Origin: Bacteroidales bacterium
Lineage (GTDB): Bacteria > Bacteroidota > Bacteroidia > Bacteroidales > VadinHA17
Length of the DNA: 64,000 bases
Direction: 5' to 3'
Assembly (NCBI GenBank): GCA_003141895.1
Contig: PLNT01000018.1
Span: forward strand, 85,647 to 149,646
Shown here: piece after piece, positions 1-64,000 of the stretch
Layout: every line of letters starts with the position of its first letter
Position numbering within the stretch: the first letter of the stretch is position 1
Made by a program: the position numbers and the translations under genes
The notes under the pieces: model-generated
Told to the model about the DNA's origin: nothing
Seen by the model: the letters and a program-made list of their open reading frames with translations, nothing else
The model's database searches: none

Positions 1-48
1 AGCAGTTTTCAAAAAAAGACAAAATGTAAGGGATAACCTATCAATTTT

Positions 49-1275
49 GTGACAGAAAAGGAAAAAACAAGGATATTCAGGGCATTCAGAAACCGTAATT
101 ACAGGTTGTTTTTTACGGGACAATCGATTTCTCAAATCGGAACCTGGATGCAAGGCACTGGGGTTAGCTGGGTTGTTTATACCATGACCCATTCAGAATT
201 CATGCTAGGTTTTACCGTATTTGCAACCCTTTTCCCAAGGTTTCTGTTTTCATTGCCGGGTGGTATTGTTGCAGACCGGTACAGCCGGTACAAAATTTTA
301 CTTTTTACTCAAATTGCCTCGATGGTACAAGCTGTATTGCTGGCAATTATTACACTAACTAATCACTATACAGTATCTGAATTACTTGCCCTGAGTGCAG
401 TTCTTGGGATAATCAATGCTTTTGATTCTCCTGCCCGGCAACCGATGGTGCATGAAATGGTCAATGATCCCGAAGATCTTCCTAATGCTCTCGCTCTTAA
501 TTCTTCACTTGTGAATTTTGCCAGAATAGTTGGTCCTGCACTGGCAGGTATTGTACTCCAAAAGTTTGGGGCAGGAATATGCTTTCTTTTAAATGCCCTG
601 AGTTTTATTGCTGTGATCATTTCACTTTTATTAATGAAGTTGCCGGCACAGAAAAGTCCTTTTCCAATAAAAAAGAAAATTTTGTCCGAGCTGTCTGAAG
701 GTTTCGAATATCTGAAGCATGCACCCCAGATAAGCATGGTTCTGCTCATAGTAAGCCTTGTCAGCCTGCTGGTTATACCATATGATACTCTGCTTCCGGT
801 ATTTGCCAAAGTGATTTTCAACGGAGATTCTTCGACATTCGGTTATATCCGAAGTTTTACAGGTTTAGGCGCACTAGGTGGTACTTTCTTTCTGGCAACA
901 TTAAAGCCTGGAGCTGACCTTAAAAAAGTATTAATGGCTAGCACAGCAATATTTGGAATCGGGTTGATAATATTTTCACATATTGGCTTCTTTCCTTTAG
1001 CAATGGTGTTTGCTGCTATTTTAGGATTCGGCGCAATGTCGCAGACCACAGTTTGCCTGACTATAATTCAGGTTCATACTGATGCCAAAATGAGAGGCAG
1101 GGTCATGAGCTTTTTGATAATGGCAATGACAGGAATGTTACCACTGGGAAGCCTTCTTACCGGTGCAATATCCCATAAAATTGGCGCACCTGATACTCTT
1201 CTCTGCCAGGGTGTCATGGCCCTGATTATAGTTGCTGTATTTGCGAATTTCCCGAGAAATCATAAAATTAAATAG
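49..1275 (+). CDS. MFS transporter (MFS_3 / EntS-like efflux type)
   Basis: 408-aa ORF with about 12 hydrophobic spans. MFS motif-A-like GGIVADRYSRYK. GTG start, with no in-frame ATG upstream. Confidence 0.8.
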   Translation: MTEKEKTRIFRAFRNRNYRLFFTGQSISQIGTWMQGTGVSWVVYTMTHSEFMLGFTVFATLFPRFLFSLPGGIVADRYSRYKILLFTQIASMVQAVLLAIITLTNHYTVSELLALSAVLGIINAFDSPARQPMVHEMVNDPEDLPNALALNSSLVNFARIVGPALAGIVLQKFGAGICFLLNALSFIAVIISLLLMKLPAQKSPFPIKKKILSELSEGFEYLKHAPQISMVLLIVSLVSLLVIPYDTLLPVFAKVIFNGDSSTFGYIRSFTGLGALGGTFFLATLKPGADLKKVLMASTAIFGIGLIIFSHIGFFPLAMVFAAILGFGAMSQTTVCLTIIQVHTDAKMRGRVMSFLIMAMTGMLPLGSLLTGAISHKIGAPDTLLCQGVMALIIVAVFANFPRNHKIK

Positions 1276-1341
1276 AGAAGGTATATTTAGAGAAAGGAAT
1301 GTCATCAAAACATTACCTTTGATTCAGAAAACTAATAATTG

Positions 1342-2142
1342 ATGAAACTGAATTTTTGCAGTCTTAGCAGTGGAAGTAGTGGAAACTGTTATTACATTGG
1401 AAATGAGTTCTATGGCATATTAATAGATGCAGGTATTTCAGCTACTTCTATACGTAAGTTTCTGAGGGACATGAATATTTCCATGCAGACAATTATGGGT
1501 GTCATGATAACACACAATCATTCAGATCATATCAAAGGATTAGAAGTTCTGACAAGAAAAAACAGACTTCCGGCATTTACTACCCAAAAAGTATGGGAAA
1601 GCATAGTATCTCCCGGGATGAAAATATCCAGAGACTGTATTCGTGAAATTCCTTTGCAACAGAAATTTCATCTGGCAGGATTTGACATAGAGGCATTTCC
1701 CGTGTTTCATGATGCTCCTGAAACCATTGGATATCATATTTGTTCCGGGAATAAAAAAATAACTATTGTAACCGACCTGGGACATATTTGTCAGACATCA
1801 GCTCCATATATAAAGGAGGCTAATCTGCTTGTTATAGAGTCAAATTATGATGAGCAAATGCTCTTGAACGGAAGATATCCATATTATTTAAAGAAAAGGA
1901 TACAATCAGACAACGGGCATCTCGGTAATCTTCAAACCTCAACATTTCTGGCTGATATCGATCATGAAAATCTCAGTTATATTTGTCTGGCTCATCTGAG
2001 TAAGAATAATAATACTCCTGAAAAAGCACTTGAAACTCTGAAGCGGACTTTATCTGAAAAGGGGATAAACTTAAATGGTCAACAGCGCATTTCAATTCTG
2101 AACCGGAACACTCCCTCTGAAATGATAAGATTGGTGGAGTAG
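1342..2142 (+). CDS. MBL-fold metallo-hydrolase
   Basis: HxHxDH motif (ITHNHSDHIKG) and beta-lactamase-fold layout. ATG at 1342 sits one codon inside the TTG-started ORF at 1339. Confidence 0.85.
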   Translation: MKLNFCSLSSGSSGNCYYIGNEFYGILIDAGISATSIRKFLRDMNISMQTIMGVMITHNHSDHIKGLEVLTRKNRLPAFTTQKVWESIVSPGMKISRDCIREIPLQQKFHLAGFDIEAFPVFHDAPETIGYHICSGNKKITIVTDLGHICQTSAPYIKEANLLVIESNYDEQMLLNGRYPYYLKKRIQSDNGHLGNLQTSTFLADIDHENLSYICLAHLSKNNNTPEKALETLKRTLSEKGINLNGQQRISILNRNTPSEMIRLVE

Positions 2143-2181
2143 ACAATTTCTAATCTGCAACGGAATTGTCTTTATACATTA

Positions 2182-2643
2182 CTATTTATTCTTTTTCAAT
2201 TTATTTTCCAGATCGGATATTTTTGCAAGGCGACGGACGAATCGTTCGTTACCTTTAAATTGTGCATTAAGAAAAGTCTGTACCAATTCCCAGGATAATG
2301 AAAATCCTGTGACCCTGCCTCCTAGACACAGTATATTCATGTCATCATCCTCCACTCCCTGATGAGCAGAAAAAGCATCGGTTATTAAGGCTGCCCTTAC
2401 TCCGGGAATCTTGTTAGCTGCAACACATGCTCCTACTCCACTGCCGCAAATGGCCAATCCCCGGAAAACCTCCATATTTGCAACAGCCCGTGCCAATGGA
2501 ATCACAACATCAGGGTAATCATCTCCCGGAACCAACTCTTTAGCCCCAAAATCGACTACCTCATGACCTGCGGCTTTGAGTGCATCAATTAGCTTTAGTT
2601 TTAACTCAAATCCGCCATGATCCGCTGCTACACCTATATGCAT
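2182..2643 (-). CDS. rpiB: RpiB/LacA/LacB family sugar-phosphate isomerase
   Basis: 153 aa. ICGSGVGACVAANK active-site region is typical of ribose-5-phosphate isomerase B. Confidence 0.85.
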   Translation of the reverse strand: MHIGVAADHGGFELKLKLIDALKAAGHEVVDFGAKELVPGDDYPDVVIPLARAVANMEVFRGLAICGSGVGACVAANKIPGVRAALITDAFSAHQGVEDDDMNILCLGGRVTGFSLSWELVQTFLNAQFKGNERFVRRLAKISDLENKLKKNK

Positions 2644-2770
2644 TACTTAATTTAAAATTTGTTATTCGTTTTGTTATCTGATCTGGATTCAAAATTAATT
2701 TCAAGGGCATACGAAGGGTCTTTACAATAACTTCCTGAAGGCCTACTTCGGTGATAGCATTCGTAAGACA

Positions 2771-3772
2771 TTATTCAATTTCTACAAGCATTTTTCCCTG
2801 ATTTTTACCACTAAAAAGTCCCAGAAAAGCATCTGGTAGCTTATCGAATCCATGAATTATTGTTTCAGTGTATTTAAGCTTGTCTTCGTTTAACCACTGA
2901 GTCAGATATGTGAGGACTTCATCAAAACGATCTGAGAAACTCCTTACGATAAATCCCTGAAGAGTGACACTCTTTGTTAATATCCAGGCCATAACTAAAT
3001 TGCCTGCAGGCAGCTTTGTACTGTTATATTGAGATATCTGGCCACATAAAGCAATCCTTGCACGAAAATTAAGATTGGCTACAACTCCTTCGGTAATTTC
3101 ACCTCCCACATTATCGAAATAGGCATCAACACCTTCCGGGCATATTTTTCCTAAATCTTTCCTTATTGATTTTGTTGTTTTATAGTTAATGGCCTCATCG
3201 AATCCGAATTTCTCTTTTAATAAATTACATTTTTCTTCGCTCCCTGCTATTCCAATAACTCTCGCACCCTTTATCTTTGCAATTTGCCCTGCTACAAGGC
3301 CCACTGCACCTGCAGCACCTGAAACTACTACGGTCTCTCCTTTCGCAGGTTTGCATATATCTGTCATTCCTATATATGCAGTTAATCCTGGCATACCCAG
3401 TAAGCCCAGATAAAAATATGGTGGAATTTTACTGTTATCAATTTTCCGGAGCTTATCTGCATTTTCAACAGAAAATACTGACCATGGCAATGTACCAACA
3501 ACGATGTCACCGGTTTTTATTTTATTGCTTTTACTCTCAATGACTTTAGCAACAACACCGCTTTTAATTGGCTGATTAACCTGAAAAGCTTCAACATAAG
3601 ATTTCGTATCATTCATTCGTCCCCGCAGATATGGATCAACAGAAATATACCAGGATTTCAGTAGGACCTCATTATCCTTAAGTTCCTCAAGAATGATTTT
3701 CTCAACTCTGAAATTGGAAGGGGAAGGCATGCCATAAGGTCTCGAGGCTAAGACAAATTGAGCTGTTTCCAT
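2771..3772 (-). CDS. NADP-dependent oxidoreductase, medium-chain dehydrogenase/reductase family (YncB/CurA-like)
   Basis: 333 aa. Rossmann motif VSGAAGAVGLVAGQIAK. Overall similarity to the alkenal/one reductase class. Confidence 0.8.
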   Translation of the reverse strand: METAQFVLASRPYGMPSPSNFRVEKIILEELKDNEVLLKSWYISVDPYLRGRMNDTKSYVEAFQVNQPIKSGVVAKVIESKSNKIKTGDIVVGTLPWSVFSVENADKLRKIDNSKIPPYFYLGLLGMPGLTAYIGMTDICKPAKGETVVVSGAAGAVGLVAGQIAKIKGARVIGIAGSEEKCNLLKEKFGFDEAINYKTTKSIRKDLGKICPEGVDAYFDNVGGEITEGVVANLNFRARIALCGQISQYNSTKLPAGNLVMAWILTKSVTLQGFIVRSFSDRFDEVLTYLTQWLNEDKLKYTETIIHGFDKLPDAFLGLFSGKNQGKMLVEIE

Positions 3773-3967
3773 TTGATTTATAATAATTGTGTACAGCTAA
3801 AACAATTTCATTAGACGCAAAGTTCAATAAATCTGAAACAAAACGACATTAAGCGCCCCCTAGTCACCCCTTCAGTAGGATCGCGCGAATCGTGAGTGGG
3901 TGTGCCTAAACTTTTTATATAAAGTTTTGTTTAATAGTTCAGTTAATAAATTAAATACTTATATAAT

Positions 3968-4789
3968 ATGAAAAATAAATTGTTTGCTAAAACCATCCTG
4001 ATCTGTCTGATTATGATGGGATATTCTTCAATTGCCAGGTCTGCAAGTATGCCACCAAATATCAAAGAAGAAAACGTTTCTTATACTATAGGTGGCGTCA
4101 GTTATAAAGCATATATTGCTTATGATGACAACCTAAAGGGGAAACGTCCTGGTGTCCTGGTTGTTCCAGAATGGTGGGGATTGAATGATTATCCGAAAAT
4201 GAGAGCAAGAAAACTTGCAGAATTAGGTTATGTTGCTATGGCTCTGGACGTATTCGGAGATGGCAAAATTGCTGCCAATCCAACAGAAGCTCAACAATTG
4301 ACTGCTCCTTTCTATAAAGATCCGAATCTCGCAAAGGCAAGATTAGATCAGGCACTTAAGGTATTAAAAGCGTTGCCGCAAACCGATCCTGTAAATGTTG
4401 CAGCAATTGGGTATTGTTTCGGTGGTAGTCTTGTTTTGAATTATGCAAAACTTGGAGCTGATCTTAAGGGAGTCGTCAGTTTTCATGGCGGAGTAAGCGG
4501 CGGAGCACCTGTAGACAAAAATCTTCTTAAAGCAAAAGTTCTCGTGTGCCAGGGAGCCAGTGATAAATTTGTGCCTCAAAAAGATGCTGAAACTTTTAAG
4601 CATAAGTTAGATTCAATTGGTGTTGATAATACTTTAAAAGTCTATCCCAATGCAACTCATGCATTTACAAATTCTGATGCTACAGCAACAGGGAAGAAAT
4701 TTAATATGCCGATTGAGTATAATCCTGAAGCTGACAAAAATTCATGGGATGATATGAAAATGTTTTTCGCGAAAATCTTTAGCAAATAG
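3968..4789 (+). CDS. secreted dienelactone hydrolase family protein
   Basis: Signal peptide. Nucleophile motif GYCFGG and C-terminal NATHAF histidine, as in dienelactone hydrolase-fold enzymes. Confidence 0.8.
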   Translation: MKNKLFAKTILICLIMMGYSSIARSASMPPNIKEENVSYTIGGVSYKAYIAYDDNLKGKRPGVLVVPEWWGLNDYPKMRARKLAELGYVAMALDVFGDGKIAANPTEAQQLTAPFYKDPNLAKARLDQALKVLKALPQTDPVNVAAIGYCFGGSLVLNYAKLGADLKGVVSFHGGVSGGAPVDKNLLKAKVLVCQGASDKFVPQKDAETFKHKLDSIGVDNTLKVYPNATHAFTNSDATATGKKFNMPIEYNPEADKNSWDDMKMFFAKIFSK

Positions 4790-4803
4790 TTCCTGCCATT
4801 AGG

Positions 4804-4827
4804 CCCCCCAACCCCCCTAAAGGGGGG
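4804..4827. repeat. C6-N2-C6-TAAA-G6 hairpin element (family 1)
   Basis: CCCCCCAACCCCCCTAAAGGGGGG, lying 15 nt after the dienelactone hydrolase stop. Confidence 0.75.
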
Positions 4828-4966
4828 CAAATTCATCTTTTACCCATACAAGTACATTTAAGGAGACGTAGTGATTAACTATTTCTCCTTTTTTAATTAT
4901 GGAATAACCATAATTTTAGAATTTTCTTTTGATTTTAGTTAAACACGCTAATATACTGAGCATTAA

Positions 4967-4990
4967 CCCCCCTTTAGGGGGGCAGGGGGG
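4967..4990. repeat. family-1 hairpin element, inverted orientation
   Basis: CCCCCCTTTAGGGGGGCAGGGGGG. This is nearly the reverse complement of 4804-4827. Confidence 0.75.
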
Positions 4991-5072
4991 CATTCATTGA
5001 AAAAATATTTAGATTTTGGGTGTAACCATTTGTAACTTTACAAGTAATCATAACAGAGACAAAAAACATACA

Positions 5073-5612
5073 GTGGCAGAAATAGAGGATGAAATATTAA
5101 TGCAGCACGTGAAGGATGGAAATCTGTCAGAAATGTCAGTGTTGTTTGAACGATACAATGTCAGGCTTTATAATTACTTTCTTAAGCTGACACGAAACAA
5201 GCTCATCAGCCAGGATTTGACTCAAAATTTATTTTACAGAATGATCAGATATAAAAGTTCATATAAGAACGAATACAGTGTTAAATCATGGATGTATCAG
5301 ATGGCAAGGAATCTTCATATTGATTATTGTAAAGAGGAAAAAAGATCGGGAGAACTCTTTATGAATACCGATGCTTATCCTGTCGATGTCAGTGATGAAA
5401 ATGAAGGATTTCCTGAAGATGATTATGAGAGACTGGAGCGATCACTTGCAGCACTTAGTAATGAACAACGTGAGCTTTTAATTCTAAGCAGGTACCAGGG
5501 ATTAAAATATGAGGAGATTTCTCCTATTGTAAATCAATCAGTACCTGCAATTAAGGTTGCCGTTCACAGAGCTATAAGGCAACTAAGAGGGATCTATTTT
5601 AAACAGATTTAA
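5073..5612 (+). CDS. RNA polymerase ECF-type sigma-70 factor
   Basis: Region 2 and region 4 signatures (LSNEQRELLILSRYQGLKYEEIS...AIKVAVHRAIRQLR). Start is uncertain: TTG 5016, GTG 5073 or ATG 5100 in the same frame. Confidence 0.8.
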   Translation: MAEIEDEILMQHVKDGNLSEMSVLFERYNVRLYNYFLKLTRNKLISQDLTQNLFYRMIRYKSSYKNEYSVKSWMYQMARNLHIDYCKEEKRSGELFMNTDAYPVDVSDENEGFPEDDYERLERSLAALSNEQRELLILSRYQGLKYEEISPIVNQSVPAIKVAVHRAIRQLRGIYFKQI

Positions 5613-5622
5613 AACAAGAATT

Positions 5623-6426
5623 ATGAACTGTGAAGAAGTTAAAAAATTGATGATCGATTATCTTGATTCAAACCTCAAAGATGATAAACGTTTCGAAATT
5701 GAAAAACATATTGAGACTTGTGAAAGGTGTCTTGATGAACTGAAGGATACCCAGGAGGTTATGAAGCTGATTTTAAATGATGAAATGGAGAAACCCGATG
5801 ATTCATTACGGATCAACTTTTATCATATGCTTCACAGCGAGATTAAGAAGAATGAAGTAAAATTCACTATGAAAAATTTACCTGTTACTAACTGGTATAA
5901 TATCGGTACATACAGGATTGCTGCCGCAATTGCACTTCTGATTTGCGGAACATTCATTGGTCTGTTTATCCATCCGTGGTTTAATAATTCTTCTGCATCG
6001 AATGAGCTGAAGCAATTACATTCTGAAGTTACTGATCTTAAAAAAGCAGCAATGTTTACAATGCTTAATCAGGAATCTTCAAGTGATCGGATACAGGCAG
6101 TGGGATATGCTACTGATCTTGGGAATGCTGATGAGAATGTAGTTGAAGTTCTGGTCAAAACGCTTAATAATGATAAGAATATAAATGTCCGGATGGCTGC
6201 TGCATACGCTCTTTCAAAGTTTGCATACCAGCGTACAGTGGTTGATTCCCTGGTCAAATCACTTTCACAGCAGAGCGATCCGATCCTGCAGGTTACACTT
6301 ATTAATATACTTGCTGAGAGAAAGGAAAAAAGTGCACTTAGGCCTATCCAGAAAATAATAGCAAATAAAAGTACACTAAAAGAGGTACGAGCCGTGGCTG
6401 AAAATAGCCTGCGTGTTCTTATCTGA
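5623..6426 (+). CDS. anti-sigma factor (zf-HC2) with single TM and periplasmic HEAT-like repeats
   Basis: N-terminal HIETCERC (Hx3Cx2C) motif and a central TM. C-terminal repeats of the PBS-lyase HEAT type (NVRMAAAYALSKF...). Lies 10 nt after the sigma gene. Confidence 0.75.
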   Translation: MNCEEVKKLMIDYLDSNLKDDKRFEIEKHIETCERCLDELKDTQEVMKLILNDEMEKPDDSLRINFYHMLHSEIKKNEVKFTMKNLPVTNWYNIGTYRIAAAIALLICGTFIGLFIHPWFNNSSASNELKQLHSEVTDLKKAAMFTMLNQESSSDRIQAVGYATDLGNADENVVEVLVKTLNNDKNINVRMAAAYALSKFAYQRTVVDSLVKSLSQQSDPILQVTLINILAERKEKSALRPIQKIIANKSTLKEVRAVAENSLRVLI

Positions 6427-6516
6427 TAGAAAAGAAAAGATTGAATTCAGTTAAAATAAATCCTGGCAGATTCCGGGTTTGCCTGATTAAAAAGTTAATT
6501 TCTTAATAAAAAAACT

Positions 6517-7296
6517 ATGAAAACGATGAAAACAAGTATTATAGCACTATTTATTCTCTTTGCTGCAGGCAACTTGTCTGCACAGGAATATAAAATTACG
6601 GTTGCTGATCCCAAGGATGGAAAACTCATTCTAAAAGATTTCAGTGGCTCTTTACCAATTGAAGGTTACGCAGGAACGGATATTGTAATCACGTCTGTTG
6701 ATGGAGAATTTACACCTCCCGATAAAGCGAAAGGACTGAAACCGATTTATCCTGCTGGATCAGACAATACCGGAATTGGCCTTGATGTACAGAAAACTGA
6801 TAATAAGATTACTATAACATGCATTGTTCCTTTTACCCGTCACAGTGAATATAAATTAAAGGTACCAGAAAACATGTCTATTGCATTATCAAGCGGATGC
6901 GAAAGAAATAATGATGTTGAAGTTACAAACATGAAGAATGAGATTGAAATTGAAACCTGTCATGATATAAAGCTGACCAATGTTACGGGTCCTCTTGTAC
7001 TTTCGACAATCAGTGGTAATATCGATGTAACCTATAGTACAATAAATACAACCAAGTCATCATCTGTTAACTCGATAAGTGGTGATGTTGATATAACACT
7101 TCCCGTCAAAACTGCTACAAACCTCGACCTAAGTGTTATTTCAGGTGCTATATATTCTGATTTTGACTTTTCAGATTCTCAAAAGAATCTTAAAAAAATT
7201 GGTGGAAATGAAACAAATTTTTCACTAAACGGAGGCGGATTCAAGTTCTCAGTCGGAAGCGTAAGTGGAAATATTTATCTGCGGAAAGGACAGTAA
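6517..7296 (+). CDS. DUF4097-like beta-strand repeat protein (putative adhesin fold), secreted
   Basis: Signal peptide. Recurring ISG[DN][IV]D / ISGAIY / VSGNIY repeat units. Confidence 0.6.
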   Translation: MKTMKTSIIALFILFAAGNLSAQEYKITVADPKDGKLILKDFSGSLPIEGYAGTDIVITSVDGEFTPPDKAKGLKPIYPAGSDNTGIGLDVQKTDNKITITCIVPFTRHSEYKLKVPENMSIALSSGCERNNDVEVTNMKNEIEIETCHDIKLTNVTGPLVLSTISGNIDVTYSTINTTKSSSVNSISGDVDITLPVKTATNLDLSVISGAIYSDFDFSDSQKNLKKIGGNETNFSLNGGGFKFSVGSVSGNIYLRKGQ

Positions 7297-7412
7297 GAAT
7301 TTCGGAATGGAGATTTTTGGTTTCGGATTTAGAAAACAAAAATTAAACAAATCCGAAATCACCAATCCGAAATATCCTCTATAAAATACTCCAACTTTTA
7401 AAATCTAATTAA

Positions 7413-8054
7413 ATGAAGACAAGTACGATTTTAGTTGTATTGTGGCTATGCATTTGCCCAATACAGGCCCAGCAGATAATTGAAAAACATATAGGTTTTT
7501 CCGGAAAAGATGCCCTCACTCTTAAAATTCAGATCGCTGATTCGATTAAAATCCAGACATGGAATAAGAATGAAGTCTACGTAAAAGCCTCAGTAAATAT
7601 TAATGACAATAAGGATAATGAGGCATATATAACGTCTTTCGATGATTCAGGTAATACAGTAATTGTAGACGCAAAATTCAAGGATGACTATTTCAAGGGA
7701 AGAAAAAACTGCTGTAACGAAACTGATATATATTGGCAGGTTTTTATTCCCGAAAAGACAAGATTCTCAGTCGAGACTATAAACGCAGATGTAACTATTA
7801 CCGGCCAAACAAGGGAGATGAAAGTGAAATCCATAAGCGGCTATATTGATCTGGCAGTGCCTGCAAATAAACAGGCAGATCTGGATTTCTCAACAATTTC
7901 AGGGAGAATGTATTCAAATCATGAACTTGCTCTGAGCAAAATGCACAACGGAATTCCTCTAAAAATATCTGAAAAGCTAAACAGCGGAGGCGATCCGATT
8001 AAACTCGAGACAATCAGTGGCGATATCTTCTTCAGAAAAGCAGGTGCAAATTAA
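7413..8054 (+). CDS. DUF4097-like beta-strand repeat protein, secreted (paralog of previous)
   Basis: Signal peptide. Carries the same ISGYID / ISGRMY / ISGDIF repeat units. Confidence 0.6.
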   Translation: MKTSTILVVLWLCICPIQAQQIIEKHIGFSGKDALTLKIQIADSIKIQTWNKNEVYVKASVNINDNKDNEAYITSFDDSGNTVIVDAKFKDDYFKGRKNCCNETDIYWQVFIPEKTRFSVETINADVTITGQTREMKVKSISGYIDLAVPANKQADLDFSTISGRMYSNHELALSKMHNGIPLKISEKLNSGGDPIKLETISGDIFFRKAGAN

Positions 8055-8074
8055 GGTTACGTTAAAAATAAATA

Positions 8075-10447
8075 ATGAAAAAGTTCAATATTCAAATTGG
8101 TTTGCGCAATATTTTACGTCACAGGCTGATCTCCTTCATAACAATTTTCGGATTGTCAATCGGTCTGGCAGGCAGCATGTTCATCTTTTTATGGGTTTCT
8201 GATGAGCTTAATTTTGATCATTTCAATAAAATGGGTGATCGGCTGTACCGTGTTGAAGAAGATCAGCTTTATTCCAAAGGACTTTTTCATGTAAATGTTA
8301 CACCCTGGCCATCTGGACCTGTCTGGAAAGAGAATATCCCTGAGATTGAAAACATCTGCAGAATGACAAATGCAGGGAGTATACTCTTCCGGCATAACGA
8401 TAAAGTATTTTATGAAGATAAAGTTGTTGCAGCAGACTCATCCTTTTTCAGGATGTTTACATTTCCTTTACTAGCAGGAGATCCAATGAATGCACTCAAG
8501 GACCCTCAATCAATTGTATTGAGCGATGAAATGGCCCGGAAATATTTCGGAAGCGAGGATCCTCTTGGGAAAAGCATTGAATTAAATAATAATGAGGTCT
8601 TCCAGGTGGCCGGAATAATGAAGAAAATTCCTACAAACAGCTCAGTTGTAGCTGACTTCCTCATTCCATTCAGCTATATGAAGAAATCAAGCTGGTATTC
8701 CGATAATTGGTCAAATAACTCAATTGTTACTTATGTTCTGTTAAATAAAGGAGCAGATATCGATCAGACTATTAATAAAATTAATAAGGTTGTAAAGGAT
8801 CATAATCCTGAAACCAATACGAAATTCATGCTCTTCCCATTTCTGAAAATCCATTTACATAGTTATTGGGGTTTTGGACATCCTCCCGGTGCAATCGTAA
8901 ATATCTGGATATTTTCATCAATTGCTTTGTTGGTACTGATTATTGCTTGTATCAACTTCATGAACCTCAGCACTGCACGTTCTGCTGCAAGGGCAAAAGA
9001 GACAGGTTTACGTAAATTAAACGGGGCATATAAAAGAGACCTGATATTTCAGTATTTCGGAGAAAGTTTTCTCTATGCTCTTACCTCTATACTACTTGCT
9101 ACTGCAATAGTAGCGGCTTTGCTGGGACCATTCAATTTACTTACAGGTAAAACATTCAGAGAAACTGAACTGATTACTCCGGCATTTGTCGTGAGTGCCT
9201 TACTGATAACAATTCTTACCTCTATTCTTGCCGGCAGCTATCCTGCATTCGTTTTATCGTCTTTTAAACCTATAAATGTTTTACGTTCAGGAATGACAGG
9301 TGGAACAAGAGGAGTCTATTTCAGGAGAATAACGGTGGTGGCACAATTCATTATCAGCTTAATTCTTATTCTGTTTACAATAATTACTTACCGACAGCTG
9401 AAATTCATGCAGAACAAATCGTTGGGTTATGACAAAGAGAACCTTATATATGTTCAGATGAAAGGAAACATGAGAGATAATTATCCGGTCATAAAACAAG
9501 AGTTTTCAGAAAACCCGTCAATCATTTCAGTATCAGCATGTACAAATCCTCCACAGAGTATTGGAAGCAATGCAGATAATATCTGGTGGGAAGGGAAATC
9601 TCCTGATGAGCATTCACTCGTCAGTATGGCCGGAGTAGATTTTGACTACGCGGAGGCAATGGGTATAAAACTGAAGGCAGGCAGAGCATTTTCAAAGGCT
9701 TATTCAATGGATATTCCGCATGATACAGCCGGAACATTCATGATTAATGAACAGCTCGAAAAATTGATGGGAACTGATGATGCTGTTGGAAAACAGCTAA
9801 AATTCGGTACAACCCGTGGTATTATCGTAGGTGTGATGAAGGATTTCAATTATGCATCACTACAGGAGAAAATTGAACCACTGGCAGTATGGATCTGGCC
9901 TGATAAATACCTGAGTTTTATTTATTTCAGGATTAAACCGGGGAATGTGCACGAAACAATTGCCGGGTTGGAGAAGACATGGCAAAAGATCATGCCACAA
10001 TATCCATTTGACTATCAATTTCTTGATCAGGAGATAGATAAGATGTACAGGGTGGAAGAACGAACAGGAGCGCTTTTGAAGTATTTTTCAATACTCGCTA
10101 TTTTAATCGCATGTATAGGACTTTTCGGTCTGGCGACTTATACCGTTGAACAAAGAACCCGTGAACTAGGTCTGCGAAAAGTTCTGGGAGCATCTGGAAG
10201 TTCGATATTCGGGCTTATCTCCGGTGAATTCATGCAGCTTCTCCTGATCGCCTCTGTTATTTCAATTCCTCTATCGATATTCATGTTACATAAATACCTG
10301 GCAAATTTTGCCTATCATATTCACTTGACGGTGTGGACTTTTATTCTAGCTCTATTGCTCGCAACAATCGTTGCCGGGTTGGCAATAAGTTATCAGCTGA
10401 TAGGCGCTGTCAGAAATAATCCAGCTAAAAGTCTTAAGTATGAATAA
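8075..10447 (+). CDS. ABC transporter permease, double FtsX/MacB-type
   Basis: 790 aa. N-terminal TM followed by a large periplasmic domain, then two FtsX-type 3-TM bundles. No adjacent ATPase gene. Confidence 0.8.
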   Translation: MKKFNIQIGLRNILRHRLISFITIFGLSIGLAGSMFIFLWVSDELNFDHFNKMGDRLYRVEEDQLYSKGLFHVNVTPWPSGPVWKENIPEIENICRMTNAGSILFRHNDKVFYEDKVVAADSSFFRMFTFPLLAGDPMNALKDPQSIVLSDEMARKYFGSEDPLGKSIELNNNEVFQVAGIMKKIPTNSSVVADFLIPFSYMKKSSWYSDNWSNNSIVTYVLLNKGADIDQTINKINKVVKDHNPETNTKFMLFPFLKIHLHSYWGFGHPPGAIVNIWIFSSIALLVLIIACINFMNLSTARSAARAKETGLRKLNGAYKRDLIFQYFGESFLYALTSILLATAIVAALLGPFNLLTGKTFRETELITPAFVVSALLITILTSILAGSYPAFVLSSFKPINVLRSGMTGGTRGVYFRRITVVAQFIISLILILFTIITYRQLKFMQNKSLGYDKENLIYVQMKGNMRDNYPVIKQEFSENPSIISVSACTNPPQSIGSNADNIWWEGKSPDEHSLVSMAGVDFDYAEAMGIKLKAGRAFSKAYSMDIPHDTAGTFMINEQLEKLMGTDDAVGKQLKFGTTRGIIVGVMKDFNYASLQEKIEPLAVWIWPDKYLSFIYFRIKPGNVHETIAGLEKTWQKIMPQYPFDYQFLDQEIDKMYRVEERTGALLKYFSILAILIACIGLFGLATYTVEQRTRELGLRKVLGASGSSIFGLISGEFMQLLLIASVISIPLSIFMLHKYLANFAYHIHLTVWTFILALLLATIVAGLAISYQLIGAVRNNPAKSLKYE

Positions 10448-10635
10448 GAGGTATAAGGTGTGAGGGAAGAAGTAACCTAAGATTGCTTAGAAATCTAAAT
10501 ATTTCGATTTCATTGAAAGGAATGCAACTAAATACAAAAAGCAACGTCTTTGAAAGATAATCTGTAACCCTTGTTCAATTGTAGCGTTATCATAACTGAA
10601 ACCAATTGATAAAAACTTTTTAAAATCATTCTAAC

Positions 10636-13284
10636 ATGAAATTTACTATCCTAAAAAGAAGCATACTCTTCCTGATATTGATTTTACTTATAACAAGCAG
10701 TTATTCACAGAAAGCTGATTCCACAATTGTAAAAAGGACCTATCAAACCGCCTTTACAAAGACAGAACCGGTAATTGACGGTCTGGGGAATGATGAGTGC
10801 TGGAATCTTGTTGACTGGACAAGCGATTTTATTCAGTCTCAGCCCGTTGAGAATAAACCTCCCTCCCAGCAGACAGCCTTTAAGATACTTTATGATAATG
10901 ATAACATTTATATGTTTGTTCGTTGTTATGATACTGAACCTGATAAGATAAGTAAAATCATGTCGCGTAGAGATAATTTCAGCGGAGATATGATCTTTGT
11001 GGAGTTCGACAGCCACTTCGACAAGCGGACAGATTACCTGTTCTCAGCTTCTGCTTCGGGAGCAAAAAGTGATGCAGCCATGTCAGATGATGGTAATAAC
11101 GAGGATGACAACTGGAATCCGATCTGGTATATGAAAACTTCGATTGATGATAAAGGCTGGTGTGCTGAAATGAAGATCCCCTTAAGTCAGCTTCGTTTTG
11201 ATAAGAACAGTACACAGACATGGGGAATTCAGTTAACGCGTGCTATTTACCGTTTGCAGGAACGCTCTCAATGGCAATACGTTCCAAAGGGATCTCCGGG
11301 TGTAATTCATTTATTCGGTGAATTACACGGAATAAATAACATAAAACCAAAACATCAGATCGAATTAATGCCTTATACAGTAGCCCGTACTGAAAGATTT
11401 CAAAAAATTGAAGGAGATCCTTTTAATACTGGCAAATTATCGAAGATATCTGCCGGACTTGATGGGAAAATTGGACTTTCCAATAACTTTACGCTTGACT
11501 TTACCATTAATCCTGATTTTGGACAGGTAGAAGCCGATCCCTCTGAGGTTAATCTTACAGCGTTTGAGTCATACTTTTCTGAAAAACGTCCTTTTTTTAT
11601 TGAAGGCCAGAACATTTACCAGTTTATGCCTGATCAGACAATAGTAATTCATAATATGTATGCCGATAATCTGTTTTATTCCCGCAGAATTGGAAGATAT
11701 CCTCAGTATTATCCCTCAGTTGGAGACGGCGTACATGTTAAAATGCCGGAATCCACAACAATTCTTGGTGCTATGAAGTTATCGGGAAAAACGAAGAAAG
11801 GACTTTCTGTTGGTATTCTCGAAAGCCTGACATCGAGTGAATCCGCTTTGATTGACAGTGCGGGAATAAGAAGAAAAGAGACTGTTGAACCTCTCACAAA
11901 TTATTTTGTGGGGAGAGTTCAGCAGGACTTCAACAAAGGGCAGACTATTCTGGGTGCCATTTTTACTTCGGTAAACAGAGATATAAAATCAACAAATCTC
12001 GATTTTCTTCACTCTGCAGCATATACTGCCGGAATTGACTTTCAGCATAACTGGAAAGATAGAACCTGGTATTTATCAGGAAATGCGGAATTCAGTGATG
12101 TCAAAGGGTCCACTCAATCAATAATTGAAACTCAAACATCGTCTGCCAGGTATTTTCAGAGGCCAGACGCCAAATATCTTTCAGTTGATTCAACCCTCAC
12201 TTCACTCCCTGGTTATGGAGGTACGGTGAAATTCGGAAAAACAAGCAAAAAAAGATTACAGTTTGAAACATGTGTAATCGTGCGATCACCCGGACTTGAA
12301 TTCAACGATATTGGATATATGAGATACTCAGATGTAATTTACCAGGGCAACTGGATGGGTTATTATCTGCGAAATCCATTCTGGATATTCAATAATTTGT
12401 ATCTTAATACAAATTACTGGATGTACTTTAACTTTGGAGGCCAACTATTGTCAAGAAACTACAATACTAATTTTAGTGCCCAGTTCAAAAATAAATGGCA
12501 GATCAATGGACAGTTCAACAGACAAAGTGAAAATATTTCTACAACATTATTACGTGGCGGCCCTTCAATTATTATCCCCGGAAACCAGAGTTTTAATTTG
12601 AACCTCAATACTGACCACTCCAAAAAACTCTCCTTCAATTTGGGCAACTATCATGGTTTCGGCAATGCATTGAGCTACAGAGCGCATGAATACTGGGCCG
12701 GAATTTATTACAGACCATTGAACTCTGTTTCAATTTCTTTTGAACCTGATTACAGCATACAGAACACTGAACTGCAATATGTCAGTACAACTGGCTCCGG
12801 CACGAATCCTATCTACCTGTTTGGTAAATTAAATCAGAGCACTTTGTATTTTACCTTCAGAGTAAACTATACGATTAATCCCGAGTTAAGTGTTGAGTAT
12901 TATGGTCAACCTTTTATTTCGGCAGGAAAGTATTCTGCATTTAAGAAAATAACTGTGCCGGATGCTGATAAATTCAAACAAAGGTTTTATGAATTTACTC
13001 CTGGCGAACTCACTTACGATCCATCAAGCAGTACATATAATGTTAATGACGGAGAAGCTTATTCCTTTGGGAATCCCGATTTTAATTTCAGACAGTTTCG
13101 TTCAAATCTTGTCGTAAGATGGGAATATTTGCCCGGATCAACTTTATACCTGGTTTGGTCACAAGGCAGGACAAGTACTGATTCAAATGGCATGTTTTCT
13201 TACGGAAACGATATGAAAGATCTGTTTAAGATAACAGGACATAATGTATTCCTTATAAAACTGTCATATTGGTTTGCATTATAA
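10636..13284 (+). CDS. large secreted protein, CBM9-like N-terminal domain with DUF5916-like C-terminal region
   Basis: 882 aa with a signal peptide. N-terminal region resembles family-9 carbohydrate-binding modules. The aromatic-rich C-terminal beta-region ends in ...LSYWFAL. Family assignment is from memory only. Confidence 0.5.
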   Translation: MKFTILKRSILFLILILLITSSYSQKADSTIVKRTYQTAFTKTEPVIDGLGNDECWNLVDWTSDFIQSQPVENKPPSQQTAFKILYDNDNIYMFVRCYDTEPDKISKIMSRRDNFSGDMIFVEFDSHFDKRTDYLFSASASGAKSDAAMSDDGNNEDDNWNPIWYMKTSIDDKGWCAEMKIPLSQLRFDKNSTQTWGIQLTRAIYRLQERSQWQYVPKGSPGVIHLFGELHGINNIKPKHQIELMPYTVARTERFQKIEGDPFNTGKLSKISAGLDGKIGLSNNFTLDFTINPDFGQVEADPSEVNLTAFESYFSEKRPFFIEGQNIYQFMPDQTIVIHNMYADNLFYSRRIGRYPQYYPSVGDGVHVKMPESTTILGAMKLSGKTKKGLSVGILESLTSSESALIDSAGIRRKETVEPLTNYFVGRVQQDFNKGQTILGAIFTSVNRDIKSTNLDFLHSAAYTAGIDFQHNWKDRTWYLSGNAEFSDVKGSTQSIIETQTSSARYFQRPDAKYLSVDSTLTSLPGYGGTVKFGKTSKKRLQFETCVIVRSPGLEFNDIGYMRYSDVIYQGNWMGYYLRNPFWIFNNLYLNTNYWMYFNFGGQLLSRNYNTNFSAQFKNKWQINGQFNRQSENISTTLLRGGPSIIIPGNQSFNLNLNTDHSKKLSFNLGNYHGFGNALSYRAHEYWAGIYYRPLNSVSISFEPDYSIQNTELQYVSTTGSGTNPIYLFGKLNQSTLYFTFRVNYTINPELSVEYYGQPFISAGKYSAFKKITVPDADKFKQRFYEFTPGELTYDPSSSTYNVNDGEAYSFGNPDFNFRQFRSNLVVRWEYLPGSTLYLVWSQGRTSTDSNGMFSYGNDMKDLFKITGHNVFLIKLSYWFAL

Positions 13285-13323
13285 AAGGCTCAAAGGCACA
13301 AAGATGTTGATTTTTATCCTTTC

Positions 13324-14166
13324 TTATTTGAGTATGAATGGGATACCTAATCTTTTATAATTATTTTCAGCAAGAGGATTATAACTTATGTGCTCAATGA
13401 GTATCCGGGCATCGATTCCATGAACAAACTTTTCACATGTATTTAGATTGTCCTCCGTATCAGTTATCCCAGGAATCATTGGGATTCTGACCAGAATATT
13501 CTTACCTGATTTAGCTATATATTCAAAGTTATCTTTGATGATATCGTTGGATTTACCTGTATAATGGATATGTTTAGACTTTTCAAAAATCTTCATGTCG
13601 ATAATGAAAAGATCCACATTATCTGATATACGATCGATAGTTTCTCTTTCACAAAACAGGCTTGTTTCAATTGCAGTATGAATATTTTTCCTTTTACAGG
13701 CTTTAAGAATCTCTGTTGCAAAACCAGGCTGATAAAGGGGTTCGCCTCCGGTTAAGGTAACACCACCCCTCGATTGTTTGTAATACAATATATCTTTTTC
13801 AATCTCAGATATAATATCGGTTACATTTATTGTTGACCCTGTAAATTGGATAGCCCCCGTCGGGCATATATTAACACAATCTCCTGATATAGTGCAAAGC
13901 GTCCGTTCAATATTTATATATGTCTCAGCATTTTGCTCAAGCTTTAATGCTGAATTCGGACAGCTCTGGACACATTTGCCACATGCTATACAAAGACTTT
14001 TGTCATGCCAGATTGAAATAGCTGAATTTATTCCTTCGGGACTATGACACCAGATACAGTTAAGAGGACAGCCTTTCAGAAATACAGAGGTACGTATTCC
14101 CGGTCCGTCATGGACTGAAAACCGTTTTATTTTAAAAATGGTTCCGGCGGTATCAGTTTTCTCCAT
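13324..14166 (-). CDS. glycyl-radical enzyme activating protein (radical SAM)
   Basis: CPLNCIWCHSPE (Cx3Cx2C) plus two ferredoxin-type motifs (CIACGKCVQSCP, CTISGDCVNICP). Overlaps the upstream GRE gene by 14 nt. Confidence 0.9.
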   Translation of the reverse strand: MEKTDTAGTIFKIKRFSVHDGPGIRTSVFLKGCPLNCIWCHSPEGINSAISIWHDKSLCIACGKCVQSCPNSALKLEQNAETYINIERTLCTISGDCVNICPTGAIQFTGSTINVTDIISEIEKDILYYKQSRGGVTLTGGEPLYQPGFATEILKACKRKNIHTAIETSLFCERETIDRISDNVDLFIIDMKIFEKSKHIHYTGKSNDIIKDNFEYIAKSGKNILVRIPMIPGITDTEDNLNTCEKFVHGIDARILIEHISYNPLAENNYKRLGIPFILK

Positions 14167-16519
14167 GTGTGGTCCTCTTGATTATCTCATCCTGCAAATC
14201 TTCAGCAAGTTCAGTAAAATACGCTGTATAACCGGCTACTCTTATTGTCAGACCTCTGTATGATTCAGGATCAGCCTTTGCCTTTATCAATTCATTGGCA
14301 GTAACAACATTGAACTGAACATGGTTAACAGGCAAGGCAACGAATGATTTTAAAAGTGATGTAAATATCTCCCTGTCAGCAGGAACATTAAATAGAGAAG
14401 GAAGGAATTTCATATTAAGAAGCGAACCGTTTGTTGCCAGGTCAGAATGAAGCCTGCTTACGGAATTTAGAACAGCCGTCGGCCCCAGCTTATCACGACC
14501 GTACATCGGCGACATTCCTCCATCTGCCAGGGGGGTACAGGCGAATCTTCCATCAGGGGTTGCCCCTACATTCTGTCCCATCGGGACATGTGCGGAAACG
14601 GTATAAAGTCCCATATGAAATCCTCCACCGCGGAAGTTCCAGTAATGTCTCAGTTTTCCTGCAAAATAGGCTACCCATTCTGCTCCAAGCTCATCTACCC
14701 AGGAAATGTCATTACCAAATTTTGGAATTCTGTTAATGCAATATTGCCTTAGTTGTTCATTGCCTTCAAAGTTTGTGCGCAAGGCATCAAGAAAAACTTC
14801 CTTCTTCACAGTTTTATCTTCAAAAACCATTTTCTTAATCACGGCCAAACTGTCTGCAATATTTGCGGCCTGAATAGCCTGGATCCCTGAGAGATTATAT
14901 TTAGCACCACCTGTTGTAACGTCTCTGCCATTTCCCAGACAGTCATCAACAACGCTCGAAAGAAATGCTGATGGCAGATGCATCTGATGGCATTTTTCAA
15001 CGACATCACAAGCCAGGATCATTTTGTCAATGAAAAAGTCAATCTGTTTCCGGTATGCTTTTTCGAATGCTGGATAATCGATATAATTTTCAAGGGAACC
15101 TGTTTTCAGGCCAATCTGTTTACCTGAAATCATGCATTTCCCATCGTTAAGTGTAAGTTCCAGGACTTTCACGAGGTTAAACATTGCAGCGTCGCTCCAG
15201 CCAAGATAATTTCCCTGGGTACTGAGTTCAACACAACCAACCAATGCATAATCAATGCAATCGGTATAGTCGATACCAATAGTTTTTAATGCCGGAATAA
15301 TACTCTCATCATTTACAATCTGGGGCATTCCATTTCCCAAACCTATTACCCGGCTGCATTCCCCGATAAATTCGCCGGGTGAATTTTTGTGAAGACGGGC
15401 AGTCAGATTCGGTTGGGGCAGCCTTAAATGATCCTCTGTTTTAAGAATAAGATATGAAAGTTCATTTGTGGCATCGTTTTCACTTTGTGTTTGTCCGCCA
15501 ATTGTCACATTAAACCCTGTGGGAAAACCAGCAAAATATTTCGCGCTGTGGGTATTGCGCATATAAACAACCTGATTGAATTTAATAAATAATGCATCAA
15601 GCAATTCAATTGCTTTTTCATTATCAAGTCTGCCGGATTTAATATCTTTTTTATAAAATGGATAAAGATATTGATCCAACCTTCCGGGAGAGAATGATGA
15701 AGCATTTGATTCCATTTGAAGGATTACAAACAAAAACCAGATAGACTGGAGAGCTTCCCTGAAGGTTTCCGGAGGGTTGTCAGAAAGTTTATTGCATGTA
15801 TACCCGATGTCTTCAAGATTTGATTTAATCAAATCATCCTCCTGGTCCTTAGCCATATCATAGGCTAATATACTATACCTACGGATAAACCTGGATGCAG
15901 CTTCAAGTGTCGTACCAACACCTTTATAAAATATTTTTAAATCAGCAGAAGCGTCTGTAAGGTGATTATTAACTGTTTCAAGTAACCCTGATGGACCAAA
16001 TCTGAGCCAGTCTTCAACTTTTGGACAGATATGACCCTGGGCATGATCTTTCTGATTAATTTTTACAACCTTTTCAATAGCTGAAATTTCCTCTCCGTAT
16101 TGTTTGTAAATATCATCTTCAAGTGTTTTCCCACGCCAGAAAGGTTCAATCTTCTCTCTGAAACAAAATGCATCTTCTTTTCTTACCTGAAATGGGTCCT
16201 GAGGTCTTTTTGGCAATGTACCAATTTCTTTTACCAGCCATTTAATGCCAGCTTCAGGGAACACTACACCTGCCCTGATGTCAGGAGTCCGGTTACCAAC
16301 AATAAGTTCTTCAGGATCAATAGCAATTGGCATTTCAGAAAGAGATGCAGCTAATGCTTTTGCACGTATTAAAATTACAGGGAGATTTTCATTTTCCTGA
16401 TATATACGGGTTATTATTTTAGCCTGGTCAATTGATAGATATCTTTGGGAAGTCAGAGTCTTATTTCTGAGGGAAAGTATTCTTGCAGTGGGTTTAAGAT
16501 ATAGAATTTCAGGTACCAT
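14153..16519 (-). CDS. glycyl radical enzyme, PFL2/glycerol-dehydratase-like (eliminase class)
   Basis: 788 aa. C-terminal glycine-radical motif RVAGYTAYF. Active-site loop VGCVELS has a single Cys with Glu at +2, not the Cys-Cys of pyruvate formate-lyase. Confidence 0.9.
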   Translation of the reverse strand: MVPEILYLKPTARILSLRNKTLTSQRYLSIDQAKIITRIYQENENLPVILIRAKALAASLSEMPIAIDPEELIVGNRTPDIRAGVVFPEAGIKWLVKEIGTLPKRPQDPFQVRKEDAFCFREKIEPFWRGKTLEDDIYKQYGEEISAIEKVVKINQKDHAQGHICPKVEDWLRFGPSGLLETVNNHLTDASADLKIFYKGVGTTLEAASRFIRRYSILAYDMAKDQEDDLIKSNLEDIGYTCNKLSDNPPETFREALQSIWFLFVILQMESNASSFSPGRLDQYLYPFYKKDIKSGRLDNEKAIELLDALFIKFNQVVYMRNTHSAKYFAGFPTGFNVTIGGQTQSENDATNELSYLILKTEDHLRLPQPNLTARLHKNSPGEFIGECSRVIGLGNGMPQIVNDESIIPALKTIGIDYTDCIDYALVGCVELSTQGNYLGWSDAAMFNLVKVLELTLNDGKCMISGKQIGLKTGSLENYIDYPAFEKAYRKQIDFFIDKMILACDVVEKCHQMHLPSAFLSSVVDDCLGNGRDVTTGGAKYNLSGIQAIQAANIADSLAVIKKMVFEDKTVKKEVFLDALRTNFEGNEQLRQYCINRIPKFGNDISWVDELGAEWVAYFAGKLRHYWNFRGGGFHMGLYTVSAHVPMGQNVGATPDGRFACTPLADGGMSPMYGRDKLGPTAVLNSVSRLHSDLATNGSLLNMKFLPSLFNVPADREIFTSLLKSFVALPVNHVQFNVVTANELIKAKADPESYRGLTIRVAGYTAYFTELAEDLQDEIIKRTTHGEN

Positions 16520-16712
16520 TCATTTACAAATCTGAATTGCCTAAATTAGAAAAAAAAATCCATTAACCACACCCTTCGGAAAGCTCAGGGTGAGGCAGTG
16601 CTATTAATATGAATATTGCATTAAATTAAAGATGAGAGTGAAAAAGACAAAAGTAAAGAATGGATAATTTAAATTTCTGATTAATTTTAGGTGATGTTAG
16701 TCAAACACTGAA

Positions 16713-17711
16713 ATGAGATACTTATTATTAATCCTGATCTTTTCTATTACCTATATTCTTATTGGCTGTCAGAAGTTAAAGATGAACATTCCCGACATTG
16801 GCAGTAAACTGGCAATTAATGGAATGATATCCTCAGATGATTTCCTTAGTCTTAGAATAACTAAAAGCGCTTATATAACAGATCTACCTATCGGAACCGG
16901 AGATGATTACTCAACTTATGATCTGGATAGCGCAGAGGTTTTAGTATATAACAATGAGAGCTGTATTGATACATTGTATCATTATGATCATGCTGAACCA
17001 GATTTTATGGATTGGTGGGATGTATTTCCAAAATCAAATTATACTTCACATAAACTAAAACCTACACCCGGGAAAGAATATAGAATTATCGTTAATTATC
17101 CGCGGCTACCAGAGGCTAGCTCAATCACTGCAATTCCTGATCTGGTTAAAATTGAAAACATCGATTCATCTCGTATTACTCTTGCTCCCGGGTCATACTA
17201 TGATAACAATATTGGATTTAAGTGTAAAATTAAGTTTTCAGATCCTGGAAATGAAAGCAATTTTTACCTGTTCAGGATGCACATGTATACTTATTACGAC
17301 CCTTATTCTGGAGATTATGTTCCGTACCAATCTGAAGATGTATGGTTTACCTCGGATGATCCGATTATTGAAGAAAAAATCGATCATGTCAATGGTACTG
17401 AAGCTCTTCTGTTCAGTGATAAATTGATCAATGGCAAATCGTATAGTCTTGATGTCGTTATTAAAGGTGAGTTTATAGGAAATCCATTTGTACCAGGTAA
17501 TTATAGTTCATATACGGTACACAGAAAAGCAATTTATTTTAAACTTTATTCGATAACAAAAGAATATTTCCAATATCTGCAAACCCTGAAACAATACAGT
17601 AAAAATTATGGAAATCCATTGGCTGACCCCATATTAGTTAATTCGAATGTTATAGGGGGTTATGGTATGTTTTCAGGTGCTGCGGTATCAACCGATTCTA
17701 TCGTTTTTTAA
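16713..17711 (+). CDS. DUF4249-like lipoprotein
   Basis: Lipobox ILIGC. Size and position beside a TonB-dependent receptor are typical of DUF4249 in Bacteroidota. Family assignment is from memory. Confidence 0.55.
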   Translation: MRYLLLILIFSITYILIGCQKLKMNIPDIGSKLAINGMISSDDFLSLRITKSAYITDLPIGTGDDYSTYDLDSAEVLVYNNESCIDTLYHYDHAEPDFMDWWDVFPKSNYTSHKLKPTPGKEYRIIVNYPRLPEASSITAIPDLVKIENIDSSRITLAPGSYYDNNIGFKCKIKFSDPGNESNFYLFRMHMYTYYDPYSGDYVPYQSEDVWFTSDDPIIEEKIDHVNGTEALLFSDKLINGKSYSLDVVIKGEFIGNPFVPGNYSSYTVHRKAIYFKLYSITKEYFQYLQTLKQYSKNYGNPLADPILVNSNVIGGYGMFSGAAVSTDSIVF

Positions 17712-17729
17712 TATTAAGAATTGAAAAGG

Positions 17730-20069
17730 ATGCTAAGATTTAGAGTTTTAATATTGTTTCTTTTAATTTTTCAGGCTGCACATTCTCAAAGTCATACTAT
17801 TTCAGGATATGTTGAAGATATTAATACCGGTGAACGCATAATCGGAGCTTATGTAATTGACAGTATAAGTAATAGTGTAACCCAGACCAATAATTTCGGT
17901 TTTTTTATTCTGCGGAAGATCAGTGTCAATTCATATATTCAGGCAAGATATATCGGATTGAGGTCTAAAATAATTCATTTGTCACTAGTTCTCGATACAT
18001 CGATTGTTATACAGATGCAACCCGTTTTGGAATTAAGTGAAGTGGTTGTCTCCTCTTCACAATATAAACATAATGTAAATACTCCGTTGGGATTAATCAC
18101 GATACCGGTAAAACTGCTGACATCAATACCGGCTTTAGGTGAATCAGACCTGCTTAAATCCATTCAGAGCCAGCCTGGTATAAAAGGAGGCGTTGAAGGT
18201 TCGGCAGGAATCTTTGTTCGTGGAGGTGGGGCTGGGGAAAACCTGTTTATGCTTGATGATGTACCAATGTATAATGTCAGTCATCTTTATGGATTCTTTT
18301 CTGCGTTTAACAGTAGTGCAATTAAAGACATTAAATTATTGAAAGGCTGTTTTCCGGCGCGATATGGAGGACGAGTATCATCTGTTATAGATGTAAGGAG
18401 CCTTGATGGCAACAACAAATCATTAAAAGGTGAAATCTCACTTGGAGTAATCTCATCAAAACTCACGCTGGAAGGTCCGTTGATTAATGCAAATACGACT
18501 TTCATTATTTCAGGACGGCGCTCCTATTTTGATTTGTATTCCGGGGCGCTGAGAAACACAGGAATACTGGACAAGAACTTTCCTGACTATTATTTTTATG
18601 ATCTGAATGCCAGGATTTCGCATACATTCTCACAGAAAGATAAGATATTTCTGAGTTTTTATAAAGGCAAGGATAAGATAAAGTCGAAAGATGAAAATAC
18701 TTCAAATGAAGAATCTGAAGAGTTTTCTGAGAACAGAAATGAGACCTCCGGATGGGGTAATCTCATAGCATCAATTCGGTGGAATCACACTTTTGGGAAT
18801 AGTTTATTTGCAAATACTACAATTGCATTCAGCAAATATGATTTTTTCACATCTGATCAGTACAAAAGCAACCTTCCTGATTCTGTAATAAAAATGTACT
18901 CTGCAGATTACAAATCTGAAATTGTGGATTTTATAGTGAAAACTGATTTTGATTACTCCGTTTCTAACACTAACAAACTACTGTTTGGAACAGGGGTTAC
19001 TTTCCATTCATTCCATCCCGGGGAAAACCACTATAATATGATGGATAATGAATTGAATGTAAAAACGGATACTTCATTTTCTAATATTTTAATCCGTGCA
19101 GGTGAACCATTTTTTTATATTGAAGAGGAATTTACCATAGGTGAAAAACTAAATATCGACGCAGGATTAAGAGTTAGCGGACTAATCTCCGAAAACAGAA
19201 TACATGCTAATCCTGAACCACGTCTGACTGCTAATTATTCGATATCTCCGGATCTTGTCATTAAAACAGGTTATTCAAGAATGGTCCAGTATATGCACTT
19301 GTTAAACAGTTCCGGGCTAAGTTTACCTACAGATATATGGGTACCGGCTTTGAAGGGGTTACAGCCATTAAAGTCAGATCAAATAAATGCGGGATTAGCA
19401 TATGAGTTGAATAAAAAGTTTTTGATATCACTAGAAGTTTACAAAAAATGGCTTAGAAATACAACAGATTATCTAAATGGTTCATCATTATTTCTTGACC
19501 TCTCTCCCTGGTATGAAAAAACAACTCAGGGCCGTGGTGATTCAAAAGGATTGGAAATATCTGTCGAAAAACAGGAAGGCCGGTTAACGGGAAGTATCAA
19601 TTACACGCTGTCGAGGGCAACCAGAAAATACAATGATCTTAATTTTGGAAAAGAATTTCTCTTTAAATATGACCGGCTTCATGATTTGAATATTTCGGTT
19701 AATTTTAAGATTTCCGATAAATGGGATATCTCAGCAATATGGATATATGGAACAGGCTACTCTGTTACAGTTCCGGTTGAAAAGTATGCCCCTTCTTTGT
19801 GGATGTACACTCAGGCAGAAAATCCCTGGCTGATCTATTATTACCCGTCCATTAATAATTGCAGGTTACCTTCCTACCACCGTCTTGATCTGGGAGTTCA
19901 TTATAAAAAGAAGATTCGTTTGGGGGAACAGGCCCTAAGCTTCGATATTTTTAATGCTTACGATCGTAAAAATGCAGTGAGTGTTTATTATTGGGATGAT
20001 TATTCTTTCAAGTACAATTATTTATTGCCTATTATTCCTTCAATAACATACACTCTGAAATTCAAATAA
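17730..20069 (+). CDS. TonB-dependent receptor with CarboxypepD_reg-like N-terminal domain
   Basis: Signal peptide. ISGYVEDINTGERIIGAYV regulatory-domain signature. Plug region (IFVRGGGAGENLFMLDDVPMYN). Long beta-barrel ending TYTLKFK. An alternative TTG start lies at 17721. Confidence 0.8.
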   Translation: MLRFRVLILFLLIFQAAHSQSHTISGYVEDINTGERIIGAYVIDSISNSVTQTNNFGFFILRKISVNSYIQARYIGLRSKIIHLSLVLDTSIVIQMQPVLELSEVVVSSSQYKHNVNTPLGLITIPVKLLTSIPALGESDLLKSIQSQPGIKGGVEGSAGIFVRGGGAGENLFMLDDVPMYNVSHLYGFFSAFNSSAIKDIKLLKGCFPARYGGRVSSVIDVRSLDGNNKSLKGEISLGVISSKLTLEGPLINANTTFIISGRRSYFDLYSGALRNTGILDKNFPDYYFYDLNARISHTFSQKDKIFLSFYKGKDKIKSKDENTSNEESEEFSENRNETSGWGNLIASIRWNHTFGNSLFANTTIAFSKYDFFTSDQYKSNLPDSVIKMYSADYKSEIVDFIVKTDFDYSVSNTNKLLFGTGVTFHSFHPGENHYNMMDNELNVKTDTSFSNILIRAGEPFFYIEEEFTIGEKLNIDAGLRVSGLISENRIHANPEPRLTANYSISPDLVIKTGYSRMVQYMHLLNSSGLSLPTDIWVPALKGLQPLKSDQINAGLAYELNKKFLISLEVYKKWLRNTTDYLNGSSLFLDLSPWYEKTTQGRGDSKGLEISVEKQEGRLTGSINYTLSRATRKYNDLNFGKEFLFKYDRLHDLNISVNFKISDKWDISAIWIYGTGYSVTVPVEKYAPSLWMYTQAENPWLIYYYPSINNCRLPSYHRLDLGVHYKKKIRLGEQALSFDIFNAYDRKNAVSVYYWDDYSFKYNYLLPIIPSITYTLKFK

Positions 20070-20110
20070 ATCATCCCTGAGTACCTTCGGCTCTAAGTCT
20101 TCCTTTACGC

Positions 20111-20141
20111 CTTTATACCTTACACCTTTATACCTTTACAC
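20111..20141. repeat. 15/16-nt direct tandem repeat between convergent genes
   Basis: CTTTATACCTTACAC followed by CTTTATACCTTTACAC, immediately 3' of the asnB stop. Confidence 0.65.
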
Positions 20142-20143
20142 TT

Positions 20144-21811
20144 TTACTTATACGAATCAATATGCACATTCTTTACAGACCTGCCTGAGGGATCATTCAG
20201 GTTTTTAAAAGATGCATCCCAGGCAATTGCTTCAGGAGTGCTGCATGCCACTGACGGTACTGATGGTACACATAATGCTGCAGAATCGGAAGGGAAATGC
20301 TCCGTAAAAATACACCTGTAGAAATATTCTTCCTTCGACATCGGAGGATTTATCGGGAAGCGATACTTTGCATTTGCAAGCTGATCATCAGTCACTTCAT
20401 GTGAGGTAAGTTCCTTCAGCGAATCGATCCAGTTGTAGCCGACTCCATCTGAGAACTGCTCTTTTTGTCTCCATGCGACACTTGCAGGAAGGTAATCTTC
20501 GAAAGCTTTTCTAAGTACCCATTTTTCAATACGATCCTTATTAATCATCTTATCCTTTGGATTCAGACGCATCGCTACATCCATAAATTCCTTATCGAGA
20601 AAAGGAACACGACCTTCAACACCCCATGCAGCCAGAGATTTGTTTGCACGCAGACAATCATATAAATGGAGTTTGCTGATTTTCCTTACAGTTTCTTCAT
20701 GTAAAGCTTCAGGAGATGGGGCTTTGTGGAAATATAGATATCCTCCAAAAATTTCATCAGCACCTTCCCCGGAGAGAACCATCTTTACTCCCATCGATTT
20801 GATCACTCTTGCGAGGAGATACATCGGTGTTGAAGCTCTGATAGTTGTGACATCATATGTTTCAATGTGGTAAATAACATCTCTTAATGCATCCAGACCT
20901 TCCTGTACCGTAAAGTTAATTTCATGATGAATGGTACCAATATGCTGAGCTACTTTTCGTGCTGCAGCAAGATCAGGAGAGCCTTCCAGTCCTACAGCAA
21001 ATGAGTGCAATTGCGGCCACCATGCCTCACTTTTGTCCTGAGACTCAATTCTCTTTGGTGCAAATTTCTTTGCTATTGCTGATACAACTGATGAATCAAG
21101 TCCCCCTGAGAGAAGAACACCGTAGGGAACATCCGACATAAGCTGACGGTGTACAGACGCTTCAAGAGCTTCCCTGAGATCTTCAATGCTGGTCTCATTA
21201 TTTTTAACCGCTGAATAGTCCATCCAATCGCGTTTATACCATTTTGTCATAACCCCCTCTTTGCTATAGAGATAATGACCAGGTAAAAACTCCTGAATCT
21301 TATTGCAGATTCCTTCAAGCGCCTTCAACTCGGAAGCTACATAGAAATTTCCAAATGAATCCCATCCAATGTAAAGAGGTATTATTCCAATATGATCACG
21401 CGCAATGAAATAACAATCTTTCACTCTGTCATATAAAGCGAAAGCAAAAATTCCATTTAATTCTTCAATAAAAGCCGGACCTTTATCCCGGTAAAGAGGA
21501 AGTATCACCTCACAATCAGAGTGTGTCTGAAACTCATAAGTTTTTTCGTACCGCTTTCTTATTTCCTGGTGATTATATATCTCCCCGTTCACAGTGAGGA
21601 TAAGGTTGCAGTCCTTACTGTATAATGGCTGTTTACCCGACTGAGGATCAACAATCGACAGACGTTCATGAGCAAGAATTGCTTTCTCACAATAAAATAT
21701 TCCTGACCAGTCCGGTCCACGATGCCTTACCTTCTTAGACATTTTCAGAACAGTGGATCTCAATTCCATGTGATTGACTTTCAAATCAAAAACCCCAATA
21801 ATTCCACACAT
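20144..21811 (-). CDS. asnB: asparagine synthase (glutamine-hydrolysing)
   Basis: N-terminal MCGI nucleophile and PP-loop LLSGGLDSS. 555 aa. Confidence 0.9.
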   Translation of the reverse strand: MCGIIGVFDLKVNHMELRSTVLKMSKKVRHRGPDWSGIFYCEKAILAHERLSIVDPQSGKQPLYSKDCNLILTVNGEIYNHQEIRKRYEKTYEFQTHSDCEVILPLYRDKGPAFIEELNGIFAFALYDRVKDCYFIARDHIGIIPLYIGWDSFGNFYVASELKALEGICNKIQEFLPGHYLYSKEGVMTKWYKRDWMDYSAVKNNETSIEDLREALEASVHRQLMSDVPYGVLLSGGLDSSVVSAIAKKFAPKRIESQDKSEAWWPQLHSFAVGLEGSPDLAAARKVAQHIGTIHHEINFTVQEGLDALRDVIYHIETYDVTTIRASTPMYLLARVIKSMGVKMVLSGEGADEIFGGYLYFHKAPSPEALHEETVRKISKLHLYDCLRANKSLAAWGVEGRVPFLDKEFMDVAMRLNPKDKMINKDRIEKWVLRKAFEDYLPASVAWRQKEQFSDGVGYNWIDSLKELTSHEVTDDQLANAKYRFPINPPMSKEEYFYRCIFTEHFPSDSAALCVPSVPSVACSTPEAIAWDASFKNLNDPSGRSVKNVHIDSYK

Positions 21812-22310
21812 ATAAATCAGTATATCAGTTTAATATTTTCTAAAACCAGGATTACAAAGCTAGTACTATTTTTAATACTACAAATCATATTGATATTTAA
21901 TTTGGTAAAATACAGATATTAATTAAGTAAATATATAGAATAGGTAAATATTATATATCTAATAGCTATATTTAATAAATATTATTAACATGACAAAAAT
22001 CATATTATAAATGCCTTTTTAACAATTATTAATACTAATGAGCAGCATTATACAATTGAAGTCCGCAAATTCATGATAATTTTGCGCAAGAATTTAAAAC
22101 ATTAATAGAATGAAATATATTTAAACATCTATCTCCTTAATATTATGTTGGTTACAATTAGTGAACAAAAATAAGTGTATGACACAACAATATTAAAAAA
22201 TGTATTTCTTTGTCATAATTATGTAATTCTCCGTTTTATAGAAATGTCTGCGATAATATTGAAAAGATCGACCGGCAAAATGAATTTGTCTTTTAATAAC
22301 GTAGGTGCTC

Positions 22311-23762
22311 ATGTTGCCTGATAAGAAAAATATAATCTTCATATTTCTGATTATTACAGTTTTTGGAACAGTTTTCCTATGGTGGATATTTAAGAATCAG
22401 CCACTTCCGTTAACCGAAAGGATCCCTGGCATGGATGGACGCCCCGCTATGAAAGCCCGATCTGATACTGTGAATATAGGAGAATTCTTTGATACACTTT
22501 CAGCGATGGATGCATTACTACCAGGTGACTGGCCACGTTTCAGAGGTGTTGATTTTGATAATATTAATAAAGACACTACACCCTTATCAGAAAAATGGGA
22601 TACAGCAGGACCAGCTATAATCTGGCAGGCAACCCTTGGCGAAGGATACGCCGGACCGGCAGTACATAACGGAAGAGTATATCTTCTTGATTATAATGAA
22701 AGGAAGAAAGCCGATGCTCTAAGGTGTTTTTCCCTTTCTTCAGGAAAAGAGCTATGGCGACGCTGGTATTATGTCGATCTAAAAAGAAATCATGGTTATT
22801 CAAGAACAATTCCGGCTGTAACAGATAAATACGTTGTTACAATGGGACCACGATCTCACGTAATGTGTGTCGACCCTGTCAGCGGCAAATTGTTGTGGTC
22901 TTTAGATCTTGAGAAAGAATTTGGTATCCCGGGGACAGAAAAAGGAAGAATCACACCCGATTTTTATACAGGACAATGCCCACTGATCGATAATGATGTG
23001 GCTGTTTTAGCACCCGGAGGAAAAGCATTGATGATAGGTGTCGATTGCGCGTCGGGTAAAATAATATGGCAGACTCCAAATACTGATTCCTTGAGGATGT
23101 CACACAATTCTATAATGCCTATGACAATTCAAGGGAAAAGAATGTATGTTTATAATGCAGTTGGCGGAGTAAGTGGTGTATCAGCTGAAAAATCCGATTT
23201 AGGTAAATTATTATGGCTGACTACTGACTGGAGTCCCGCAACAACTGCCGCTTCGCCGGTTTTTCTTGGAAATAACGAAATTGCAGTTTTTGGAAGCTAT
23301 GGTGCCGGGGGAGCAAGGATAATTATTAGTGAAGACGTGTCCGGGTTTAAAGCTACTGTCAAGGAACAGCATAAAGCAACAAACGGTCTCGCCAGCGATC
23401 AGCAAACTCCCGTGATAATTAAGGACTGCATATGGGCAGTCATGCCCGAAAATGCCGGCGCTCTTAAAAAGCAGCTGGTTTGCTATAAAAAATCGGACCT
23501 TTTAACTGAAGTCTGGTCAAGTGGCAAGGAAAACAGATTTGGTCGCGGACTTGGACCTTATATTGTGAGTGGTGATAAATTATATCTTCTGGATGATGAT
23601 GGAAATCTTTACTTTTATAAGATTCAGGATAATAAAGCGACATTGATATCGAGCCATAAAATATTGAAAGGAATTGAGGCTTGGGGTCCTATGGCCATCG
23701 CCGGTAAATATCTCATTATGAGGGATGCACGAAATTTGCTTTGTCTAAACATTGGTAAATGA
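22311..23762 (+). CDS. membrane-anchored PQQ-like (BamB-like) beta-propeller repeat protein
   Basis: N-terminal signal anchor (IIFIFLIITVFGTVFLWWIF). Propeller opens with the WPRFRG motif, followed by repeated G-K/E-x-L-W blades. A GTG start at 22305 is also possible. Confidence 0.7.
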   Translation: MLPDKKNIIFIFLIITVFGTVFLWWIFKNQPLPLTERIPGMDGRPAMKARSDTVNIGEFFDTLSAMDALLPGDWPRFRGVDFDNINKDTTPLSEKWDTAGPAIIWQATLGEGYAGPAVHNGRVYLLDYNERKKADALRCFSLSSGKELWRRWYYVDLKRNHGYSRTIPAVTDKYVVTMGPRSHVMCVDPVSGKLLWSLDLEKEFGIPGTEKGRITPDFYTGQCPLIDNDVAVLAPGGKALMIGVDCASGKIIWQTPNTDSLRMSHNSIMPMTIQGKRMYVYNAVGGVSGVSAEKSDLGKLLWLTTDWSPATTAASPVFLGNNEIAVFGSYGAGGARIIISEDVSGFKATVKEQHKATNGLASDQQTPVIIKDCIWAVMPENAGALKKQLVCYKKSDLLTEVWSSGKENRFGRGLGPYIVSGDKLYLLDDDGNLYFYKIQDNKATLISSHKILKGIEAWGPMAIAGKYLIMRDARNLLCLNIGK

Positions 23763-23769
23763 TCTGAGA

Positions 23770-24687
23770 ATGAATAAGAAAACAGTAACGGTTTTATCAG
23801 TTTTGGTCATTGTGGTTTTTATCGCATATATTGTATATGATGTATTTAAACCATCAGGAACAATTAATGACCCTAAAGCGAATGTTATTCCGGAAATAGC
23901 TGACGCCTGGAAGATTTCAAATGAATTGAAAGTAAATGAAGGAACACTCAAAGCAGTAACAGTATCACCTTTCGGGTTAATATATGTCGGAGGAGATTCT
24001 TTTTTATCGTGCTATGATAAAGAACTGAAACTTAAATGGAATGTAAAAACTCCAGCTTCTGTTACCTCACTTTCAAATTACGGTGATACTGTTTATGCAA
24101 CAACTCTCCAACAGATACTTGTAATGAACAGAGATGGCAAAATATTAAATGAATGGGGGCCTTTTGAAGATAGCAGTTTTATAACCTCGGTAAGCTCCAA
24201 TAAGAAATTTGTTGCATTTGCAGACGCGGGAAATAAAATGGTTTTCATTCTTGATAAAGGAGGTGAAGTAAAGAAAATGATTGGGCAGAATGACAAACAA
24301 TTTATCATTCCAAGTCCATATTTTGATCTGGCACTGGATAAAGAAAATAATCTTTTTACGGCGAATACCGGTCACCATCGGATTGAAACCAGGACGATTG
24401 ATGGTGCTGTAAAATCCTGGTTTGGGGAACCGGGGACTGCTCCGGAAAGGTTTGCAGGTTGCTGTGCTCCTCCTCATTTTGCACTTATTCCGCAGGGTTT
24501 TGTGACAGCTGAAAAAGGAATTAACAGGATTAAGATTCTCAACAAAAAGGGCGAATTTGTAGAGTTTGTAAATTCAAAGAATAGCTTTGTGAAATCAATT
24601 CCATTGGATGTGGCTTCAGCTGATGGAATTACAATTTATGCGGCAAACCCTGCGGATTCTAAATTGTATGTATTCAAAAGAAAATGA
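23770..24687 (+). CDS. membrane-anchored NHL-repeat-like six-bladed beta-propeller protein
   Basis: Signal anchor. NHL-like units (LFTANTGHHRIETRTIDG; INRIKILNKKGEF). Vicinal cysteines in FAGCCAPPHF. An alternative TTG at 23752 would overlap the upstream gene by 11 nt. Confidence 0.5.
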   Translation: MNKKTVTVLSVLVIVVFIAYIVYDVFKPSGTINDPKANVIPEIADAWKISNELKVNEGTLKAVTVSPFGLIYVGGDSFLSCYDKELKLKWNVKTPASVTSLSNYGDTVYATTLQQILVMNRDGKILNEWGPFEDSSFITSVSSNKKFVAFADAGNKMVFILDKGGEVKKMIGQNDKQFIIPSPYFDLALDKENNLFTANTGHHRIETRTIDGAVKSWFGEPGTAPERFAGCCAPPHFALIPQGFVTAEKGINRIKILNKKGEFVEFVNSKNSFVKSIPLDVASADGITIYAANPADSKLYVFKRK

Positions 24688-24771
24688 ATGAAGATTGCTT
24701 CGCTCCGCTCGCAATGACCGCAATTTTATTTAGGCAACAAATATTGATAATAGTTAAACGAGAAACCCAAA

Positions 24772-24939
24772 ATGACCAGAAGTGAATTAATAAAAAGACT
24801 TGGCAGATACATTCTGCTCATGCTGATTGCATTGATTGTCATTTCACTCGGGAAGAAAGTTACGGGTGCGAATGATTGCACAACCTGTGCCGGAAAAGGG
24901 ATTTGTAGCGGAAAGACTGACTGTAATAAGTATAAATAG
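24772..24939 (+). CDS. small Cys-rich single-TM membrane protein (55 aa), absent from the supplied ORF track
   Basis: Hand translation: MTRSELIKRLGRYILLMLIALIVISLGKKVTGANDCTTCAGKGICSGKTDCNKYK. Same strand as the flanking genes, and its stop lies 8 nt before the next start. TM helix followed by a Cx2Cx5Cx5C tail. Confidence 0.45.
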   Translation: MTRSELIKRLGRYILLMLIALIVISLGKKVTGANDCTTCAGKGICSGKTDCNKYK

Positions 24940-24947
24940 AAGAACAA

Positions 24948-25511
24948 GTGAAGGCGGATAAGAACAAATATCAATCCCGGAGGGACTTTGTCAAAACTGC
25001 TGGAAAGCTGATCATAGTTGCACCTTTGGTTATCATTCCTGTTTTTCTTGCAAAAAAAACTTCAGTAAAAGGATATGTCTGGCAGATTGATCCTCTTAAA
25101 TGCACTCAGTGTGGCCAATGCAAAACGAATTGTGTCCTCACTCCTTCCGCATCTAAGTGCGTTCATGCTTATCGGATGTGCGGTTATTGTGATCTGTGCG
25201 GCGGGTATCTTCGCCAGGGTGTAAAAACAATAAGCACAGGAGCAGAAAACCAGATGTGCCCGACCGGTGCGATAAAAAGAAAATTTGTCGAAGAACCTTA
25301 TTTTGAATATACAATCGACGAAAAGCTATGTGATGGCTGTGCAAAATGTGTTAAAGGATGCGGTGATTTTGGTAACGGTTCTTTGTATATGCAGATCAGA
25401 CATGACATCTGTGTGAACTGTAATGACTGCTCTATTGCACGTACATGCCCGTCAAATGCAATATCTCGCATTCCTGCAAGCATTGCGTACATTCCTAAAG
25501 ACAAAAGATGA
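24948..25511 (+). CDS. Tat-signal poly-[4Fe-4S] ferredoxin (NapG/MauM/NosG-like)
   Basis: Twin-arginine motif SRRDFVK followed by a hydrophobic region. Cys clusters CTQCGQCKTNC, CGYCDLCGG, CDGCAKCVKGC and CVNCNDCSIARTCP. GTG start. Confidence 0.75.
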   Translation: MKADKNKYQSRRDFVKTAGKLIIVAPLVIIPVFLAKKTSVKGYVWQIDPLKCTQCGQCKTNCVLTPSASKCVHAYRMCGYCDLCGGYLRQGVKTISTGAENQMCPTGAIKRKFVEEPYFEYTIDEKLCDGCAKCVKGCGDFGNGSLYMQIRHDICVNCNDCSIARTCPSNAISRIPASIAYIPKDKR

Positions 25512-26773
25512 AGAAAGCCCTTCCATATATATTATTACTTCTGCTTCTTTGCTGGCATATGGTTCTGTTTGCACAGGACAGATTTCCGAGACCTGAATTT
25601 GAGTCGGGACATGTTTACCCTACAAATCAGATGACAGCACCCAGAGCACAGGTATGGGAATATATCGATGTTTTGGTTCTGATTGCAGCATTAGCCGTTA
25701 CAACATGGCTGGCTCTGAAAAAACGTTCACGAAGGGGATTGATATGGATGTCGGTGTTCTCTCTCGCCTATTTTGGATTTTACAGGGAAGGTTGTATATG
25801 TTCTGTAGGATCGGTTCAAAATGTATCTCTTTCCTTATTCAATACCGGATATTCGATTCCTCTTACTGCTCTTCTTTTTTTCATTATCCCGCTCCTCTTT
25901 GCTCTGGCATACGGACGGGTGTTTTGCGCCGGAGTTTGTCCTCTTGGAGCAATACAGGAACTTACAGGTTTAAAGCCTGTTAAATTACCCAAAGCAGTTG
26001 AAGTAATACTTGCATTTGTTCCATTTATCTATCTTGGAATTGCCATCCTTTTTGCAGCTACAAACAGTCAGTTTATTATTTGCAGATATGATCCTTTTGT
26101 TGGCATTTTTAGACTGGATGCTCCATATACTATGATAATTTTTGGTGCATTGCTGCTTTTGTCCGGTATTTTTGTAAACAGGCCGTATTGCAGATTCCTG
26201 TGCCCTTATGGTGTACTGCTTAATCTTTTTTCAAGATTTGCAGGGAAGCATCTTACAATTACCCCTGCGGAATGCACCAATTGCAGACTCTGTGAAGAAG
26301 CTTGTCCTTATAATGCTATAATTCCTTCAAATACAGAACAAAAGTCTGAGGATCCTCAAAAATCAAGGAAACGATTTATAATCTATTTTCTTATGGTGCC
26401 GGTATTTGCAATTACAGGTGCTATTTTAATTTATAACCTCGCCCCTGCTGTATCGGGTGCAAATAGTACTGTGAGGCTGGCAAGAGAAATAAGGGCAGAA
26501 AAGAAAACAGGAATTGAAAGTGAATTAAAGAATGTTATTGCATTTAAGGAATCAGGAAAAACTGAGGAACAATTATATACAGAAGAGGAATCAATTATTG
26601 AACGTTTTAGAAAAGGTTCTCCATGGGTTGGGGCATTTCTTGGAATATCCTTCTCAATAGGATTGATATCTCTTACTATCAGAAGTAAACGAACAGAATA
26701 TAAACCGCATCAGGGTAAATGTTACAGTTGCGGCAGGTGTTTTAAATATTGTCCAATTAAAGTAAAGATTTAA
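25508..26773 (+). CDS. integral-membrane polyferredoxin (NapH/MauN/NosH/CcoG-like)
   Basis: Multiple TM helices. Two CX3CP motifs (CAGVCP, CRFLCP). Two CX2CX2CX3CP motifs (CTNCRLCEEACP, CYSCGRCFKYCP). ATGA overlap with the upstream gene. Confidence 0.8.
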   Translation: MKKALPYILLLLLLCWHMVLFAQDRFPRPEFESGHVYPTNQMTAPRAQVWEYIDVLVLIAALAVTTWLALKKRSRRGLIWMSVFSLAYFGFYREGCICSVGSVQNVSLSLFNTGYSIPLTALLFFIIPLLFALAYGRVFCAGVCPLGAIQELTGLKPVKLPKAVEVILAFVPFIYLGIAILFAATNSQFIICRYDPFVGIFRLDAPYTMIIFGALLLLSGIFVNRPYCRFLCPYGVLLNLFSRFAGKHLTITPAECTNCRLCEEACPYNAIIPSNTEQKSEDPQKSRKRFIIYFLMVPVFAITGAILIYNLAPAVSGANSTVRLAREIRAEKKTGIESELKNVIAFKESGKTEEQLYTEEESIIERFRKGSPWVGAFLGISFSIGLISLTIRSKRTEYKPHQGKCYSCGRCFKYCPIKVKI

Positions 26774-26774
26774 G

Positions 26775-28469
26775 ATGAAGATTAAATTTACTGAAAAGGA
26801 TATCAGTATTCTTAAGGTTGTCAGCCAGATATCAGGAGGATTTACACTTATTGTTGCACTGACGATGATCTTCAGTTTTGTACAGTTAAAAATAATGAAA
26901 CCTCTTGACAGTCCGATTCTGCTGTCAATTAAGGAACAATACGACAAGGATCCTTCAAATGGATCAAAAGCTGAGCAGATAAGGGCCATGGATCTGATGG
27001 CACGGAAAGCCTACTTCAGTTCAAGATGGCAGGTGGAAACAGGATCATATCTTCTTATAGCAGGGGTTATAATATTTATCTTAAGTCAGCGGCTTATATC
27101 CGAAAATGAAAAACTCTTTCCTGTTGTCTCAGATTCAAAACAAAACTCAACTTTCACCAGCGCAAAAAACAGAAAGTACCTGGTTACAGCAGTCCTTACA
27201 ATTATAGTTTTAGCGATTGCTTCATCAATACTTCTGCGTGCTTATCTTCCTGATATATCAAAAAATGCTAACGGATCAGCAAAGAATGCCGGAGCTGGAG
27301 ATGATAGAGCTATTAAACCGGATAAAACGAACTGGCCCTTCTTCCGGGGTCAGGACAGCAGGGGAATTGCCGGAGGATCAGGATATCCAACAGAATGGGA
27401 TGCCACATCGGGGAAAAATATAGGCTGGAAAATAGAACTACCGGGCAAAGGGAAAAGCTCTCCTGTCATTTGGGGTGATAAAATATTTATTACGGGTGCG
27501 AAGGATAAGATTTGTGAGATATATTGCATCGATAAAAATACAGGAAAATTCCTATGGAGCGGTTCTGCATCCGATATTCCCGGAGAACCGGCCGTGTTAC
27601 CAAAAACGGATGCCGAGGCTGGTCTTGCTGTTTCTACAGCTGCTACAAACGGGAAAGTCGTCTGCGCAGTGTTTTCTAATGGAAATCTCGTTTGTTTCGA
27701 TATGGATGGAAAACTGAAGTGGTCTGAAAATATTGGTGTCCCCGAGAATACATATGGATATTCATCTTCCCTTTTGATTTTTAAGGATAAGCTGATTCTT
27801 CAATTCGATAGCAACGCTAAAATATCCCTCAGAGGTTTTGATCTGGAAACAGGTAATCAGGCATGGGAAACCTTACGTAAAGGTCGGGCGGTATGGTCTT
27901 CTCCAGTAATTGGATACTTTAACGGAAAATCTGAAATAATAATAAATGGTAATCCTTATGTAAGTGGTTATGATGCTCTGACTGGAAGCGAACTCTGGGA
28001 GATGGAATGTATGAGCGGTGATGTTGCGCCATCAGTTGCTGTTAACAGTACTCTGGCGTATGCTGTGACAGATTATGCAAAACTTGCTGCAATTAAACCT
28101 GGAACCGTAGCTTCTATCCAGTGGGAGGATAATACCTATACACCCGATGTCTCAAGTCCTGTTGCTACAGATCAGTTCTTATTTGTATCTACCGGCAATG
28201 GGGACGTTGCCTGTTACAATGCGTTAAAAGGAGACACTCTATGGACGCATTATTTCCAGGATCCTTTTTATGCATCACCTGTTATAGCAGATGATATGGT
28301 TTATCTGCTAGACAGAACCGGTAAAATGCACGTTGTAAAAGCAGGAATCCCTTTCAGCCTGGTTTCAAATTCTCCGCTTGGTGAAGGCGCCGATTGTTCT
28401 CCGGCTTTTTCTGATAAGAAAATTTATATACGTGGAAAGAAAAATCTCTTTTGCATTTCGAAGAATTGA
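26775..28469 (+). CDS. PQQ-like beta-propeller repeat protein with about 3-TM N-terminal domain
   Basis: Three N-terminal hydrophobic spans, then the WPFFRG entry motif and BamB/PQQ_2-like blades. Starts 1 nt after the previous stop. Confidence 0.7.
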   Translation: MKIKFTEKDISILKVVSQISGGFTLIVALTMIFSFVQLKIMKPLDSPILLSIKEQYDKDPSNGSKAEQIRAMDLMARKAYFSSRWQVETGSYLLIAGVIIFILSQRLISENEKLFPVVSDSKQNSTFTSAKNRKYLVTAVLTIIVLAIASSILLRAYLPDISKNANGSAKNAGAGDDRAIKPDKTNWPFFRGQDSRGIAGGSGYPTEWDATSGKNIGWKIELPGKGKSSPVIWGDKIFITGAKDKICEIYCIDKNTGKFLWSGSASDIPGEPAVLPKTDAEAGLAVSTAATNGKVVCAVFSNGNLVCFDMDGKLKWSENIGVPENTYGYSSSLLIFKDKLILQFDSNAKISLRGFDLETGNQAWETLRKGRAVWSSPVIGYFNGKSEIIINGNPYVSGYDALTGSELWEMECMSGDVAPSVAVNSTLAYAVTDYAKLAAIKPGTVASIQWEDNTYTPDVSSPVATDQFLFVSTGNGDVACYNALKGDTLWTHYFQDPFYASPVIADDMVYLLDRTGKMHVVKAGIPFSLVSNSPLGEGADCSPAFSDKKIYIRGKKNLFCISKN

Positions 28470-30874
28470 AAATTAATAGATCAGATATATTGACCACTAA
28501 CTGCGATTGCGAAAAGACTTCGCAGGTTGATTTTACGAAGGTAATTGATGAAGTTCTGGCGAATACCGGGCGTGAACCTGAAAAAGTCATCCTGATACTC
28601 CAGGAAGTTCAGAAAAGGCTTAACTGGCTGCCTTCCGATGCACTTAAATACATTTGCAAAGTAACTGATATAACTCCGGGACAAATCTCCGGAGTTTCTA
28701 CATTCTATTCACAATTCAGACATCTACCGGTCGGTGAGCATACAATAAAAATATGTGCAGGAACAGCATGTCATGTAAAGGGTAGCCCTTTGATATCGGA
28801 TGCATTTAAAAGAGTTCTCAAAATTGATGACACAAAAAATGCATCAGCTGATAATCTGTTTTCAATTGAAGAAGTAGCCTGCCTTGGCTGCTGCACACTT
28901 GCTCCGGTTGTTCAGATTGACGGAAAGACATACGGTCATGTCAAAACAACGCAGGTTGACGAAATAATTTATGATTTTCTGCATCAGGGTAAAATGAGTA
29001 CAATGATTCAGGAACAAGACGGCAACAAAGAGGTAGATGCTGAGATTAGGGTTGGAATTGGTTCATGCTGTGTTGCAGGAGGAAGCAAAGAAATACTTTC
29101 TGAAATATTTGAAGTTAAAGAAAGATACAATCTCAATATAAGATTAAAACAAGTCGGCTGTGTCGGAGTATGTAATCAGACACCCCTGATGGAAATAGTC
29201 ACAAAAGATGGCATTCATTCAAGGTATACCAAGGTTTCTAAACCGCAGGTTGAAGAAATACTTCTTAAACACGTAAAACCCAGAAAACTAAACAAAAAAA
29301 TCAGGTATAAAATAAACGATCTTGTTGACACTTTTCTATCTGAAGATAAACTCACCGGACAGGCAAATTTGCCAGTGGAATTAAGGGAAAAATATCTAAA
29401 TAACTTCCTAAATCATCAGGTTCATATTGCCACAAAAAACAATGGAGAACTTTCTCCGGAATCTTACGATGAATATTGTTTGTCAGGTGGGTTTGAAGCT
29501 TTAAATAAATGTCTTAAGGAACCTGATCATGATTCAATTATTAAAATAATATTGGAAAGCGGTCTCCGGGGCCGCGGGGGTGCAGGTTTTCCCACCGGTA
29601 AAAAATGGGATATTTTCTCAAATTCGAAAGGTGAAACAAAATATGTGGTGTGTAACGGTGATGAAGGCGATCCGGGTGCTTTTATGGACAGGATGCTTCT
29701 TGAAACATTTCCTTATCGCGTAATAGAAGGAATGCTTATTGCAGGTTATGCAACAGGCGCAAGTGAAGGAATATTTTACATAAGGGCTGAATATCCTTTG
29801 GCTGTAACCAGGGTCAGGATTGCATTGAAAGCCTGCCGTGTAAATGGTATCCTGGGCAAGAATATTTTTGGAAGTACCTTTTCATTTGACATCAATATTT
29901 TTGAAGGTGCCGGAGCTTTTGTTTGCGGAGAGGAAACAGCTTTGATTTCTTCACTTGAAGGGAAAAGAGGAACTCCTCATCTGAGGCCTCCCTACCCTGC
30001 TGTTAAAGGATATAAAGGGAAGCCTACACTGGTTAATAATGTTGAGACACTTACACTTGTCCCTTGGATAATTACAAATGGTGCTGATCCATTCAGTTCA
30101 ATCGGTACAGATAAAAGCAAAGGGACCAAAGTATTTGCGCTTGCCGGAAAGATTTCAAAAGGAGGCTTGATAGAGGTTCCAATGGGTACGACGATCCGGC
30201 AGATAGTTGAAAATATCGGTGACGGAGTCGCAGATGGCAATACATTCAAAGCTGTTCAGATAGGAGGACCTTCGGGAGGATGTATCCCTGAAAGCCAGGC
30301 AGATATAGCAATCGATTACGAAGAACTGACCAGGATGGGTGCAATGATGGGCTCCGGTGGAATGGTAGTGTTGGATAACACCGACTGCATGGTTGACATG
30401 GCTAAATATTTCCTGACTTTTACACATAAACAGTCTTGCGGTAAATGTACATTTTGTCGGATAGGAACTAAACAAATGCTCAATATTATTACGGCTTTGT
30501 CGGAAGGGAGGGCAACTTTAGAGGATATTTCAGAGCTAGAACGACTGTGTAAATTTGTTAAAGATGGCAGTTTATGCGGACTCGGGAAGACTGCTCCGAA
30601 TCCGGTTCTTACAGGCCTGAAATATTTCAGGGAGGAATATGAAGAACATACAAGAGGATTTTGCAGGGCAAACAAATGCCAGAGTCTCATAAAATATAAT
30701 ATAAATGATGATTGTACCGGTTGCACAAAATGTTCGCAGGAGTGCCCGGTCAAGGCAATACCATTCAGACCTTATGAAAAACATGAGATAGACCAGACAC
30801 TTTGCACTAAATGTGATAACTGCAGAATTGTTTGTCCTGAAAAAGCAATTGAAATAATAAATATCAATGCTTAA
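28451..30874 (+). CDS. NuoE-NuoF fusion flavoprotein (HydBC/HndAC-type NAD(P)H-oxidising module) with C-terminal 2x[4Fe-4S] ferredoxin domain
   Basis: NuoE-type [2Fe-2S] (CAGTACH...CLGCC). A second thioredoxin-like FeS domain (GSCCVAGG...CVGVCNQTP). FMN/NADH motifs GRGGAGFPTGKKW and CNGDEGDPGAF. N3-type SCGKCTFCR...CGLG. Terminal CTGCTKCSQECP and CTKCDNCRIVCP. Start is uncertain: TTG 28451 or TTG 28466. Confidence 0.9.
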   Translation: MHFEELKINRSDILTTNCDCEKTSQVDFTKVIDEVLANTGREPEKVILILQEVQKRLNWLPSDALKYICKVTDITPGQISGVSTFYSQFRHLPVGEHTIKICAGTACHVKGSPLISDAFKRVLKIDDTKNASADNLFSIEEVACLGCCTLAPVVQIDGKTYGHVKTTQVDEIIYDFLHQGKMSTMIQEQDGNKEVDAEIRVGIGSCCVAGGSKEILSEIFEVKERYNLNIRLKQVGCVGVCNQTPLMEIVTKDGIHSRYTKVSKPQVEEILLKHVKPRKLNKKIRYKINDLVDTFLSEDKLTGQANLPVELREKYLNNFLNHQVHIATKNNGELSPESYDEYCLSGGFEALNKCLKEPDHDSIIKIILESGLRGRGGAGFPTGKKWDIFSNSKGETKYVVCNGDEGDPGAFMDRMLLETFPYRVIEGMLIAGYATGASEGIFYIRAEYPLAVTRVRIALKACRVNGILGKNIFGSTFSFDINIFEGAGAFVCGEETALISSLEGKRGTPHLRPPYPAVKGYKGKPTLVNNVETLTLVPWIITNGADPFSSIGTDKSKGTKVFALAGKISKGGLIEVPMGTTIRQIVENIGDGVADGNTFKAVQIGGPSGGCIPESQADIAIDYEELTRMGAMMGSGGMVVLDNTDCMVDMAKYFLTFTHKQSCGKCTFCRIGTKQMLNIITALSEGRATLEDISELERLCKFVKDGSLCGLGKTAPNPVLTGLKYFREEYEEHTRGFCRANKCQSLIKYNINDDCTGCTKCSQECPVKAIPFRPYEKHEIDQTLCTKCDNCRIVCPEKAIEIININA

Positions 30875-31934
30875 AATTAAAATAGACAATATAAGTTATA
30901 AAGCCGGTGATGGACAAACCATCATGGATGTTGCAAAGGGTGCAGGAATCCATATCCCTTCTCTTTGCTATTCTGATGGATTACCACATTATTCTTCATG
31001 CATGGTTTGTATGGTGAAGGATAAAAGAAGCGGAAACTTTATTCCTTCATGCTCTGCACTGGTACTCGATGGAATGGACATTGATTCTTCCTCGGAGGAT
31101 GTTCTAGCAATAAGAAAGAAGTCAATAGAGCTTCTTTTATCTGAGCACAGGGCTGAATGTGAGGCACAATGCAAAGTAGTTTGTCCTCAAGGATACAACA
31201 TTCCTCTTATGAACAGACTTCTCAGTGCAAATGATTTGGACGGTGCGATTAAACTTTCGCTCAGCCAGACCAGATCTTCAGGATTAAAATGCTTTGATTG
31301 TAAGGGATATTGTGAGAATGCCTGCCGGAGAAAAAAAATTGACCTCCCTATATCAATTCGCAATATGCAAATATTTATTTACGGCCAAATCAATCAGGAT
31401 TTTGCAGCGGTTGATTCCGATCTCCCATACGAGAAACCTTCAAAACGTTTTTCGTCACGAATTGGCCCTGTTGAGCCTGGCGAGTTGAAAGAATGGTTAA
31501 AAGAAAGCAAAAATGACTCTATCCGTTTCAGAGAGATTTTAAACATGGAATCTGCAGCTCTGGAGTCTGAAAGTTGTATGCATTGTGATTGCCGGTCTGC
31601 AGATGAGTGCAAACTGAGACTCATTGCTGATGAATTAGAAGTTAAGGATCCCAAAGGGAAACTTGTTAATTCTCCTATTCAAAAGAAGATAAATATTAAT
31701 ACCGGTCTCATATTTGAGAATGCTAAATGTATTAAGTGCGGTCTCTGTGTCAGACTATGTGAGGAATTAAAGGAAGAGCCTGCATTATGTTTTATAAACA
31801 GGGGATTTGTGAGTATTATCTCAGAACCTCTTACTGAAGAATTTGATAATGTACTAAAGAACAGAAGCAAAGAGGTTGTTGATATTTGCCCAACCGGGGC
31901 ATTAAGTTTGCGAACACCTAGCTCGGATTTTTAA
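30867..31934 (+). CDS. multi-cluster FeS protein, NuoG/HydA N-terminal-like, lacking any catalytic domain
   Basis: N-terminal plant-type [2Fe-2S] spacing (C-x10-C-x2-C...C), then a His-containing motif HRAECEAQCKVVCP. Further motifs CFDCKGYCENAC, CMHCDCRSADEC and CIKCGLCVRLC...CPTG. No H-cluster or molybdopterin motifs. 8-nt overlap with the upstream gene. Confidence 0.75.
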   Translation: MLKIKIDNISYKAGDGQTIMDVAKGAGIHIPSLCYSDGLPHYSSCMVCMVKDKRSGNFIPSCSALVLDGMDIDSSSEDVLAIRKKSIELLLSEHRAECEAQCKVVCPQGYNIPLMNRLLSANDLDGAIKLSLSQTRSSGLKCFDCKGYCENACRRKKIDLPISIRNMQIFIYGQINQDFAAVDSDLPYEKPSKRFSSRIGPVEPGELKEWLKESKNDSIRFREILNMESAALESESCMHCDCRSADECKLRLIADELEVKDPKGKLVNSPIQKKININTGLIFENAKCIKCGLCVRLCEELKEEPALCFINRGFVSIISEPLTEEFDNVLKNRSKEVVDICPTGALSLRTPSSDF

Positions 31935-31997
31935 TCCGCGACAGAATGCAACGATACAAAGACACAAAGATATAAGAACAGATTCTACTAATTTTAG

Positions 31998-32074
31998 ACC
32001 CCCTTCCCAACCTTCCCCCAAGGGGGAAGGGGTAAAAACATCATTTCCCCCTTGGGGGAAATAAGAAAGGGGGT
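31998..32074 (+). repeat. 77-nt GC-rich double-hairpin element, copy 1
   Basis: ACCCCCTTCCCAA-CCTTCCCCCAAGGGGGAAGG-spacer-TTTCCCCCTTGGGGGAAA-TAAGAAAGGGGGT. Two internal stems of 8-9 bp, plus an outer ACCCCC/GGGGGT pairing. Confidence 0.85.
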
Positions 32075-32103
32075 AACTAATAAAAAACGAGCAACTTTTT
32101 TTC

Positions 32104-33213
32104 ATGAGATTCATTCTTGCAGGCATATTGTATTTCTTTTTATTCATATCTGTTTCAGGTCAATCAACAGATTGGCCATTATTCAGAGGCAAATCAGATC
32201 TGTCGGGGAAGATCGAATCAGAACTTCCGGCTTCACCCAAACTTTTATGGAGCCTTGCAACACATACCACTACAAAATCCTCTCCTGTAATAAGTAATGG
32301 AACGATTTACTTTGGAAATGACAAAGGTTACCTGGTTGCAGTCAGCAGCACCGGAAATCTCAAATGGGAATACAAATCAGAAAGCTCAATTGATGCGGCC
32401 CCAATGATTTTTCATGATAAGATAATATTTGGAACAAGTGATGGAATTCTTACAGCTGTTGACAAATTATCAGGCAAATTAATCTGGAAGTACACTACTG
32501 AAAATCAGATAGCAGGTTCTGCTAATGTTTGGATATCAGGGAATAAAGCCGGAATTGTTATTGGTAGTTATGATTATTACCTGCACTGTGTTGACCCGGA
32601 AACGGGAAAACCATTATGGAAAGTTGAGACCGAGAACTATATTAATGGCACACCAGCTATACTGAATGGTAAGATAATATTTGGCGGATGTGATGGTATG
32701 CTAAGAATTGTAGATCCGCTTACCGGAAAGCAAAATGATACCGTCGACATTGGTGTTTATATTGCATCTTCGCCTGCCCTTTCACATGATCTGGCATTTT
32801 TTGGAGATTATGATGGCACCAAATACTGTGTGAATATTGTCACAAAAAAAATAGTGTGGAAGATTCCGGGAAATGAAGAATCGGGCTCAATATTGGCAAT
32901 TCCTGCTATCGGCAATAATTCAATTATAATTGGAAGCGAAGATAAATTTCTTTACTGTTACAATACCTCTGATGGTAAACTTGAATGGAAATTCCGAACA
33001 AACGGTAAGATTGACGGTTCAGCAGTATTAACATCATCAAAGGTTCTTTTCACAGGAATGGATGGATATATTTATATTCTTGGATTATCTGACGGAAAAA
33101 AACTTTGGAGTTTTAATGCAGGTACGCCTGTCAGCAGCTCTCCGGCAGTGGTTGATGGAAAATTTTATATTCTGACTGAGGATGGAAGATTAATGGCATT
33201 TGGAGAAAAGTAA
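32104..33213 (+). CDS. secreted PQQ-like beta-propeller repeat protein
   Basis: Signal peptide, WPLFRG entry motif, and regular blades of about 40 aa (GKLIWKY, GKPLWKV, KKIVWKI, GKLEWKF, GKKLWSF). Confidence 0.75.
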   Translation: MRFILAGILYFFLFISVSGQSTDWPLFRGKSDLSGKIESELPASPKLLWSLATHTTTKSSPVISNGTIYFGNDKGYLVAVSSTGNLKWEYKSESSIDAAPMIFHDKIIFGTSDGILTAVDKLSGKLIWKYTTENQIAGSANVWISGNKAGIVIGSYDYYLHCVDPETGKPLWKVETENYINGTPAILNGKIIFGGCDGMLRIVDPLTGKQNDTVDIGVYIASSPALSHDLAFFGDYDGTKYCVNIVTKKIVWKIPGNEESGSILAIPAIGNNSIIIGSEDKFLYCYNTSDGKLEWKFRTNGKIDGSAVLTSSKVLFTGMDGYIYILGLSDGKKLWSFNAGTPVSSSPAVVDGKFYILTEDGRLMAFGEK

Positions 33214-33235
33214 TTTTATCTACCTCATCCCCCTG

Positions 33236-33308
33236 CCCCCTTCTCCCAAGTGAGAAGGGGGTAAGAAATCCGTGGATAAGTTTAAGTCCCTCCCCCTTGG
33301 GGGAGGGA
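33236..33308 (+). terminator. two tandem 10-bp-stem GC hairpins after the propeller gene
   Basis: CCCCCTTCTC-ccaagt-GAGAAGGGGG (33236-33261) and TCCCTCCCCC-tt-GGGGGAGGGA (33287-33308). Terminator function is inferred from position only. Confidence 0.5.
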
Positions 33309-33347
33309 TTTAGGGAGAAGTAACACAGAGAGAGAATATTACATAAT

Positions 33348-34637
33348 ATGAAAATAGTTTATCTAATTACAGGTTCAGGTGGTTCATTCTATTGCGGGAA
33401 TTGTTACCGCGATATGATCTATCTGAGAGCTATTCGAAAAGTTCCGGGTATAAATGCTTCTGCAGTACCATTGTATCTTCCTCCCGATGATACAAATACT
33501 GAAACCGGAATGGATAAGAATGTCTTCTTTGGAGCTATTTCAATGTACCTTAGAGAAAAAGTCCCTTTCCTTAAAAACATGCCTGTTTTCTTTGATAAAA
33601 TAGTTGATTCAGGCCCTATGCTCAAAATGGCTGCGCGACGGGCAGGGACAACACGCACTACAGGACTTGAAGAGATGACGCTGAATATGATAAAGGGAGA
33701 AAATGCTTTTCCTGAGAAAGAGCTCCAGCGCCTGATTGACTATCTCTGTAAAGATGGGAAACCAGATATTATTCATCTTTCAAATGCCCTTGTAATAGGA
33801 CTTGCACGCCAGATTAAGAAAAAACTAAATGTAAAAATTGTATGTTCTCTTCTTAATGAAGATGACTGGATAGATGAGATGATGGAACCGTATCAATCAG
33901 GTGCATGGAAACTTATAGCCAGAGAAGCAAATAACGTGGATATCTTTCTCACTCCCAGCAACTATTATAAAGAATTGTTTATCTGTAAAACAGGAATTTC
34001 AGATGAAAATTTTCATGTTATCCCTCTGGGATTTGATCCTGACTTAAAGAAAATTGAAAAGAAAGACAACTACCCTGCAATAGGATATTTCTGCAGGATA
34101 AGCTCCCAGAATGGAATCGACAAACTTGTTGACGCTTTTATTGAACTGAAATCTGTAAACAAATTGCCAGGACTTACGCTTCATATTTCAGGAGGTTATA
34201 CAGGTGATGACAAGCCATTTATCGCAGATCAGATAAAGAAAATTAAGGACAACGGATTGAAAAGCTTTGTAAGGATATATCCTGAGTTCCACGGAAACAG
34301 CAAACAAGAGTTTTTCAATAATATCGATGTAATGTGTGTCCCCGTCAGAAAACATGACGGCTATGGTTTGTACATACTCGAAGCCAATGCAGCTGGTGTT
34401 CCTGTTGTTCAGCCTGCAACAGGTGCATTTCCTGAAATAGTAGAAAGAACAGGAGGCGGGATAACATATACTCCTGATACAGTTGGAGCGTTATCAGCCA
34501 ATCTGCTAAAGATATTATCTGATCGTGAATTGTGTGTAGGACTTGGAAAGAAGGGTAAGGAAAATGTTTTAAAGGAACTCTCACTTATAAAAATGTCAGA
34601 AGGGTTGTCAAAAGTTTATAATTCATTAATGGGTTGA
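33348..34637 (+). CDS. glycosyltransferase family 4 (GT-B, group 1)
   Basis: 429 aa. C-terminal Ex7E-type motif EANAAGVPVVQPATGAFPEIVE. Confidence 0.8.
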   Translation: MKIVYLITGSGGSFYCGNCYRDMIYLRAIRKVPGINASAVPLYLPPDDTNTETGMDKNVFFGAISMYLREKVPFLKNMPVFFDKIVDSGPMLKMAARRAGTTRTTGLEEMTLNMIKGENAFPEKELQRLIDYLCKDGKPDIIHLSNALVIGLARQIKKKLNVKIVCSLLNEDDWIDEMMEPYQSGAWKLIAREANNVDIFLTPSNYYKELFICKTGISDENFHVIPLGFDPDLKKIEKKDNYPAIGYFCRISSQNGIDKLVDAFIELKSVNKLPGLTLHISGGYTGDDKPFIADQIKKIKDNGLKSFVRIYPEFHGNSKQEFFNNIDVMCVPVRKHDGYGLYILEANAAGVPVVQPATGAFPEIVERTGGGITYTPDTVGALSANLLKILSDRELCVGLGKKGKENVLKELSLIKMSEGLSKVYNSLMG

Positions 34638-34701
34638 CCCTCTGCCGCTTTGTGCCAGTGTACTGAACAATTTAGTCCTATTAATATATTATAATTGGTA
34701 T

Positions 34702-35367
34702 ATGCTGTCGATAAAAAACATATCAAAGTCATTCACTCAGAGAGGTACTGTTCTTGATAACCTCTGTCTTGAAGTGGAAATGGGTGATACTATTGCCATA
34801 ATGGGGCCCTCCGGTTCGGGGAAAACGACCCTCATGAATATTATTGGGTTACTCGACAAACCTGACACGGGTGATATACTATTTAAAGGTGGATCTATTT
34901 CAAATTTCTCTGAATCTGAATCGGCAGCATACCGAAACATGAATATTGGATTTGTATTCCAGGATCATCTGCTCTTACCTTATATGAACATCTATCAGAA
35001 CATATTTCTACCTCTGCTTGCAGCGAAACATTCAAATATACAGTATTCAGATAAGAGGCTATATATTAATGAGTTAATGATACAATCGGGTATTTATGAT
35101 CTTAAAAACAAATTTCCGTCGCAGATTTCTGGCGGAGAGGCTCAAAGAGTTGCACTTGTCCGGGCCCTTGTTAATAAACCCTCTGTACTTCTTGCTGATG
35201 AACCGACAGGATCATTGGATGCAAAAAATGCAGAATCTATGGGTGAACTTCTTCTGGAAATGAACAGAGAATACAGTATAACCTTAATTCTGGCGACTCA
35301 CTCAAATGACATCGCGAATAAAATGTCGAAGAAATTGCATCTGGTTGATGGGAAATTAGTATTGTAA
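34702..35367 (+). CDS. ABC transporter ATP-binding protein (LolD/MacB-type)
   Basis: Walker A GPSGSGKTT, signature ISGGEAQR, Walker B LLADEPT. Confidence 0.9.
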   Translation: MLSIKNISKSFTQRGTVLDNLCLEVEMGDTIAIMGPSGSGKTTLMNIIGLLDKPDTGDILFKGGSISNFSESESAAYRNMNIGFVFQDHLLLPYMNIYQNIFLPLLAAKHSNIQYSDKRLYINELMIQSGIYDLKNKFPSQISGGEAQRVALVRALVNKPSVLLADEPTGSLDAKNAESMGELLLEMNREYSITLILATHSNDIANKMSKKLHLVDGKLVL

Positions 35368-35379
35368 AAGAATTAGTCA

Positions 35380-38300
35380 ATGCAGGGCATAATCAGAATT
35401 ATATTCAAGTCGATAAAGTTTTATAAGATACCGGTTCTATATCAGATCTTAATTATCGTATTGCTGTCAGCTGTAATCACCGGGTCATTGCTGACCGGTG
35501 AATCAGTAAGGCAAAGTCTTAAAAAAACATCTTCGGAGAGTCTTGGAAATACTGGTATTCTGATTAGTTCAGGAAACAGGTTCTTTTCCCCGGATCTTAT
35601 TCAGAAAATGAGAAACGGGTCCAATATATCGTGTACAGGTTTAGTCGAATTAACAGGATTTTGCCAGAATATGAACTCACAGAAGGGAGTTGTTAATGCT
35701 CATATTTTTGCTGCAAACAAAGACTTTTTTGCATTTCAGGGAAGTGATTCTCTAAGTATAAAACCCGGAGAAGTGGCGGTAAACATTAAGCTTGCCCAAT
35801 ATCTCGACTTGAAAAAAGGTGATGAGCTGATCATCCGTTATTCGGAAATAAATGACATACCCGCAGATGCTCCTTTTGCCCCTGACAGGAAGGTAAAGTC
35901 GGTAGTAATGAAAATAGGTGCTATTCTCGAACCTGAAAAGGTCGGAAATTTCTCACTTCTTATAAGCCAGATTACTCCATTGAACATATTCATGGATATG
36001 AATGATCTTGAAAATGATGGTCATAAGATAAACAGAATTCTGTTTAAAAAAGATTATAAGAATTCATTAATTGCGTTATACGATACCTTCAAAAACAATC
36101 TTACGCTGAAAGATATTGGTTTTAAAATCCGCACTGTGAAGAAAACGGGTAAGAATGAACTTGTATCTGACAGAGTATTCATCGATGGTACAATCGCTGA
36201 TGAGATATCAAAAGTTCTTCCGTCCTCAGCTCGTGTTATAACGTATATGGGGAACCATTTTAAATCTGGCGGACGATCAACACCTTATTCATTTATATCA
36301 GGATTGCCATCAGCTCTTTATCCTGAGATTGCTTCCGGTAACGGGATGATAATAAACAGATGGATGGCAAATGATCTAGGAGTAAAAGAAGGTGATGCTA
36401 TTCAGTTGTACTGGTATTCACCAGATTCTTTGAACAAATTGATTGAAAAAAACAGCCATTTTATAATTAAAAGTATTGTCGATATAAAAGGTATATGGGC
36501 AGACTCACTTCTTATGCCTGATTTTCCTGGTATTTCAGGTAAAGAATCCTGCTCAGACTGGGATGCCGGAGTTCCCATAAAAATTCACGAAATCCGGAAA
36601 AAGGATGAAGATTACTGGAACAGATACAGAGGAACGCCTAAAGCATTTATAAGTTATGAGAAAGCGAGAGAATTATGGGGAAATAATTTCGGTCCGGCTA
36701 CATCATTCCGTTTTCCAATTGCAGTAACGGTAAAAGATATTGAAAACAAAATTAACGGATCACTCGATCCATATAAGGTTGGGTTTACCATTACGGACAT
36801 ACGGGCTCAATCTTTAAAAGCATCAGAAAGCAGCGTCGATTTTGGCAGCTTATTTCTAAGTCTTGGATTTTTCCTCATTCTGGCGTCACTTATCCTGTTG
36901 TCATTTGCAGCTTCCTTATATTTTGATTCTAAGAAAAGGCACATTAATACCTTATATGCTCTTGGATTTAAAAATAACCGGATATTCATGCTATTGTTTT
37001 TTGAATCAGCGCTCATAAATTTTGCAGGTTGTATAATAGGGGCTTTTGGTGGCTTTCTGGCCAATCTTTTAATTACAGGGGCCCTGAATACAGTTTGGAA
37101 TGGTGCTGTGCAAACAAATACACTTCACCCATATTTCAATATTATTCCGGTTCTGACAGGATTTGTTTTAACATTCCTAACCATAATGGTGCTGATGCTG
37201 ATAAAAATAAAACGTTACCTGAAGGTTCTACACAGAAAAGGAATAGAAATTTATAATAATCACAGTGGTAAAAAAAATCTAATAATTCTATTTATTTCAT
37301 CATATATAACAATTTCGTTATTAATACTATCGGTCTTGTTAAATGAACAGAGAATGTTTTTTTCATTAGCATCAGGAATATCACTCTTACTGACGTGTGT
37401 TTTATTATGGAGACAATATTATCTGGGTGTCAGTAAGAGAGTCCAGAGAAAAACAGAAACAAGAAGACAGTTTTCCCGTTTATACTATTCATTCAACTCT
37501 TCCGGGGCTGTAACATCAATTTTATTTATTGCAGCAGGAATATTTACAGTTTTTATCACCGAGATGAACAGGATGAATTTCAATGAGAAAGCTGGTAATC
37601 GTTCAGGAGGTACAGGGGGTTATCTTCTTTGGTGTGAAAATACTATTCCTTTAAAGGAGGACCTGAATACTGATTTTGCCAGAAAATCATTTGGATTGGA
37701 CGATACAAAGCTTCCTGGTTTAAGATTTGTTCAGATGAAAAGATCATCGGGAAATGATGCCAGTTGTCTGAATCTGAATCATATTACTACACCTCCCCTT
37801 TTAGGAACAGATCCAACTGACTTCATTAATAATAAATCTTTTACTTTCTCAAAAGCTCTCAAAACAGAACATCTGAGAAATCCGTGGCAATATCTGAAAA
37901 TATCCCCCAGCTCAAATGTCATATATGGTATAGCCGATCAGACTGTTCTTGATTGGGGACTGAAAATAAAGATCGGTGATACTTTAATGTTGCGGGCAGA
38001 AAATGGAATGCCGCTCAAGATAATTATCGCTGCAGGATTACAATCTTCGGTATTCCAGGGCAATGTTTTGATTGGAATGGAATATTTCTCCAAATACTTT
38101 CCATCTGTATCAGGCAGTACCGTTATGCTGGCAGAAGGTAAGCCAGAGTCGGCTGAACTTATAAGAAACACTTTGAACGACAGGCTTGAAAATTACGGTT
38201 TGAGTATTGAAAAAACTAACAATCGGCTTGCTTCATTCTACACTGTTTCGAACACTTACCTCTCTATTTTTGCGGTATTCGGAGTTCTTGGTATGATCAT

Positions 38301-38631
38301 CGGCATTATAGGGCTCGGATTTGTCCTTTTAAGAAACTTTAATGAGAGGAAAAAGGAATTCGCACTAATGCTTGCAGTAGGATTTAAGGCTGCTAAAATC
38401 AGACGAATGATACTCTCGGAACAACTTCTGATACTATTTGCCGGGGTTTTATCCGGAATTCTTCCGGCGGTCGTCGCTACCTCAGATTCGATAATGAATC
38501 ATGCAAAAATACCATGGATGTTTATGTTATTTATGGTCCTGGCATTAATGATTACAGGATCTTTAGTATTATCTATTTCAGTGAGATCAGTCACCAGAAA
38601 ATCATTGATAGGAAGTCTGAAAAAAGAATAA
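35380..38631 (+). CDS. very large double-FtsX ABC transporter permease
   Basis: 1083 aa. Two FtsX-type TM bundles (around LYALGFKNNRIF... and LMLAVGFKAAKIRR...), each preceded by a large extracytoplasmic domain. Lies 12 nt after the ATPase gene. Confidence 0.8.
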   Translation: MQGIIRIIFKSIKFYKIPVLYQILIIVLLSAVITGSLLTGESVRQSLKKTSSESLGNTGILISSGNRFFSPDLIQKMRNGSNISCTGLVELTGFCQNMNSQKGVVNAHIFAANKDFFAFQGSDSLSIKPGEVAVNIKLAQYLDLKKGDELIIRYSEINDIPADAPFAPDRKVKSVVMKIGAILEPEKVGNFSLLISQITPLNIFMDMNDLENDGHKINRILFKKDYKNSLIALYDTFKNNLTLKDIGFKIRTVKKTGKNELVSDRVFIDGTIADEISKVLPSSARVITYMGNHFKSGGRSTPYSFISGLPSALYPEIASGNGMIINRWMANDLGVKEGDAIQLYWYSPDSLNKLIEKNSHFIIKSIVDIKGIWADSLLMPDFPGISGKESCSDWDAGVPIKIHEIRKKDEDYWNRYRGTPKAFISYEKARELWGNNFGPATSFRFPIAVTVKDIENKINGSLDPYKVGFTITDIRAQSLKASESSVDFGSLFLSLGFFLILASLILLSFAASLYFDSKKRHINTLYALGFKNNRIFMLLFFESALINFAGCIIGAFGGFLANLLITGALNTVWNGAVQTNTLHPYFNIIPVLTGFVLTFLTIMVLMLIKIKRYLKVLHRKGIEIYNNHSGKKNLIILFISSYITISLLILSVLLNEQRMFFSLASGISLLLTCVLLWRQYYLGVSKRVQRKTETRRQFSRLYYSFNSSGAVTSILFIAAGIFTVFITEMNRMNFNEKAGNRSGGTGGYLLWCENTIPLKEDLNTDFARKSFGLDDTKLPGLRFVQMKRSSGNDASCLNLNHITTPPLLGTDPTDFINNKSFTFSKALKTEHLRNPWQYLKISPSSNVIYGIADQTVLDWGLKIKIGDTLMLRAENGMPLKIIIAAGLQSSVFQGNVLIGMEYFSKYFPSVSGSTVMLAEGKPESAELIRNTLNDRLENYGLSIEKTNNRLASFYTVSNTYLSIFAVFGVLGMIIGIIGLGFVLLRNFNERKKEFALMLAVGFKAAKIRRMILSEQLLILFAGVLSGILPAVVATSDSIMNHAKIPWMFMLFMVLALMITGSLVLSISVRSVTRKSLIGSLKKE

Positions 38632-38633
38632 TT

Positions 38634-38692
38634 ACCCAATCCCCTTGTAGGGAATGGTCGCGACCATTCCCTCAAATCATCTGGGGATGGGT
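38634..38692. terminator. nested palindrome between convergent genes (candidate bidirectional terminator)
   Basis: Perfect 22-nt palindrome GGGAATGGTCGCGACCATTCCC (38650-38671), enclosed by ACCCAATCCCC / GGGGATGGGT. Confidence 0.55.
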
Positions 38693-38717
38693 TTAGTGGG
38701 AATTAAAAATTCTGAGG

Positions 38718-40067
38718 TTATTTCTTACCAACCCCAATGAGATATTTCTGAGTTCTGAAGAATATCATTCCATCAGTAATTGAAGGAGCTGTTAAACATA
38801 TATCATTCAAAGGTATTTCCGCTATTTTATTGAATGTATTGCCATCACCTATAATATATACCATTCCATGTTCATCAACTATATAAATTTTACCATCTGA
38901 CGCTACAGGAGAAGCGATAAAACTTTGAGTATTCCCAAGTTTTGCATTATATAATACTTTCCCGTTAGTCGCATCATAGCAGACCACTGAGCCATTCCAG
39001 TTAACATTATAAAGATGATCCTTATACAGGAGCAATGTATGTATATATGAACCACCTCTCGGAATACTCCATTTAATAAACTCATTCAATTCACCGGGAG
39101 CTTTAGGTGTAATATCACCGGAGGCATTTGTTTTTATTGCATAAATTGGTGAAGAAGAGCCGTGGGCACTATTAAAATAAATAAGATCTTTACCGATCAC
39201 AGGTGTCGGAATAGGAACATCACCTCCGCCCGACATTCTCCATACCTCTTTCCCTGTTTCAATATCATATCCCCCCCTGTGTTTAAAACCGTTCACTGCA
39301 ATAATGGTTTTTGTTCCATTATTATATATGTTTGGTGTACACCATCCGGGGTATTCATCCCTTTTAGTTTTCCATAATTCCTTTCCCGATTTAAGGTCAT
39401 ATGCAGCCAGAAAAGAATTTTCAAGAACGTCGCATTGAATTATAAGCACACCATTATATATTATAGGTGAACTTGCGAATTCCCATTCAGCTGCCGGGTA
39501 ATCAAACGCAACTGACTTCAGTAAGCCCAGGTTCTTTTTCCATATAAGATTACCGTCAAAGTCATAACAATATAATCCTTCAGATCCAAAAAAAGCTACC
39601 GCATACTTCCCGTCTGTTGCCATGGAGGCATTCGCATGCGTTGATTTAGGATGACGCCTGATCTTCGGAATCCCTGTAAAGGCAGTTCTTTCCCATAATG
39701 TTTTGCCCGAGTTCTTATTGATACAAAGAATTTTCCAGTCATGAATTGAACTATCTGGCACTGGCATTCCATCACCATAAATACCTGTTTTGATACCTTG
39801 ATTGTCCGATTTGCTTACGGCAGTGGTAATGAATAACTTATCACCCCATATCACAGGGCTTGACAGTCCCAGTCCGGGTATTTCGGTTTTCCATTTCACA
39901 TTTATCATTTTTTGAATGTCAAATGATACCGGGAGGTCTGCATTGTCGAGCACACCTGACGACAAATAACCTCTGTAACCCGGCCATTGACGCTCAGGTT
40001 TAATTTGTCCGGGCAGAAGAGCTGAATATAAAGCAAATACTGTTAAAATAAATAACTTGAATCTCAT
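38718..40067 (-). CDS. secreted PQQ-like beta-propeller repeat protein
   Basis: Signal peptide, WPGYRG entry motif, and blades with GKTLWER / GNLIWKK / GKELWKT / GKEVWRM. Lies 11 nt downstream of the DUF2490-like gene on the same strand. Confidence 0.75.
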   Translation of the reverse strand: MRFKLFILTVFALYSALLPGQIKPERQWPGYRGYLSSGVLDNADLPVSFDIQKMINVKWKTEIPGLGLSSPVIWGDKLFITTAVSKSDNQGIKTGIYGDGMPVPDSSIHDWKILCINKNSGKTLWERTAFTGIPKIRRHPKSTHANASMATDGKYAVAFFGSEGLYCYDFDGNLIWKKNLGLLKSVAFDYPAAEWEFASSPIIYNGVLIIQCDVLENSFLAAYDLKSGKELWKTKRDEYPGWCTPNIYNNGTKTIIAVNGFKHRGGYDIETGKEVWRMSGGGDVPIPTPVIGKDLIYFNSAHGSSSPIYAIKTNASGDITPKAPGELNEFIKWSIPRGGSYIHTLLLYKDHLYNVNWNGSVVCYDATNGKVLYNAKLGNTQSFIASPVASDGKIYIVDEHGMVYIIGDGNTFNKIAEIPLNDICLTAPSITDGMIFFRTQKYLIGVGKK

Positions 40068-40078
40068 CAGGTGTAGAA

Positions 40079-40768
40079 TTAGAATTTAATATTATAGTTT
40101 ATTGACGCTATATTTATGTCTGAAAGATGGGGCTGATAATCACGTTGAAATATATATTCAGTTTCTACCGATTGTCGCTTTGTAATCTTGAAATCGAGTC
40201 CGGCTGAATACCTGTTTTTTCCTATTGTCCCAGAATATTTTGAAAACATTGGACAGAATGATTCAATATAAATGTATGGATTAACCGGGAAAGTTTTTGT
40301 GTGATATACTAATTTTACCTTTATCCTACCCGTATATGAAGGATATTTATCCACTTCGTGCTGAATGTAGTTCTTAATTAATATCTGGTACCTTAAACGA
40401 CAGGATAATGTAAAATCACCGACAGGAAGCGTACCTTTCAGATCAACAAAATACTTATGACGCAGATAATAGGAATTATTGTTTTCCACAGCTTTAGTTA
40501 GCCTGTATGATCCTGCAACAGATAAATTTTTATTCAAATTATAGGTTGCTCCGCCTTCAATAAAAGCCTCTTCGATTTTAGAAGCATTTTCGAATGTCCT
40601 GATATTTGTTGACAGGTCGATCTCAAATTTCTTGGATAGTTTATGTTCGGCTGAAATTCCATACCAGATTCCAAAGTCTTTTTCCTGTGTGAATGCAGTC
40701 AGGGGCAGAAATAATATGAGTATAAATAAAGAATAACGGAGTATTCTAATCATCGTCATCGTCATCAT
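40079..40768 (-). CDS. outer-membrane beta-barrel protein (DUF2490-like)
   Basis: Signal peptide, alternating amphipathic beta-strands, and a terminal aromatic residue (NYNIKF). Family assignment is from memory. Confidence 0.5.
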   Translation of the reverse strand: MMTMTMIRILRYSLFILILFLPLTAFTQEKDFGIWYGISAEHKLSKKFEIDLSTNIRTFENASKIEEAFIEGGATYNLNKNLSVAGSYRLTKAVENNNSYYLRHKYFVDLKGTLPVGDFTLSCRLRYQILIKNYIQHEVDKYPSYTGRIKVKLVYHTKTFPVNPYIYIESFCPMFSKYSGTIGKNRYSAGLDFKITKRQSVETEYIFQRDYQPHLSDINIASINYNIKF

Positions 40769-41456
40769 TTACTTTGTCAGGCTCTACCTGGGAAATTGTA
40801 TCAAGCAGGGCTCCGCTAACATAATAAAATATTTTAAGTGTGCAGGTATCTTTGAGAAAATCAATTTTACCGACCTCTACCCTGTTTATTTTTTTTATTC
40901 CAGTCCGCTTTTCCAGATCAGCAATAAGCTGCTGATGATCTTCCGGTTTGATGAGATCGATCTTTTCATAAATAATAGTTTTTGATAATTCATTTTTCAG
41001 AAGCCAGATTTTTTCAAGACCAAATGTTATTAGTATAATAATAAAATTGGTAAAAAGAACTTCTGCAACACTGGTCTTTGTATCAGCAAGAGAGTTGATG
41101 ATCGATACACCTATTATCAGAAAGAGATAGGTCATCTCTTTTATTGGGATGGAACTTGTTCTGTATCTGATTATACCAAAAATAGCAAATAGCCCCAGGG
41201 CAAATCCTATTTGTAGTTTTACACTGGCCAGAAGATAGCATAGAAGGAATATCAGTGTGGATATAAGAATATATGTAAACAGATAGTCTTTCCGCCTGGT
41301 AGTTGAATAATATAGCCATCTCACAAGAATTAATATTACAGTCATATTCAGGGTAAACCTTAACAATAGCTCCAGAAAGCTTGGAAAATCAATGAGTTCT
41401 ATACCTCCAATGTCTATTTTGTCCGGTTCAAGAAGATTTAAGGTATTCATTTTCAA
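40746..41456 (-). CDS. DUF4956-like integral membrane protein with poly-Asp C-terminus
   Basis: 4-5 TM helices plus a soluble C-terminal domain ending VNDDDDDD. Positioned after a VTC-domain gene, as in known VTC/DUF4956 pairs. Confidence 0.6.
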   Translation of the reverse strand: MKMNTLNLLEPDKIDIGGIELIDFPSFLELLLRFTLNMTVILILVRWLYYSTTRRKDYLFTYILISTLIFLLCYLLASVKLQIGFALGLFAIFGIIRYRTSSIPIKEMTYLFLIIGVSIINSLADTKTSVAEVLFTNFIIILITFGLEKIWLLKNELSKTIIYEKIDLIKPEDHQQLIADLEKRTGIKKINRVEVGKIDFLKDTCTLKIFYYVSGALLDTISQVEPDKVNDDDDDD

Positions 41457-42204
41457 TTTTATTTATTAAGAGTAAATTTTGTTTCAGGATGTTTTTTCTT
41501 GGCATTTCAGAGGTAATTGCGCTCCCGATACAGTACTTGCTGAAACTGTTCGGTCGTATGCCAAAGTCTTTCATAATAATTCCAAATGGCGAGGATCCAT
41601 AATGACGATTTCTTTTTATCTCGGCAATAGCTAAAAATGGCAGGTTAGAATTTTTTCCGTCCGGAGTTGCAAAAGTCAGATTATAATCGAGGGTAATCCT
41701 TTCTCTGCATTCTATTCCAACAAGTGTTATTCTTGTAAATCCGTTAATAAGTACTGGTTTCAGGTCAACGCATAGATCAGGCAAATATTCTTTAATGAAA
41801 ACTGAAGCAATGGCATCTGGAGAATCATCAGTCAACCTGTTTTCAATCCGCCATTTAATTGTTCTGTTTTTGTTTGTTTTCTTTTTGATTTCAAGAAAAG
41901 ATACACCTGTTGACTCATAGCGTCTATACCTGATTTTGTGTCTGTTAAGTTTTCCCCTTACCTGTTGCATGTAAAACAGGAGATCTGAAGTATCAAGATA
42001 GGTAGTTTGATAGGGAAAGCTTCTGACTGCGTTTATATCCAGTATTTTATACCTGAGTGACAGAAGATCAAGTAGCGCCGGTAATCTCTTTGAAGAAAAA
42101 ATATACTTTGTTTCAACCCTGTTCATCAACATTACTTCATCCATCTCATGTAATGCAATCGGGTTGAATGAACCCAGTATATTATTTATCTCCAATCTGT
42201 ACAT
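41428..42204 (-). CDS. VTC-domain (polyphosphate-polymerase-like, triphosphate tunnel metalloenzyme fold) protein
   Basis: 258 aa. Tunnel-type charged strands (NRVETKYIF, FLEIKKKT, AIAEIKRN). Overlaps the DUF4956-like gene by 29 nt. Confidence 0.7.
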   Translation of the reverse strand: MYRLEINNILGSFNPIALHEMDEVMLMNRVETKYIFSSKRLPALLDLLSLRYKILDINAVRSFPYQTTYLDTSDLLFYMQQVRGKLNRHKIRYRRYESTGVSFLEIKKKTNKNRTIKWRIENRLTDDSPDAIASVFIKEYLPDLCVDLKPVLINGFTRITLVGIECRERITLDYNLTFATPDGKNSNLPFLAIAEIKRNRHYGSSPFGIIMKDFGIRPNSFSKYCIGSAITSEMPRKNILKQNLLLINKIENEYLKSS

Positions 42205-42207
42205 GCC

Positions 42208-42624
42208 TTAATAAGTTGTATATGTATAAGTCTTTCTTGACTTCAGCTTTTTGTTTGAATCATAAACATTTTTTTCAGTGCGAAGACCATTCACGAATTT
42301 ATAGTCTGATGATTCTTTTATTTTGCCTGATGCATCAAATTCTTCTTCCTTAATTTTATTATTATCAACATCATACTCATACTTAAAGTGTTTATCTATT
42401 TTACCTTGCTTATAAGAAATTGATTCCACCACATTTCCACGGGAATCGTAATAGGTTTCAGATTCCTTATACTGTTTTTTTACTATCATGTCATATTTTT
42501 CATCAGAAACCACGATGCTTTTAATTTTATTCGTAGTTTCTGATTTCTGACATACTGCTGATAAAGCACAAGCTAAAAACATGATAATGAGAATAATTGG
42601 TTTTATTGTTTTCATCTGGTTCAT
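42208..42624 (-). CDS. small secreted repeat protein, function unknown
   Basis: Signal peptide MKTIKPIILIIMFLACALSAV. Short Y/K/D-rich beta-hairpin-like repeats. Its stop lies 3 nt before the VTC gene start. The start is chosen at an internal ATG; the ORF extends to a TTG at 42672. Confidence 0.4.
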   Translation of the reverse strand: MNQMKTIKPIILIIMFLACALSAVCQKSETTNKIKSIVVSDEKYDMIVKKQYKESETYYDSRGNVVESISYKQGKIDKHFKYEYDVDNNKIKEEEFDASGKIKESSDYKFVNGLRTEKNVYDSNKKLKSRKTYTYTTY

Positions 42625-42799
42625 ATTTGGAAGGTTACCTTTGATTAATTTCTGATGGTTAGCGGTTTTCAAAAATACATTTACTTAAACTTAGTATGAA
42701 ATATTTCAGATTAATAATTTAAACTATCCACTTAAAAGACCTTTCTATTAAGGTATCACCATATGAGGTGTAAATCTTCGCAAATGCATTAAAATTAAA

Positions 42800-42861
42800 T
42801 CTGACTTTTTGAACATATTAGTCAGAGAGATTGTTATATTTGCATCTTTTTTTATGCAAAT
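42800..42861 (+). promoter_or_regulatory. two inverted repeats upstream of or overlapping the TetR start (candidate operators)
   Basis: TCTGACT-N13-AGTCAGA (42800-42826) and ATTTGCAT-N8-ATGCAAAT (42838-42861). The second covers the ATG at 42854. Confidence 0.4.
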
Positions 42862-43483
42862 GAATCTCGCAAAAACCGGTATTGATAAAAGCAAAAAGCT
42901 GCAATTGATTATTGAAGCATCGCAAAAGCGCTTCGGATTATTTGGTATTGAGAAGACTTCTATGCGCGAAATTGCTGATGATCTTAAATTATCAAAAGCA
43001 TCACTTTACTACTATTTCCCGGACAAAGAATCTCTTTACAAGGCGGTAGTTGAAAAGGAACAAAATGAATTTATTGCTAAGATTTCTGAAAGGATATTCA
43101 ATTTTCATGAACCTGAACAATTGCTTTTGGAATATGTAAATGCCCGAGTTTCTTACTTTCGTACACTATTGAATCTTAGTAGATTACGATTAGAAACTAA
43201 TTCAGGTCTGAAACCAGGATTCATTGAAGCAATTAATACATTCAGGGAGAAAGAGAAAGATATTATAAAAAAGATTTTTGACAAGGGTATCAGAAGCAGC
43301 ATCTTTTATATAGATGACACAGACCAGATGGCTTCCCTGTTTCTTGATTTGCTGAAAGGATTAAGAATAACGTTAATAAATGAAAAGAAGACCCTCTTTC
43401 TTGAGGAGGAAGAATATGAACTTCTGCACGAAAAAACAATTTCCTTTACTAATATTTTTATTAAAGCACTGAAATATAAATAA
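42854..43483 (+). CDS. TetR/AcrR family transcriptional regulator
   Basis: HTH region FGIEKTSMREIADDLKLSKASLYYYFPDKESLY. Start is placed at ATG 42854 (alternatives ATG 42860 and TTG 42809). Confidence 0.85.
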   Translation: MQMNLAKTGIDKSKKLQLIIEASQKRFGLFGIEKTSMREIADDLKLSKASLYYYFPDKESLYKAVVEKEQNEFIAKISERIFNFHEPEQLLLEYVNARVSYFRTLLNLSRLRLETNSGLKPGFIEAINTFREKEKDIIKKIFDKGIRSSIFYIDDTDQMASLFLDLLKGLRITLINEKKTLFLEEEEYELLHEKTISFTNIFIKALKYK

Positions 43484-43530
43484 TTTAAAACATTGATAAT
43501 TAACAAAATAATTAAACTCAGAACATTTTT

Positions 43531-44538
43531 ATGAAAGAAGAACCGAACAAAAAGCGACTAAAGGTCTACATCCCGCTTGCAATTGTTGTGTTAATGATTC
43601 TGGCTGGCGCATTTTACTGGTACAAAGATTATTCCATGTATATAACTACTGATGATGCTCACGTTGATGCAGATAATGTCAGCGTAGGATCAAAGATAAT
43701 CGGGCGAATATCAAATCTTTATGCGAATGAAGGAGATGTTGTAAAGAAGGGTATGTTGCTTGCTGACCTCGATAGTACGGACCTTCTTGCGCAAAGAAAC
43801 CAATCACTAGCTATGAAGGCTCAGTCGCAGGCTAATTTATACCAATCAGAAGCTAAATTCAGTTCCGATCAAAAGGGTATTAAAGTTCTTGAAATAAATC
43901 TCGATCGGGCAAATGAAGATTTGGTCAGGGCAAAAAATCAGTCTGAAGGTGGTGTTATTACTCAGGAACAGTTCGACCATATTAAGAAAACATTTGAAGC
44001 GGCTTCAGCTCAGCTTGATGTGTCAAAAGCGCAACTATTAGTTTCAAAATCGATGATCGGAAGCGCTTCAGCTTCAGTTGAAACTGCTGGTGCTCAGATA
44101 AAAGTACTTGATGCACAATTAAAAAATACAAGACTTTATGCGCCAACTGACGGAGTCATTGCAAGAAGATGGCTTATGCCAGGAGATGTGGTTCAGCCAA
44201 GCCAGTCAGTATTTACTGTTACCATAAGCAAAAATCTTTGGATAGTTGCTTATCTGGAGGAGACAAAGATCGGAGAAATTCACTCAGGACAGAGTGTAAG
44301 ATTTACCATTGATGCATTTCCCAATGTAAAATTCACCGGAAAAGTATTTCTGGTTGGTTCAAACACCGCATCGGTGTTTTCTTTGATTCCTGCAAATAAT
44401 GCAGCCGGCAATTTTACAAAAGTTACTCAACGAATACCTGTAAGAATATCAATAGACAAAGCCGATAATAATAAAGATCTTACTTCTTTCAATATTTTAT
44501 CCGGTATGTCTAGTGTAGTAAAGATTATCAAAAAATAG
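43531..44538 (+). CDS. HlyD/EmrA-family periplasmic adaptor
   Basis: N-terminal TM, coiled-coil segment, then barrel-sandwich and beta-barrel regions. Confidence 0.85.
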   Translation: MKEEPNKKRLKVYIPLAIVVLMILAGAFYWYKDYSMYITTDDAHVDADNVSVGSKIIGRISNLYANEGDVVKKGMLLADLDSTDLLAQRNQSLAMKAQSQANLYQSEAKFSSDQKGIKVLEINLDRANEDLVRAKNQSEGGVITQEQFDHIKKTFEAASAQLDVSKAQLLVSKSMIGSASASVETAGAQIKVLDAQLKNTRLYAPTDGVIARRWLMPGDVVQPSQSVFTVTISKNLWIVAYLEETKIGEIHSGQSVRFTIDAFPNVKFTGKVFLVGSNTASVFSLIPANNAAGNFTKVTQRIPVRISIDKADNNKDLTSFNILSGMSSVVKIIKK

Positions 44539-44539
44539 G

Positions 44540-46162
44540 ATGGAAAACAGAAGAACACCATCTCACCGCATCAGGTACTTTGTCAGAAACAGCAATTCGG
44601 CTTTTCATCCAAAGCATTTGTCATACAAGTGGTTCCTTCTCGCAAATGTCATGCTTGGAACCTTTATGGCCGTTTTGGACGCAACTATCGTAAATGTCGG
44701 ATTACCTAAAATAATGGCATCCTTTGGAGTTGGACTCGATAAAATTGAATGGGTTGTTACAGCCTACATGCTTGCAATGGCTGTCGCTCTCCCTACTTCA
44801 GGATGGCTTGCAGACAAGTTCGGGTTTAAGAGACTATATTTCATAGGATTATTCCTTTTTACATTAGGATCAATGCTTTGCGGCAGGGCATCAGATGAAA
44901 ACATGCTGATAGCAGCAAGAGTAATTCAGGGGTTAGGAGCAGGTACAATTCAACCGCTTGGAATGGCAATCATTAGCCGGGAATTTCCACCTCACCAACG
45001 TGGTATTGCACTCGGATTCTGGGGTATTTCTGCAGCAGCTTCAGTCTCCTTCGGACCTCTTATCGGCGGGTTCCTGATCGACCGTTTTAGTTGGCCGTTG
45101 ATTTTTGATGTCAATATTCCGATTGGTATTCTGGCCATGATATTTACAATAATTATCCAGAGTGAGTATAAGAATAAACAAGCAAGAAGCTTTGATCTTG
45201 TAGGTTTTATATCAGTTACGATTTTTCTTCCAGTGACACTTTATATCCTGTCTCAGGGCAACGCTGCCACCAATTCAGCCGGATGGCATGCACCATTCAT
45301 ACTGGGTTATGGAGCTATTGCTTTAATTGCGCTGGCGGTTTTTATAACCGCAGAACTGACAGTGAAAGAGCCGCTTTTAGATCTCAGGCTGCTTCTGAAC
45401 CATAATTTTGGCATTGCTAATATTATTTTGCTGATTTTTAGTCTTGGAATGTTCGGAAGCACTTTTTTACTTCCAATTTATTTACAGAATTCCCTCGGAT
45501 ATACTGCTCTTCAGGCAGGTTCAGTTTTTTTACCAGTTGGAATAATTCAAGGTTTTATTGCCCCTATTTCCGGAAGGATCTCAGATAAGTTTAATCCAAA
45601 GATTCCTCTTCTTATAGGTGTTGTAATATTTGCTTTCAGCTTTTACCTTAATTCAAAACTATCATGGCTAACCGAATTGAATTTCATTATGATATCATTA
45701 TATCTCAGAGGATTTGCCATGGGTCTGATGTTTACAGCTTTAACCACAGTGTCGCTTTCAGAGATACCCAGGGATAAAATGGCACAGGCATCGGCGATTA
45801 CAAATTCTATCCGGCAGCTTGGAGGAAGCCTGGGGGTTGCTTTTCTTGCCACATTCCTGACTACAAGAGTCAATTTCCATTCACAAGTGTTTGCTGCTTC
45901 GGTTAAACCCAATTCAGAGGTTTATCAACAGACTGTAGCTAATATGAAAAATCATCTTCAATATGAGGCCGGTAGTTCACCCTCAATCGCCACGAGGCAA
46001 GGACAGGGTATTATACTTTCAAATATAAGCAAACAGGCTTATATACAAGGCATCGATGACGATTTCCTCCTGGCTGGTTTTGTGACTCTTTTAGGCGGCA
46101 TTCCAATAATTTTTCTGCATTCAAAAAAACAAAAAAATAAAAATCTTCCTTCACATGAATAA
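44540..46162 (+). CDS. MFS drug:H+ antiporter, DHA2 (EmrB/QacA) family
   Basis: 540 aa with about 14 TM. LDATIVNVGLP and GWLADKFGFKR motifs. Starts 1 nt after the adaptor gene stop. Confidence 0.85.
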   Translation: MENRRTPSHRIRYFVRNSNSAFHPKHLSYKWFLLANVMLGTFMAVLDATIVNVGLPKIMASFGVGLDKIEWVVTAYMLAMAVALPTSGWLADKFGFKRLYFIGLFLFTLGSMLCGRASDENMLIAARVIQGLGAGTIQPLGMAIISREFPPHQRGIALGFWGISAAASVSFGPLIGGFLIDRFSWPLIFDVNIPIGILAMIFTIIIQSEYKNKQARSFDLVGFISVTIFLPVTLYILSQGNAATNSAGWHAPFILGYGAIALIALAVFITAELTVKEPLLDLRLLLNHNFGIANIILLIFSLGMFGSTFLLPIYLQNSLGYTALQAGSVFLPVGIIQGFIAPISGRISDKFNPKIPLLIGVVIFAFSFYLNSKLSWLTELNFIMISLYLRGFAMGLMFTALTTVSLSEIPRDKMAQASAITNSIRQLGGSLGVAFLATFLTTRVNFHSQVFAASVKPNSEVYQQTVANMKNHLQYEAGSSPSIATRQGQGIILSNISKQAYIQGIDDDFLLAGFVTLLGGIPIIFLHSKKQKNKNLPSHE

Positions 46163-47492
46163 TCAAATAAAAAAGAAATCATTTTTTTCTGTCTTAATAA
46201 TGATACTATTTTCTGGTAGCTCTTCATACTGTCAGAAAACTTCCGACATATTAACCACGAATGATTCACTGTCACTCAAAAACGTCATTCAACAAGTTAT
46301 TTCTACATATCCTTCGGTTAAGGTTGCTGAAGAGGCATTAAAAAACGCAGATGCGAGAATAGAGTTGGCAAAAACCGCATATAACCCTGTTTTTGATATT
46401 ACAGCCAGTTTTGCCAACCTCGCTCCTGTGACCAAGCTTAGTTTCCCGGGTCTTGGGACTTTTCAGCTTTATCCCGCAAACAATTATGCAGCTTCACTTA
46501 ACTATGAACAGCTCCTTTATGATTTTGGCAGAACACATCAGAACATTGAACTTGAAAACGAAAATAAAATTATTGGGGAACAGACACTTGAACAGGTAAA
46601 GCAAAAACTGTCTCTTTTAACAGTCGGTAATTTTTATTCCCTTCTGTATCTGCAGGCTGCAATAAAAATAAAAGATGAACAATTAACTACCTTAAACGAA
46701 CATCTTGAATATGTTGAAAAACAAAAGGCTACAGGTTCTGCAACTGAATACCAGATTCTTACAACCAAAGTAAAGATTTCGACAGTGGAAAGTCAGAAAG
46801 TTGATCTTGTTGCAGCTTTAACTGCGCAGCAGGCTGTTTTGAATTCATTACTCGGAAATGGTCAGAACAATACACCAGTTGTACGTAACGAAGTTATAGT
46901 TGAACCTCCTGTAATTCCTTCTGATTCTGTGTTGTCATATGCATTTCACAATAGGGATGAAATTCTGATAAATGAAAAGAGAACATCGCTTGCCGAGCTG
47001 AAATTCGGAATGGCAAAGTTACAAAACAAACCATTTCTGAGTCTTCAGGCATCGGGAGGCGCAAAAAATGGATATATCCCCTATCTTGACAGGCTTACAC
47101 CAAATTACGTTGTCGGGGTCGGACTCAAAGTTCCCCTTTTTGATGGAATGAAAAATAAATATGTTCTTTCCCAGGCACAATCGGCAATATCATCAATTAA
47201 CTATGAATCTGATTTTACAAAACGAAATATCTCAAACGAGGTTTATGAATCGGAAGCTATGATACTTGCAGCCAGTAAAAAAGTTAGCCAGTCAGAACTT
47301 CAGCTTCAGGAGGCAAGAAAGGCCTATTCACTGGCTGAGACCAGTTACAAATCGGGGATTATTACCAATCTCGACTTGCTTGATGCCAATACTTCTGTTT
47401 CAGAAAGCAGTTTAATGTTGCTTAAGGCTAAAATTGATTATGCATCAAGTGTTTATAAACTGAAAGCAGCTTTAGGACAGAGAATCTATTAA
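46155..47492 (+). CDS. TolC-family outer membrane efflux protein
   Basis: 445 aa with a signal peptide and two tandem helical-repeat halves. 8-nt overlap with the MFS gene. Confidence 0.85.
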   Translation: MNNQIKKKSFFSVLIMILFSGSSSYCQKTSDILTTNDSLSLKNVIQQVISTYPSVKVAEEALKNADARIELAKTAYNPVFDITASFANLAPVTKLSFPGLGTFQLYPANNYAASLNYEQLLYDFGRTHQNIELENENKIIGEQTLEQVKQKLSLLTVGNFYSLLYLQAAIKIKDEQLTTLNEHLEYVEKQKATGSATEYQILTTKVKISTVESQKVDLVAALTAQQAVLNSLLGNGQNNTPVVRNEVIVEPPVIPSDSVLSYAFHNRDEILINEKRTSLAELKFGMAKLQNKPFLSLQASGGAKNGYIPYLDRLTPNYVVGVGLKVPLFDGMKNKYVLSQAQSAISSINYESDFTKRNISNEVYESEAMILAASKKVSQSELQLQEARKAYSLAETSYKSGIITNLDLLDANTSVSESSLMLLKAKIDYASSVYKLKAALGQRIY

Positions 47493-47575
47493 TAGATCAT
47501 CCCAAAGTATTTTAAGAACTAATACAGAATGCCCAAGAGGTGCTCTGAGGATGACTATTGGTCTATTAGTTTTTT

Positions 47576-47652
47576 ACCCCCTTCCCAACCTTCCCCCAAG
47601 GGGGAAGGAGCTAAACTATAATTTCCCCCTTGGGGGAAATAAGAAAGGGGGT
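47576..47652 (+). repeat. 77-nt GC-rich double-hairpin element, copy 2
   Basis: Same length and orientation as 31998-32074. By hand alignment the 5' 33 nt and 3' 31 nt are identical, and only the central spacer of about 13 nt differs. Confidence 0.85.
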
Positions 47653-47722
47653 TAAAATGCCGAAAAAGAGTGGAATTGCAGGTATTTTTTGCGTAAATCA
47701 TTTGATTTTACAACTGAACTAT

Positions 47723-48229
47723 TTAATTGCCGTTTGATCTGTTAAAAGTCGGACTTGCCCACTTAAAATCACCTGTTCCATTTGGAACCCTTGAATAAGT
47801 TAATTCGAGTGTTTGTGCCGGAAATGACACTTTATCAATTATAGTTTTCTGAGGGTTTGAAAGTATCGCTTCTTCTCCGGATGCTGATAATTTAAAGGTT
47901 GCATGCAATCCGGTTTCCAGGGTATCGTTATCGGCCCAAATTATAAGGTAGCCATTTGACGCAATACTTGTTTTTTCAGGGAACTTCCATTTTGTTATAT
48001 CTTTTTTAGTATCACTCAGATAATACCCTGAGAGATCAATTGTAGCAGATGTAAGATTGAACAATTCTATCCAGTCGTCATATTCACCATTCTGATCTGC
48101 AGCTGTAGATGTGTTTTTAGGCATCACCTCATTAATAACCACAGTTGGATCGGGCGTTTCATATGTTTTTTTACATGAGATTGAAACGATGAAAACCAGT
48201 AACAGTATGGGGAATATTTTATTAATCAT
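47723..48229 (-). CDS. secreted lamin-tail-domain (LTD) protein
   Basis: VVINEVMPKNTS...DWIELFNLTSATIDLSGYYLSD, typical of bacterial LTD. 168 aa with a signal peptide. Confidence 0.65.
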   Translation of the reverse strand: MINKIFPILLLVFIVSISCKKTYETPDPTVVINEVMPKNTSTAADQNGEYDDWIELFNLTSATIDLSGYYLSDTKKDITKWKFPEKTSIASNGYLIIWADNDTLETGLHATFKLSASGEEAILSNPQKTIIDKVSFPAQTLELTYSRVPNGTGDFKWASPTFNRSNGN

Positions 48230-48247
48230 GATTAGTTTTTTTAAATA

Positions 48248-49600
48248 TCACAGACCGCATCTGGTGAGTCCAAGATTCAAAGATGATTTCGAACCGGAGA
48301 CAACCAATGCAGCACCAAGTGCAGATCCGTTAGCAATTTCTGATGTGTACACGAATTTTGAAGGGTAAGCTCTGGAAATCAAATTCAGGAATAGATCATT
48401 TTTGGAAAATCCTCCCGTGATATAAATGTTTTCAATGTCGTCGTTTACAGGAATAACAAGATTAATGGATTCAATAATCAGGTCACCTAATTCATTCATT
48501 AACTGATGATAGGCTTCTTCATATGTATTAAATTCATACATATCTATGTATTCCTTCAGATCACGGGCGTATGGACCGGTTTGGAAGAAAACCTTTTTGC
48601 CCTCAAATTTTGTTTTGAGAAAAGATGACAACTGTTCATCAGCTTTGATTTTTTTATAGTAATCCTCAGGCTTTCTGAAATGCTCATTAATAAACTTTAA
48701 AGCTGTTTCATGTAAATAACCCAGAAATAACCTTGAAGATTTTACCGGCTGCCTGGTTATACTCATGTAACAAAGACAATCTTTATCCAGCTGCTCTGCA
48801 GTCAGTTTTTCAGTGTTAAAGGGATTCATATTAATACACCAGGTTCCTGTAGATATGAGAAGAAATTTCCCGTTACTACCTTTAAAATAAGGTGCAAGAG
48901 ACGATGAGCTATCATGTATTCCAATACCTACTTTGAGTTTTTTCCCTTCAACAATGATTTCATTAACAGTTTCAACCGGAACCGGATCAGGAAGATTCAA
49001 TCCGTGAATCTTAACCCAGGGATGGTAATTCATATTATCAAAATCCCATAATGCAGTATGACAACCGATTGATGTATGTTCCGAGTAAATTTTCCGCGTG
49101 ATTATGTAGGATATGTACTGGGGAAAATGAAGAATATGTTCAATTTTCGAGAATACATCGGGCTTTACTGCTTTAAGCCAAAGTGGCTGCATTCCGGAAT
49201 TCAGCATACCAAGGGCCGGTGATGCGGTCCTCCGGCAAAACTCATCCCTGCCTCCATGACGTTTATAAAGGCTTTCAGGAATTTTTTCATCAACGGGCTT
49301 AAGATAATTGTAAACAGGTGTAAGTCTTTCTCCCTTCTCATCAAGATATACTAATGTTGCTCCATAAGTTGTGAAATTTACAGCTTTTAGGTCATATTTT
49401 TCCGAATGTATTAATCCTACAAGAGATTCTCTGATCCAGCGTTCGATATGCTCAATATCATCACATCCAAAACCATCATCATCAATCGTTTCAGCAAATT
49501 TCTCCTCAATCTCAGATACTATTTTAAATTCATCATTGAAAAGAATTATCTTTTTATTGGTTTTGCCAATGTCATAAATTGCAATTACAGTCTCTTTCAT
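48248..49600 (-). CDS. FGGY/ASKHA-type carbohydrate kinase, probable rhamnulokinase by context
   Basis: N-terminal IAIYDIGKTNKK phosphate-1 motif and C-terminal ITGGFSKN. Lies downstream of rhaA on the same strand. Confidence 0.65.
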   Translation of the reverse strand: MKETVIAIYDIGKTNKKIILFNDEFKIVSEIEEKFAETIDDDGFGCDDIEHIERWIRESLVGLIHSEKYDLKAVNFTTYGATLVYLDEKGERLTPVYNYLKPVDEKIPESLYKRHGGRDEFCRRTASPALGMLNSGMQPLWLKAVKPDVFSKIEHILHFPQYISYIITRKIYSEHTSIGCHTALWDFDNMNYHPWVKIHGLNLPDPVPVETVNEIIVEGKKLKVGIGIHDSSSSLAPYFKGSNGKFLLISTGTWCINMNPFNTEKLTAEQLDKDCLCYMSITRQPVKSSRLFLGYLHETALKFINEHFRKPEDYYKKIKADEQLSSFLKTKFEGKKVFFQTGPYARDLKEYIDMYEFNTYEEAYHQLMNELGDLIIESINLVIPVNDDIENIYITGGFSKNDLFLNLISRAYPSKFVYTSEIANGSALGAALVVSGSKSSLNLGLTRCGL

Positions 49601-49750
49601 TTTTACTCCTCAAGTCCTCAAATACAGACTTATATATTATCTTTAATGTTTTCCTTTGTTCTACTTTGTGATTCCCTTTGTGACCTTAGATTTAAAATAA
49701 CATTTAACCACAAAGGTACACTAAGGTATCACGAAGTTTCACTAAGGATA

Positions 49751-51016
49751 TTATCTCTTTAATAACACGTCTGTTTCGTATTTTAATATCTCCTTTATAT
49801 AATCCTGACCAGCAGGAACCTTGCTTTTCATACAATAATAATCGTAAATGGCTCCGAATGGCATGGTTTTTAATAACTCCAGCAATGCAAGTCTTTCAAA
49901 GTTCTTCCCTTTTTCTTCATATTCAACCAGTTTTTTGAATGGTTCGAGAAGAGCATACATAAATGCCATCTGAGCTGATCGCACTCCAATGACGTAAGCA
50001 CCTAAACGGTTAAGACTGGCATCAAAAAAATCAAGACCAATATTAACCCTCTTCAAAGCTTTTGTACGGACAATTTCCTGGGATATAAGAAGGAGTTCAT
50101 CATTGTATGTCAGAACATGGTCACTATCCCATCTGACACCTCTTGTTAAGTGTAAAAGGATTTCATCAACAAAATGAAGAATTGAAGAAATTTTATCTCC
50201 CACTTGTTCAGTTGGATGGAAATGACCATTATCAAGAGTAATCATTATATTGTTTTTTATGGCATATCCAAGATAGAAATCATGTGACCCAACAACCATC
50301 GCTTCTGAACCTATGCCAAACAGCTTACTTTCAACTGAATCCTTCAGATTTTCCTTTGGATATTTGACTGCGAAGATCTCGTCTAAAGATTTCTTCAGCT
50401 GCTTTCGCAAGGTATTTCTATCGACAGGTATATCCTTCATTCCATCGGGTATCCAAATGTTATGAACTGACGCTGTACCAAGTTGTTTTCCCATTTCTGC
50501 TGCAATTGCCCGGCATCGTTTTGTATGTTCCACCCAGAATTTTCTGATTTTCTCATCCTTGCTTGAAAGAGTAAATCCTTCATCCGCCAGAGGGTGCGAG
50601 AAACATGTACAATTGAAATCAAGACCAATACCTCGTTGCTTTGCCCAATCAATCCAGCCCTGGAAATGTTTAGGTTCTATCTGATCGCGATCCACAAGCT
50701 TTCCACCGAACTCCCCATAAATAGCATGCAGGTTTAATCTTTGTTTCCCCGGTAGAAGTGACATTACCTTATCAAGATCGGCCCGCATCTGTTCAATTGT
50801 TTTTGCTTTACCCGGAAAATTACCGGTAGCCTGGATTCCACCTCCACCTAATACTGACCCGGGTTTTTCAAAACCACCAACATCATCTGTCTGCCAGCAA
50901 TGAAGGCTGATACTAATATTGTCAAGTTCGGAGAGAACTTTGTCTGTGTCAATACCTAATTCAGCATATTGTTCCTTGGCAATCTTATAAGATTTTTCAA
51001 TAATTTCCTTTTTCAT
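49751..51016 (-). CDS. rhaA: L-rhamnose isomerase
   Basis: 421 aa. SLHCWQTDDVGGFE closely matches the RhaA signature (E. coli ...MHCWQGDDVSGFE). Confidence 0.9.
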   Translation of the reverse strand: MKKEIIEKSYKIAKEQYAELGIDTDKVLSELDNISISLHCWQTDDVGGFEKPGSVLGGGGIQATGNFPGKAKTIEQMRADLDKVMSLLPGKQRLNLHAIYGEFGGKLVDRDQIEPKHFQGWIDWAKQRGIGLDFNCTCFSHPLADEGFTLSSKDEKIRKFWVEHTKRCRAIAAEMGKQLGTASVHNIWIPDGMKDIPVDRNTLRKQLKKSLDEIFAVKYPKENLKDSVESKLFGIGSEAMVVGSHDFYLGYAIKNNIMITLDNGHFHPTEQVGDKISSILHFVDEILLHLTRGVRWDSDHVLTYNDELLLISQEIVRTKALKRVNIGLDFFDASLNRLGAYVIGVRSAQMAFMYALLEPFKKLVEYEEKGKNFERLALLELLKTMPFGAIYDYYCMKSKVPAGQDYIKEILKYETDVLLKR

Positions 51017-51081
51017 TTTCGAGGTTATTAAAACAACTTATTCTTTATATTCAGTTAAGAACTTTTTACCTTCGTTTTTTG

Positions 51082-51106
51082 CCCCCCTGTCCCCCTAAAG
51101 GGGGGG
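51082..51106. repeat. family-1 hairpin element
   Basis: CCCCCCTGTCCCCCTAAAGGGGGGG, between rhaA and rhaM. Confidence 0.7.
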
Positions 51107-51150
51107 TAAAATCTCTGGTTTTCAAAAGATTCAATGAGAACTCCGAATTT

Positions 51151-51190
51151 GTCCCCCTTTTAGGGGGACGGCCGCGTAGCGGCTGGGGGT
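51151..51190 (-). repeat. family-2 GC-rich hairpin element
   Basis: Reverse complement is ACCCCCAGCCGCTACGCGGCCGTCCCCCTAAAAGGGGGAC. It abuts the rhaM stop codon. Confidence 0.7.
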
Positions 51191-51510
51191 TACTCCATAT
51201 AGAATAACTGCTCCAAAGGAATTGTTACCGGTGAACTATCTTCATTAGTCTCCATGATATCAGCCATATGTTTCCACCATTTCTTCACAGTTTCAGTATT
51301 CCCAAGATCCTGAGAAGAGTTTTCATCCGATTGTTCCTGATATGCAAATAGAGTATTGGTTTCTTCATCAAGGAATATTGAATAATTTCCGATACCCTCA
51401 TTCTTTAACAATTGTACAAGTTCCGGCCATATTTCGCTGTGCCTTTTTTTATACTCTTCCCTGAATCCGGGAAGCATTTTCATTTTAAAACCAAATCTTT
51501 TTGTCTCCAT
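51190..51510 (-). CDS. rhaM: L-rhamnose mutarotase
   Basis: 106 aa. EEYKKRHSEIWPEL...WWKHMADIMETNEDSSP is collinear with RhaM. Confidence 0.85.
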   Translation of the reverse strand: METKRFGFKMKMLPGFREEYKKRHSEIWPELVQLLKNEGIGNYSIFLDEETNTLFAYQEQSDENSSQDLGNTETVKKWWKHMADIMETNEDSSPVTIPLEQLFYME

Positions 51511-51514
51511 ATAT

Positions 51515-52543
51515 CTAACCTAATTTAACAACAAACGTTGATAGTATAAGAATAATAATTCCAATGGATAATACGATGATGGTTTTCTTTTTAGCGCCTT
51601 TCCATTCGTTAAGGAATATACCCCAGATATTACTTATAGCTATATTCAGTGCCATAAGTATACTCCACCCGAAAACAGCCATTCCCTGTGGAAGTCTGCT
51701 TGATCCCATTCCGAAAAAATGGAACTGAAGAAACCATAGAACCCCAGCCAGAAAAGTAAAGAACAGGTTATTAAGCAAAATGCTTCCCGATACAGAAAAA
51801 TAATCTTTATACGTTTTATTTTTAATATTCAGGTATCCGCAATAAATAAGGTTGGTAAAAAATCCTCCAAGGAGAATGAATATAAGTGATGGGTTTTTCT
51901 GAAAAAGAGGATTTGTTCCATGAGAAAGGGCCACTGCTTCAATTGGCTTGCCTGATTCGAATCCGAAATTAAAACATGCACTCATTATTCCGGCGAAAAT
52001 GGCAATGAGTATCCCCTTTTTAAGTGCAAATTCTTTAACAGCAGCTCTTTTTTCCTCCTCAGTCATTTCCTTACTCTTGAGTGACCCTGCATAGCCGATT
52101 ACCGCTATTCCGACCAATGTAATTGAGACTCCAGCTATTGTTAGTACTCCTCCCGTTGATGAGAATAGATTATCCCCTGCGATTACCGGCGGTATCAGAG
52201 TGCCAAAAGCTGCGCATAGTCCCAGTGCAATACTTTGTCCGAGTGCAACACCCAGATATCTGATGCTCAATCCAAATGTTAGTCCGCCAAATCCCCATAA
52301 AGCGCCAAAAAACATTGCCCAAAGTTTGGCAGATAAAGGTGCCTCATGAATTATCGGAAGAAGTTGCCCTTTTGGGACAAAAATAAATGCAAATAAAACC
52401 GGTGCAATCAGCCACGCTGCGACACCCTGGCTAATCCAGTATGATTCCCATGCCCACAATTTCACCTTTTTAAATGGCACATAGAAGCTTGCGGCCCCAA
52501 TACTACCCAGCGCGATCAGTAAGATACCTGATAATGGATTCAT
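51515..52543 (-). CDS. rhaT: L-rhamnose/H+ symporter
   Basis: 342 aa, 10-TM DMT-like topology with a central charged loop (KSKEMTEEEKRAAVKE), as in RhaT. Stop lies 4 nt upstream of the rhaM start. Confidence 0.8.
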   Translation of the reverse strand: MNPLSGILLIALGSIGAASFYVPFKKVKLWAWESYWISQGVAAWLIAPVLFAFIFVPKGQLLPIIHEAPLSAKLWAMFFGALWGFGGLTFGLSIRYLGVALGQSIALGLCAAFGTLIPPVIAGDNLFSSTGGVLTIAGVSITLVGIAVIGYAGSLKSKEMTEEEKRAAVKEFALKKGILIAIFAGIMSACFNFGFESGKPIEAVALSHGTNPLFQKNPSLIFILLGGFFTNLIYCGYLNIKNKTYKDYFSVSGSILLNNLFFTFLAGVLWFLQFHFFGMGSSRLPQGMAVFGWSILMALNIAISNIWGIFLNEWKGAKKKTIIVLSIGIIILILSTFVVKLG

Positions 52544-52671
52544 TTAATATTCATTAATAAGAGTGAGCTGCAATTTATAAACTTTAACCTCATGAAAAAG
52601 CCTTTTGAGATATTTTTTTATTCAGACATTTTTTTATATCCTTGATACTAAATATCAAATAATTCTAAAAA

Positions 52672-55398
52672 ATGAAATCACTTAAACTTACACTCATTTT
52701 TCTGTCGTTTTTCTGCGTTTCGTTTGCCCAGGATCTTTCGTTAAAAGACCTGACCGTAGATCATAAAACAAATCCCATCGGTATTGACGATAAACAACCG
52801 AGATTTTCATGGAAAATAAAGGACACTGGCAATAATTTGATGCAAACTGCTTATCTATTGAAGGTGGCTTCTGATGAGAAATTTTCTTCCATTGTCTGGC
52901 AATCGTCGAAAATTGAAACCAATGAATCAATTCTTCAAACATATAAAGGACCGGAGCTTAAGTCGGGCCAGAGATATTTCTGGCAGGTGAAAATTTGGGA
53001 TAACAAGGGCAATGAATCGAAATGGAGCCAGCCATCATATTGGGAAATGGGTCTGCTTTCCCCTTCAGAGTGGAAAGCTAAATGGATTGAAATGGGAACT
53101 GATACGTTAAGATATTCACCTTCTACCCTGGTCAGAAAAGAGTTCCAACTGACACGATCAATTTCATCTGCAAGGATATATGTTACCTCTCATGGTTTTT
53201 ATGAGATTGAGATTAACGGAAAAAAGGTTGGTGACCAGGTACTTACTCCGGGATGGACGTCTTACGGGAAAAGGCTTCAGTATCAGGTATATGATGTTAC
53301 AAAAATGTTGTCAAAAGGGAATAATGCAATAGGAGCTATGCTTGGTGACGGGTGGTACAGGGGTACCCTTGCCTGGGGTAACAACTGGGCGGTTTATGGA
53401 AAAAGACTTGGTATCCTTCTTCAGTTGAAAATTACATACACTGATGGTTCGGTGTCAACTGTAGTCAGCGACGAAACCTGGAAAGCTTCAAAGGACGGAC
53501 CAATAAGGATGGATGACATTTACAATGGTGAAACCTACGATGCAACGATCAACATCGCAGGATGGAGTAATCCCGGATTCAATGACGCAAAGTGGCAGAA
53601 TGTAAGCATTGGCAATTACAATCTTAATAATCTTATAGCATCAGAGGGATCATTTGTCAGAAAAATGCAGGAGATAAAACCTGTAAAGATATTCAGGTCA
53701 CCTAAAGGTAAACTGATCGTAGATATGGGACAGAATATGGTCGGATGGTTAAGAGTGAAAGTCTCAGGTAAAAAAGGAACCGTTGTAACATTAAGACATG
53801 CAGAGGTGCTTGATAAAAAGGGAGAGTTTTATACTGAGAACCTTCGCGCTGCAAAATGCCAGTTAACATACACACTATCAGGTGAAGGTCAGGAAACTTA
53901 CGAGCCAAGGTTTACTTTTATGGGATTCAGATTTGTTGAAGTTGAAGGTTTTCCCGGCGACCTTACTACCGATAATCTGACTGGAGTGGTTGTTCATTCA
54001 GATATGCCTGTAACCGGAACATATGAATGTTCGAATCCACTTATCAACCAGCTGCAACATAATATTCAATGGGGTCAGAAGGGAAATTTCGTGGATGTTC
54101 CTACTGATTGTCCCCAAAGAGATGAACGTCTTGGCTGGACCGGAGATGCACAGGCTTTCTGCCGGACAGCTGCATATAATATGGATGTTTCATCCTTTTT
54201 CACGAAATGGTTAAAAGATGTAGCCGCTGATCAAAAGCAAGGAGGAGAAGTGCCGGATGTCATTCCTGATATACTTAATAAACAAGGCTCACTGACAGCC
54301 CAGCCTTCAGCCGGCTGGGGCGATGTTTCAGTAATTGCTCCATGGACTATGTATCTTGTATATGGCGATAAAAAAATTTTGGAAAATCAATATCAGAGCA
54401 TGAAAGCGTGGGTTGAATATATACGCAAGAAAGCAGGAGATAGTTATATATGGAAAGACGGAAGCAAATATGGCGACTGGTTGTTTTATCACCCTCCAGT
54501 AAACAATCATACAGAACCAGACGGATATACCGAACATGATTTTATTGCGACAGCATTTTTTGCTTATTCATCAAGTTTACTGGCTGAAGCAGCAAAGGCA
54601 CTAGGAAAAACTGATGATGAAAAAAACTATTCAGACCTGTTCAATAAAATTAAAACTGTTTTTATCAATGAATATGTTACAAATGTAGGAAGAGTGGGAA
54701 CTAATTCACAAACATCTTATGTTCTCGCTCTTAAGTTCAATTTGTTACCTGATAATCTCCGGAGTAAAGCAGCTAAGTTTCTAAATAATGATATTAAGAA
54801 CAGGGACAATCATCTCTCTACCGGGTTCCTTGGAACACCATATTTATGTCATGTATTATCTTCAAACGGATATACTGAAACGGCCTACGATCTTCTTCTT
54901 CAGGAATCTTATCCTTCATGGATATACCCTGTTAAAATGGGTGCCACAACAATATGGGAACGCTGGGATGGAGAAAAAACCGACAGCACTTTCGAGGATG
55001 CCGGCATGAACTCGTTCAACCATTATGCTTATGGAGCTATCGGCGATTGGATGTACAGGGTGTCTGCAGGAATTGAAACTATGGGAGCCGGTTATAAACA
55101 TATAATCATTCAACCGCATCCCACGAGTAGACTTACATATTCAAAAGCCACTTTTGAAAGTTCATATGGAACAATTGCATCAGGTTGGGAAAGAAAAGAC
55201 GGAAAAGTCATTGTGAAAGTAAAAATACCATCTAATACTACTGCTACAATTATTTTATCTGCTTCTGGTCAAGATAAAGTAACAGAAACCGGAAAAGCAT
55301 TAAACCAGAATACTTACTTAAGAGATATTAAGTTTTCAGATAATCAGTTAACGATGCAGGCTGGTTCAGGTGACTATAGTTTTGAGATAGCAGACTGA
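52672..55398 (+). CDS. alpha-L-rhamnosidase, glycoside hydrolase family 78
   Basis: 908 aa with a signal peptide. DCPQRDERLGWTGDAQ catalytic-domain signature and the (alpha/alpha)6 region. Confidence 0.85.
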   Translation: MKSLKLTLIFLSFFCVSFAQDLSLKDLTVDHKTNPIGIDDKQPRFSWKIKDTGNNLMQTAYLLKVASDEKFSSIVWQSSKIETNESILQTYKGPELKSGQRYFWQVKIWDNKGNESKWSQPSYWEMGLLSPSEWKAKWIEMGTDTLRYSPSTLVRKEFQLTRSISSARIYVTSHGFYEIEINGKKVGDQVLTPGWTSYGKRLQYQVYDVTKMLSKGNNAIGAMLGDGWYRGTLAWGNNWAVYGKRLGILLQLKITYTDGSVSTVVSDETWKASKDGPIRMDDIYNGETYDATINIAGWSNPGFNDAKWQNVSIGNYNLNNLIASEGSFVRKMQEIKPVKIFRSPKGKLIVDMGQNMVGWLRVKVSGKKGTVVTLRHAEVLDKKGEFYTENLRAAKCQLTYTLSGEGQETYEPRFTFMGFRFVEVEGFPGDLTTDNLTGVVVHSDMPVTGTYECSNPLINQLQHNIQWGQKGNFVDVPTDCPQRDERLGWTGDAQAFCRTAAYNMDVSSFFTKWLKDVAADQKQGGEVPDVIPDILNKQGSLTAQPSAGWGDVSVIAPWTMYLVYGDKKILENQYQSMKAWVEYIRKKAGDSYIWKDGSKYGDWLFYHPPVNNHTEPDGYTEHDFIATAFFAYSSSLLAEAAKALGKTDDEKNYSDLFNKIKTVFINEYVTNVGRVGTNSQTSYVLALKFNLLPDNLRSKAAKFLNNDIKNRDNHLSTGFLGTPYLCHVLSSNGYTETAYDLLLQESYPSWIYPVKMGATTIWERWDGEKTDSTFEDAGMNSFNHYAYGAIGDWMYRVSAGIETMGAGYKHIIIQPHPTSRLTYSKATFESSYGTIASGWERKDGKVIVKVKIPSNTTATIILSASGQDKVTETGKALNQNTYLRDIKFSDNQLTMQAGSGDYSFEIAD

Positions 55399-55424
55399 AT
55401 TAGAACATCTTATCTTAAATATTA

Positions 55425-55574
55425 ACCCCCTTTCTTATTTCCCCCAAGGGAGGGCTTCGCTAAAATTGCCTTGCAGGCAATTTTAGCGAAGGCGCCAGAC
55501 TGCCGCGTTAGCCACCTTTCATGCTGGTCCCTCCCTTGGGAGAAGTCCCGATAGCTATCGGGAGGGAAGGGGGT
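55425..55574 (-). repeat. inverted copy of the 77-nt element, interrupted by about 110 nt of extra nested hairpins
   Basis: 55425-55450 (ACCCCCTTTCTTATTTCCCCCAAGGG) equals the reverse complement of the element's 3' arm. 55564-55574 matches the reverse complement of its 5' end. The interior holds a perfect 17-bp stem (55455-55471 / 55475-55491) and the 18-nt palindrome TCCCGATAGCTATCGGGA (55546-55563). Confidence 0.75.
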
Positions 55575-55637
55575 AAATACATCAAGAGATATCGAATATT
55601 CCAGTAATTCCTTTGTGTTCTTTGTGGTTAATGAATC

Positions 55638-56384
55638 TTATTTTATTCTCTTCTTAACCTTCTTCCAGGAACCAGTTATAAGGAAACTCTCATCCATATA
55701 ACTGATCATTTTTTCAAACTTGATCATCGGAACCGAAAAGGTAAGTACTCCTTCCTGAACACATGGTCGTGCTGAAACATCGAACAATCCAAGTACAGCT
55801 CTCGGCCGTTCGTTATCTTTTTCATTAAAAGGGAAATAGACTATTGATCCGCAACCTGCTGCAAATGGTGCAATAGTACTATCCGGCTCAGACTGATCAT
55901 AGTTTGCAAGAGTAAAGAGTCCGGAAAGAATATCAGGAGGTGCAAAGAAAATTGCAACATCAGGTGCATCATTTTCATTCAGTTTATCCCAACGCTTAAA
56001 CACTATATATTTTCCGGGAATGTTCATTTTCTTTTGCTTCTTCAGCAGATCCAGGACTAACTGTGGAGTTTGTATATACCTCTCTCCTTCCATCTTGTTT
56101 TCAATCCCGCATGAAAGGAAATACTCAAAATTCGGACGAATATTCTCGGCAAATCCCATGTAACGTTTTGCTCCACCGCATTTTACAGAATCGTTATTAA
56201 AAGCCAGCGATTGTCCGGATCTTACTTTTTGCAGCTCACAAATTATGCAACTGCGATTATCAGAAGGTATAAAGACCTTAGTATCCACTGGGTCGTCTGT
56301 ATAAAAGAATGTAATAGGAAGATCGGCATTGTTAAAGTACTTCTTCCATTGACTGATAAAGTGATTCCTAAGTTCGTTATTCAT
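55638..56384 (-). CDS. hypothetical protein (DUF169-like)
   Basis: 248 aa and soluble. Resemblance to DUF169 is from memory only (…CGGAKRYMGF…). Confidence 0.4.
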   Translation of the reverse strand: MNNELRNHFISQWKKYFNNADLPITFFYTDDPVDTKVFIPSDNRSCIICELQKVRSGQSLAFNNDSVKCGGAKRYMGFAENIRPNFEYFLSCGIENKMEGERYIQTPQLVLDLLKKQKKMNIPGKYIVFKRWDKLNENDAPDVAIFFAPPDILSGLFTLANYDQSEPDSTIAPFAAGCGSIVYFPFNEKDNERPRAVLGLFDVSARPCVQEGVLTFSVPMIKFEKMISYMDESFLITGSWKKVKKRIK

Positions 56385-56574
56385 AACCTTATTATTAATG
56401 CCTAATTTTAACTACAAAGCAAAGTATGTGGTGAACCCCCTCACGCTGCATATGGTCGTAATTCAGTTATTCAATTAATATTATGTAACTAACAATTTGA
56501 TTTTTTTAAGTGTTTACCACAAATAATTCTAATTTTACGCCCTTTAAAGATACTTACTACTTCTTGAAATTACT

Positions 56575-57477
56575 ATGGATTTTTTCAATCATCATCTTGG
56601 CGAATTTGCTGCCCTGCTTACAGCTTTATTCTGGACAATCACTTCACTCGCATTTGAATCAGCCAGCAATAAAATAGGATCTGTAGCAGTAAATATTCTC
56701 AGACTCATTTTTGGGTTTGTGTTCCTTAGTGTATTCACTCTTATACGAAGGGGCTTCGTCTTGCCTGTTGACGCAAGTGCAGAGAATTGGATATGGTTAT
56801 CACTATCGGGGCTGGTTGGATTTGTATTTGGCGATCTGTTTCTGTTCAAATCCTATACAATGATAGGTTCGAGGTTTTCAATGCTAATAATGACACTTGT
56901 TCCTCCTGTAACTGCATTTTTTAGTTTTTTAATTCTTGGTGAAAAGCTTACTTTGTTTCATTACCTCGGCATGACACTTACTTTCACCGGTATCGCAATG
57001 GCAATATTCAGTCGTCCTGGAAAAGGAGAGAAATTTTCATTAAAACTTGCGCCCAGAGGTATACTTTACGCATTCGGAGGAGCCGTTGGGCAGGCACTGG
57101 GACTTGTTCTAAGTAAATTCGGGATGAAGAATTACGATCCGTTTGCAGCAACACAAATAAGAATAATCGCAGGAATATTCGGATACACAATTCTGGTAAC
57201 ATTCTTAGCCCGCTGGGTAAGCGTAAAGAAAGCTACTCATAATAGATCCGGAATGTTGCTGACTAGTTTGGGCGCTTTTTTCGGCCCATTTCTAGGTGTA
57301 TCCTTTTCTCTTATAGCTATTAAATACACGGAAGCAGGAATAGCATCAACCATAATGGCTCTGGTTCCGGTATTTATATTAATTCCTGCCGTATTGTTAT
57401 TTAAGGAGAAGGTTACGCTTCCTGAAGTATTAGGAGCGATTGTCAGTGTTGCAGGTGTAGCTCTTTTCTTCGTGTAA
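56575..57477 (+). CDS. DMT-superfamily transporter (two EamA domains)
   Basis: 300 aa, 10 TM in two homologous halves. Confidence 0.85.
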   Translation: MDFFNHHLGEFAALLTALFWTITSLAFESASNKIGSVAVNILRLIFGFVFLSVFTLIRRGFVLPVDASAENWIWLSLSGLVGFVFGDLFLFKSYTMIGSRFSMLIMTLVPPVTAFFSFLILGEKLTLFHYLGMTLTFTGIAMAIFSRPGKGEKFSLKLAPRGILYAFGGAVGQALGLVLSKFGMKNYDPFAATQIRIIAGIFGYTILVTFLARWVSVKKATHNRSGMLLTSLGAFFGPFLGVSFSLIAIKYTEAGIASTIMALVPVFILIPAVLLFKEKVTLPEVLGAIVSVAGVALFFV

Positions 57478-57491
57478 TAAAACCTGTTATA

Positions 57492-57908
57492 ATGAACGCT
57501 GAAGAACTGAAAAACCGAAATTTTGAAAAGGAATTTGTTTTTTCGACTTCCAGAAGCAGTGGTCCAGGTGGTCAGAATGTGAATAAGGTCAGTACCAAAG
57601 TTGAATTGAGATTCAATCTTCATTTAACTTCAGTTTTTACGGATGACGAAAAGGAAACTATATTCAGAAAGTTAAAGAACAAGATCACCAAGGAAGGTGA
57701 ATTAGTTCTTGTCTCCCAATCCGAAAGGACACAGCTGATGAATAAGATCGTTGTGACCGAAAAATTTTATGATCTTATGTCAGGGGCGCTTACGGTACAA
57801 AAAAAACGACGATCTACCAGGCCGACTCTATCATCTAAGATCAAAAGGCTTGAAGGAAAACGAAACAGAGGTAACATCAAAAAACTCAGACGGGATACTG
57901 GCCTGTAA
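57492..57908 (+). CDS. arfB: alternative ribosome-rescue factor ArfB (peptidyl-tRNA hydrolase, GGQ domain)
   Basis: 138 aa. GPGGQNVNK motif and a basic C-terminal tail (KRRSTRPTLSSKIKRLEGKRNRGNIKKLRR). Confidence 0.85.
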   Translation: MNAEELKNRNFEKEFVFSTSRSSGPGGQNVNKVSTKVELRFNLHLTSVFTDDEKETIFRKLKNKITKEGELVLVSQSERTQLMNKIVVTEKFYDLMSGALTVQKKRRSTRPTLSSKIKRLEGKRNRGNIKKLRRDTGL

Positions 57909-58601
57909 AGCTTTACAGGCTATAAGGTTAGCTATTAAGGTATTTACAGCATCTATAGCCTTCCTGCTACATCTCTTTCAGCTCCCATTACACCCAGATG
58001 TAGAAATGGTCTGACAGTCAGGGATCGACAATAATGTTAATAATATTACCAATCCAGAGCACCTTCATTGCTACTGCAGCATTACCTGCACTTCTGAATA
58101 TGACATTAATAATAAAGTATAACTTCAGGCGTTATTAAATGTTTCTTATAAATTTTCATTAGGAAAATGAACAATATCAAAGAAATAGTGTTGTGACATA
58201 CAAATGAAAGTCATTTCAGAAATTTATTTATTACATGTTTGCTTAGAAATTTTAGCAGTTTGGATTTCATTATTCCGAAAAAGACTTTCTATACTAAACC
58301 CGTTGATGATATTTAACATGAATTGTAAAAATAAACACAAAAAATTACCAAATTTATTTTCGTATTATTTTTGTGGTTCAATTTATGTAATATATTGTTA
58401 ATCACCAATATATGACAGTAAATAATAAATCTAAAAAAATCGATTGTTAATAAAATGCCAATAGTGTTAATATTTCTGATTGCTGAGTGATACAATGTAT
58501 TTATAGATTATATATTTTCGTGACTAATATTTTTACTAAATAGTATTAATTTAAAACAAACAAACTTAAAAAGAAAAGGTGAAAAATCTTCATCATCCGT
58601 T

Positions 58602-59843
58602 ATGAACGCTAACAATAATGAGGCTACGACACTCCACGGAGAGAGTCGCCTCGTGGGTTGCTCTTCTGATGAAGAGCCTGGCGCGAAAACCATAATTTTT
58701 TCGCAAAACGAAATCCCAATTCCGTTAGTTAGCAATAGAAGTTCGGACTTTATGTGCCGCTTCTTCCCCCTAACGACTATCGATTCCTGGAATGATTGGA
58801 AATGGCAGCTTCGCAATGCTCTCACCAGCATCGAAGATCTAAAGAAAATCATGAAATTATCCGAAAAGGAGATTCTGGCTATTAATAATCTAAAAGGTCG
58901 CTTACCTCTCAGGATCACTCCCTATTTTGCTTCTTTGATTTACAACAGCAAACCGTCGAATCCTTTGCGTCGAAACGTAGTGCCTGTTGTTGAAGAATTA
59001 CTTGAAACAAGTAGCGAGCAATCTGACCCACTGCATGAAAAATCTTTCTCACCAGTAAAAGGAATTGTACATAGATACCCTGACAGGGTTCTGTTTACAG
59101 TTACACAGGTATGCTCAAATTATTGCAGATATTGCACGCGTTCACATTCTGTAGGAAGACTCGATAAGCTTGGAAGACAGGATTTTGAAAAAGCATTTAA
59201 TTATATTGCAACTCATACGGAAGTACGTGATGTACTTATAAGCGGTGGTGATCCTCTCACATTAAATGATGAGACACTCGATTATATTCTTTCTAATATC
59301 AGAAGAATTGAGCATGTTGAGATAATAAGAATAGGAACAAGGGTTCCTGTAGTTCTTCCTCAGAGAATAACAGACAATCTGATAAATATTCTGAGGAAAT
59401 ATCATCCGCTTTTTATAAGTCTGCATTTTTCGCATCCTGATGAGATAACGGATGAATGTGCAAAAGCATGCAACAAACTAGCCGACGGAGGATTTCCTCT
59501 CGGAAGTCAGACAGTTCTTCTGAAAGGTATCAATGATAATGTACCTACAATGAAGCTACTTATGCATAAATTGCTAAAGATCAGAGTAAGACCATATTAT
59601 CTATATCAGTGTGATCTGATCCCCGGATCAGGTCATTTCAGAACAACTGTCAAAAAAGGTCTTGAAATAATAAAAGGATTAAGAGGCTTTACCAGTGGTT
59701 ATGCTGTACCAACATTTGTAGTTGACGCTCCAGGCGGCGGCGGAAAAATCCCTTTGCTCCCTGATTATGTAGTGGAACATACTGACGAACATATAGTATT
59801 GCGTAATTACAAAGGGGTATTGTGCGAATACCCGGAAAAATAG
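58602..59843 (+). CDS. kamA: lysine 2,3-aminomutase (KamA-family radical SAM/PLP enzyme), short form
   Basis: CSNYCRYC cluster motif and WNDWKWQLRN N-terminal signature. YQCD and VVDAPGGGGK align with Asp293, Asp330 and Lys337 of Clostridium LAM. The first 50 or so codons may be non-coding (alternative ATG at 58752). Confidence 0.85.
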   Translation: MNANNNEATTLHGESRLVGCSSDEEPGAKTIIFSQNEIPIPLVSNRSSDFMCRFFPLTTIDSWNDWKWQLRNALTSIEDLKKIMKLSEKEILAINNLKGRLPLRITPYFASLIYNSKPSNPLRRNVVPVVEELLETSSEQSDPLHEKSFSPVKGIVHRYPDRVLFTVTQVCSNYCRYCTRSHSVGRLDKLGRQDFEKAFNYIATHTEVRDVLISGGDPLTLNDETLDYILSNIRRIEHVEIIRIGTRVPVVLPQRITDNLINILRKYHPLFISLHFSHPDEITDECAKACNKLADGGFPLGSQTVLLKGINDNVPTMKLLMHKLLKIRVRPYYLYQCDLIPGSGHFRTTVKKGLEIIKGLRGFTSGYAVPTFVVDAPGGGGKIPLLPDYVVEHTDEHIVLRNYKGVLCEYPEK

Positions 59844-59850
59844 GATTAAA

Positions 59851-60819
59851 ATGAAAGTTGGTTTGACTTATGATCTTCGGTCATGGTATACTGACCGCGG
59901 ATATTCTATGGATGAAACTGCCGAATTTGATAAGCAGGAAACCATAGATGCTCTGGAGAAATCACTGAATCTGATGGGTTATGAAACTGAACCTGTTGGA
60001 AATACCTTTCAACTGATCGAAGCCCTTGCTTCAGGGAAAAGATGGGATCTCATCTTTAATATTGCGGAAGGTTTATATGGTGACGGAAGGGAATCAGTTG
60101 TACCCGCCATTCTCGACCAGTATAAGATACCATACGTATTCAGTGGTCCTGTAATAATGGGATTGTCACTTAATAAACATCTGGCTAAACTTGTAGTTGC
60201 AGCCTCCGGAGTTCCGGTCAGTCCGGGTAAACTTATAACTAAACTTCAGGACCTGAATGATTGCAATCTAAATTATCCGTTGTTCGTAAAGCCAGTTTCG
60301 GAGGGAACGGGCAAAGGAATCACCGAAAAAAGTTTAGTTAATTCCGTCGCCGACCTGAGGAAAATGGTTGAATGGATTCTTTCTGAATTCCATCAGCCTG
60401 CACTGGTTGAAGAATATCTTCCCGGTAGGGAGTTTACCGTCGGTATAGTTGGCTATGGACAGGATGCTGTTGCTATTGGTGGTATGGAAGTAATTTGTGC
60501 TAATAATCTGCCTTATTCAGTAGAAGTAAAGGAAAATTATCAGAATTACTGTACCTACAAACCCCTTGGTGATGATATAGTTGACGAATGTAGGTCAGTA
60601 GCCCTGGGAGCGTGGACAGCATTGGATGCGGTGGATGCCGGAAGAGTTGATCTGAAAGCCAACCGTAATGGCAAAATATGTTTTATTGAAGCAAATCCCC
60701 TTGCAGGGTTAAATCCTATACATTCAGATCTTCCAATTCTATCCAGAATGTCCGGTATTGAATACCAGACCCTTATGGAGATGATAATGAAAGCAGCGAG
60801 AAAACGGAACGGACTTTAA
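59851..60819 (+). CDS. ATP-grasp ligase, D-alanine--D-alanine ligase-like
   Basis: 322 aa. Ddl-like N-domain, central ATP-grasp region (PLFVKPVSEGTGKGI) and C-terminal FIEANPLAG. Confidence 0.75.
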   Translation: MKVGLTYDLRSWYTDRGYSMDETAEFDKQETIDALEKSLNLMGYETEPVGNTFQLIEALASGKRWDLIFNIAEGLYGDGRESVVPAILDQYKIPYVFSGPVIMGLSLNKHLAKLVVAASGVPVSPGKLITKLQDLNDCNLNYPLFVKPVSEGTGKGITEKSLVNSVADLRKMVEWILSEFHQPALVEEYLPGREFTVGIVGYGQDAVAIGGMEVICANNLPYSVEVKENYQNYCTYKPLGDDIVDECRSVALGAWTALDAVDAGRVDLKANRNGKICFIEANPLAGLNPIHSDLPILSRMSGIEYQTLMEMIMKAARKRNGL

Positions 60820-60858
60820 TAATCCTTAAATCATATTAAGAAAAGAGTGGAGGGAATA

Positions 60859-61821
60859 ATGAGGAGGTGTTGTATTATTTATAATGAACCTGGGAAAGAT
60901 GCGTTGGCTGATGAGCTGGATGTTCTCGATCAGGTAGCTCATATTGAAAAATATCTGAAAGATCTTGGTATATCGGTCTATAGAAAAGGCATAACCGAGA
61001 AGTTTATGTCGGAGATTGCATCACTGTCCGCCGAAAAACCTGATTTTGTTTTTAACCTGGTTGAATCAATTAATAATAAAGGTGAGCTTAACTATTTTGT
61101 TCCGGCCCTTTTGAATTTACATTCAATTCCTTATTCAGGTAATCCGCTGGAAGCAATTTTTCTGACAAGCAATAAGACGATCTGCAGCAAAATGATGAAG
61201 AATGCAGGGATTAATAATCCTTCATCCTATCTCCCTTCACAATGTGACCGGCTGATTCCTGGCAGAAAATATATTGTTAAGCCTATATGGGAGGACGGAT
61301 CCCTCGGGATTACCAGTGAATCGGTTTTTGAATGGAACCCTGCTTCAGAAGTAAAAATCAAAGGACTTGATGATTCACACTGGTTCATTGAAGATTTTAT
61401 TGACGGAAGAGAATTTAATATCAGCGTTTTAGCAGGCAAGGATGGCCCGCAGGTGTTGCCACCGGCAGAAATAGTATTTGTAAACTACGCCGATGATAAA
61501 CCAAAAATTATCGATTTCAAAGCCAAATGGGAAATGGACAGTTTTGAATATATCAATACTGTCCGTCAATTTCCCGGAAATAATCTCAATCCTATTCTTT
61601 TAGCAAACCTGAAAAAAGCAGCACTTTCATGCTGGCATCTACTTGGTTTGAGAGGTTATGCAAGAGTAGATGTAAGAACCGACAGCTCTGACAATGTATT
61701 CGTGATTGAAATAAATGGCAATCCATGTATTTCACCCGATGGAGGTTTTGTTGCTGCCACAAAAGAAGCTGGTTATCATTTTACTGAGGTCTTGCAGCAC
61801 ATTATTGATGATTTAAATTAG
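60859..61821 (+). CDS. ATP-grasp ligase, Ddl-like (second, divergent paralog)
   Basis: About 320 aa. KYIVKPIWEDGSLGI and VIEINGNPCIS are ATP-grasp elements. A GTG at 60847 is an alternative start. Confidence 0.7.
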   Translation: MRRCCIIYNEPGKDALADELDVLDQVAHIEKYLKDLGISVYRKGITEKFMSEIASLSAEKPDFVFNLVESINNKGELNYFVPALLNLHSIPYSGNPLEAIFLTSNKTICSKMMKNAGINNPSSYLPSQCDRLIPGRKYIVKPIWEDGSLGITSESVFEWNPASEVKIKGLDDSHWFIEDFIDGREFNISVLAGKDGPQVLPPAEIVFVNYADDKPKIIDFKAKWEMDSFEYINTVRQFPGNNLNPILLANLKKAALSCWHLLGLRGYARVDVRTDSSDNVFVIEINGNPCISPDGGFVAATKEAGYHFTEVLQHIIDDLN

Positions 61822-61860
61822 AAATATCTTTTTCATTTGCCTTAGTAAATCCTAAACTAA

Positions 61861-62229
61861 ATGAAAGGATTATATACAGTTTTATTGCTGGTAATGTCTA
61901 ATACATTCATGACGATTGCCTGGTATGGTCATCTTAAATTAAGGACGATGAGCAGGTTTGAAAGTCTAAGCCTGTTTGCCGTAATATTATTGAGCTGGGG
62001 GATCGCCTTTTTTGAGTACTCTTTACAGGTACCAGCCAACAGAATTGGATTCAAGGCAAACGGAGGTCCATTTTCCCTTATAGAATTAAAGGTAATTCAG
62101 GAGGTTATATCAATAATGGTTTTTACCGGATTTACACTACTTGTTTTTAAAAATGAACATTTCCGCCTTAATCATCTGATTGGATTCGCGTTTTTAATTC
62201 TTGCAGTTTATTTTGTTTTCAAAAAGTAG
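61861..62229 (+). CDS. small DMT-like membrane protein (DUF486-like)
   Basis: 122 aa with 4 TM. The N-terminus LLVMSNTFMTIAWYGHLK resembles DUF486. Family assignment is from memory. Confidence 0.55.
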   Translation: MKGLYTVLLLVMSNTFMTIAWYGHLKLRTMSRFESLSLFAVILLSWGIAFFEYSLQVPANRIGFKANGGPFSLIELKVIQEVISIMVFTGFTLLVFKNEHFRLNHLIGFAFLILAVYFVFKK

Positions 62230-62230
62230 C

Positions 62231-62680
62231 TTATTTTATAAGGTTCGCATTATAATACTGAGGCTGTCCGGTTACTTCCTCTCCCAACCAGTCTGGCTTA
62301 AAATATTCTTCGTCATCTGAAGCGAGTTCTATTTCCGCAATTACCAGACCTTCATTCTTCTCATGGAAAACATCTACCTCAATTTTATGTTTGCCTGATG
62401 GTATAATGTATCGTGTTTTAAAAATTCTCCCGGGAATGCAAATCTTCATCATTTCTTCTGCATCTTTTAACGGTATCTGAAACTCCCATTCATTTCTGGA
62501 TATGGTATTTGCCCTGGCCCTGGTTTTTATCGTAAGGAATGCTTTGTCATCAGCAATCCGTATCCTCATAGTTTTCTCTCGGTCAAGCAAAAGATAAGCC
62601 TGGATTATTTTTATCTCTCTGACTGCCAGATGTCTGAATTCGCCTTTCACAATAAATTTACGTTCTGTTTCTGTTGCCAT
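62231..62680 (-). CDS. CYTH-domain protein (triphosphate tunnel metalloenzyme)
   Basis: N-terminal ExExK motif (TETERKF). 149 aa. Confidence 0.8.
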   Translation of the reverse strand: MATETERKFIVKGEFRHLAVREIKIIQAYLLLDREKTMRIRIADDKAFLTIKTRARANTISRNEWEFQIPLKDAEEMMKICIPGRIFKTRYIIPSGKHKIEVDVFHEKNEGLVIAEIELASDDEEYFKPDWLGEEVTGQPQYYNANLIK

Positions 62681-62738
62681 TTTTGCTGTAAAGTTAAAGT
62701 TTTTTCTTTTTTTTAAAGCAAAGTACGCAAAGAAGGCG

Positions 62739-62777
62739 ACCCCCTGCCGCTTCGTGGCTGTCCCCCTAAAAGGGGAC
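62739..62777 (+). repeat. family-2 GC-rich hairpin element
   Basis: ACCCCCTGCCGCTTCGTGGCTGTCCCCCTAAAAGGGGAC. Differs from the reverse complement of 51151-51190 by 4 substitutions and 1 indel (hand alignment). Lies in a divergent promoter region. Confidence 0.7.
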
Positions 62778-62825
62778 TAATACTGTTCCTTTTTGAAAAT
62801 TCATATAAGTAGCAGTAGTTCAAAG

Positions 62826-62849
62826 CCCCCCTTTATGGGAGTTGGGGGG
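62826..62849. repeat. family-1 hairpin element, degenerate inverted copy
   Basis: CCCCCCTTTATGGGAGTTGGGGGG. Compare the reverse complement of 4804-4827, CCCCCCTTTAGGGGGGTTGGGGGG. Confidence 0.6.
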
Positions 62850-62927
62850 TGCAACCTTTTCGGTTAATGAATTTCAATAAATTCCTTACTTTTATCTTTT
62901 TGCCTTTAACTTATATCTTTTAAAATC

Positions 62928-63593
62928 ATGGAAGTCAAAATTGAACCGACCTGGAAATCTAAACTTCAGGGAGAATTTGAAAAAGAATACTTTCTTAAAC
63001 TTGCTGAATTTGTAAAAGAAGAGTACAGGAAAAATACAATTTATCCTCCCGGCAGCCTGATTTTCAATGCATTCAATCTTTGTCCGTTCGATAGAGTTAA
63101 AGCCGTCATTATTGGTCAGGATCCATACCATGGTCCGGGGCAGGCACATGGATTATGCTTTTCTGTAAGAGAAGGTGTTGATTTTCCCCCAAGCCTGATT
63201 AACATTTTTAAAGAAATAGGATCAGATACGGGTATTCAAAGACCAATAAGCGGTAACCTTGAAAGATGGGCAGACCAGGGTGTATTGCTCCTTAATGCAA
63301 CGCTTACAGTACGCGCACATCAGGCTGGTTCTCATCAGAAAAAAGGATGGGAACAATTTACGGACAATGCGATAAATATTTTAAATGAAGGAAAACGAAA
63401 TATAGTCTTTTTCCTTTGGGGTGCCTATGCACAGAAAAAAGGTGAAACAATCGACAGGTCAAAACATCTGGTGTTAGAATCTGTTCACCCCTCTCCTCTT
63501 TCAGCTTCAAGGGGGTTTTTCGGGAACAATCATTTCAGTAAATGTAATGCCTATCTGAAAGAGCATGGAATAGAACCGATAAATTGGGAATAA
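62928..63593 (+). CDS. ung: uracil-DNA glycosylase, family 1
   Basis: GQDPYHGPGQAHGLCFSV and HPSPLS motifs. Confidence 0.9.
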   Translation: MEVKIEPTWKSKLQGEFEKEYFLKLAEFVKEEYRKNTIYPPGSLIFNAFNLCPFDRVKAVIIGQDPYHGPGQAHGLCFSVREGVDFPPSLINIFKEIGSDTGIQRPISGNLERWADQGVLLLNATLTVRAHQAGSHQKKGWEQFTDNAINILNEGKRNIVFFLWGAYAQKKGETIDRSKHLVLESVHPSPLSASRGFFGNNHFSKCNAYLKEHGIEPINWE

Positions 63594-63712
63594 AATGAAA
63601 TTTCTTAAATCCTTAATTCGGATCAAAAGGACAATTGCAAAAGTACAGACTGAGCATTTGGAGATCCCTCGCTATCGCTTCGGGATGACAAGTCAAAATT
63701 ATTGAGGTTATA

Positions 63713-63756
63713 GGGGAAAGCAATTGGCGATTTGGAAAATCGCCAATTGCTTCCCC
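63713..63756. repeat. long hairpin (stem of about 19 bp with one bulge) in a convergent spacer
   Basis: GGGGAAAGCAATTGGCGATTT-gga-AAATCGCCAATTGCTTCCCC. Confidence 0.7.
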
Positions 63757-63841
63757 CTAATGCCACCCTCAGTGCTGTCATTCCGAATGGATCCGCCGAA
63801 GGCGGAGAAATGAGGAATCTCCCACTCTCTAGAATGAATTT

Positions 63842-64000
63842 TTAGACCTTCGCTAATGCTTTTGAAACTATTCCTTCAAGTTCTCTATATTCTTCGAATC
63901 CGACAGACAATCTTATCATACCCGGCTCAGGATATTTAGTTCCCCATACCGCTTCAACAGGCATAAGAATCGTATGTGCATCTCCAAGAGTGGGTATCAG
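63842..64000 (-). CDS. 3' end of a PLP-dependent Cys/Met-metabolism-type enzyme gene (partial, runs off the window)
   Basis: Hand translation of the minus strand gives ...LIPTLGDAHTILMPVEAVWGTKYPEPGMIRLSVGFEEYRELEGIVSKALAKV*. The RLSVG[FIL]E... tail is typical of the cystathionine/OAH-sulfhydrylase fold family. Confidence 0.45.
   Translation of the reverse strand: MIPTLGDAHTILMPVEAVWGTKYPEPGMIRLSVGFEEYRELEGIVSKALAKV

Follow-up and report, generated by a model that had tools for sequence, protein, structure and literature searches.

Gene content of the locus

The window, a stretch of 64,000 nucleotides, contains a same-strand (+) block of 12 called ORFs (A to L) that runs to position 38631 (Table 1). 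Nine of these genes, A to I, had been listed from a reading of the letters, and all nine were placed correctly: their coordinates and + strand agree with the ORF calls, as do the junctions (an ATGA overlap at 25508-25511, a 1-nt gap at 26774 and an 8-nt overlap at 30867-30874). The total of ten given in the original prediction matches neither the nine genes listed nor the 12 of the block, which continues 3' of I with three ORFs for a GT4 glycosyltransferase, a LolD-like ABC ATPase and a duplicated FtsX permease.

Table 1 Features of the gene block and its 3' flank, with assignments from the evidence given
Feature	Position	Strand	Evidence
A: membrane-anchored 8-bladed PQQ_2-type beta-propeller, 485 aa	22305..23762 (gene callers: 22311)	+	PF13360 (E 1.6e-21)
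B: membrane-anchored NHL-type 6-bladed propeller, 311 aa	23752..24687	+	Orthologue profile
C: anchored 4-Cys peptide, 55 aa	24772..24939	+	Gene call in public assemblies
D: Tat-signal 16-Cys polyferredoxin	24948..25511	+	Fer4_7, Fer4_6, Fer4 (Pfam)
E: NapH/NosR-superfamily integral membrane polyferredoxin, 421 aa	25508..26773	+	Fer4_5 x2, Fer4 (Pfam)
F: 3-TM BamB-like 8-bladed PQQ_2 propeller, 564 aa	26775..28469	+	PF13360 (E 4e-26)
G: BfuC-BfuB fusion, 807 aa	28451..30874	+	2Fe-2S_thioredx, Complex1_51K, NADH_4Fe-4S, Fer4_21 (Pfam); alignments with solved relatives
H: truncated BfuA/NfnA-type iron-sulfur subunit, 355 aa	30867..31934	+	Fer2_4, Fer4_20, Fer4_Nqo3 (Pfam)
Dispersed palindromic (REP-like) element, H-I spacer	31997..32073	.	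CCCCCWWGGGGG counts
I: secreted 8-bladed PQQ_2 / Beta-prop_ACSF4 propeller, 369 aa	32104..33213	+	PF13570 (E 8.6e-59), PF13360 (E 8.2e-34)
J: GT4 glycosyltransferase	33348..34637	+	Glycos_transf_1 (E 2.5e-19)
K: LolD/MacB-type ABC ATPase	34702..35367	+	TIGR02211 (212.6 bits, below cut-off 307.75)
L: duplicated FtsX-type permease, 10 TM, 1083 aa	35380..38631	+	FtsX match; ten hydrophobic segments
Secreted F-type propeller paralogue, 449 aa	38718..40067	-	PF13360 (E 3.4e-16)

The motifs reported earlier were recovered from the translations: SRRDFVK in D, GRGGAGFPTGKKW and CNGDEGDPGAF in G, and two CX3CP (C140, C228) and two CX2CX2CX3CP (C256, C405) in E. CXXCH was absent from all 12 translated proteins, and a Pfam/NCBIfam search of the block proteins found no H-cluster, molybdopterin or copper domains, as had been stated. 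Most of the Pfam families expected were matched (PQQ_2 in A, F and I, Fer4 variants, Complex1_51K, NADH_4Fe-4S, 2Fe-2S_thioredx and Fer2_4), but the single sequence of B had no Pfam match. Hydropathy analysis is consistent with one N-terminal anchor each for A, B and C, a Tat signal or anchor for D, about seven TM segments in E, three in F and, for I, a signal peptide; an N-terminal hydrophobic anchor is present in each of A, B, C, D and F. The 77-nt repeat noted between H and I is indeed present, but is rather one copy of a dispersed palindromic element that has a near-identical second copy at about 47575-47651 and a partial copy at 33292; CCCCCWWGGGGG occurs five times in the window against 0.01 expected.

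Cytoplasmic flavoenzyme module

The product of G had been read as a NuoEF module. The NuoE and NuoF parts named were right; the protein comprises a NuoE-like [2Fe-2S] domain, a second thioredoxin-like [2Fe-2S] domain, a NuoF-like FMN/NADH site with a [4Fe-4S] cluster and a C-terminal domain with two [4Fe-4S] clusters. However, alignments identify it not as a plain NADH entry point but as a full BfuC-BfuB fusion, which places it in the electron-bifurcating Bfu family with NfnABC/Stn as its nearest relatives. Residues 199-804 cover the whole of NfnB (9n5u_B, E 1.5e-201), with Stn and HydB also matched, and residues 1-200 match 9bov_C, HydC and NfnC (E 9e-36 to 4e-33). G has the NADH/FMN site of the electron-bifurcating core as well as its iron-sulfur set, and on this family assignment ferredoxin is probably a second cytoplasmic substrate.

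H comprises a [2Fe-2S] domain, a Fer4_20 di-cluster domain and an Nqo3-like cluster domain at the C-terminus, with neither a flavin nor an NADPH domain. H had been taken for an iron-sulfur protein with only the N-terminal part of NuoG, but its alignments identify it as a truncated NfnA/BfuA. The H of the window aligns only with the N-terminal ~175 residues of 9bov_A, NfnA and StnC; long-form H aligns with NfnA/StnC residues 5-287 and 443-671. Most relatives, at ~520 aa, have kept the FAD subdomain and lack NfnA residues 288-442 and the C-terminal half. The NADPH subdomain was never present in the relatives examined, and the H of the window lacks the FAD subdomain as well. NfnABC obtains its third substrate through the NADPH-binding part of NfnA, whereas H has lost that part and therefore cannot be an Nfn.

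Membrane polyferredoxin and its partners

The NapH- and NapG-type labels first given to E and D hold at the level of the superfamily only. By profile score, E is a relative within the NapH/NosR superfamily and D within the NapG superfamily, but neither is a family member: E scored 62.6 bits against NapH (TIGR02163, cut-off 213) and D 17.6 bits against MauM/NapG (TIGR00397, cut-off 178.85). E, which has relatives in 404 clusters (50% identity) at E<1e-30, is predicted to carry a signal peptide in addition to its TM segments. Its invariant cysteines comprise C96, C98 and C192, which topology places at the periplasmic face, C140/C144-P and C228/C232-P, placed at the cytoplasmic face, and the cytoplasmic [4Fe-4S] motifs C256-266 and C405-415. 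These sets are kept in both unfused Bacteroidota-type and fused forms. The three periplasmic-face cysteines and the two helices inserted between its [4Fe-4S] motifs are presumably absent from Escherichia coli NapH. The invariant residues in the membrane part of E include neither a His nor any other obvious candidate for a redox carrier, and no quinone-binding motif was identified in it. Quinone reactivity is assumed for NapH (NapGH, NosGH), and by analogy quinone may be involved at E.

Fusions of E with F were present in at least 21 protein clusters (~1000 aa), one named Planctomycetota by its source. Because the C-terminus of E is cytoplasmic and three TM segments follow, the propeller would lie outside and the topology of the fusion is sensible. 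F is the propeller most tightly tied to the iron-sulfur wire. In a fused homologue it models as a plain BamB-like scaffold (match to BamB with TMt ~0.8), and few polar residues are conserved among F orthologues. In D, R11, R12, F14 and 16 Cys were kept in at least 93% of 75 orthologues; the protein is predicted to carry four [4Fe-4S] clusters and is probably held at the membrane by its uncleaved signal. The short peptide C, with cysteines at positions 36, 39, 45 and 51, was conserved in 21 close loci, and distant loci have at its position an ORF of 65-70 aa with an RR[DERS]F[LI] Tat-like motif and C-x5-C-x2-C-x5-C.

Beta-propellers

A was the most conserved propeller (median identity 48% in 68 orthologues). 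Its AF2 model (pLDDT 86.2) consists of a TM helix (7-30) followed by an 8-blade propeller, for which Foldseek matched BamB and tetrathionate hydrolase (TM ~0.55). Its invariant polar residues stand just upstream of strand A in each blade. The invariant positions E113, N162-H163, R167, Q224-C225, S266-H267-S269 and Q366-Q367 directly precede the innermost strands of successive blades and, as placed from secondary structure and topology, should line the central channel. Among the propellers, only A appears to have such a strongly conserved set of channel-face residues. B is clearly an NHL propeller by sequence profile: its orthologue profile matched the TRIM71 NHL domain (E 5e-22), and PF01436 was matched by 14 of its 18 members. 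Its invariant residues F234, G236, C237, C238 and P240 include a vicinal Cys237-Cys238 pair in GCCxP. Many Cys are conserved in A, B, F and I.

Conservation of the gene cluster

We scored synteny of eight genes (A, B, D, E, F, G, H and I) in 43 full-flank species loci. Order and strand were identical in 40 of them, with E identity down to 45%; D was present in all 43, and A, B, F and I in 42 each. Further downstream, J was found in 31 and K in 33 of the 43, and J, K and L were syntenic in many relatives (31-33 loci). L lies 3' of K wherever the flank extends far enough and is taken to be its partner; this includes the distant locus L088, where ABC ATPase and FtsX genes also follow the cluster. 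Three other loci (L085-L087) keep the redox core without GT4, ABC and FtsX genes. PQQ_2, NHL-like, D-like ferredoxin, E-F fusion, G-like and long H-like families occur together in L086 and L087, and D, E-F, G and H in L085 and L088. On this comparison, Bacteroidota loci share both gene set and order, and the same families also cluster on Planctomycetota-type contigs, pointing to an operon that is tightly conserved among anaerobic members of the Bacteroidota and Planctomycetota.

The gaps and called-gene tables that were inspected showed no catalytic gene of the hydrogenase, formate dehydrogenase, Nap, Nos or Mau type. Thus, two of the three findings named in the original prediction as speaking against it, namely scattered homologues and an adjoining hydrogenase or formate dehydrogenase gene in relatives, did not appear: the conserved order and the E-F fusions mark the cluster as a unit, and the catalytic neighbours are absent from the regions inspected. 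The literature searched likewise gave no description of the architecture, as had been supposed, and we regard the system as uncharacterised.

Proposed function and alternatives

We propose, with a probability of about one half, that a single membrane-bound redox complex, fed by NADH and performing a periplasmic reaction, is encoded by 22305-33213 and probably also by the genes that follow as far as 38631. H, having lost its NADPH site, would instead dock to E at the latter's cytoplasmic [4Fe-4S] domains. Electrons would come from NADH, probably joined by those of reduced ferredoxin in a confurcation likened to HydABC run towards H2, and would pass through H to E and across the membrane. At the periplasmic face, D (with C), held on an E-F platform, would take them up and pass them to the anchored propellers. 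The likeliest places for the reaction would be A, in view of its conserved channel-face residues, and B, in view of its invariant Cys-Cys, with F and I as scaffolds or binding modules. Such a complex might serve fermenting anaerobes as an alternative electron sink reducing a periplasmic substrate, perhaps an inorganic sulfur species or a disulfide, a guess in line with the tetrathionate-hydrolase precedent and with the conserved cysteines. Several observations sit less well with this complex. It leaves the conserved GT4 and ABC/FtsX genes without a role; F, the propeller most closely coupled to the wire, resembles a plain BamB-type scaffold; and one locus (L023) keeps A-F and I-L with G and H absent beside them. 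A path of iron-sulfur clusters only would have ~30 A to span without a conserved intramembrane carrier in E.

This last point bears on a less likely alternative in which E reacts with quinol or quinone, and quinone rather than the clusters crosses the membrane. G-H and the cytoplasmic clusters of E would then pass electrons from NADH and ferredoxin to menaquinone, as the predicted Nuo-Bfu would, and E, at its periplasmic face and together with D, would oxidise the quinol again to feed the periplasmic partners. The distance of E from the NapH cut-off, its periplasmic-face Cys and two-helix insertion (which we take NapH to lack) and the missing quinone-binding motif argue against it, and the NADPH site lost in H suggests a dedicated protein partner. 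On the other hand, it is consistent with the distant NapH/NosR relationship of E, with the lack of an invariant intramembrane His or other carrier, and with the membrane-bound, quinone-reducing Bfu complexes predicted by Schut et al. Electrons might also flow inward, from a low-potential periplasmic donor oxidised at the propellers or D, through E and H to a BfuBC core that bifurcates them to NAD+ and ferredoxin. Energy would be conserved, and NfnABC and the bifurcating hydrogenases and formate dehydrogenases run this way when they supply reduced ferredoxin. Moreover, Bfu enzymes can work in either direction, and what enters through BfuA, the 'third substrate', is normally a donor near -400 mV (PMC9304861, PMC11829005). 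We nevertheless consider inward flow rather unlikely: no gene was found for a known catalyst acting on H2, formate, CO or the like, and propellers in which no redox cofactor is recognised seem ill suited to oxidising a donor at -400 mV. In addition, the hosts named in the records of relatives, which we take to be polysaccharide fermenters, need electron sinks, not sources.

The J-L genes, present in 31-33 of the 43 loci and partly in L088, would find a place if the wire delivered the electrons needed to mature or maintain components of the periplasm or outer membrane, for example by disulfide reduction or cofactor installation in the propellers, together with GT4 and the LolD/FtsX-type ABC system. 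The BamB-like propellers, the many conserved Cys of A, B, F and I, the periplasmic-face CxC of E and a thioredoxin-like CPRC gene between G and H in Draconibacterium agree with such a role. We think it improbable, however, as a high-capacity Bfu flavoenzyme and a four-cluster ferredoxin would be unusual for a housekeeping thiol pathway, and L085-L087 do without these genes. Finally, the nearest relatives of G and H are NfnABC/Stn, and the pair could be an ordinary soluble NfnABC/HydABC-type enzyme lying by chance beside unrelated periplasmic genes. This is disfavoured to the point of being very improbable, given the conserved order and strand, the clustering of the same families in a second phylum, the overlapping or abutting genes, the subdomains missing from H and the lack of an adjoining hydrogenase or formate dehydrogenase gene in the regions inspected.

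A doubtful further member of the system is the paralogue gene convergent with L, whose product is 31% identical to the F propeller over 434 residues. In relatives, one to four additional A-like or F-like propeller genes adjoin the cluster.

Gene block and its conservation in other genomes

The first nine genes of the same-strand block encode an anchored PQQ_2 propeller (A), an NHL propeller (B), a 55-residue Cys peptide (C), a Tat polyferredoxin (D), a NapH-like membrane polyferredoxin (E), a 3-TM propeller (F), a BfuC-BfuB fusion (G), a truncated BfuA/NfnA-type iron-sulfur subunit (H) and a secreted propeller (I). The original prediction, in which an iron-sulfur wire from NADH to the periplasm and its propellers formed an undescribed redox system, spoke of ten genes and listed these nine. 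ORF calling placed all nine on the + strand at the predicted positions, the predicted gene junctions (see the table) and motifs could be read from the DNA and the translations, and hydropathy backed the proposed anchors and topologies. Pfam and NCBIfam recovered the expected domains and, again as predicted, no H-cluster, molybdopterin or copper domain; no CXXCH motif was present in any protein of the same-strand block. The block extends past I through genes for a GT4 glycosyltransferase, a LolD-like ABC ATPase and a 1083-residue duplicated FtsX permease. The gene calls were concordant in four public assemblies with the same DNA, including MAG GCA_003154725.1 (contig PMEL01000067.1), and two of the four were Stordalen-type metagenome assemblies; loci related to the MAG carry the label Bacteroidales.

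E-family genes were identified in at least 598 species genomes, and more than 7,800 E homologs were found in metagenomes. The best 80 E loci were nearly all from Bacteroidota, including isolates of Marinifilum, Labilibaculum, Draconibacterium and Ancylomarina; the carriers include Bacteroidales that are abundant in thawing permafrost peat, in sediments and in digesters. Synteny was counted in 43 loci for which 10 kb of flank was available to either side. D and E were each present in all 43, A, B, F and I each in 42, and G and H each in 41, and the eight genes (A, B and D to I) kept the same strand and the window order in 40 of the 43. This synteny held down to 45% E identity. Scattering of the homologs in related genomes, considered at the outset as a point against a functional unit, is therefore contradicted. 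So is an adjacent hydrogenase or formate dehydrogenase gene in relatives: no hydrogenase, formate dehydrogenase, Nap, Nos or Mau genes were seen in the inspected gaps or gene tables. The genes that occasionally interrupt the cluster were mobile or unrelated to it: those in the gaps (seven stretches in six loci) were restriction-modification-type, IS200-like transposase, SGNH-type hydrolase, ThuA-like, four-helix-bundle and thioredoxin-like genes. As they include no H2 or formate catalyst, the idea that a hydrogenase or formate dehydrogenase had been lost locally was rejected.

E and F are also found as one polypeptide. Approximately 10 proteins of about 1000 residues were recovered from 1.84 billion representative proteins searched, and in the five examined E is followed by the 3-TM segment and then by the PQQ_2 propeller of F. 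A profile search gave at least 21 fused E-F clusters, one of them source-named Planctomycetota. Given the order and strand kept in 40 of 43 loci, chance adjacency is effectively excluded. Each of two fusion loci (L086 and L087) combines the E-F fusion with genes for a PQQ_2 protein, a D-like ferredoxin, a G-like protein and a long H-like protein, plus a gene that is NHL-like or unannotated and matches in size; the A-like and B-like genes of the fusion loci were recognized by Pfam matches and gene size rather than by alignment to the window proteins. L085 and L088 contain D, E-F, G and H, followed in L088 by ABC and FtsX genes.

Several individual loci departed from the common arrangement. One 989-residue protein (P0425) joins an E-family NapH-like module to TPR repeats and has no propeller; judging from its domains, it appears to place another protein-interaction scaffold on an E-type membrane iron-sulfur unit. 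In a Rikenellaceae MAG (L023, 10001-19418), A to F, I and the GT4, ABC and FtsX genes occur in order, but G and H are missing from their place after F; the genes of the flavoprotein module may lie elsewhere, or another donor may feed the membrane and periplasmic part in this lineage. Draconibacterium orientale (L067:15472-15927) was the sole inspected locus with a 151-residue thioredoxin-like CPRC gene between G and H, which hints at possible thiol-disulfide chemistry. F is split into 335 and 231 residues in L003 (11268-12967), and F, G, H or A is split or truncated also in L008 and L022 (several breaks); these are probably assembly frameshifts rather than pseudogenes.

The cytoplasmic module belongs to the Bfu family

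Residues 199-804 of G (807 residues) span the entire NfnB (9n5u_B; E 1.5e-201) and also align to StnB and to HydB of bifurcating hydrogenases, whereas the match to complex I NuoF is far weaker (approximately 1e-100). Residues 1-200 had their best matches in NfnC, HydC and BfuC (9bov_C among them; E 9e-36 to 4e-33). The predicted NuoE-NuoF fusion is thus indeed a fusion, although a description by these two subunits is too narrow: the matches to NfnB and NfnC/HydC indicate that the BfuBC core is complete in G, down to the C-terminal di-cluster domain, which is also present in bifurcating HydB and in NfnB, the subunits that G matches best. Pfam matches were Complex1_51K, NADH_4Fe-4S and Fer4_21 plus a second 2Fe-2S_thioredx stretch. 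G has all the features of BfuB (NuoF-like FMN/NADH part with a [4Fe-4S] cluster, N-terminal thioredoxin-like [2Fe-2S] domain and C-terminal 2 x [4Fe-4S]) and, fused at its N terminus, the NuoE-like [2Fe-2S] domain of BfuC. According to PMC9304861 and PMC11829005, the BfuBC core with its FMN-[4Fe-4S]-[2Fe-2S] 'flavobicluster' is the defining bifurcating unit.

H (355 residues; Fer2_4 plus cluster domains) corresponds to the NuoG-N-terminal-like iron-sulfur subunit BfuA, and its best PDB matches were the N-termini of NfnA, StnC and HydA. It aligns solely to the first approximately 175 residues of NfnA/StnC (NfnA 4-176) and has a C-terminal Nqo3-like cluster domain of its own. In most relatives H has about 520 residues; that of Marinifilum flexuosum aligns to StnC/NfnA residues 5-287 and 443-671, the FAD-binding subdomain being kept and the NADPH subdomain (NfnA 288-442) and the C-terminal molybdopterin-like half being gone. 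The FAD subdomain has additionally been deleted in the lineage of the window, and the GltD-like FAD plus NADPH module characteristic of NfnA was found neither in the window H nor in the long form. With the NADPH subdomain absent from long H and the FAD subdomain also absent from the window H, G-H is an Nfn-derived Bfu core minus the soluble third substrate. A plain NfnABC was ruled out because the NADPH subdomain is missing. Complex I was also considered: no other nuo genes were present in the cluster or the inspected loci, and H scored 78 bits against NuoG (TIGR01973; cut-off 470).

Compared with NfnABC/StnABC (9n5u, 9bov, 8oh5; PMC9304861 and PMC11829005), G equals NfnC plus the whole NfnB, complete with FMN/NADH site, both clusters ([4Fe-4S] and [2Fe-2S]) of the proposed bifurcating 'flavobicluster' and the di-cluster domain, and H matches the iron-sulfur parts of NfnA. 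In contrast, BfuC and BfuB are fused in G, the genes are set among membrane and periplasmic genes, and H is reduced as described. HydABC and other BfuABC enzymes share the BfuBC core and a third branch fed via a BfuA-type iron-sulfur subunit; here, however, the partners are a NapH/NosR-type protein, a Tat ferredoxin and propellers instead of a hydrogenase, formate dehydrogenase or complex-I-type module. Membrane-bound Nuo-Bfu and Mbh-Bfu complexes, predicted in PMC9304861, are a precedent for membrane-attached Bfu complexes. Taken by sequence features, G-H falls within the Bfu family and not Nfn, and bifurcation or confurcation is itself predicted.

Membrane and periplasmic iron-sulfur proteins

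E belongs to the NapH/NosR superfamily. It is a polytopic membrane protein with the NapH motif set (CX3CP and CX2CX2CX3CP, twice each), but every family score was well under its cut-off, including TIGR02163 for NapH/MauN (62.6 bits; cut-off 213.05). As to NosR/NirI, no FMN_bind match was obtained and NF046105 gave 47.5 bits against a cut-off of 1000, over the membrane/iron-sulfur part only. No solved structure of the E family was found by sequence, and Foldseek with the fusion model returned propeller matches only. Across 31 homologs (34-49% identity), C140/C144-P, C228/C232-P, C256-266 and C405-415 are invariant, as are three further Cys, C96 and C98 in GCICxVGSIQN and C192; all of these are likewise invariant in ten fused homologs (34-42% mutual identity). 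Hydropathy, the positive-inside rule and the helices predicted in an AF2 model together suggest that C96, C98 and C192 sit where TM2 and TM4 reach the periplasm.

In at least 93% of 75 orthologs, D keeps its twin-arginine motif and 16 Cys, which suffice for four [4Fe-4S] clusters; as no obvious signal-peptidase site is present, it may remain membrane-anchored. It scored 17.6 bits against NapG/MauM (TIGR00397; cut-off 178.85). Such pairing of the E motif set with a Tat-exported multi-cluster ferredoxin is shared with NapGH/NosGH/MauMN, NosR/NirI and RdhC/PceC, and NapGH-type ferredoxin pairs are thought to serve periplasmic enzymes. Unlike those systems, E has about seven TM helices with a two-helix insertion and the three extra Cys placed on the periplasmic side, an FMN-binding domain and catalytic genes of the Nap, Nos, Mau or Rdh type are lacking, and a cytoplasmic flavoenzyme is encoded alongside. 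Specifically, napA, mauAB and nosZ were absent from the examined window ORFs and the inspected loci.

The gene for C is conserved, with four Cys common to close relatives. At its position in the B-D spacer, ten distant loci (L066 (9208-), L046, L057, L067, L070, L050, L084, L047, L033 and L053) have an ORF of 65-70 codons with a Tat-like RR[DERS]F[LI] motif (for example, MERRDFLR and MNRRSFLK) and four Cys in a 16-residue span. Such a Tat-targeted four-Cys mini-protein is unusual. The spacing is C-x5-C-x2-C-x5-C in the distant forms versus C-x2-C-x5-C-x5-C in the window clade, in which the RR seems to have been lost and one Cys shifted. Because of this peptide, peptidyl-quinone systems were considered; their types are methylamine dehydrogenase, with MauMN, and quinohemoprotein amine dehydrogenase, with a propeller and a small Cys-rich subunit. 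They were rejected, since C contains no Trp and no radical SAM or MauG-type gene and no heme motif were found.

Propellers

The AF2 model of A consists of a TM helix and an 8-bladed propeller (pLDDT 86.2, pTM 0.84). Tetrathionate hydrolase is a PQQ-free extracytoplasmic enzyme on this fold, and together with BamB it was a fold neighbor of A in Foldseek (TM approximately 0.55, 14% identity); the Acidithiobacillus ferrooxidans enzyme (6l8a), which like the PQQ dehydrogenases has an 8-bladed PQQ_2-type propeller, was also the best PDB sequence match of the A profile (E 2.8e-6). This similarity is at the level of blade motifs only (13-14% identity), so a tetrathionate-hydrolase-like activity of A was kept as a lead. 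A is the most conserved propeller (median identity 48%), and its invariant polar residues, including E113, N162-H163, R167, Q224-C225, S266-H267-S269 and Q366-Q367, directly precede the innermost strand of successive blades. In the propeller fold we take this position to lie along the edge of the central channel, at the place where the cofactor of PQQ enzymes is bound; the conserved residues of A are thus a putative channel-rim site.

B is a propeller of the NHL type in which two adjacent Cys (C237 and C238) are invariant, as are E254, K255, R259 and K261. Six NHL blades are present, and its profile matched the NHL domains of TRIM71, TRIM2 and Brat (E 5e-22 to 1e-13); PF01436 was matched by 14 of 18 B orthologs, window B alone being below threshold. 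The fusion model (pLDDT 84.7) shows F as a simple propeller of the BamB type (TMt approximately 0.8); few of its polar residues are conserved, and in this I is alike. It had been anticipated that the propellers might be pure scaffolds with no conserved pocket; this is half borne out, in that F and I look like scaffolds, whereas A and perhaps B resemble functional sites.

From their scores, A, F and I are PQQ_2 propellers short of the thresholds for BamB (TIGR03300; 29.7, 58.5 and 134.9 bits; cut-off 285.2) and PQQ dehydrogenase (TIGR03075; 20, 59.5 and 75.6 bits; cut-off 480). F was marginally over the gathering score of PF01011 (26.8 versus 26.7) and I over short parts only, and no PQQ-binding or catalytic residues were identified in the propellers. 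The 8-bladed PQQ_2 fold is shared with BamB (TMt approximately 0.8 for F-type propellers and 0.7 for A). However, BamB is a lipoprotein of outer-membrane assembly, whereas the proteins here are TM-anchored in the inner membrane, with no lipoboxes by hydropathy, or polyferredoxin-fused, and no bam genes are adjacent. In relatives, between one and four additional propeller genes of the A or F type adjoin the cluster, which suggests that the periplasmic partners form an expandable set.

Proposed electron path and alternatives

We propose, at about even odds, that the cluster encodes a membrane-bound Bfu-type redox complex. G would oxidize NADH, and probably reduced ferredoxin too; H would dock on the cytoplasmic clusters of E, which would carry the electrons across the membrane. 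D, together with C, would sit on the E-F platform and pass electrons to A and/or B, which would reduce a periplasmic substrate. A bolder version, at a probability of roughly 0.3, is a new Bfu class with an extracytoplasmic third-substrate site: confurcation of NADH and reduced ferredoxin, the membrane potential possibly helping, would drive low-potential electrons through E to D, and A and/or B would catalyze the reduction. The hosts are presumably fermenters, judging from record titles, and in fermenters Bfu hydrogenases are normally confurcating electron sinks; by analogy, outward flow with the cluster as a sink is the favored direction. Inward flow, in which a periplasmic donor would drive bifurcation to NAD+ and ferredoxin, we regard as quite unlikely. 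Crossing of the membrane by way of quinone, as assumed for NapGH, is somewhat less unlikely than reversal of the path. A role in biogenesis or repair would be tied to the conserved GT4 and ABC/FtsX genes (GT4 in 31 and the ABC ATPase in 33 of the 43 loci); it appears improbable.

No description of the cluster was found in searches of the literature on NapH/NosR-like proteins, propellers, Bfu enzymes, polyferredoxins and the host genera, and the public names of these proteins are generic ('polyferredoxin', 'NosR/NirI family regulator' and 'BamB family protein'). The terms propeller, PQQ, periplasm and polyferredoxin are absent from the searched passages of the founding Bfu survey, in which 17 of 57 clades are given as unassigned (PMC9304861). 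We regard the cluster as a variant of the Bfu type whose membrane and periplasmic partners are without precedent; it could be more than a Bfu variant should a propeller devoid of cofactor turn out to be the catalyst.

The NADH/ferredoxin balance of anaerobes depends centrally on enzymes of the Bfu type. In all those characterized the third substrate is soluble and cytoplasmic, for example H2, formate, NADPH or an aldehyde (PMC9304861). If the proposed path is true, wiring of a Bfu core to the periplasm through a NapH/NosR-type protein would bring extracytoplasmic chemistry within the reach of flavin-based bifurcation, and reduction by a propeller with no known redox cofactor would fall outside any assigned enzyme family. 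NapH-like proteins, whose electron source has long been unclear, would gain a defined cytoplasmic donor. Anaerobes that degrade polysaccharides in peat, sediments and digesters would also have a widespread unrecognized electron sink, and an unrecognized sink or source would alter carbon-turnover models for these environments. As Marinifilum, Labilibaculum, Draconibacterium and Ancylomarina are cultured, the question is directly testable.

Surroundings of the cluster in the window

Coordinates of junctions, neighboring genes and repeats in the window
Feature	Position	Strand	Remark
Upstream context genes	13324-16519, 8075-10447, 16713-20069	-, +, +	
ATGA overlap	25508-25511		Gene junction
1-nt gap	26774		Gene junction
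8-nt overlap	30867-30874		Gene junction
Palindromic element, two hairpins CCTTCCCCCAAGGGGGAAGG and TTTCCCCCTTGGGGGAAA	31997-32073, 33292-33303, 47575-47651		Intergenic spacers
GT4 glycosyltransferase	33348-34637	+	Cys pair near start, GSFYCGNCYRD
GT4, ABC ATPase and FtsX genes	33348-38631	+	End of same-strand block
Fifth propeller, secreted PQQ_2, F-like	38718-40067	-	31% identity to F propeller; convergent with FtsX gene

The N-terminal Cys pair of the GT4 glycosyltransferase is atypical for its family. Upstream genes include a pyruvate formate-lyase-like glycyl radical enzyme and its activase, a second, MacB-type FtsX permease, and a DUF4249 and TonB-dependent receptor pair; they fit an anaerobic fermentative member of Bacteroidota, and no association with the redox cluster was seen in relatives. 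Promoter and terminator counts were similar to those in shuffled sequence (the scan used the sigma-70 consensus). The 77-nt repeat noted between H and I is present, although it proved to be one copy of a dispersed palindromic element with a further copy near 47.6 kb. The motif CCCCCWWGGGGG occurs five times in the window versus 0.01 expected. This element is REP- or MITE-like, and the copy 3' of H may also serve as a hairpin.

What the first reader, a model, noticed from the sequence alone, without database searches (positions are those of the whole stretch)
58602..62229. Lysine 2,3-aminomutase followed by two Ddl-like ATP-grasp ligases and a small DMT-like membrane protein: candidate beta-lysine peptide pathway
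Seen: four same-strand genes with gaps of 7 to about 40 nt. The KamA homolog keeps CX3CX2C, the PLP lysine in VVDAPGGGGK, and both acidic residues (YQCD and VVD) that align with Asp293 and Asp330 of Clostridium lysine 2,3-aminomutase. It lacks the C-terminal Zn-binding extension, and NDN replaces NDC. Two divergent Ddl-type ATP-grasp genes follow, then a 122-aa 4-TM protein. Established: Asp293 and Asp330 bind the lysine epsilon-amino group and are replaced in glutamate 2,3-aminomutases. Known fates of beta-lysine are fermentation (kamDE, kdd and so on), N-acetylation (ablB) and EF-P lysylation via EpmA, and none of these genes is present here. Inference: the ligases may condense beta-lysine with another amino acid or an acceptor, giving a dipeptide or oligopeptide, an osmolyte, or a cell-envelope or protein modification. 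I do not recognise this as a characterised pathway.
Basis: partly seen in the sequence, partly recalled or inferred. Interest (0 to 1): 0.65.

Follow-up and report, generated by a model that had tools for sequence, protein, structure and literature searches.

The report
Conserved beta-lysine plus two-ligase operon
A lysine 2,3-aminomutase gene sits next to two unusual ATP-dependent ligase genes, and this trio recurs across several bacterial phyla (sometimes fused into one protein), which points to an undescribed pathway that builds a beta-lysine-containing compound.

Summary
Four + strand genes, 7-39 nt apart, encode:
- a KamA-type lysine 2,3-aminomutase with every catalytic and lysine-binding residue but no Zn tail;
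- two Ddl-fold ATP-grasp ligases, L1 and L2, 22% identical to each other;
- a DMT_6 (DUF486) membrane protein.

L1 and L2 are not D-Ala-D-Ala ligases. They score far below the Ddl family cut-offs and have different substrate-pocket residues, but they keep the ATP, Mg and catalytic residues.

KamA-L1-L2 is conserved, adjacent and same-strand. KamA lies upstream of L1 in 56/65 species genomes and 48/52 metagenome loci where this could be judged. The loci span Bacteroidota, Desulfobacterota, Clostridia and Gammaproteobacteria. L1-L2 and KamA-L1 fusion proteins exist.

This window lacks it, and its Bacteroidales clade has lost it several times. DMT_6 is an occasional accessory gene seen in two clades.

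Best reading: lysine is converted to beta-lysine, two ATP-dependent amide bonds follow, and the product is a small beta-lysine conjugate that most lineages N-acetylate. The product and its role are unknown. I found no paper describing this cluster.

The parts
58602..59843 (+). KamA-family radical SAM/PLP lysine 2,3-aminomutase (413 aa). It is a short form without the C-terminal Zn-binding tail and has a clade-specific N-terminal extension of about 58 aa.
   Evidence: PDB 2A5H matches at E = 2.5e-134. CxxxCxxC, Asp293, Asp330 and Lys337 equivalents are kept, and Cys268 is Asn. NCBIfam scores: TIGR00238 KamA family 373 bits (cut-off 199); AblA 498 (cut-off 525); Glu 2,3-aminomutase 444 (650); Arg 2,3-aminomutase 403 (600); EpmB 256 (369). 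The same residues are kept in 55-56 of 56 cluster-linked homologues, all with short tails.
59851..60819 (+). ATP-grasp amide ligase L1 (322 aa). It has the Ddl fold but belongs to a separate family. It is the ligase found fused to KamA in some organisms.
   Evidence: Pfam Dala_Dala_lig_C 6.3e-23. Best NCBIfam Ddl model scores 123 bits against a cut-off of 243. AF2 model pLDDT 94.9; Foldseek top hit is Ddl 4zqi at TM 0.78-0.82 and 25% identity. ATP/Mg/catalytic residues are kept while Tyr216, His63 and Leu282 equivalents are changed. KamA-L1 fusions: P0155 and L152, 786 aa.
60847..61821 (+). ATP-grasp amide ligase L2 (324 aa from GTG 60847, or 320 aa from ATG 60859). It is a second Ddl-fold family, 22% identical to L1, with an invariant AKW...EY.NT.R.F loop.
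   Evidence: Pfam Dala_Dala_lig_C 6.8e-19 and ATP-grasp_3. Best NCBIfam Ddl model scores 100 bits against a cut-off of 243. L1 versus L2 is 22% identical. AF2 pLDDT 89.5; Foldseek top hit is DdlB at TM 0.75-0.79. Catalytic residues are kept. The Tyr216 equivalent is an invariant Trp, and the Ser150 and Leu282 equivalents are changed. L2 follows L1 in 67/69 and 54/56 loci, and they form one ORF in 4/53 metagenome loci.
61861..62229 (+). DMT_6 (DUF486) small membrane protein (122 aa). It is a probable accessory transporter and not part of the conserved core.
   Evidence: PF04342 at 9.1e-42. Present in 8/55 genome loci and 3/33 metagenome loci. In a second, distant clade (L124, L130, L134, L150) it lies between L2 and the GNAT gene. 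Only fragments remain in L003, L006 and L101.
57909..58601 (.). A 693-nt AT-rich non-coding stretch between arfB and the aminomutase gene, presumably holding the operon's promoter and leader. Its role was not tested.
   Evidence: It holds no ORF that is conserved in related loci. There is no Rfam match at gathering level in the whole window, and only a chance-level hit (E = 0.62) in this stretch. In relatives, other genes are inserted at this position.

Best explanation
This is the core of a widespread, uncharacterised biosynthetic operon.

**Step 1 (well supported).** The KamA-type radical SAM/PLP enzyme converts L-lysine to beta-lysine (3,6-diaminohexanoate).

**Steps 2 and 3 (inferred).** L1 and L2 are two different Ddl-fold ATP-grasp ligases. 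Each would make one amide bond through an acyl-phosphate intermediate. L1 probably takes beta-lysine straight from the aminomutase, and L2 probably adds a second partner. The product would be a small beta-lysine-containing di- or tri-peptide-like compound.

**Step 4 (absent here).** In most lineages a ~160-aa GNAT acetylates a free amine of the product. This is most likely the epsilon-amine of the beta-lysine unit, because some loci also carry a histone-deacetylase-type amidohydrolase that could remove that acetyl group. This window's Bacteroidales lineage has lost the GNAT gene, so it would make the non-acetylated, more cationic form.

**Accessory gene.** The DMT_6 protein is an occasional accessory, probably a transporter for the product or a precursor.

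**Role (least certain).** I favour a soluble cytoplasmic metabolite such as a compatible solute or nitrogen-rich reserve. This is by analogy with N-epsilon-acetyl-beta-lysine and N-acetylglutaminylglutamine amide.
For: **Aminomutase.**
- It aligns with 2A5H at E = 2.5e-134 with all cofactor residues and both lysine epsilon-amine-binding aspartates.
- Those aspartates are kept in 56/56 and 55/56 cluster-linked homologues.
- The best NCBIfam equivalog is lysine 2,3-aminomutase AblA, ahead of the Glu and Arg aminomutases and EpmB.

**Ligases.**
- Both are confident Ddl-fold models.
- Both keep the equivalents of Lys97, Lys144, Glu180, Glu187, Lys215, Arg255, Asp257, Glu270 and Asn272, so both should be active. 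Their substrate-pocket residues differ from Ddl.
- Both score far below the Ddl cut-offs.

**Functional coupling.**
- KamA lies directly upstream of L1 in 56/65 genome loci and 48/52 metagenome loci.
- L2 lies downstream of L1 in 67/69 and 54/56 loci.
- The loci come from several phyla, with L1 identity down to 43-50%.
- Many double ATP-grasp L1-L2 fusions exist, as do KamA-L1 fusions (P0155; L152).

**Acetylation module.**
- A GNAT follows L2 in 45/55 and 26/33 loci, and in 31/33 of the more distant genome loci.
- A GNAT + Hist_deacetyl fusion is present in 4/55 and 7/33 loci.

**Against a carrier protein or precursor peptide.** No conserved small ORF that could encode one was found in or beside the cluster.

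**The trio works without the GNAT.** The three genes are intact in all GNAT-less relatives, and the GNAT was lost several times within the clade.
Against: - No chemistry was tested. Nothing shows that L1 or L2 binds beta-lysine, and the partner substrates are unknown.
- About 10-15% of loci have L1-L2-GNAT without an adjacent KamA. The ligase pair may therefore not depend strictly on beta-lysine.
- The habitats are fen, permafrost, lake sediment, groundwater and digesters. They are not obviously saline, which weakens the osmolyte idea.
- The GNAT's best family hit is the protein N-acetyltransferase RimI, although it is far below cut-off. A GNAT-deacetylase pair could instead regulate an enzyme by lysine acetylation.
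- The substrate of the aminomutase is inferred from residues. The AblA equivalog cut-off is narrowly missed, 498 against 525 bits.
Confidence: 0.5

Rival explanations
1. Protein modification. The ligases attach beta-lysine, or a short chain containing it, to a carboxylate of a target protein. RimK does this with glutamates on ribosomal protein S6, and EpmA/EpmB beta-lysylate EF-P. The GNAT and deacetylase would then cap or uncap the added amine, or regulate the target.
For: ATP-grasp enzymes include protein-tailing ligases. The cluster GNAT's best NCBIfam hit is RimI, a protein N-terminal acetyltransferase, at E = 1e-8 to 1e-9 but below cut-off. Histone-deacetylase-type enzymes act on acetyl-lysine. 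KamA relatives supply beta-lysine for EF-P (EpmB model 256 bits).
Against: No conserved target or carrier gene lies in or beside the cluster. L1 and L2 resemble the dipeptide-forming Ddl, not RimK: a RimK chain scores only E = 3.5e-6 against 1e-41 for Ddl. The cluster's patchy spread among environmental anaerobes does not fit a core translation-factor modification. The EpmB model is far below its cut-off.
Confidence: 0.15
2. Polymer synthesis. The two ligases build a beta-lysine-based oligomer or polymer, comparable to cyanophycin or a poly-lysine. Acetylation and deacetylation would control its charge, and DMT_6 would help export it.
For: There are two different ligases, as with the two ligase activities of cyanophycin synthetase. 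The L1 profile weakly matches the cyanophycin synthetase ATP-grasp domain (E = 2.6e-8; NCBIfam 6e-10). Beta-lysine has a spare amine for chain growth. Reversible acetylation could mask a polycation.
Against: The closest structures are dipeptide-forming Ddl enzymes. No primer-binding or extra domains are present. No depolymerase such as a cyanophycinase is conserved nearby.
Confidence: 0.1
3. Secondary metabolite. The operon makes a beta-lysine-containing bioactive compound, such as an antibiotic-like or metal-binding molecule. The GNAT and deacetylase would act as a self-protection and activation pair, and DMT_6 as the exporter.
For: Beta-lysine occurs in streptothricin-type and tuberactinomycin antibiotics, and streptothricin resistance enzymes are GNATs that acetylate the beta-lysine unit (my own knowledge). 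The cluster GNAT gives a faint STAT hit of 23 bits. A transporter is sometimes embedded in the cluster.
Against: The cluster is very compact, with no tailoring, NRPS or regulatory-resistance genes. It is vertically conserved at one syntenic chromosomal site within Bacteroidales. Repeated loss of the GNAT with the biosynthetic genes retained would be dangerous if the GNAT were a self-resistance gene.
Confidence: 0.1
4. Cell-wall variant. L1 and L2 are peptidoglycan-precursor ligases (Ddl paralogues) that put beta-lysine or another unusual residue into the stem peptide or cross-bridge.
For: Both have the Ddl fold and the Dala_Dala_lig_C domain. L1 keeps the Ser281 and Tyr210 equivalents. ATP-grasp enzymes that add residues to the lysine of the stem peptide are known (my own knowledge).
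Against: Both are far below every Ddl/Van family cut-off. Tyr216, His63 and Leu282 equivalents are changed in L1, and most pocket residues are changed in L2. No mur, fem or other wall genes are conserved nearby. An acetyltransferase plus deacetylase module is not expected for wall precursors.
Confidence: 0.05

Closest known systems
AblA/AblB pathway for N-epsilon-acetyl-beta-lysine (methanogens and some bacteria)
   Same: A lysine 2,3-aminomutase is the first step; AblA is the best-scoring NCBIfam equivalog at 498 bits. In most related loci a GNAT acetyltransferase sits in the same operon.
   Different: Two ATP-grasp ligases lie between the aminomutase and the GNAT. The GNAT is ~160 aa and scores only 21-22 bits on the AblB model, whose cut-off is 205. 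The aminomutase is a short form just under the AblA cut-off. This window has no GNAT at all.
Pyrrolysine biosynthesis PylB/PylC (my own knowledge of the pathway)
   Same: The logic matches: a radical SAM enzyme rearranges lysine, and a Ddl-like ATP-grasp ligase joins the product to another amine through an amide bond.
   Different: PylB is not a KamA-family, PLP-dependent aminomutase. No PylC chain is among the 60 best PDB matches of the L1 profile. There are two ligases here, and no PylD-type dehydrogenase.
D-alanine--D-alanine ligase (Ddl) and Van ligases
   Same: The three-domain ATP-grasp fold matches at TM 0.75-0.82. The ATP-, Mg- and acyl-phosphate-handling residues are conserved.
   Different: Identity is 20-25%. 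Scores are 100-123 bits against a cut-off of 243. The N-terminal GGxSxE motif is replaced. The Tyr216, His63 and Leu282 equivalents are changed in both ligases, the Ser150 equivalent in L2, and the Ser281 equivalent is variable in L2. The genomic partner is an aminomutase, not wall genes.
Ngg, the GNAT + ATP-grasp enzyme that makes the osmolyte N-acetylglutaminylglutamine amide (my own knowledge)
   Same: It pairs ATP-grasp peptide-bond formation with N-acetylation to make a small, charge-balanced solute.
   Different: The ligase families differ and no aminomutase is involved. Homology to Ngg was not tested here.
EpmA/EpmB beta-lysylation of EF-P
   Same: A short KamA-family aminomutase without the Zn tail supplies beta-lysine to a ligase.
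   Different: The ligase there is a lysyl-tRNA-synthetase paralogue, not an ATP-grasp enzyme. The EpmB model scores 256 bits against a cut-off of 369. No EpmA-like gene or efp lies within 10 kb.

Membership tests
Lysine 2,3-aminomutase (KamA/AblA) | Radical SAM CxxxCxxC cluster motif | tested here: met
   CSNYCRYC aligns with the LAM motif. All three Cys are kept in 56/56 cluster-linked homologues.
Lysine 2,3-aminomutase (KamA/AblA) | PLP-binding lysine (Lys337 of the Clostridium enzyme) | tested here: met
   The K of GGGGK aligns with Lys337; kept in 55/56 homologues.
Lysine 2,3-aminomutase (KamA/AblA) | Asp293 and Asp330, which hold the lysine epsilon-amine | tested here: met
   Both align; kept in 56/56 and 55/56 homologues.
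Lysine 2,3-aminomutase (KamA/AblA) | Structural Zn site (Cys268 plus Cys375/377/380) and the C-terminal domain | tested here: not met
   Cys268 is Asn and the protein ends at LAM residue 368. Across the family the tail after GGGK is 30-52 aa, against 79 in LAM, and the Cys268 position is never Cys.
Lysine 2,3-aminomutase (KamA/AblA) | Curated family score (NCBIfam) | tested here: inconclusive
   The KamA-family model TIGR00238 is passed (373 against 199). The AblA equivalog is narrowly missed (498 against 525.4).
Lysine 2,3-aminomutase (KamA/AblA) | Conversion of L-lysine to beta-lysine | not testable with these tools
   Needs an anaerobic enzyme assay.
D-alanine--D-alanine ligase (Ddl) | Curated family score | tested here: not met
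   L1 scores 123 bits and L2 100 bits against a cut-off of 243. All equivalog and Van models are lower still.
D-alanine--D-alanine ligase (Ddl) | ATP-grasp fold with ATP/Mg/catalytic residues | tested here: met
   Foldseek TM 0.75-0.82 to Ddl structures. Equivalents of Lys97, Lys144, Glu180, Glu187, Lys215, Arg255, Asp257, Glu270 and Asn272 are kept.
D-alanine--D-alanine ligase (Ddl) | D-Ala pocket (Glu15-Ser150-Tyr216 triad, His63, Ser281, Leu282) | tested here: not met
   Tyr216 is variable in L1 and an invariant Trp in L2. His63 is Glu in L1. Leu282 is Asp in L1 and Gly in L2. Ser150 is Ala/Gly in L2. Ser281 is kept only in L1. The alignment around Glu15 is uncertain.
AblA/AblB acetyl-beta-lysine operon | Adjacent AblB-type beta-lysine acetyltransferase | tested here: not met
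   No GNAT lies in the locus, and no homologue of the cluster GNAT lies anywhere in the 64-kb window. The relatives' GNAT scores 21-22 bits against a cut-off of 205 on the AblB model.
EpmA/EpmB EF-P modification | EpmB-type aminomutase with an EpmA ligase and efp nearby | tested here: not met
   The EpmB model scores 256 against 369. No tRNA-synthetase-like or EF-P gene is among the called genes within 10 kb.
Lysine fermentation (kamA, kamDE, kdd, kce, kal) | B12-dependent beta-lysine 5,6-aminomutase and downstream genes in the cluster | tested here: not met
   None of these families appears in the Pfam lists of the called genes within 10 kb, nor among conserved neighbours in 160 related loci.
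DMT_6 / DUF486 | Pfam PF04342 score | tested here: met
   142 bits against a cut-off of 25, covering the full length. The family's function is unknown.

The most novel reading that the evidence does not exclude
The paired ATP-grasp ligases might not stop at a small molecule. They could instead build a beta-lysine-based oligomer or polymer, or a beta-lysyl tag on a protein. The GNAT and the histone-deacetylase-type enzyme would then switch its charge on and off. That would be a new template-independent way of making a cationic beta-peptide.
Probability: 0.15. Interest if true: 0.85.

Novelty: new variant of a known kind. Interest (0 to 1): 0.62.

Why it matters
Three fates of beta-lysine are well known to me in primary metabolism: fermentation, N-epsilon-acetylation as an osmolyte, and attachment to EF-P. 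This operon points to a fourth, ATP-grasp-catalysed amide ligation.

**It is not rare.**
- The large protein collection holds at least 7,998 related proteins.
- L1 has 506 separate 50%-identity clusters at E below 1e-30.

**Carriers are ecologically important.** They are mostly uncultured anaerobes from wetlands, permafrost, sediments and digesters, where unknown nitrogen-rich solutes affect carbon and nitrogen budgets.

**It defines new enzyme families.** L1 and L2 are two Ddl-fold ligase families that databases now mislabel as D-alanine-D-alanine ligase. Recognising them would improve annotation and add candidate enzymes for making beta-amino-acid peptides.

Tried and rejected
**Searches that found nothing useful.**
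- Rfam over the whole window and the upstream gap found no riboswitch or leader.
- PADLOC found no match to any defence-system model.
- Eight literature searches were run. None of those on aminomutase + ATP-grasp, beta-lysine + ATP-grasp, or KamA + ATP-grasp found a paper on this cluster.
- The DUF486 search returned only DUF4861 and DUF4867 papers through word-start matching.
- The amidoligase survey by Iyer and colleagues could not be retrieved.
- The paddy-soil salinity papers mention only methanogen ablB.
- A search for a conserved small ORF (a carrier protein or precursor peptide) in 160 loci found only shadows of neighbouring genes, plus one lineage-specific secreted 99-aa protein.

**Ideas rejected.**
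- Ordinary Ddl paralogues: rejected on family scores and pocket residues.
- Glutamate 2,3-aminomutase: rejected because the Asp pair is kept and the score is lower.
- An EpmB or lysine-fermentation context: rejected because the partner genes are absent.
- arfB, CYTH and UDG as partners: they are neighbours only in the close Bacteroidales clade, so this is local synteny, not function.

**Technical limits.**
I rebuilt it from protein-search hits.
The residue mapping to Ddl therefore rests on sequence alignment, not on structural superposition.

Full report
**What is in the window**

Four + strand ORFs lie at 58602-59843, 59851-60819, 60847-61821 and 61861-62229, separated by 7, 27 and 39 nt. The exact aminomutase sequence is encoded on NCBI assembly GCA_003154725.1, contig PMEL01000067.1. 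There the gene caller starts the third gene at the ATG at 60859. The closest relatives are uncultured Bacteroidales from fen, permafrost, lake sediment and groundwater.

Pfam assigns the four genes as follows:
- Radical_SAM + LAM_C;
- Dala_Dala_lig_C;
- Dala_Dala_lig_C + ATP-grasp_3;
- DMT_6.

The flanking genes show no link to beta-lysine. They are arfB, an EamA transporter, DUF169, a rhamnose-utilisation set, a CYTH protein and uracil-DNA glycosylase.

**The aminomutase**

The first protein aligns with Clostridium lysine 2,3-aminomutase (PDB 2A5H) over 352 residues at E = 2.5e-134. Counting along that alignment:
- CSNYCRYC is the CxxxCxxC motif.
- The D of YQCD is Asp293.
- The D of VVDAP is Asp330.
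- The K of GGGGK is the PLP lysine, Lys337.
- Cys268 is Asn.
- The protein stops at LAM residue 368, so the Cys375/377/380 zinc tail is absent.

The NCBIfam scores are:

| Model | Score (bits) | Cut-off (bits) |
|---|---|---|
| AblA lysine 2,3-aminomutase | 498 | 525 |
| Glutamate 2,3-aminomutase | 444 | 650 |
| Arginine 2,3-aminomutase | 403 | 600 |
| EpmB | 256 | 369 |
| General KamA family (TIGR00238) | 373 | 199 |

Only the general KamA-family model is passed. In 56 homologues taken from related clusters, the two aspartates are kept in 56 and 55, the PLP lysine in 55 and the cluster cysteines in all. All have the short tail, and none has Cys at the Cys268 position. Asp293 and Asp330 hold the lysine epsilon-amine and are replaced in glutamate 2,3-aminomutase; that is my own knowledge of the enzyme family. 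On that basis L-lysine to beta-lysine is the well-supported first step. The short form is a family trait, not damage.

**The two ligases**

L1 and L2 are 22% identical to each other. Against solved structures, both match only Ddl and Van ligases by sequence. Both give confident models:
- L1 has pLDDT 94.9 and L2 has pLDDT 89.5.
- Their best structural matches are Ddl enzymes at TM 0.75-0.82 and 20-25% identity.

They are not Ddl:
- The best Ddl family model gives 123 and 100 bits against a cut-off of 243.
- Mapped onto E. coli DdlB, both keep the nucleotide, magnesium and acyl-phosphate residues: Lys97, Lys144, Glu180, Glu187, Lys215, Arg255, Asp257, Glu270 and Asn272.
- The D-Ala pocket is changed. 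Tyr216 is variable in L1 and an invariant Trp in L2. His63 is Glu in L1. Leu282 is Asp in L1 and Gly in L2. Ser150 is Ala or Gly in L2.
- Each family has its own invariant motifs, for example AKW...EY.NT.R.F in L2.

Both should therefore be active amide ligases with non-Ddl substrates. The window holds no canonical ddl.

**Conservation of the cluster**

I ran two independent surveys:
I examined the best 80.
It gave 80 more loci.

The table counts only loci with enough flanking DNA to judge.

| Feature | Genome loci | Metagenome loci |
|---|---|---|
| KamA directly upstream of L1 | 56/65 | 48/52 |
| L2 directly downstream of L1 | 67/69 | 54/56 |

The loci come from Bacteroidota, Desulfobacterota/Syntrophia, Clostridia, Gammaproteobacteria and others, with L1 identity down to 43-50%. 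Fusion proteins point the same way:
- Many 650-730-aa proteins carry L1 and L2 in one chain.
- L1 and L2 form one ORF in 4/53 metagenome loci.
- P0155 (746 aa) and an ORF in L152 (786 aa) fuse the aminomutase to L1.

In most loci a fourth gene follows L2. It is a ~160-aa GNAT acetyltransferase, present in 45/55 genome loci, 31/33 of the more distant genome loci, and 26/33 metagenome loci. It is a generic GNAT, with only weak sub-threshold hits to RimI, STAT and AblB.

Some loci add a ~585-aa GNAT + histone-deacetylase-type fusion: 4/55 and 7/33. A few loci carry other partners:
- an AsnC/Lrp regulator;
- a sigma-54 activator;
- a CxxCxxCC protein between KamA and L1, which is also found fused to L1 in P0136;
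- a fold-III PLP decarboxylase.

This window has no GNAT. The gap between L2 and DMT_6 is 39 nt, and no homologue of the cluster GNAT lies anywhere in the 64 kb. A tree of L1+L2 places GNAT-bearing loci (L007, L101) among GNAT-less ones. The gene was therefore lost several times in this Bacteroidales clade while KamA, L1 and L2 stayed intact.

**The membrane protein**

DMT_6 is not core. It occurs in 8/55 and 3/33 loci, and only fragments remain in L003, L006 and L101. It is also more than local synteny. In a second clade (L124, L130, L134, L150) a 47-52% identical DMT_6 lies between L2 and the GNAT. That clade's L1 is 61-84% identical within the clade and 43-48% identical to the window. In the window's own clade DMT_6 follows the GNAT, or follows L2 where the GNAT is gone. 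I read it as an optional transporter of the system. The family has no known function.

**Mechanism**

- **Shown by sequence.** The locus encodes a lysine-type 2,3-aminomutase and two catalytically complete ATP-grasp ligases, and the three are evolutionarily coupled.
- **Inferred.** Beta-lysine passes to L1, because L1 is adjacent to KamA and sometimes fused to it. L2 makes a second amide bond. The GNAT, where present, acetylates a remaining amine.
- **Further inference.** A histone-deacetylase-type enzyme acts on N-acetyl-aminoalkyl groups. Its presence hints that the acetyl sits on the epsilon-amine of the beta-lysine unit. That would leave the carboxylate and the beta-amine as the two ligation points.
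- **Small molecule favoured.** No conserved small ORF for a carrier protein or precursor peptide exists in or beside the cluster. This favours a free small molecule.
- **Role is a guess.** It could be a compatible solute or a nitrogen-rich metabolite, by analogy with acetyl-beta-lysine and N-acetylglutaminylglutamine amide. The non-saline habitats argue for caution.

**Rivals**

- **Protein tagging** would resemble RimK or EpmAB. It is not excluded, but there is no target gene and the ligases resemble Ddl, not RimK.
- **A beta-lysine polymer** is possible, but nothing specific supports it.
- **A bioactive secondary metabolite** fits poorly with repeated GNAT loss and the compact, chromosomally stable locus.
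- **A peptidoglycan role** is unlikely given the changed pockets and the absence of wall genes.
- **Separately**, the GNAT-deacetylase pair could regulate an enzyme by lysine acetylation instead of modifying the product.

**Comparison and novelty**

The nearest known systems are:
- AblA/AblB, which shares the first enzyme and a GNAT but has no ligases;
- PylB/PylC, which shares the logic of a radical SAM lysine rearrangement followed by a Ddl-like ligase, but uses different families;
- Ddl itself, which shares the fold but not the substrates.

The membership tests fail for Ddl, the AblAB operon, EpmAB and lysine fermentation. They pass for the general KamA family and DMT_6. Six searches of 8 million open papers and preprints for this gene combination found no description of it. 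Sources name the ligases only 'D-alanine-D-alanine ligase' or 'ATP-grasp domain-containing protein'.

I rate this a new variant of a known kind. The enzyme families are familiar, but their conserved and widespread combination is undescribed and implies a new fate for beta-lysine.

**Verdict**

- The true conserved unit is KamA-L1-L2(-GNAT).
- This locus is a GNAT-less derivative.
- DMT_6 is an accessory gene.

The product is unknown, and ordinary expression and LC-MS experiments can identify it.

Noticed in passing
window 61822-61860; compare L007:3363-3842 and L101:2585-3064: The ~160-aa GNAT gene that normally follows L2 is cleanly absent here. A tree of L1+L2 shows it was lost several separate times in this Bacteroidales clade while the three upstream genes stayed intact.
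   Followed up: yes
L003:10056-10127, L006:10001-10201, L101:3097-3177: Only fragments of the DMT_6 gene remain in some close relatives. The stretch downstream of L2 seems prone to deletions.
   Followed up: partly
L152:5684-8044; protein P0155: The aminomutase and ligase L1 form a single reading frame of 786 and 746 aa. In L152 this fusion is followed by L2 and the GNAT.
   Followed up: partly
L100 and L140, between KamA and L1; protein P0136: A ~200-aa CxxCxxCC (PF03692, putative Zn/Fe-chelating) protein is inserted between the aminomutase and L1 in some loci. In P0136 it is fused to the N-terminus of L1. Its role is unknown; it might serve the Fe-S enzyme.
   Followed up: partly
L032:6111-7862 and 14 other loci: A ~585-aa fusion of a GNAT-like domain with a histone-deacetylase-type domain (PF00850) sits inside the cluster in a minority of lineages, in addition to the small GNAT.
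   Followed up: partly
L090, L119, L133, about 2 kb downstream of the GNAT: A fold-III PLP decarboxylase (Orn/DAP/Arg decarboxylase family) follows the cluster after a PhoU_div gene (Pfam-confirmed) and a putative phosphate-transporter gene (judged from its sequence only). It could be diaminopimelate decarboxylase supplying lysine, or it could be coincidence.
   Followed up: no
L085, L088, L115, L148 and others, upstream of KamA: A sigma-54-dependent response regulator lies just upstream of the aminomutase in seven loci, one of them the Syntrophobacteraceae genome L081. An AsnC/Lrp regulator follows the GNAT in four Bacteroidota loci.
   Followed up: no
L081:6085-6384 and six other loci: A 99-aa protein with a signal peptide and no Pfam match recurs upstream of the aminomutase in one lineage.
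   Followed up: no
window 57909-58601: A 693-nt AT-rich gap with no conserved ORF and no Rfam match lies between arfB and the operon. In relatives, other genes are inserted at this position.
   Followed up: partly
window 51515-55398 and upstream: A rhamnose-utilisation set lies just upstream of the region and is unrelated to the finding. It comprises a RhaT transporter, a 908-aa alpha-L-rhamnosidase and, beyond these, rhaM, rhaA and an FGGY kinase.
   Followed up: no
window 62231-62680 (- strand): A CYTH-domain protein converges on the DMT_6 gene with only 1 nt between their stop codons. It is syntenic only within the close Bacteroidales clade.
   Followed up: partly
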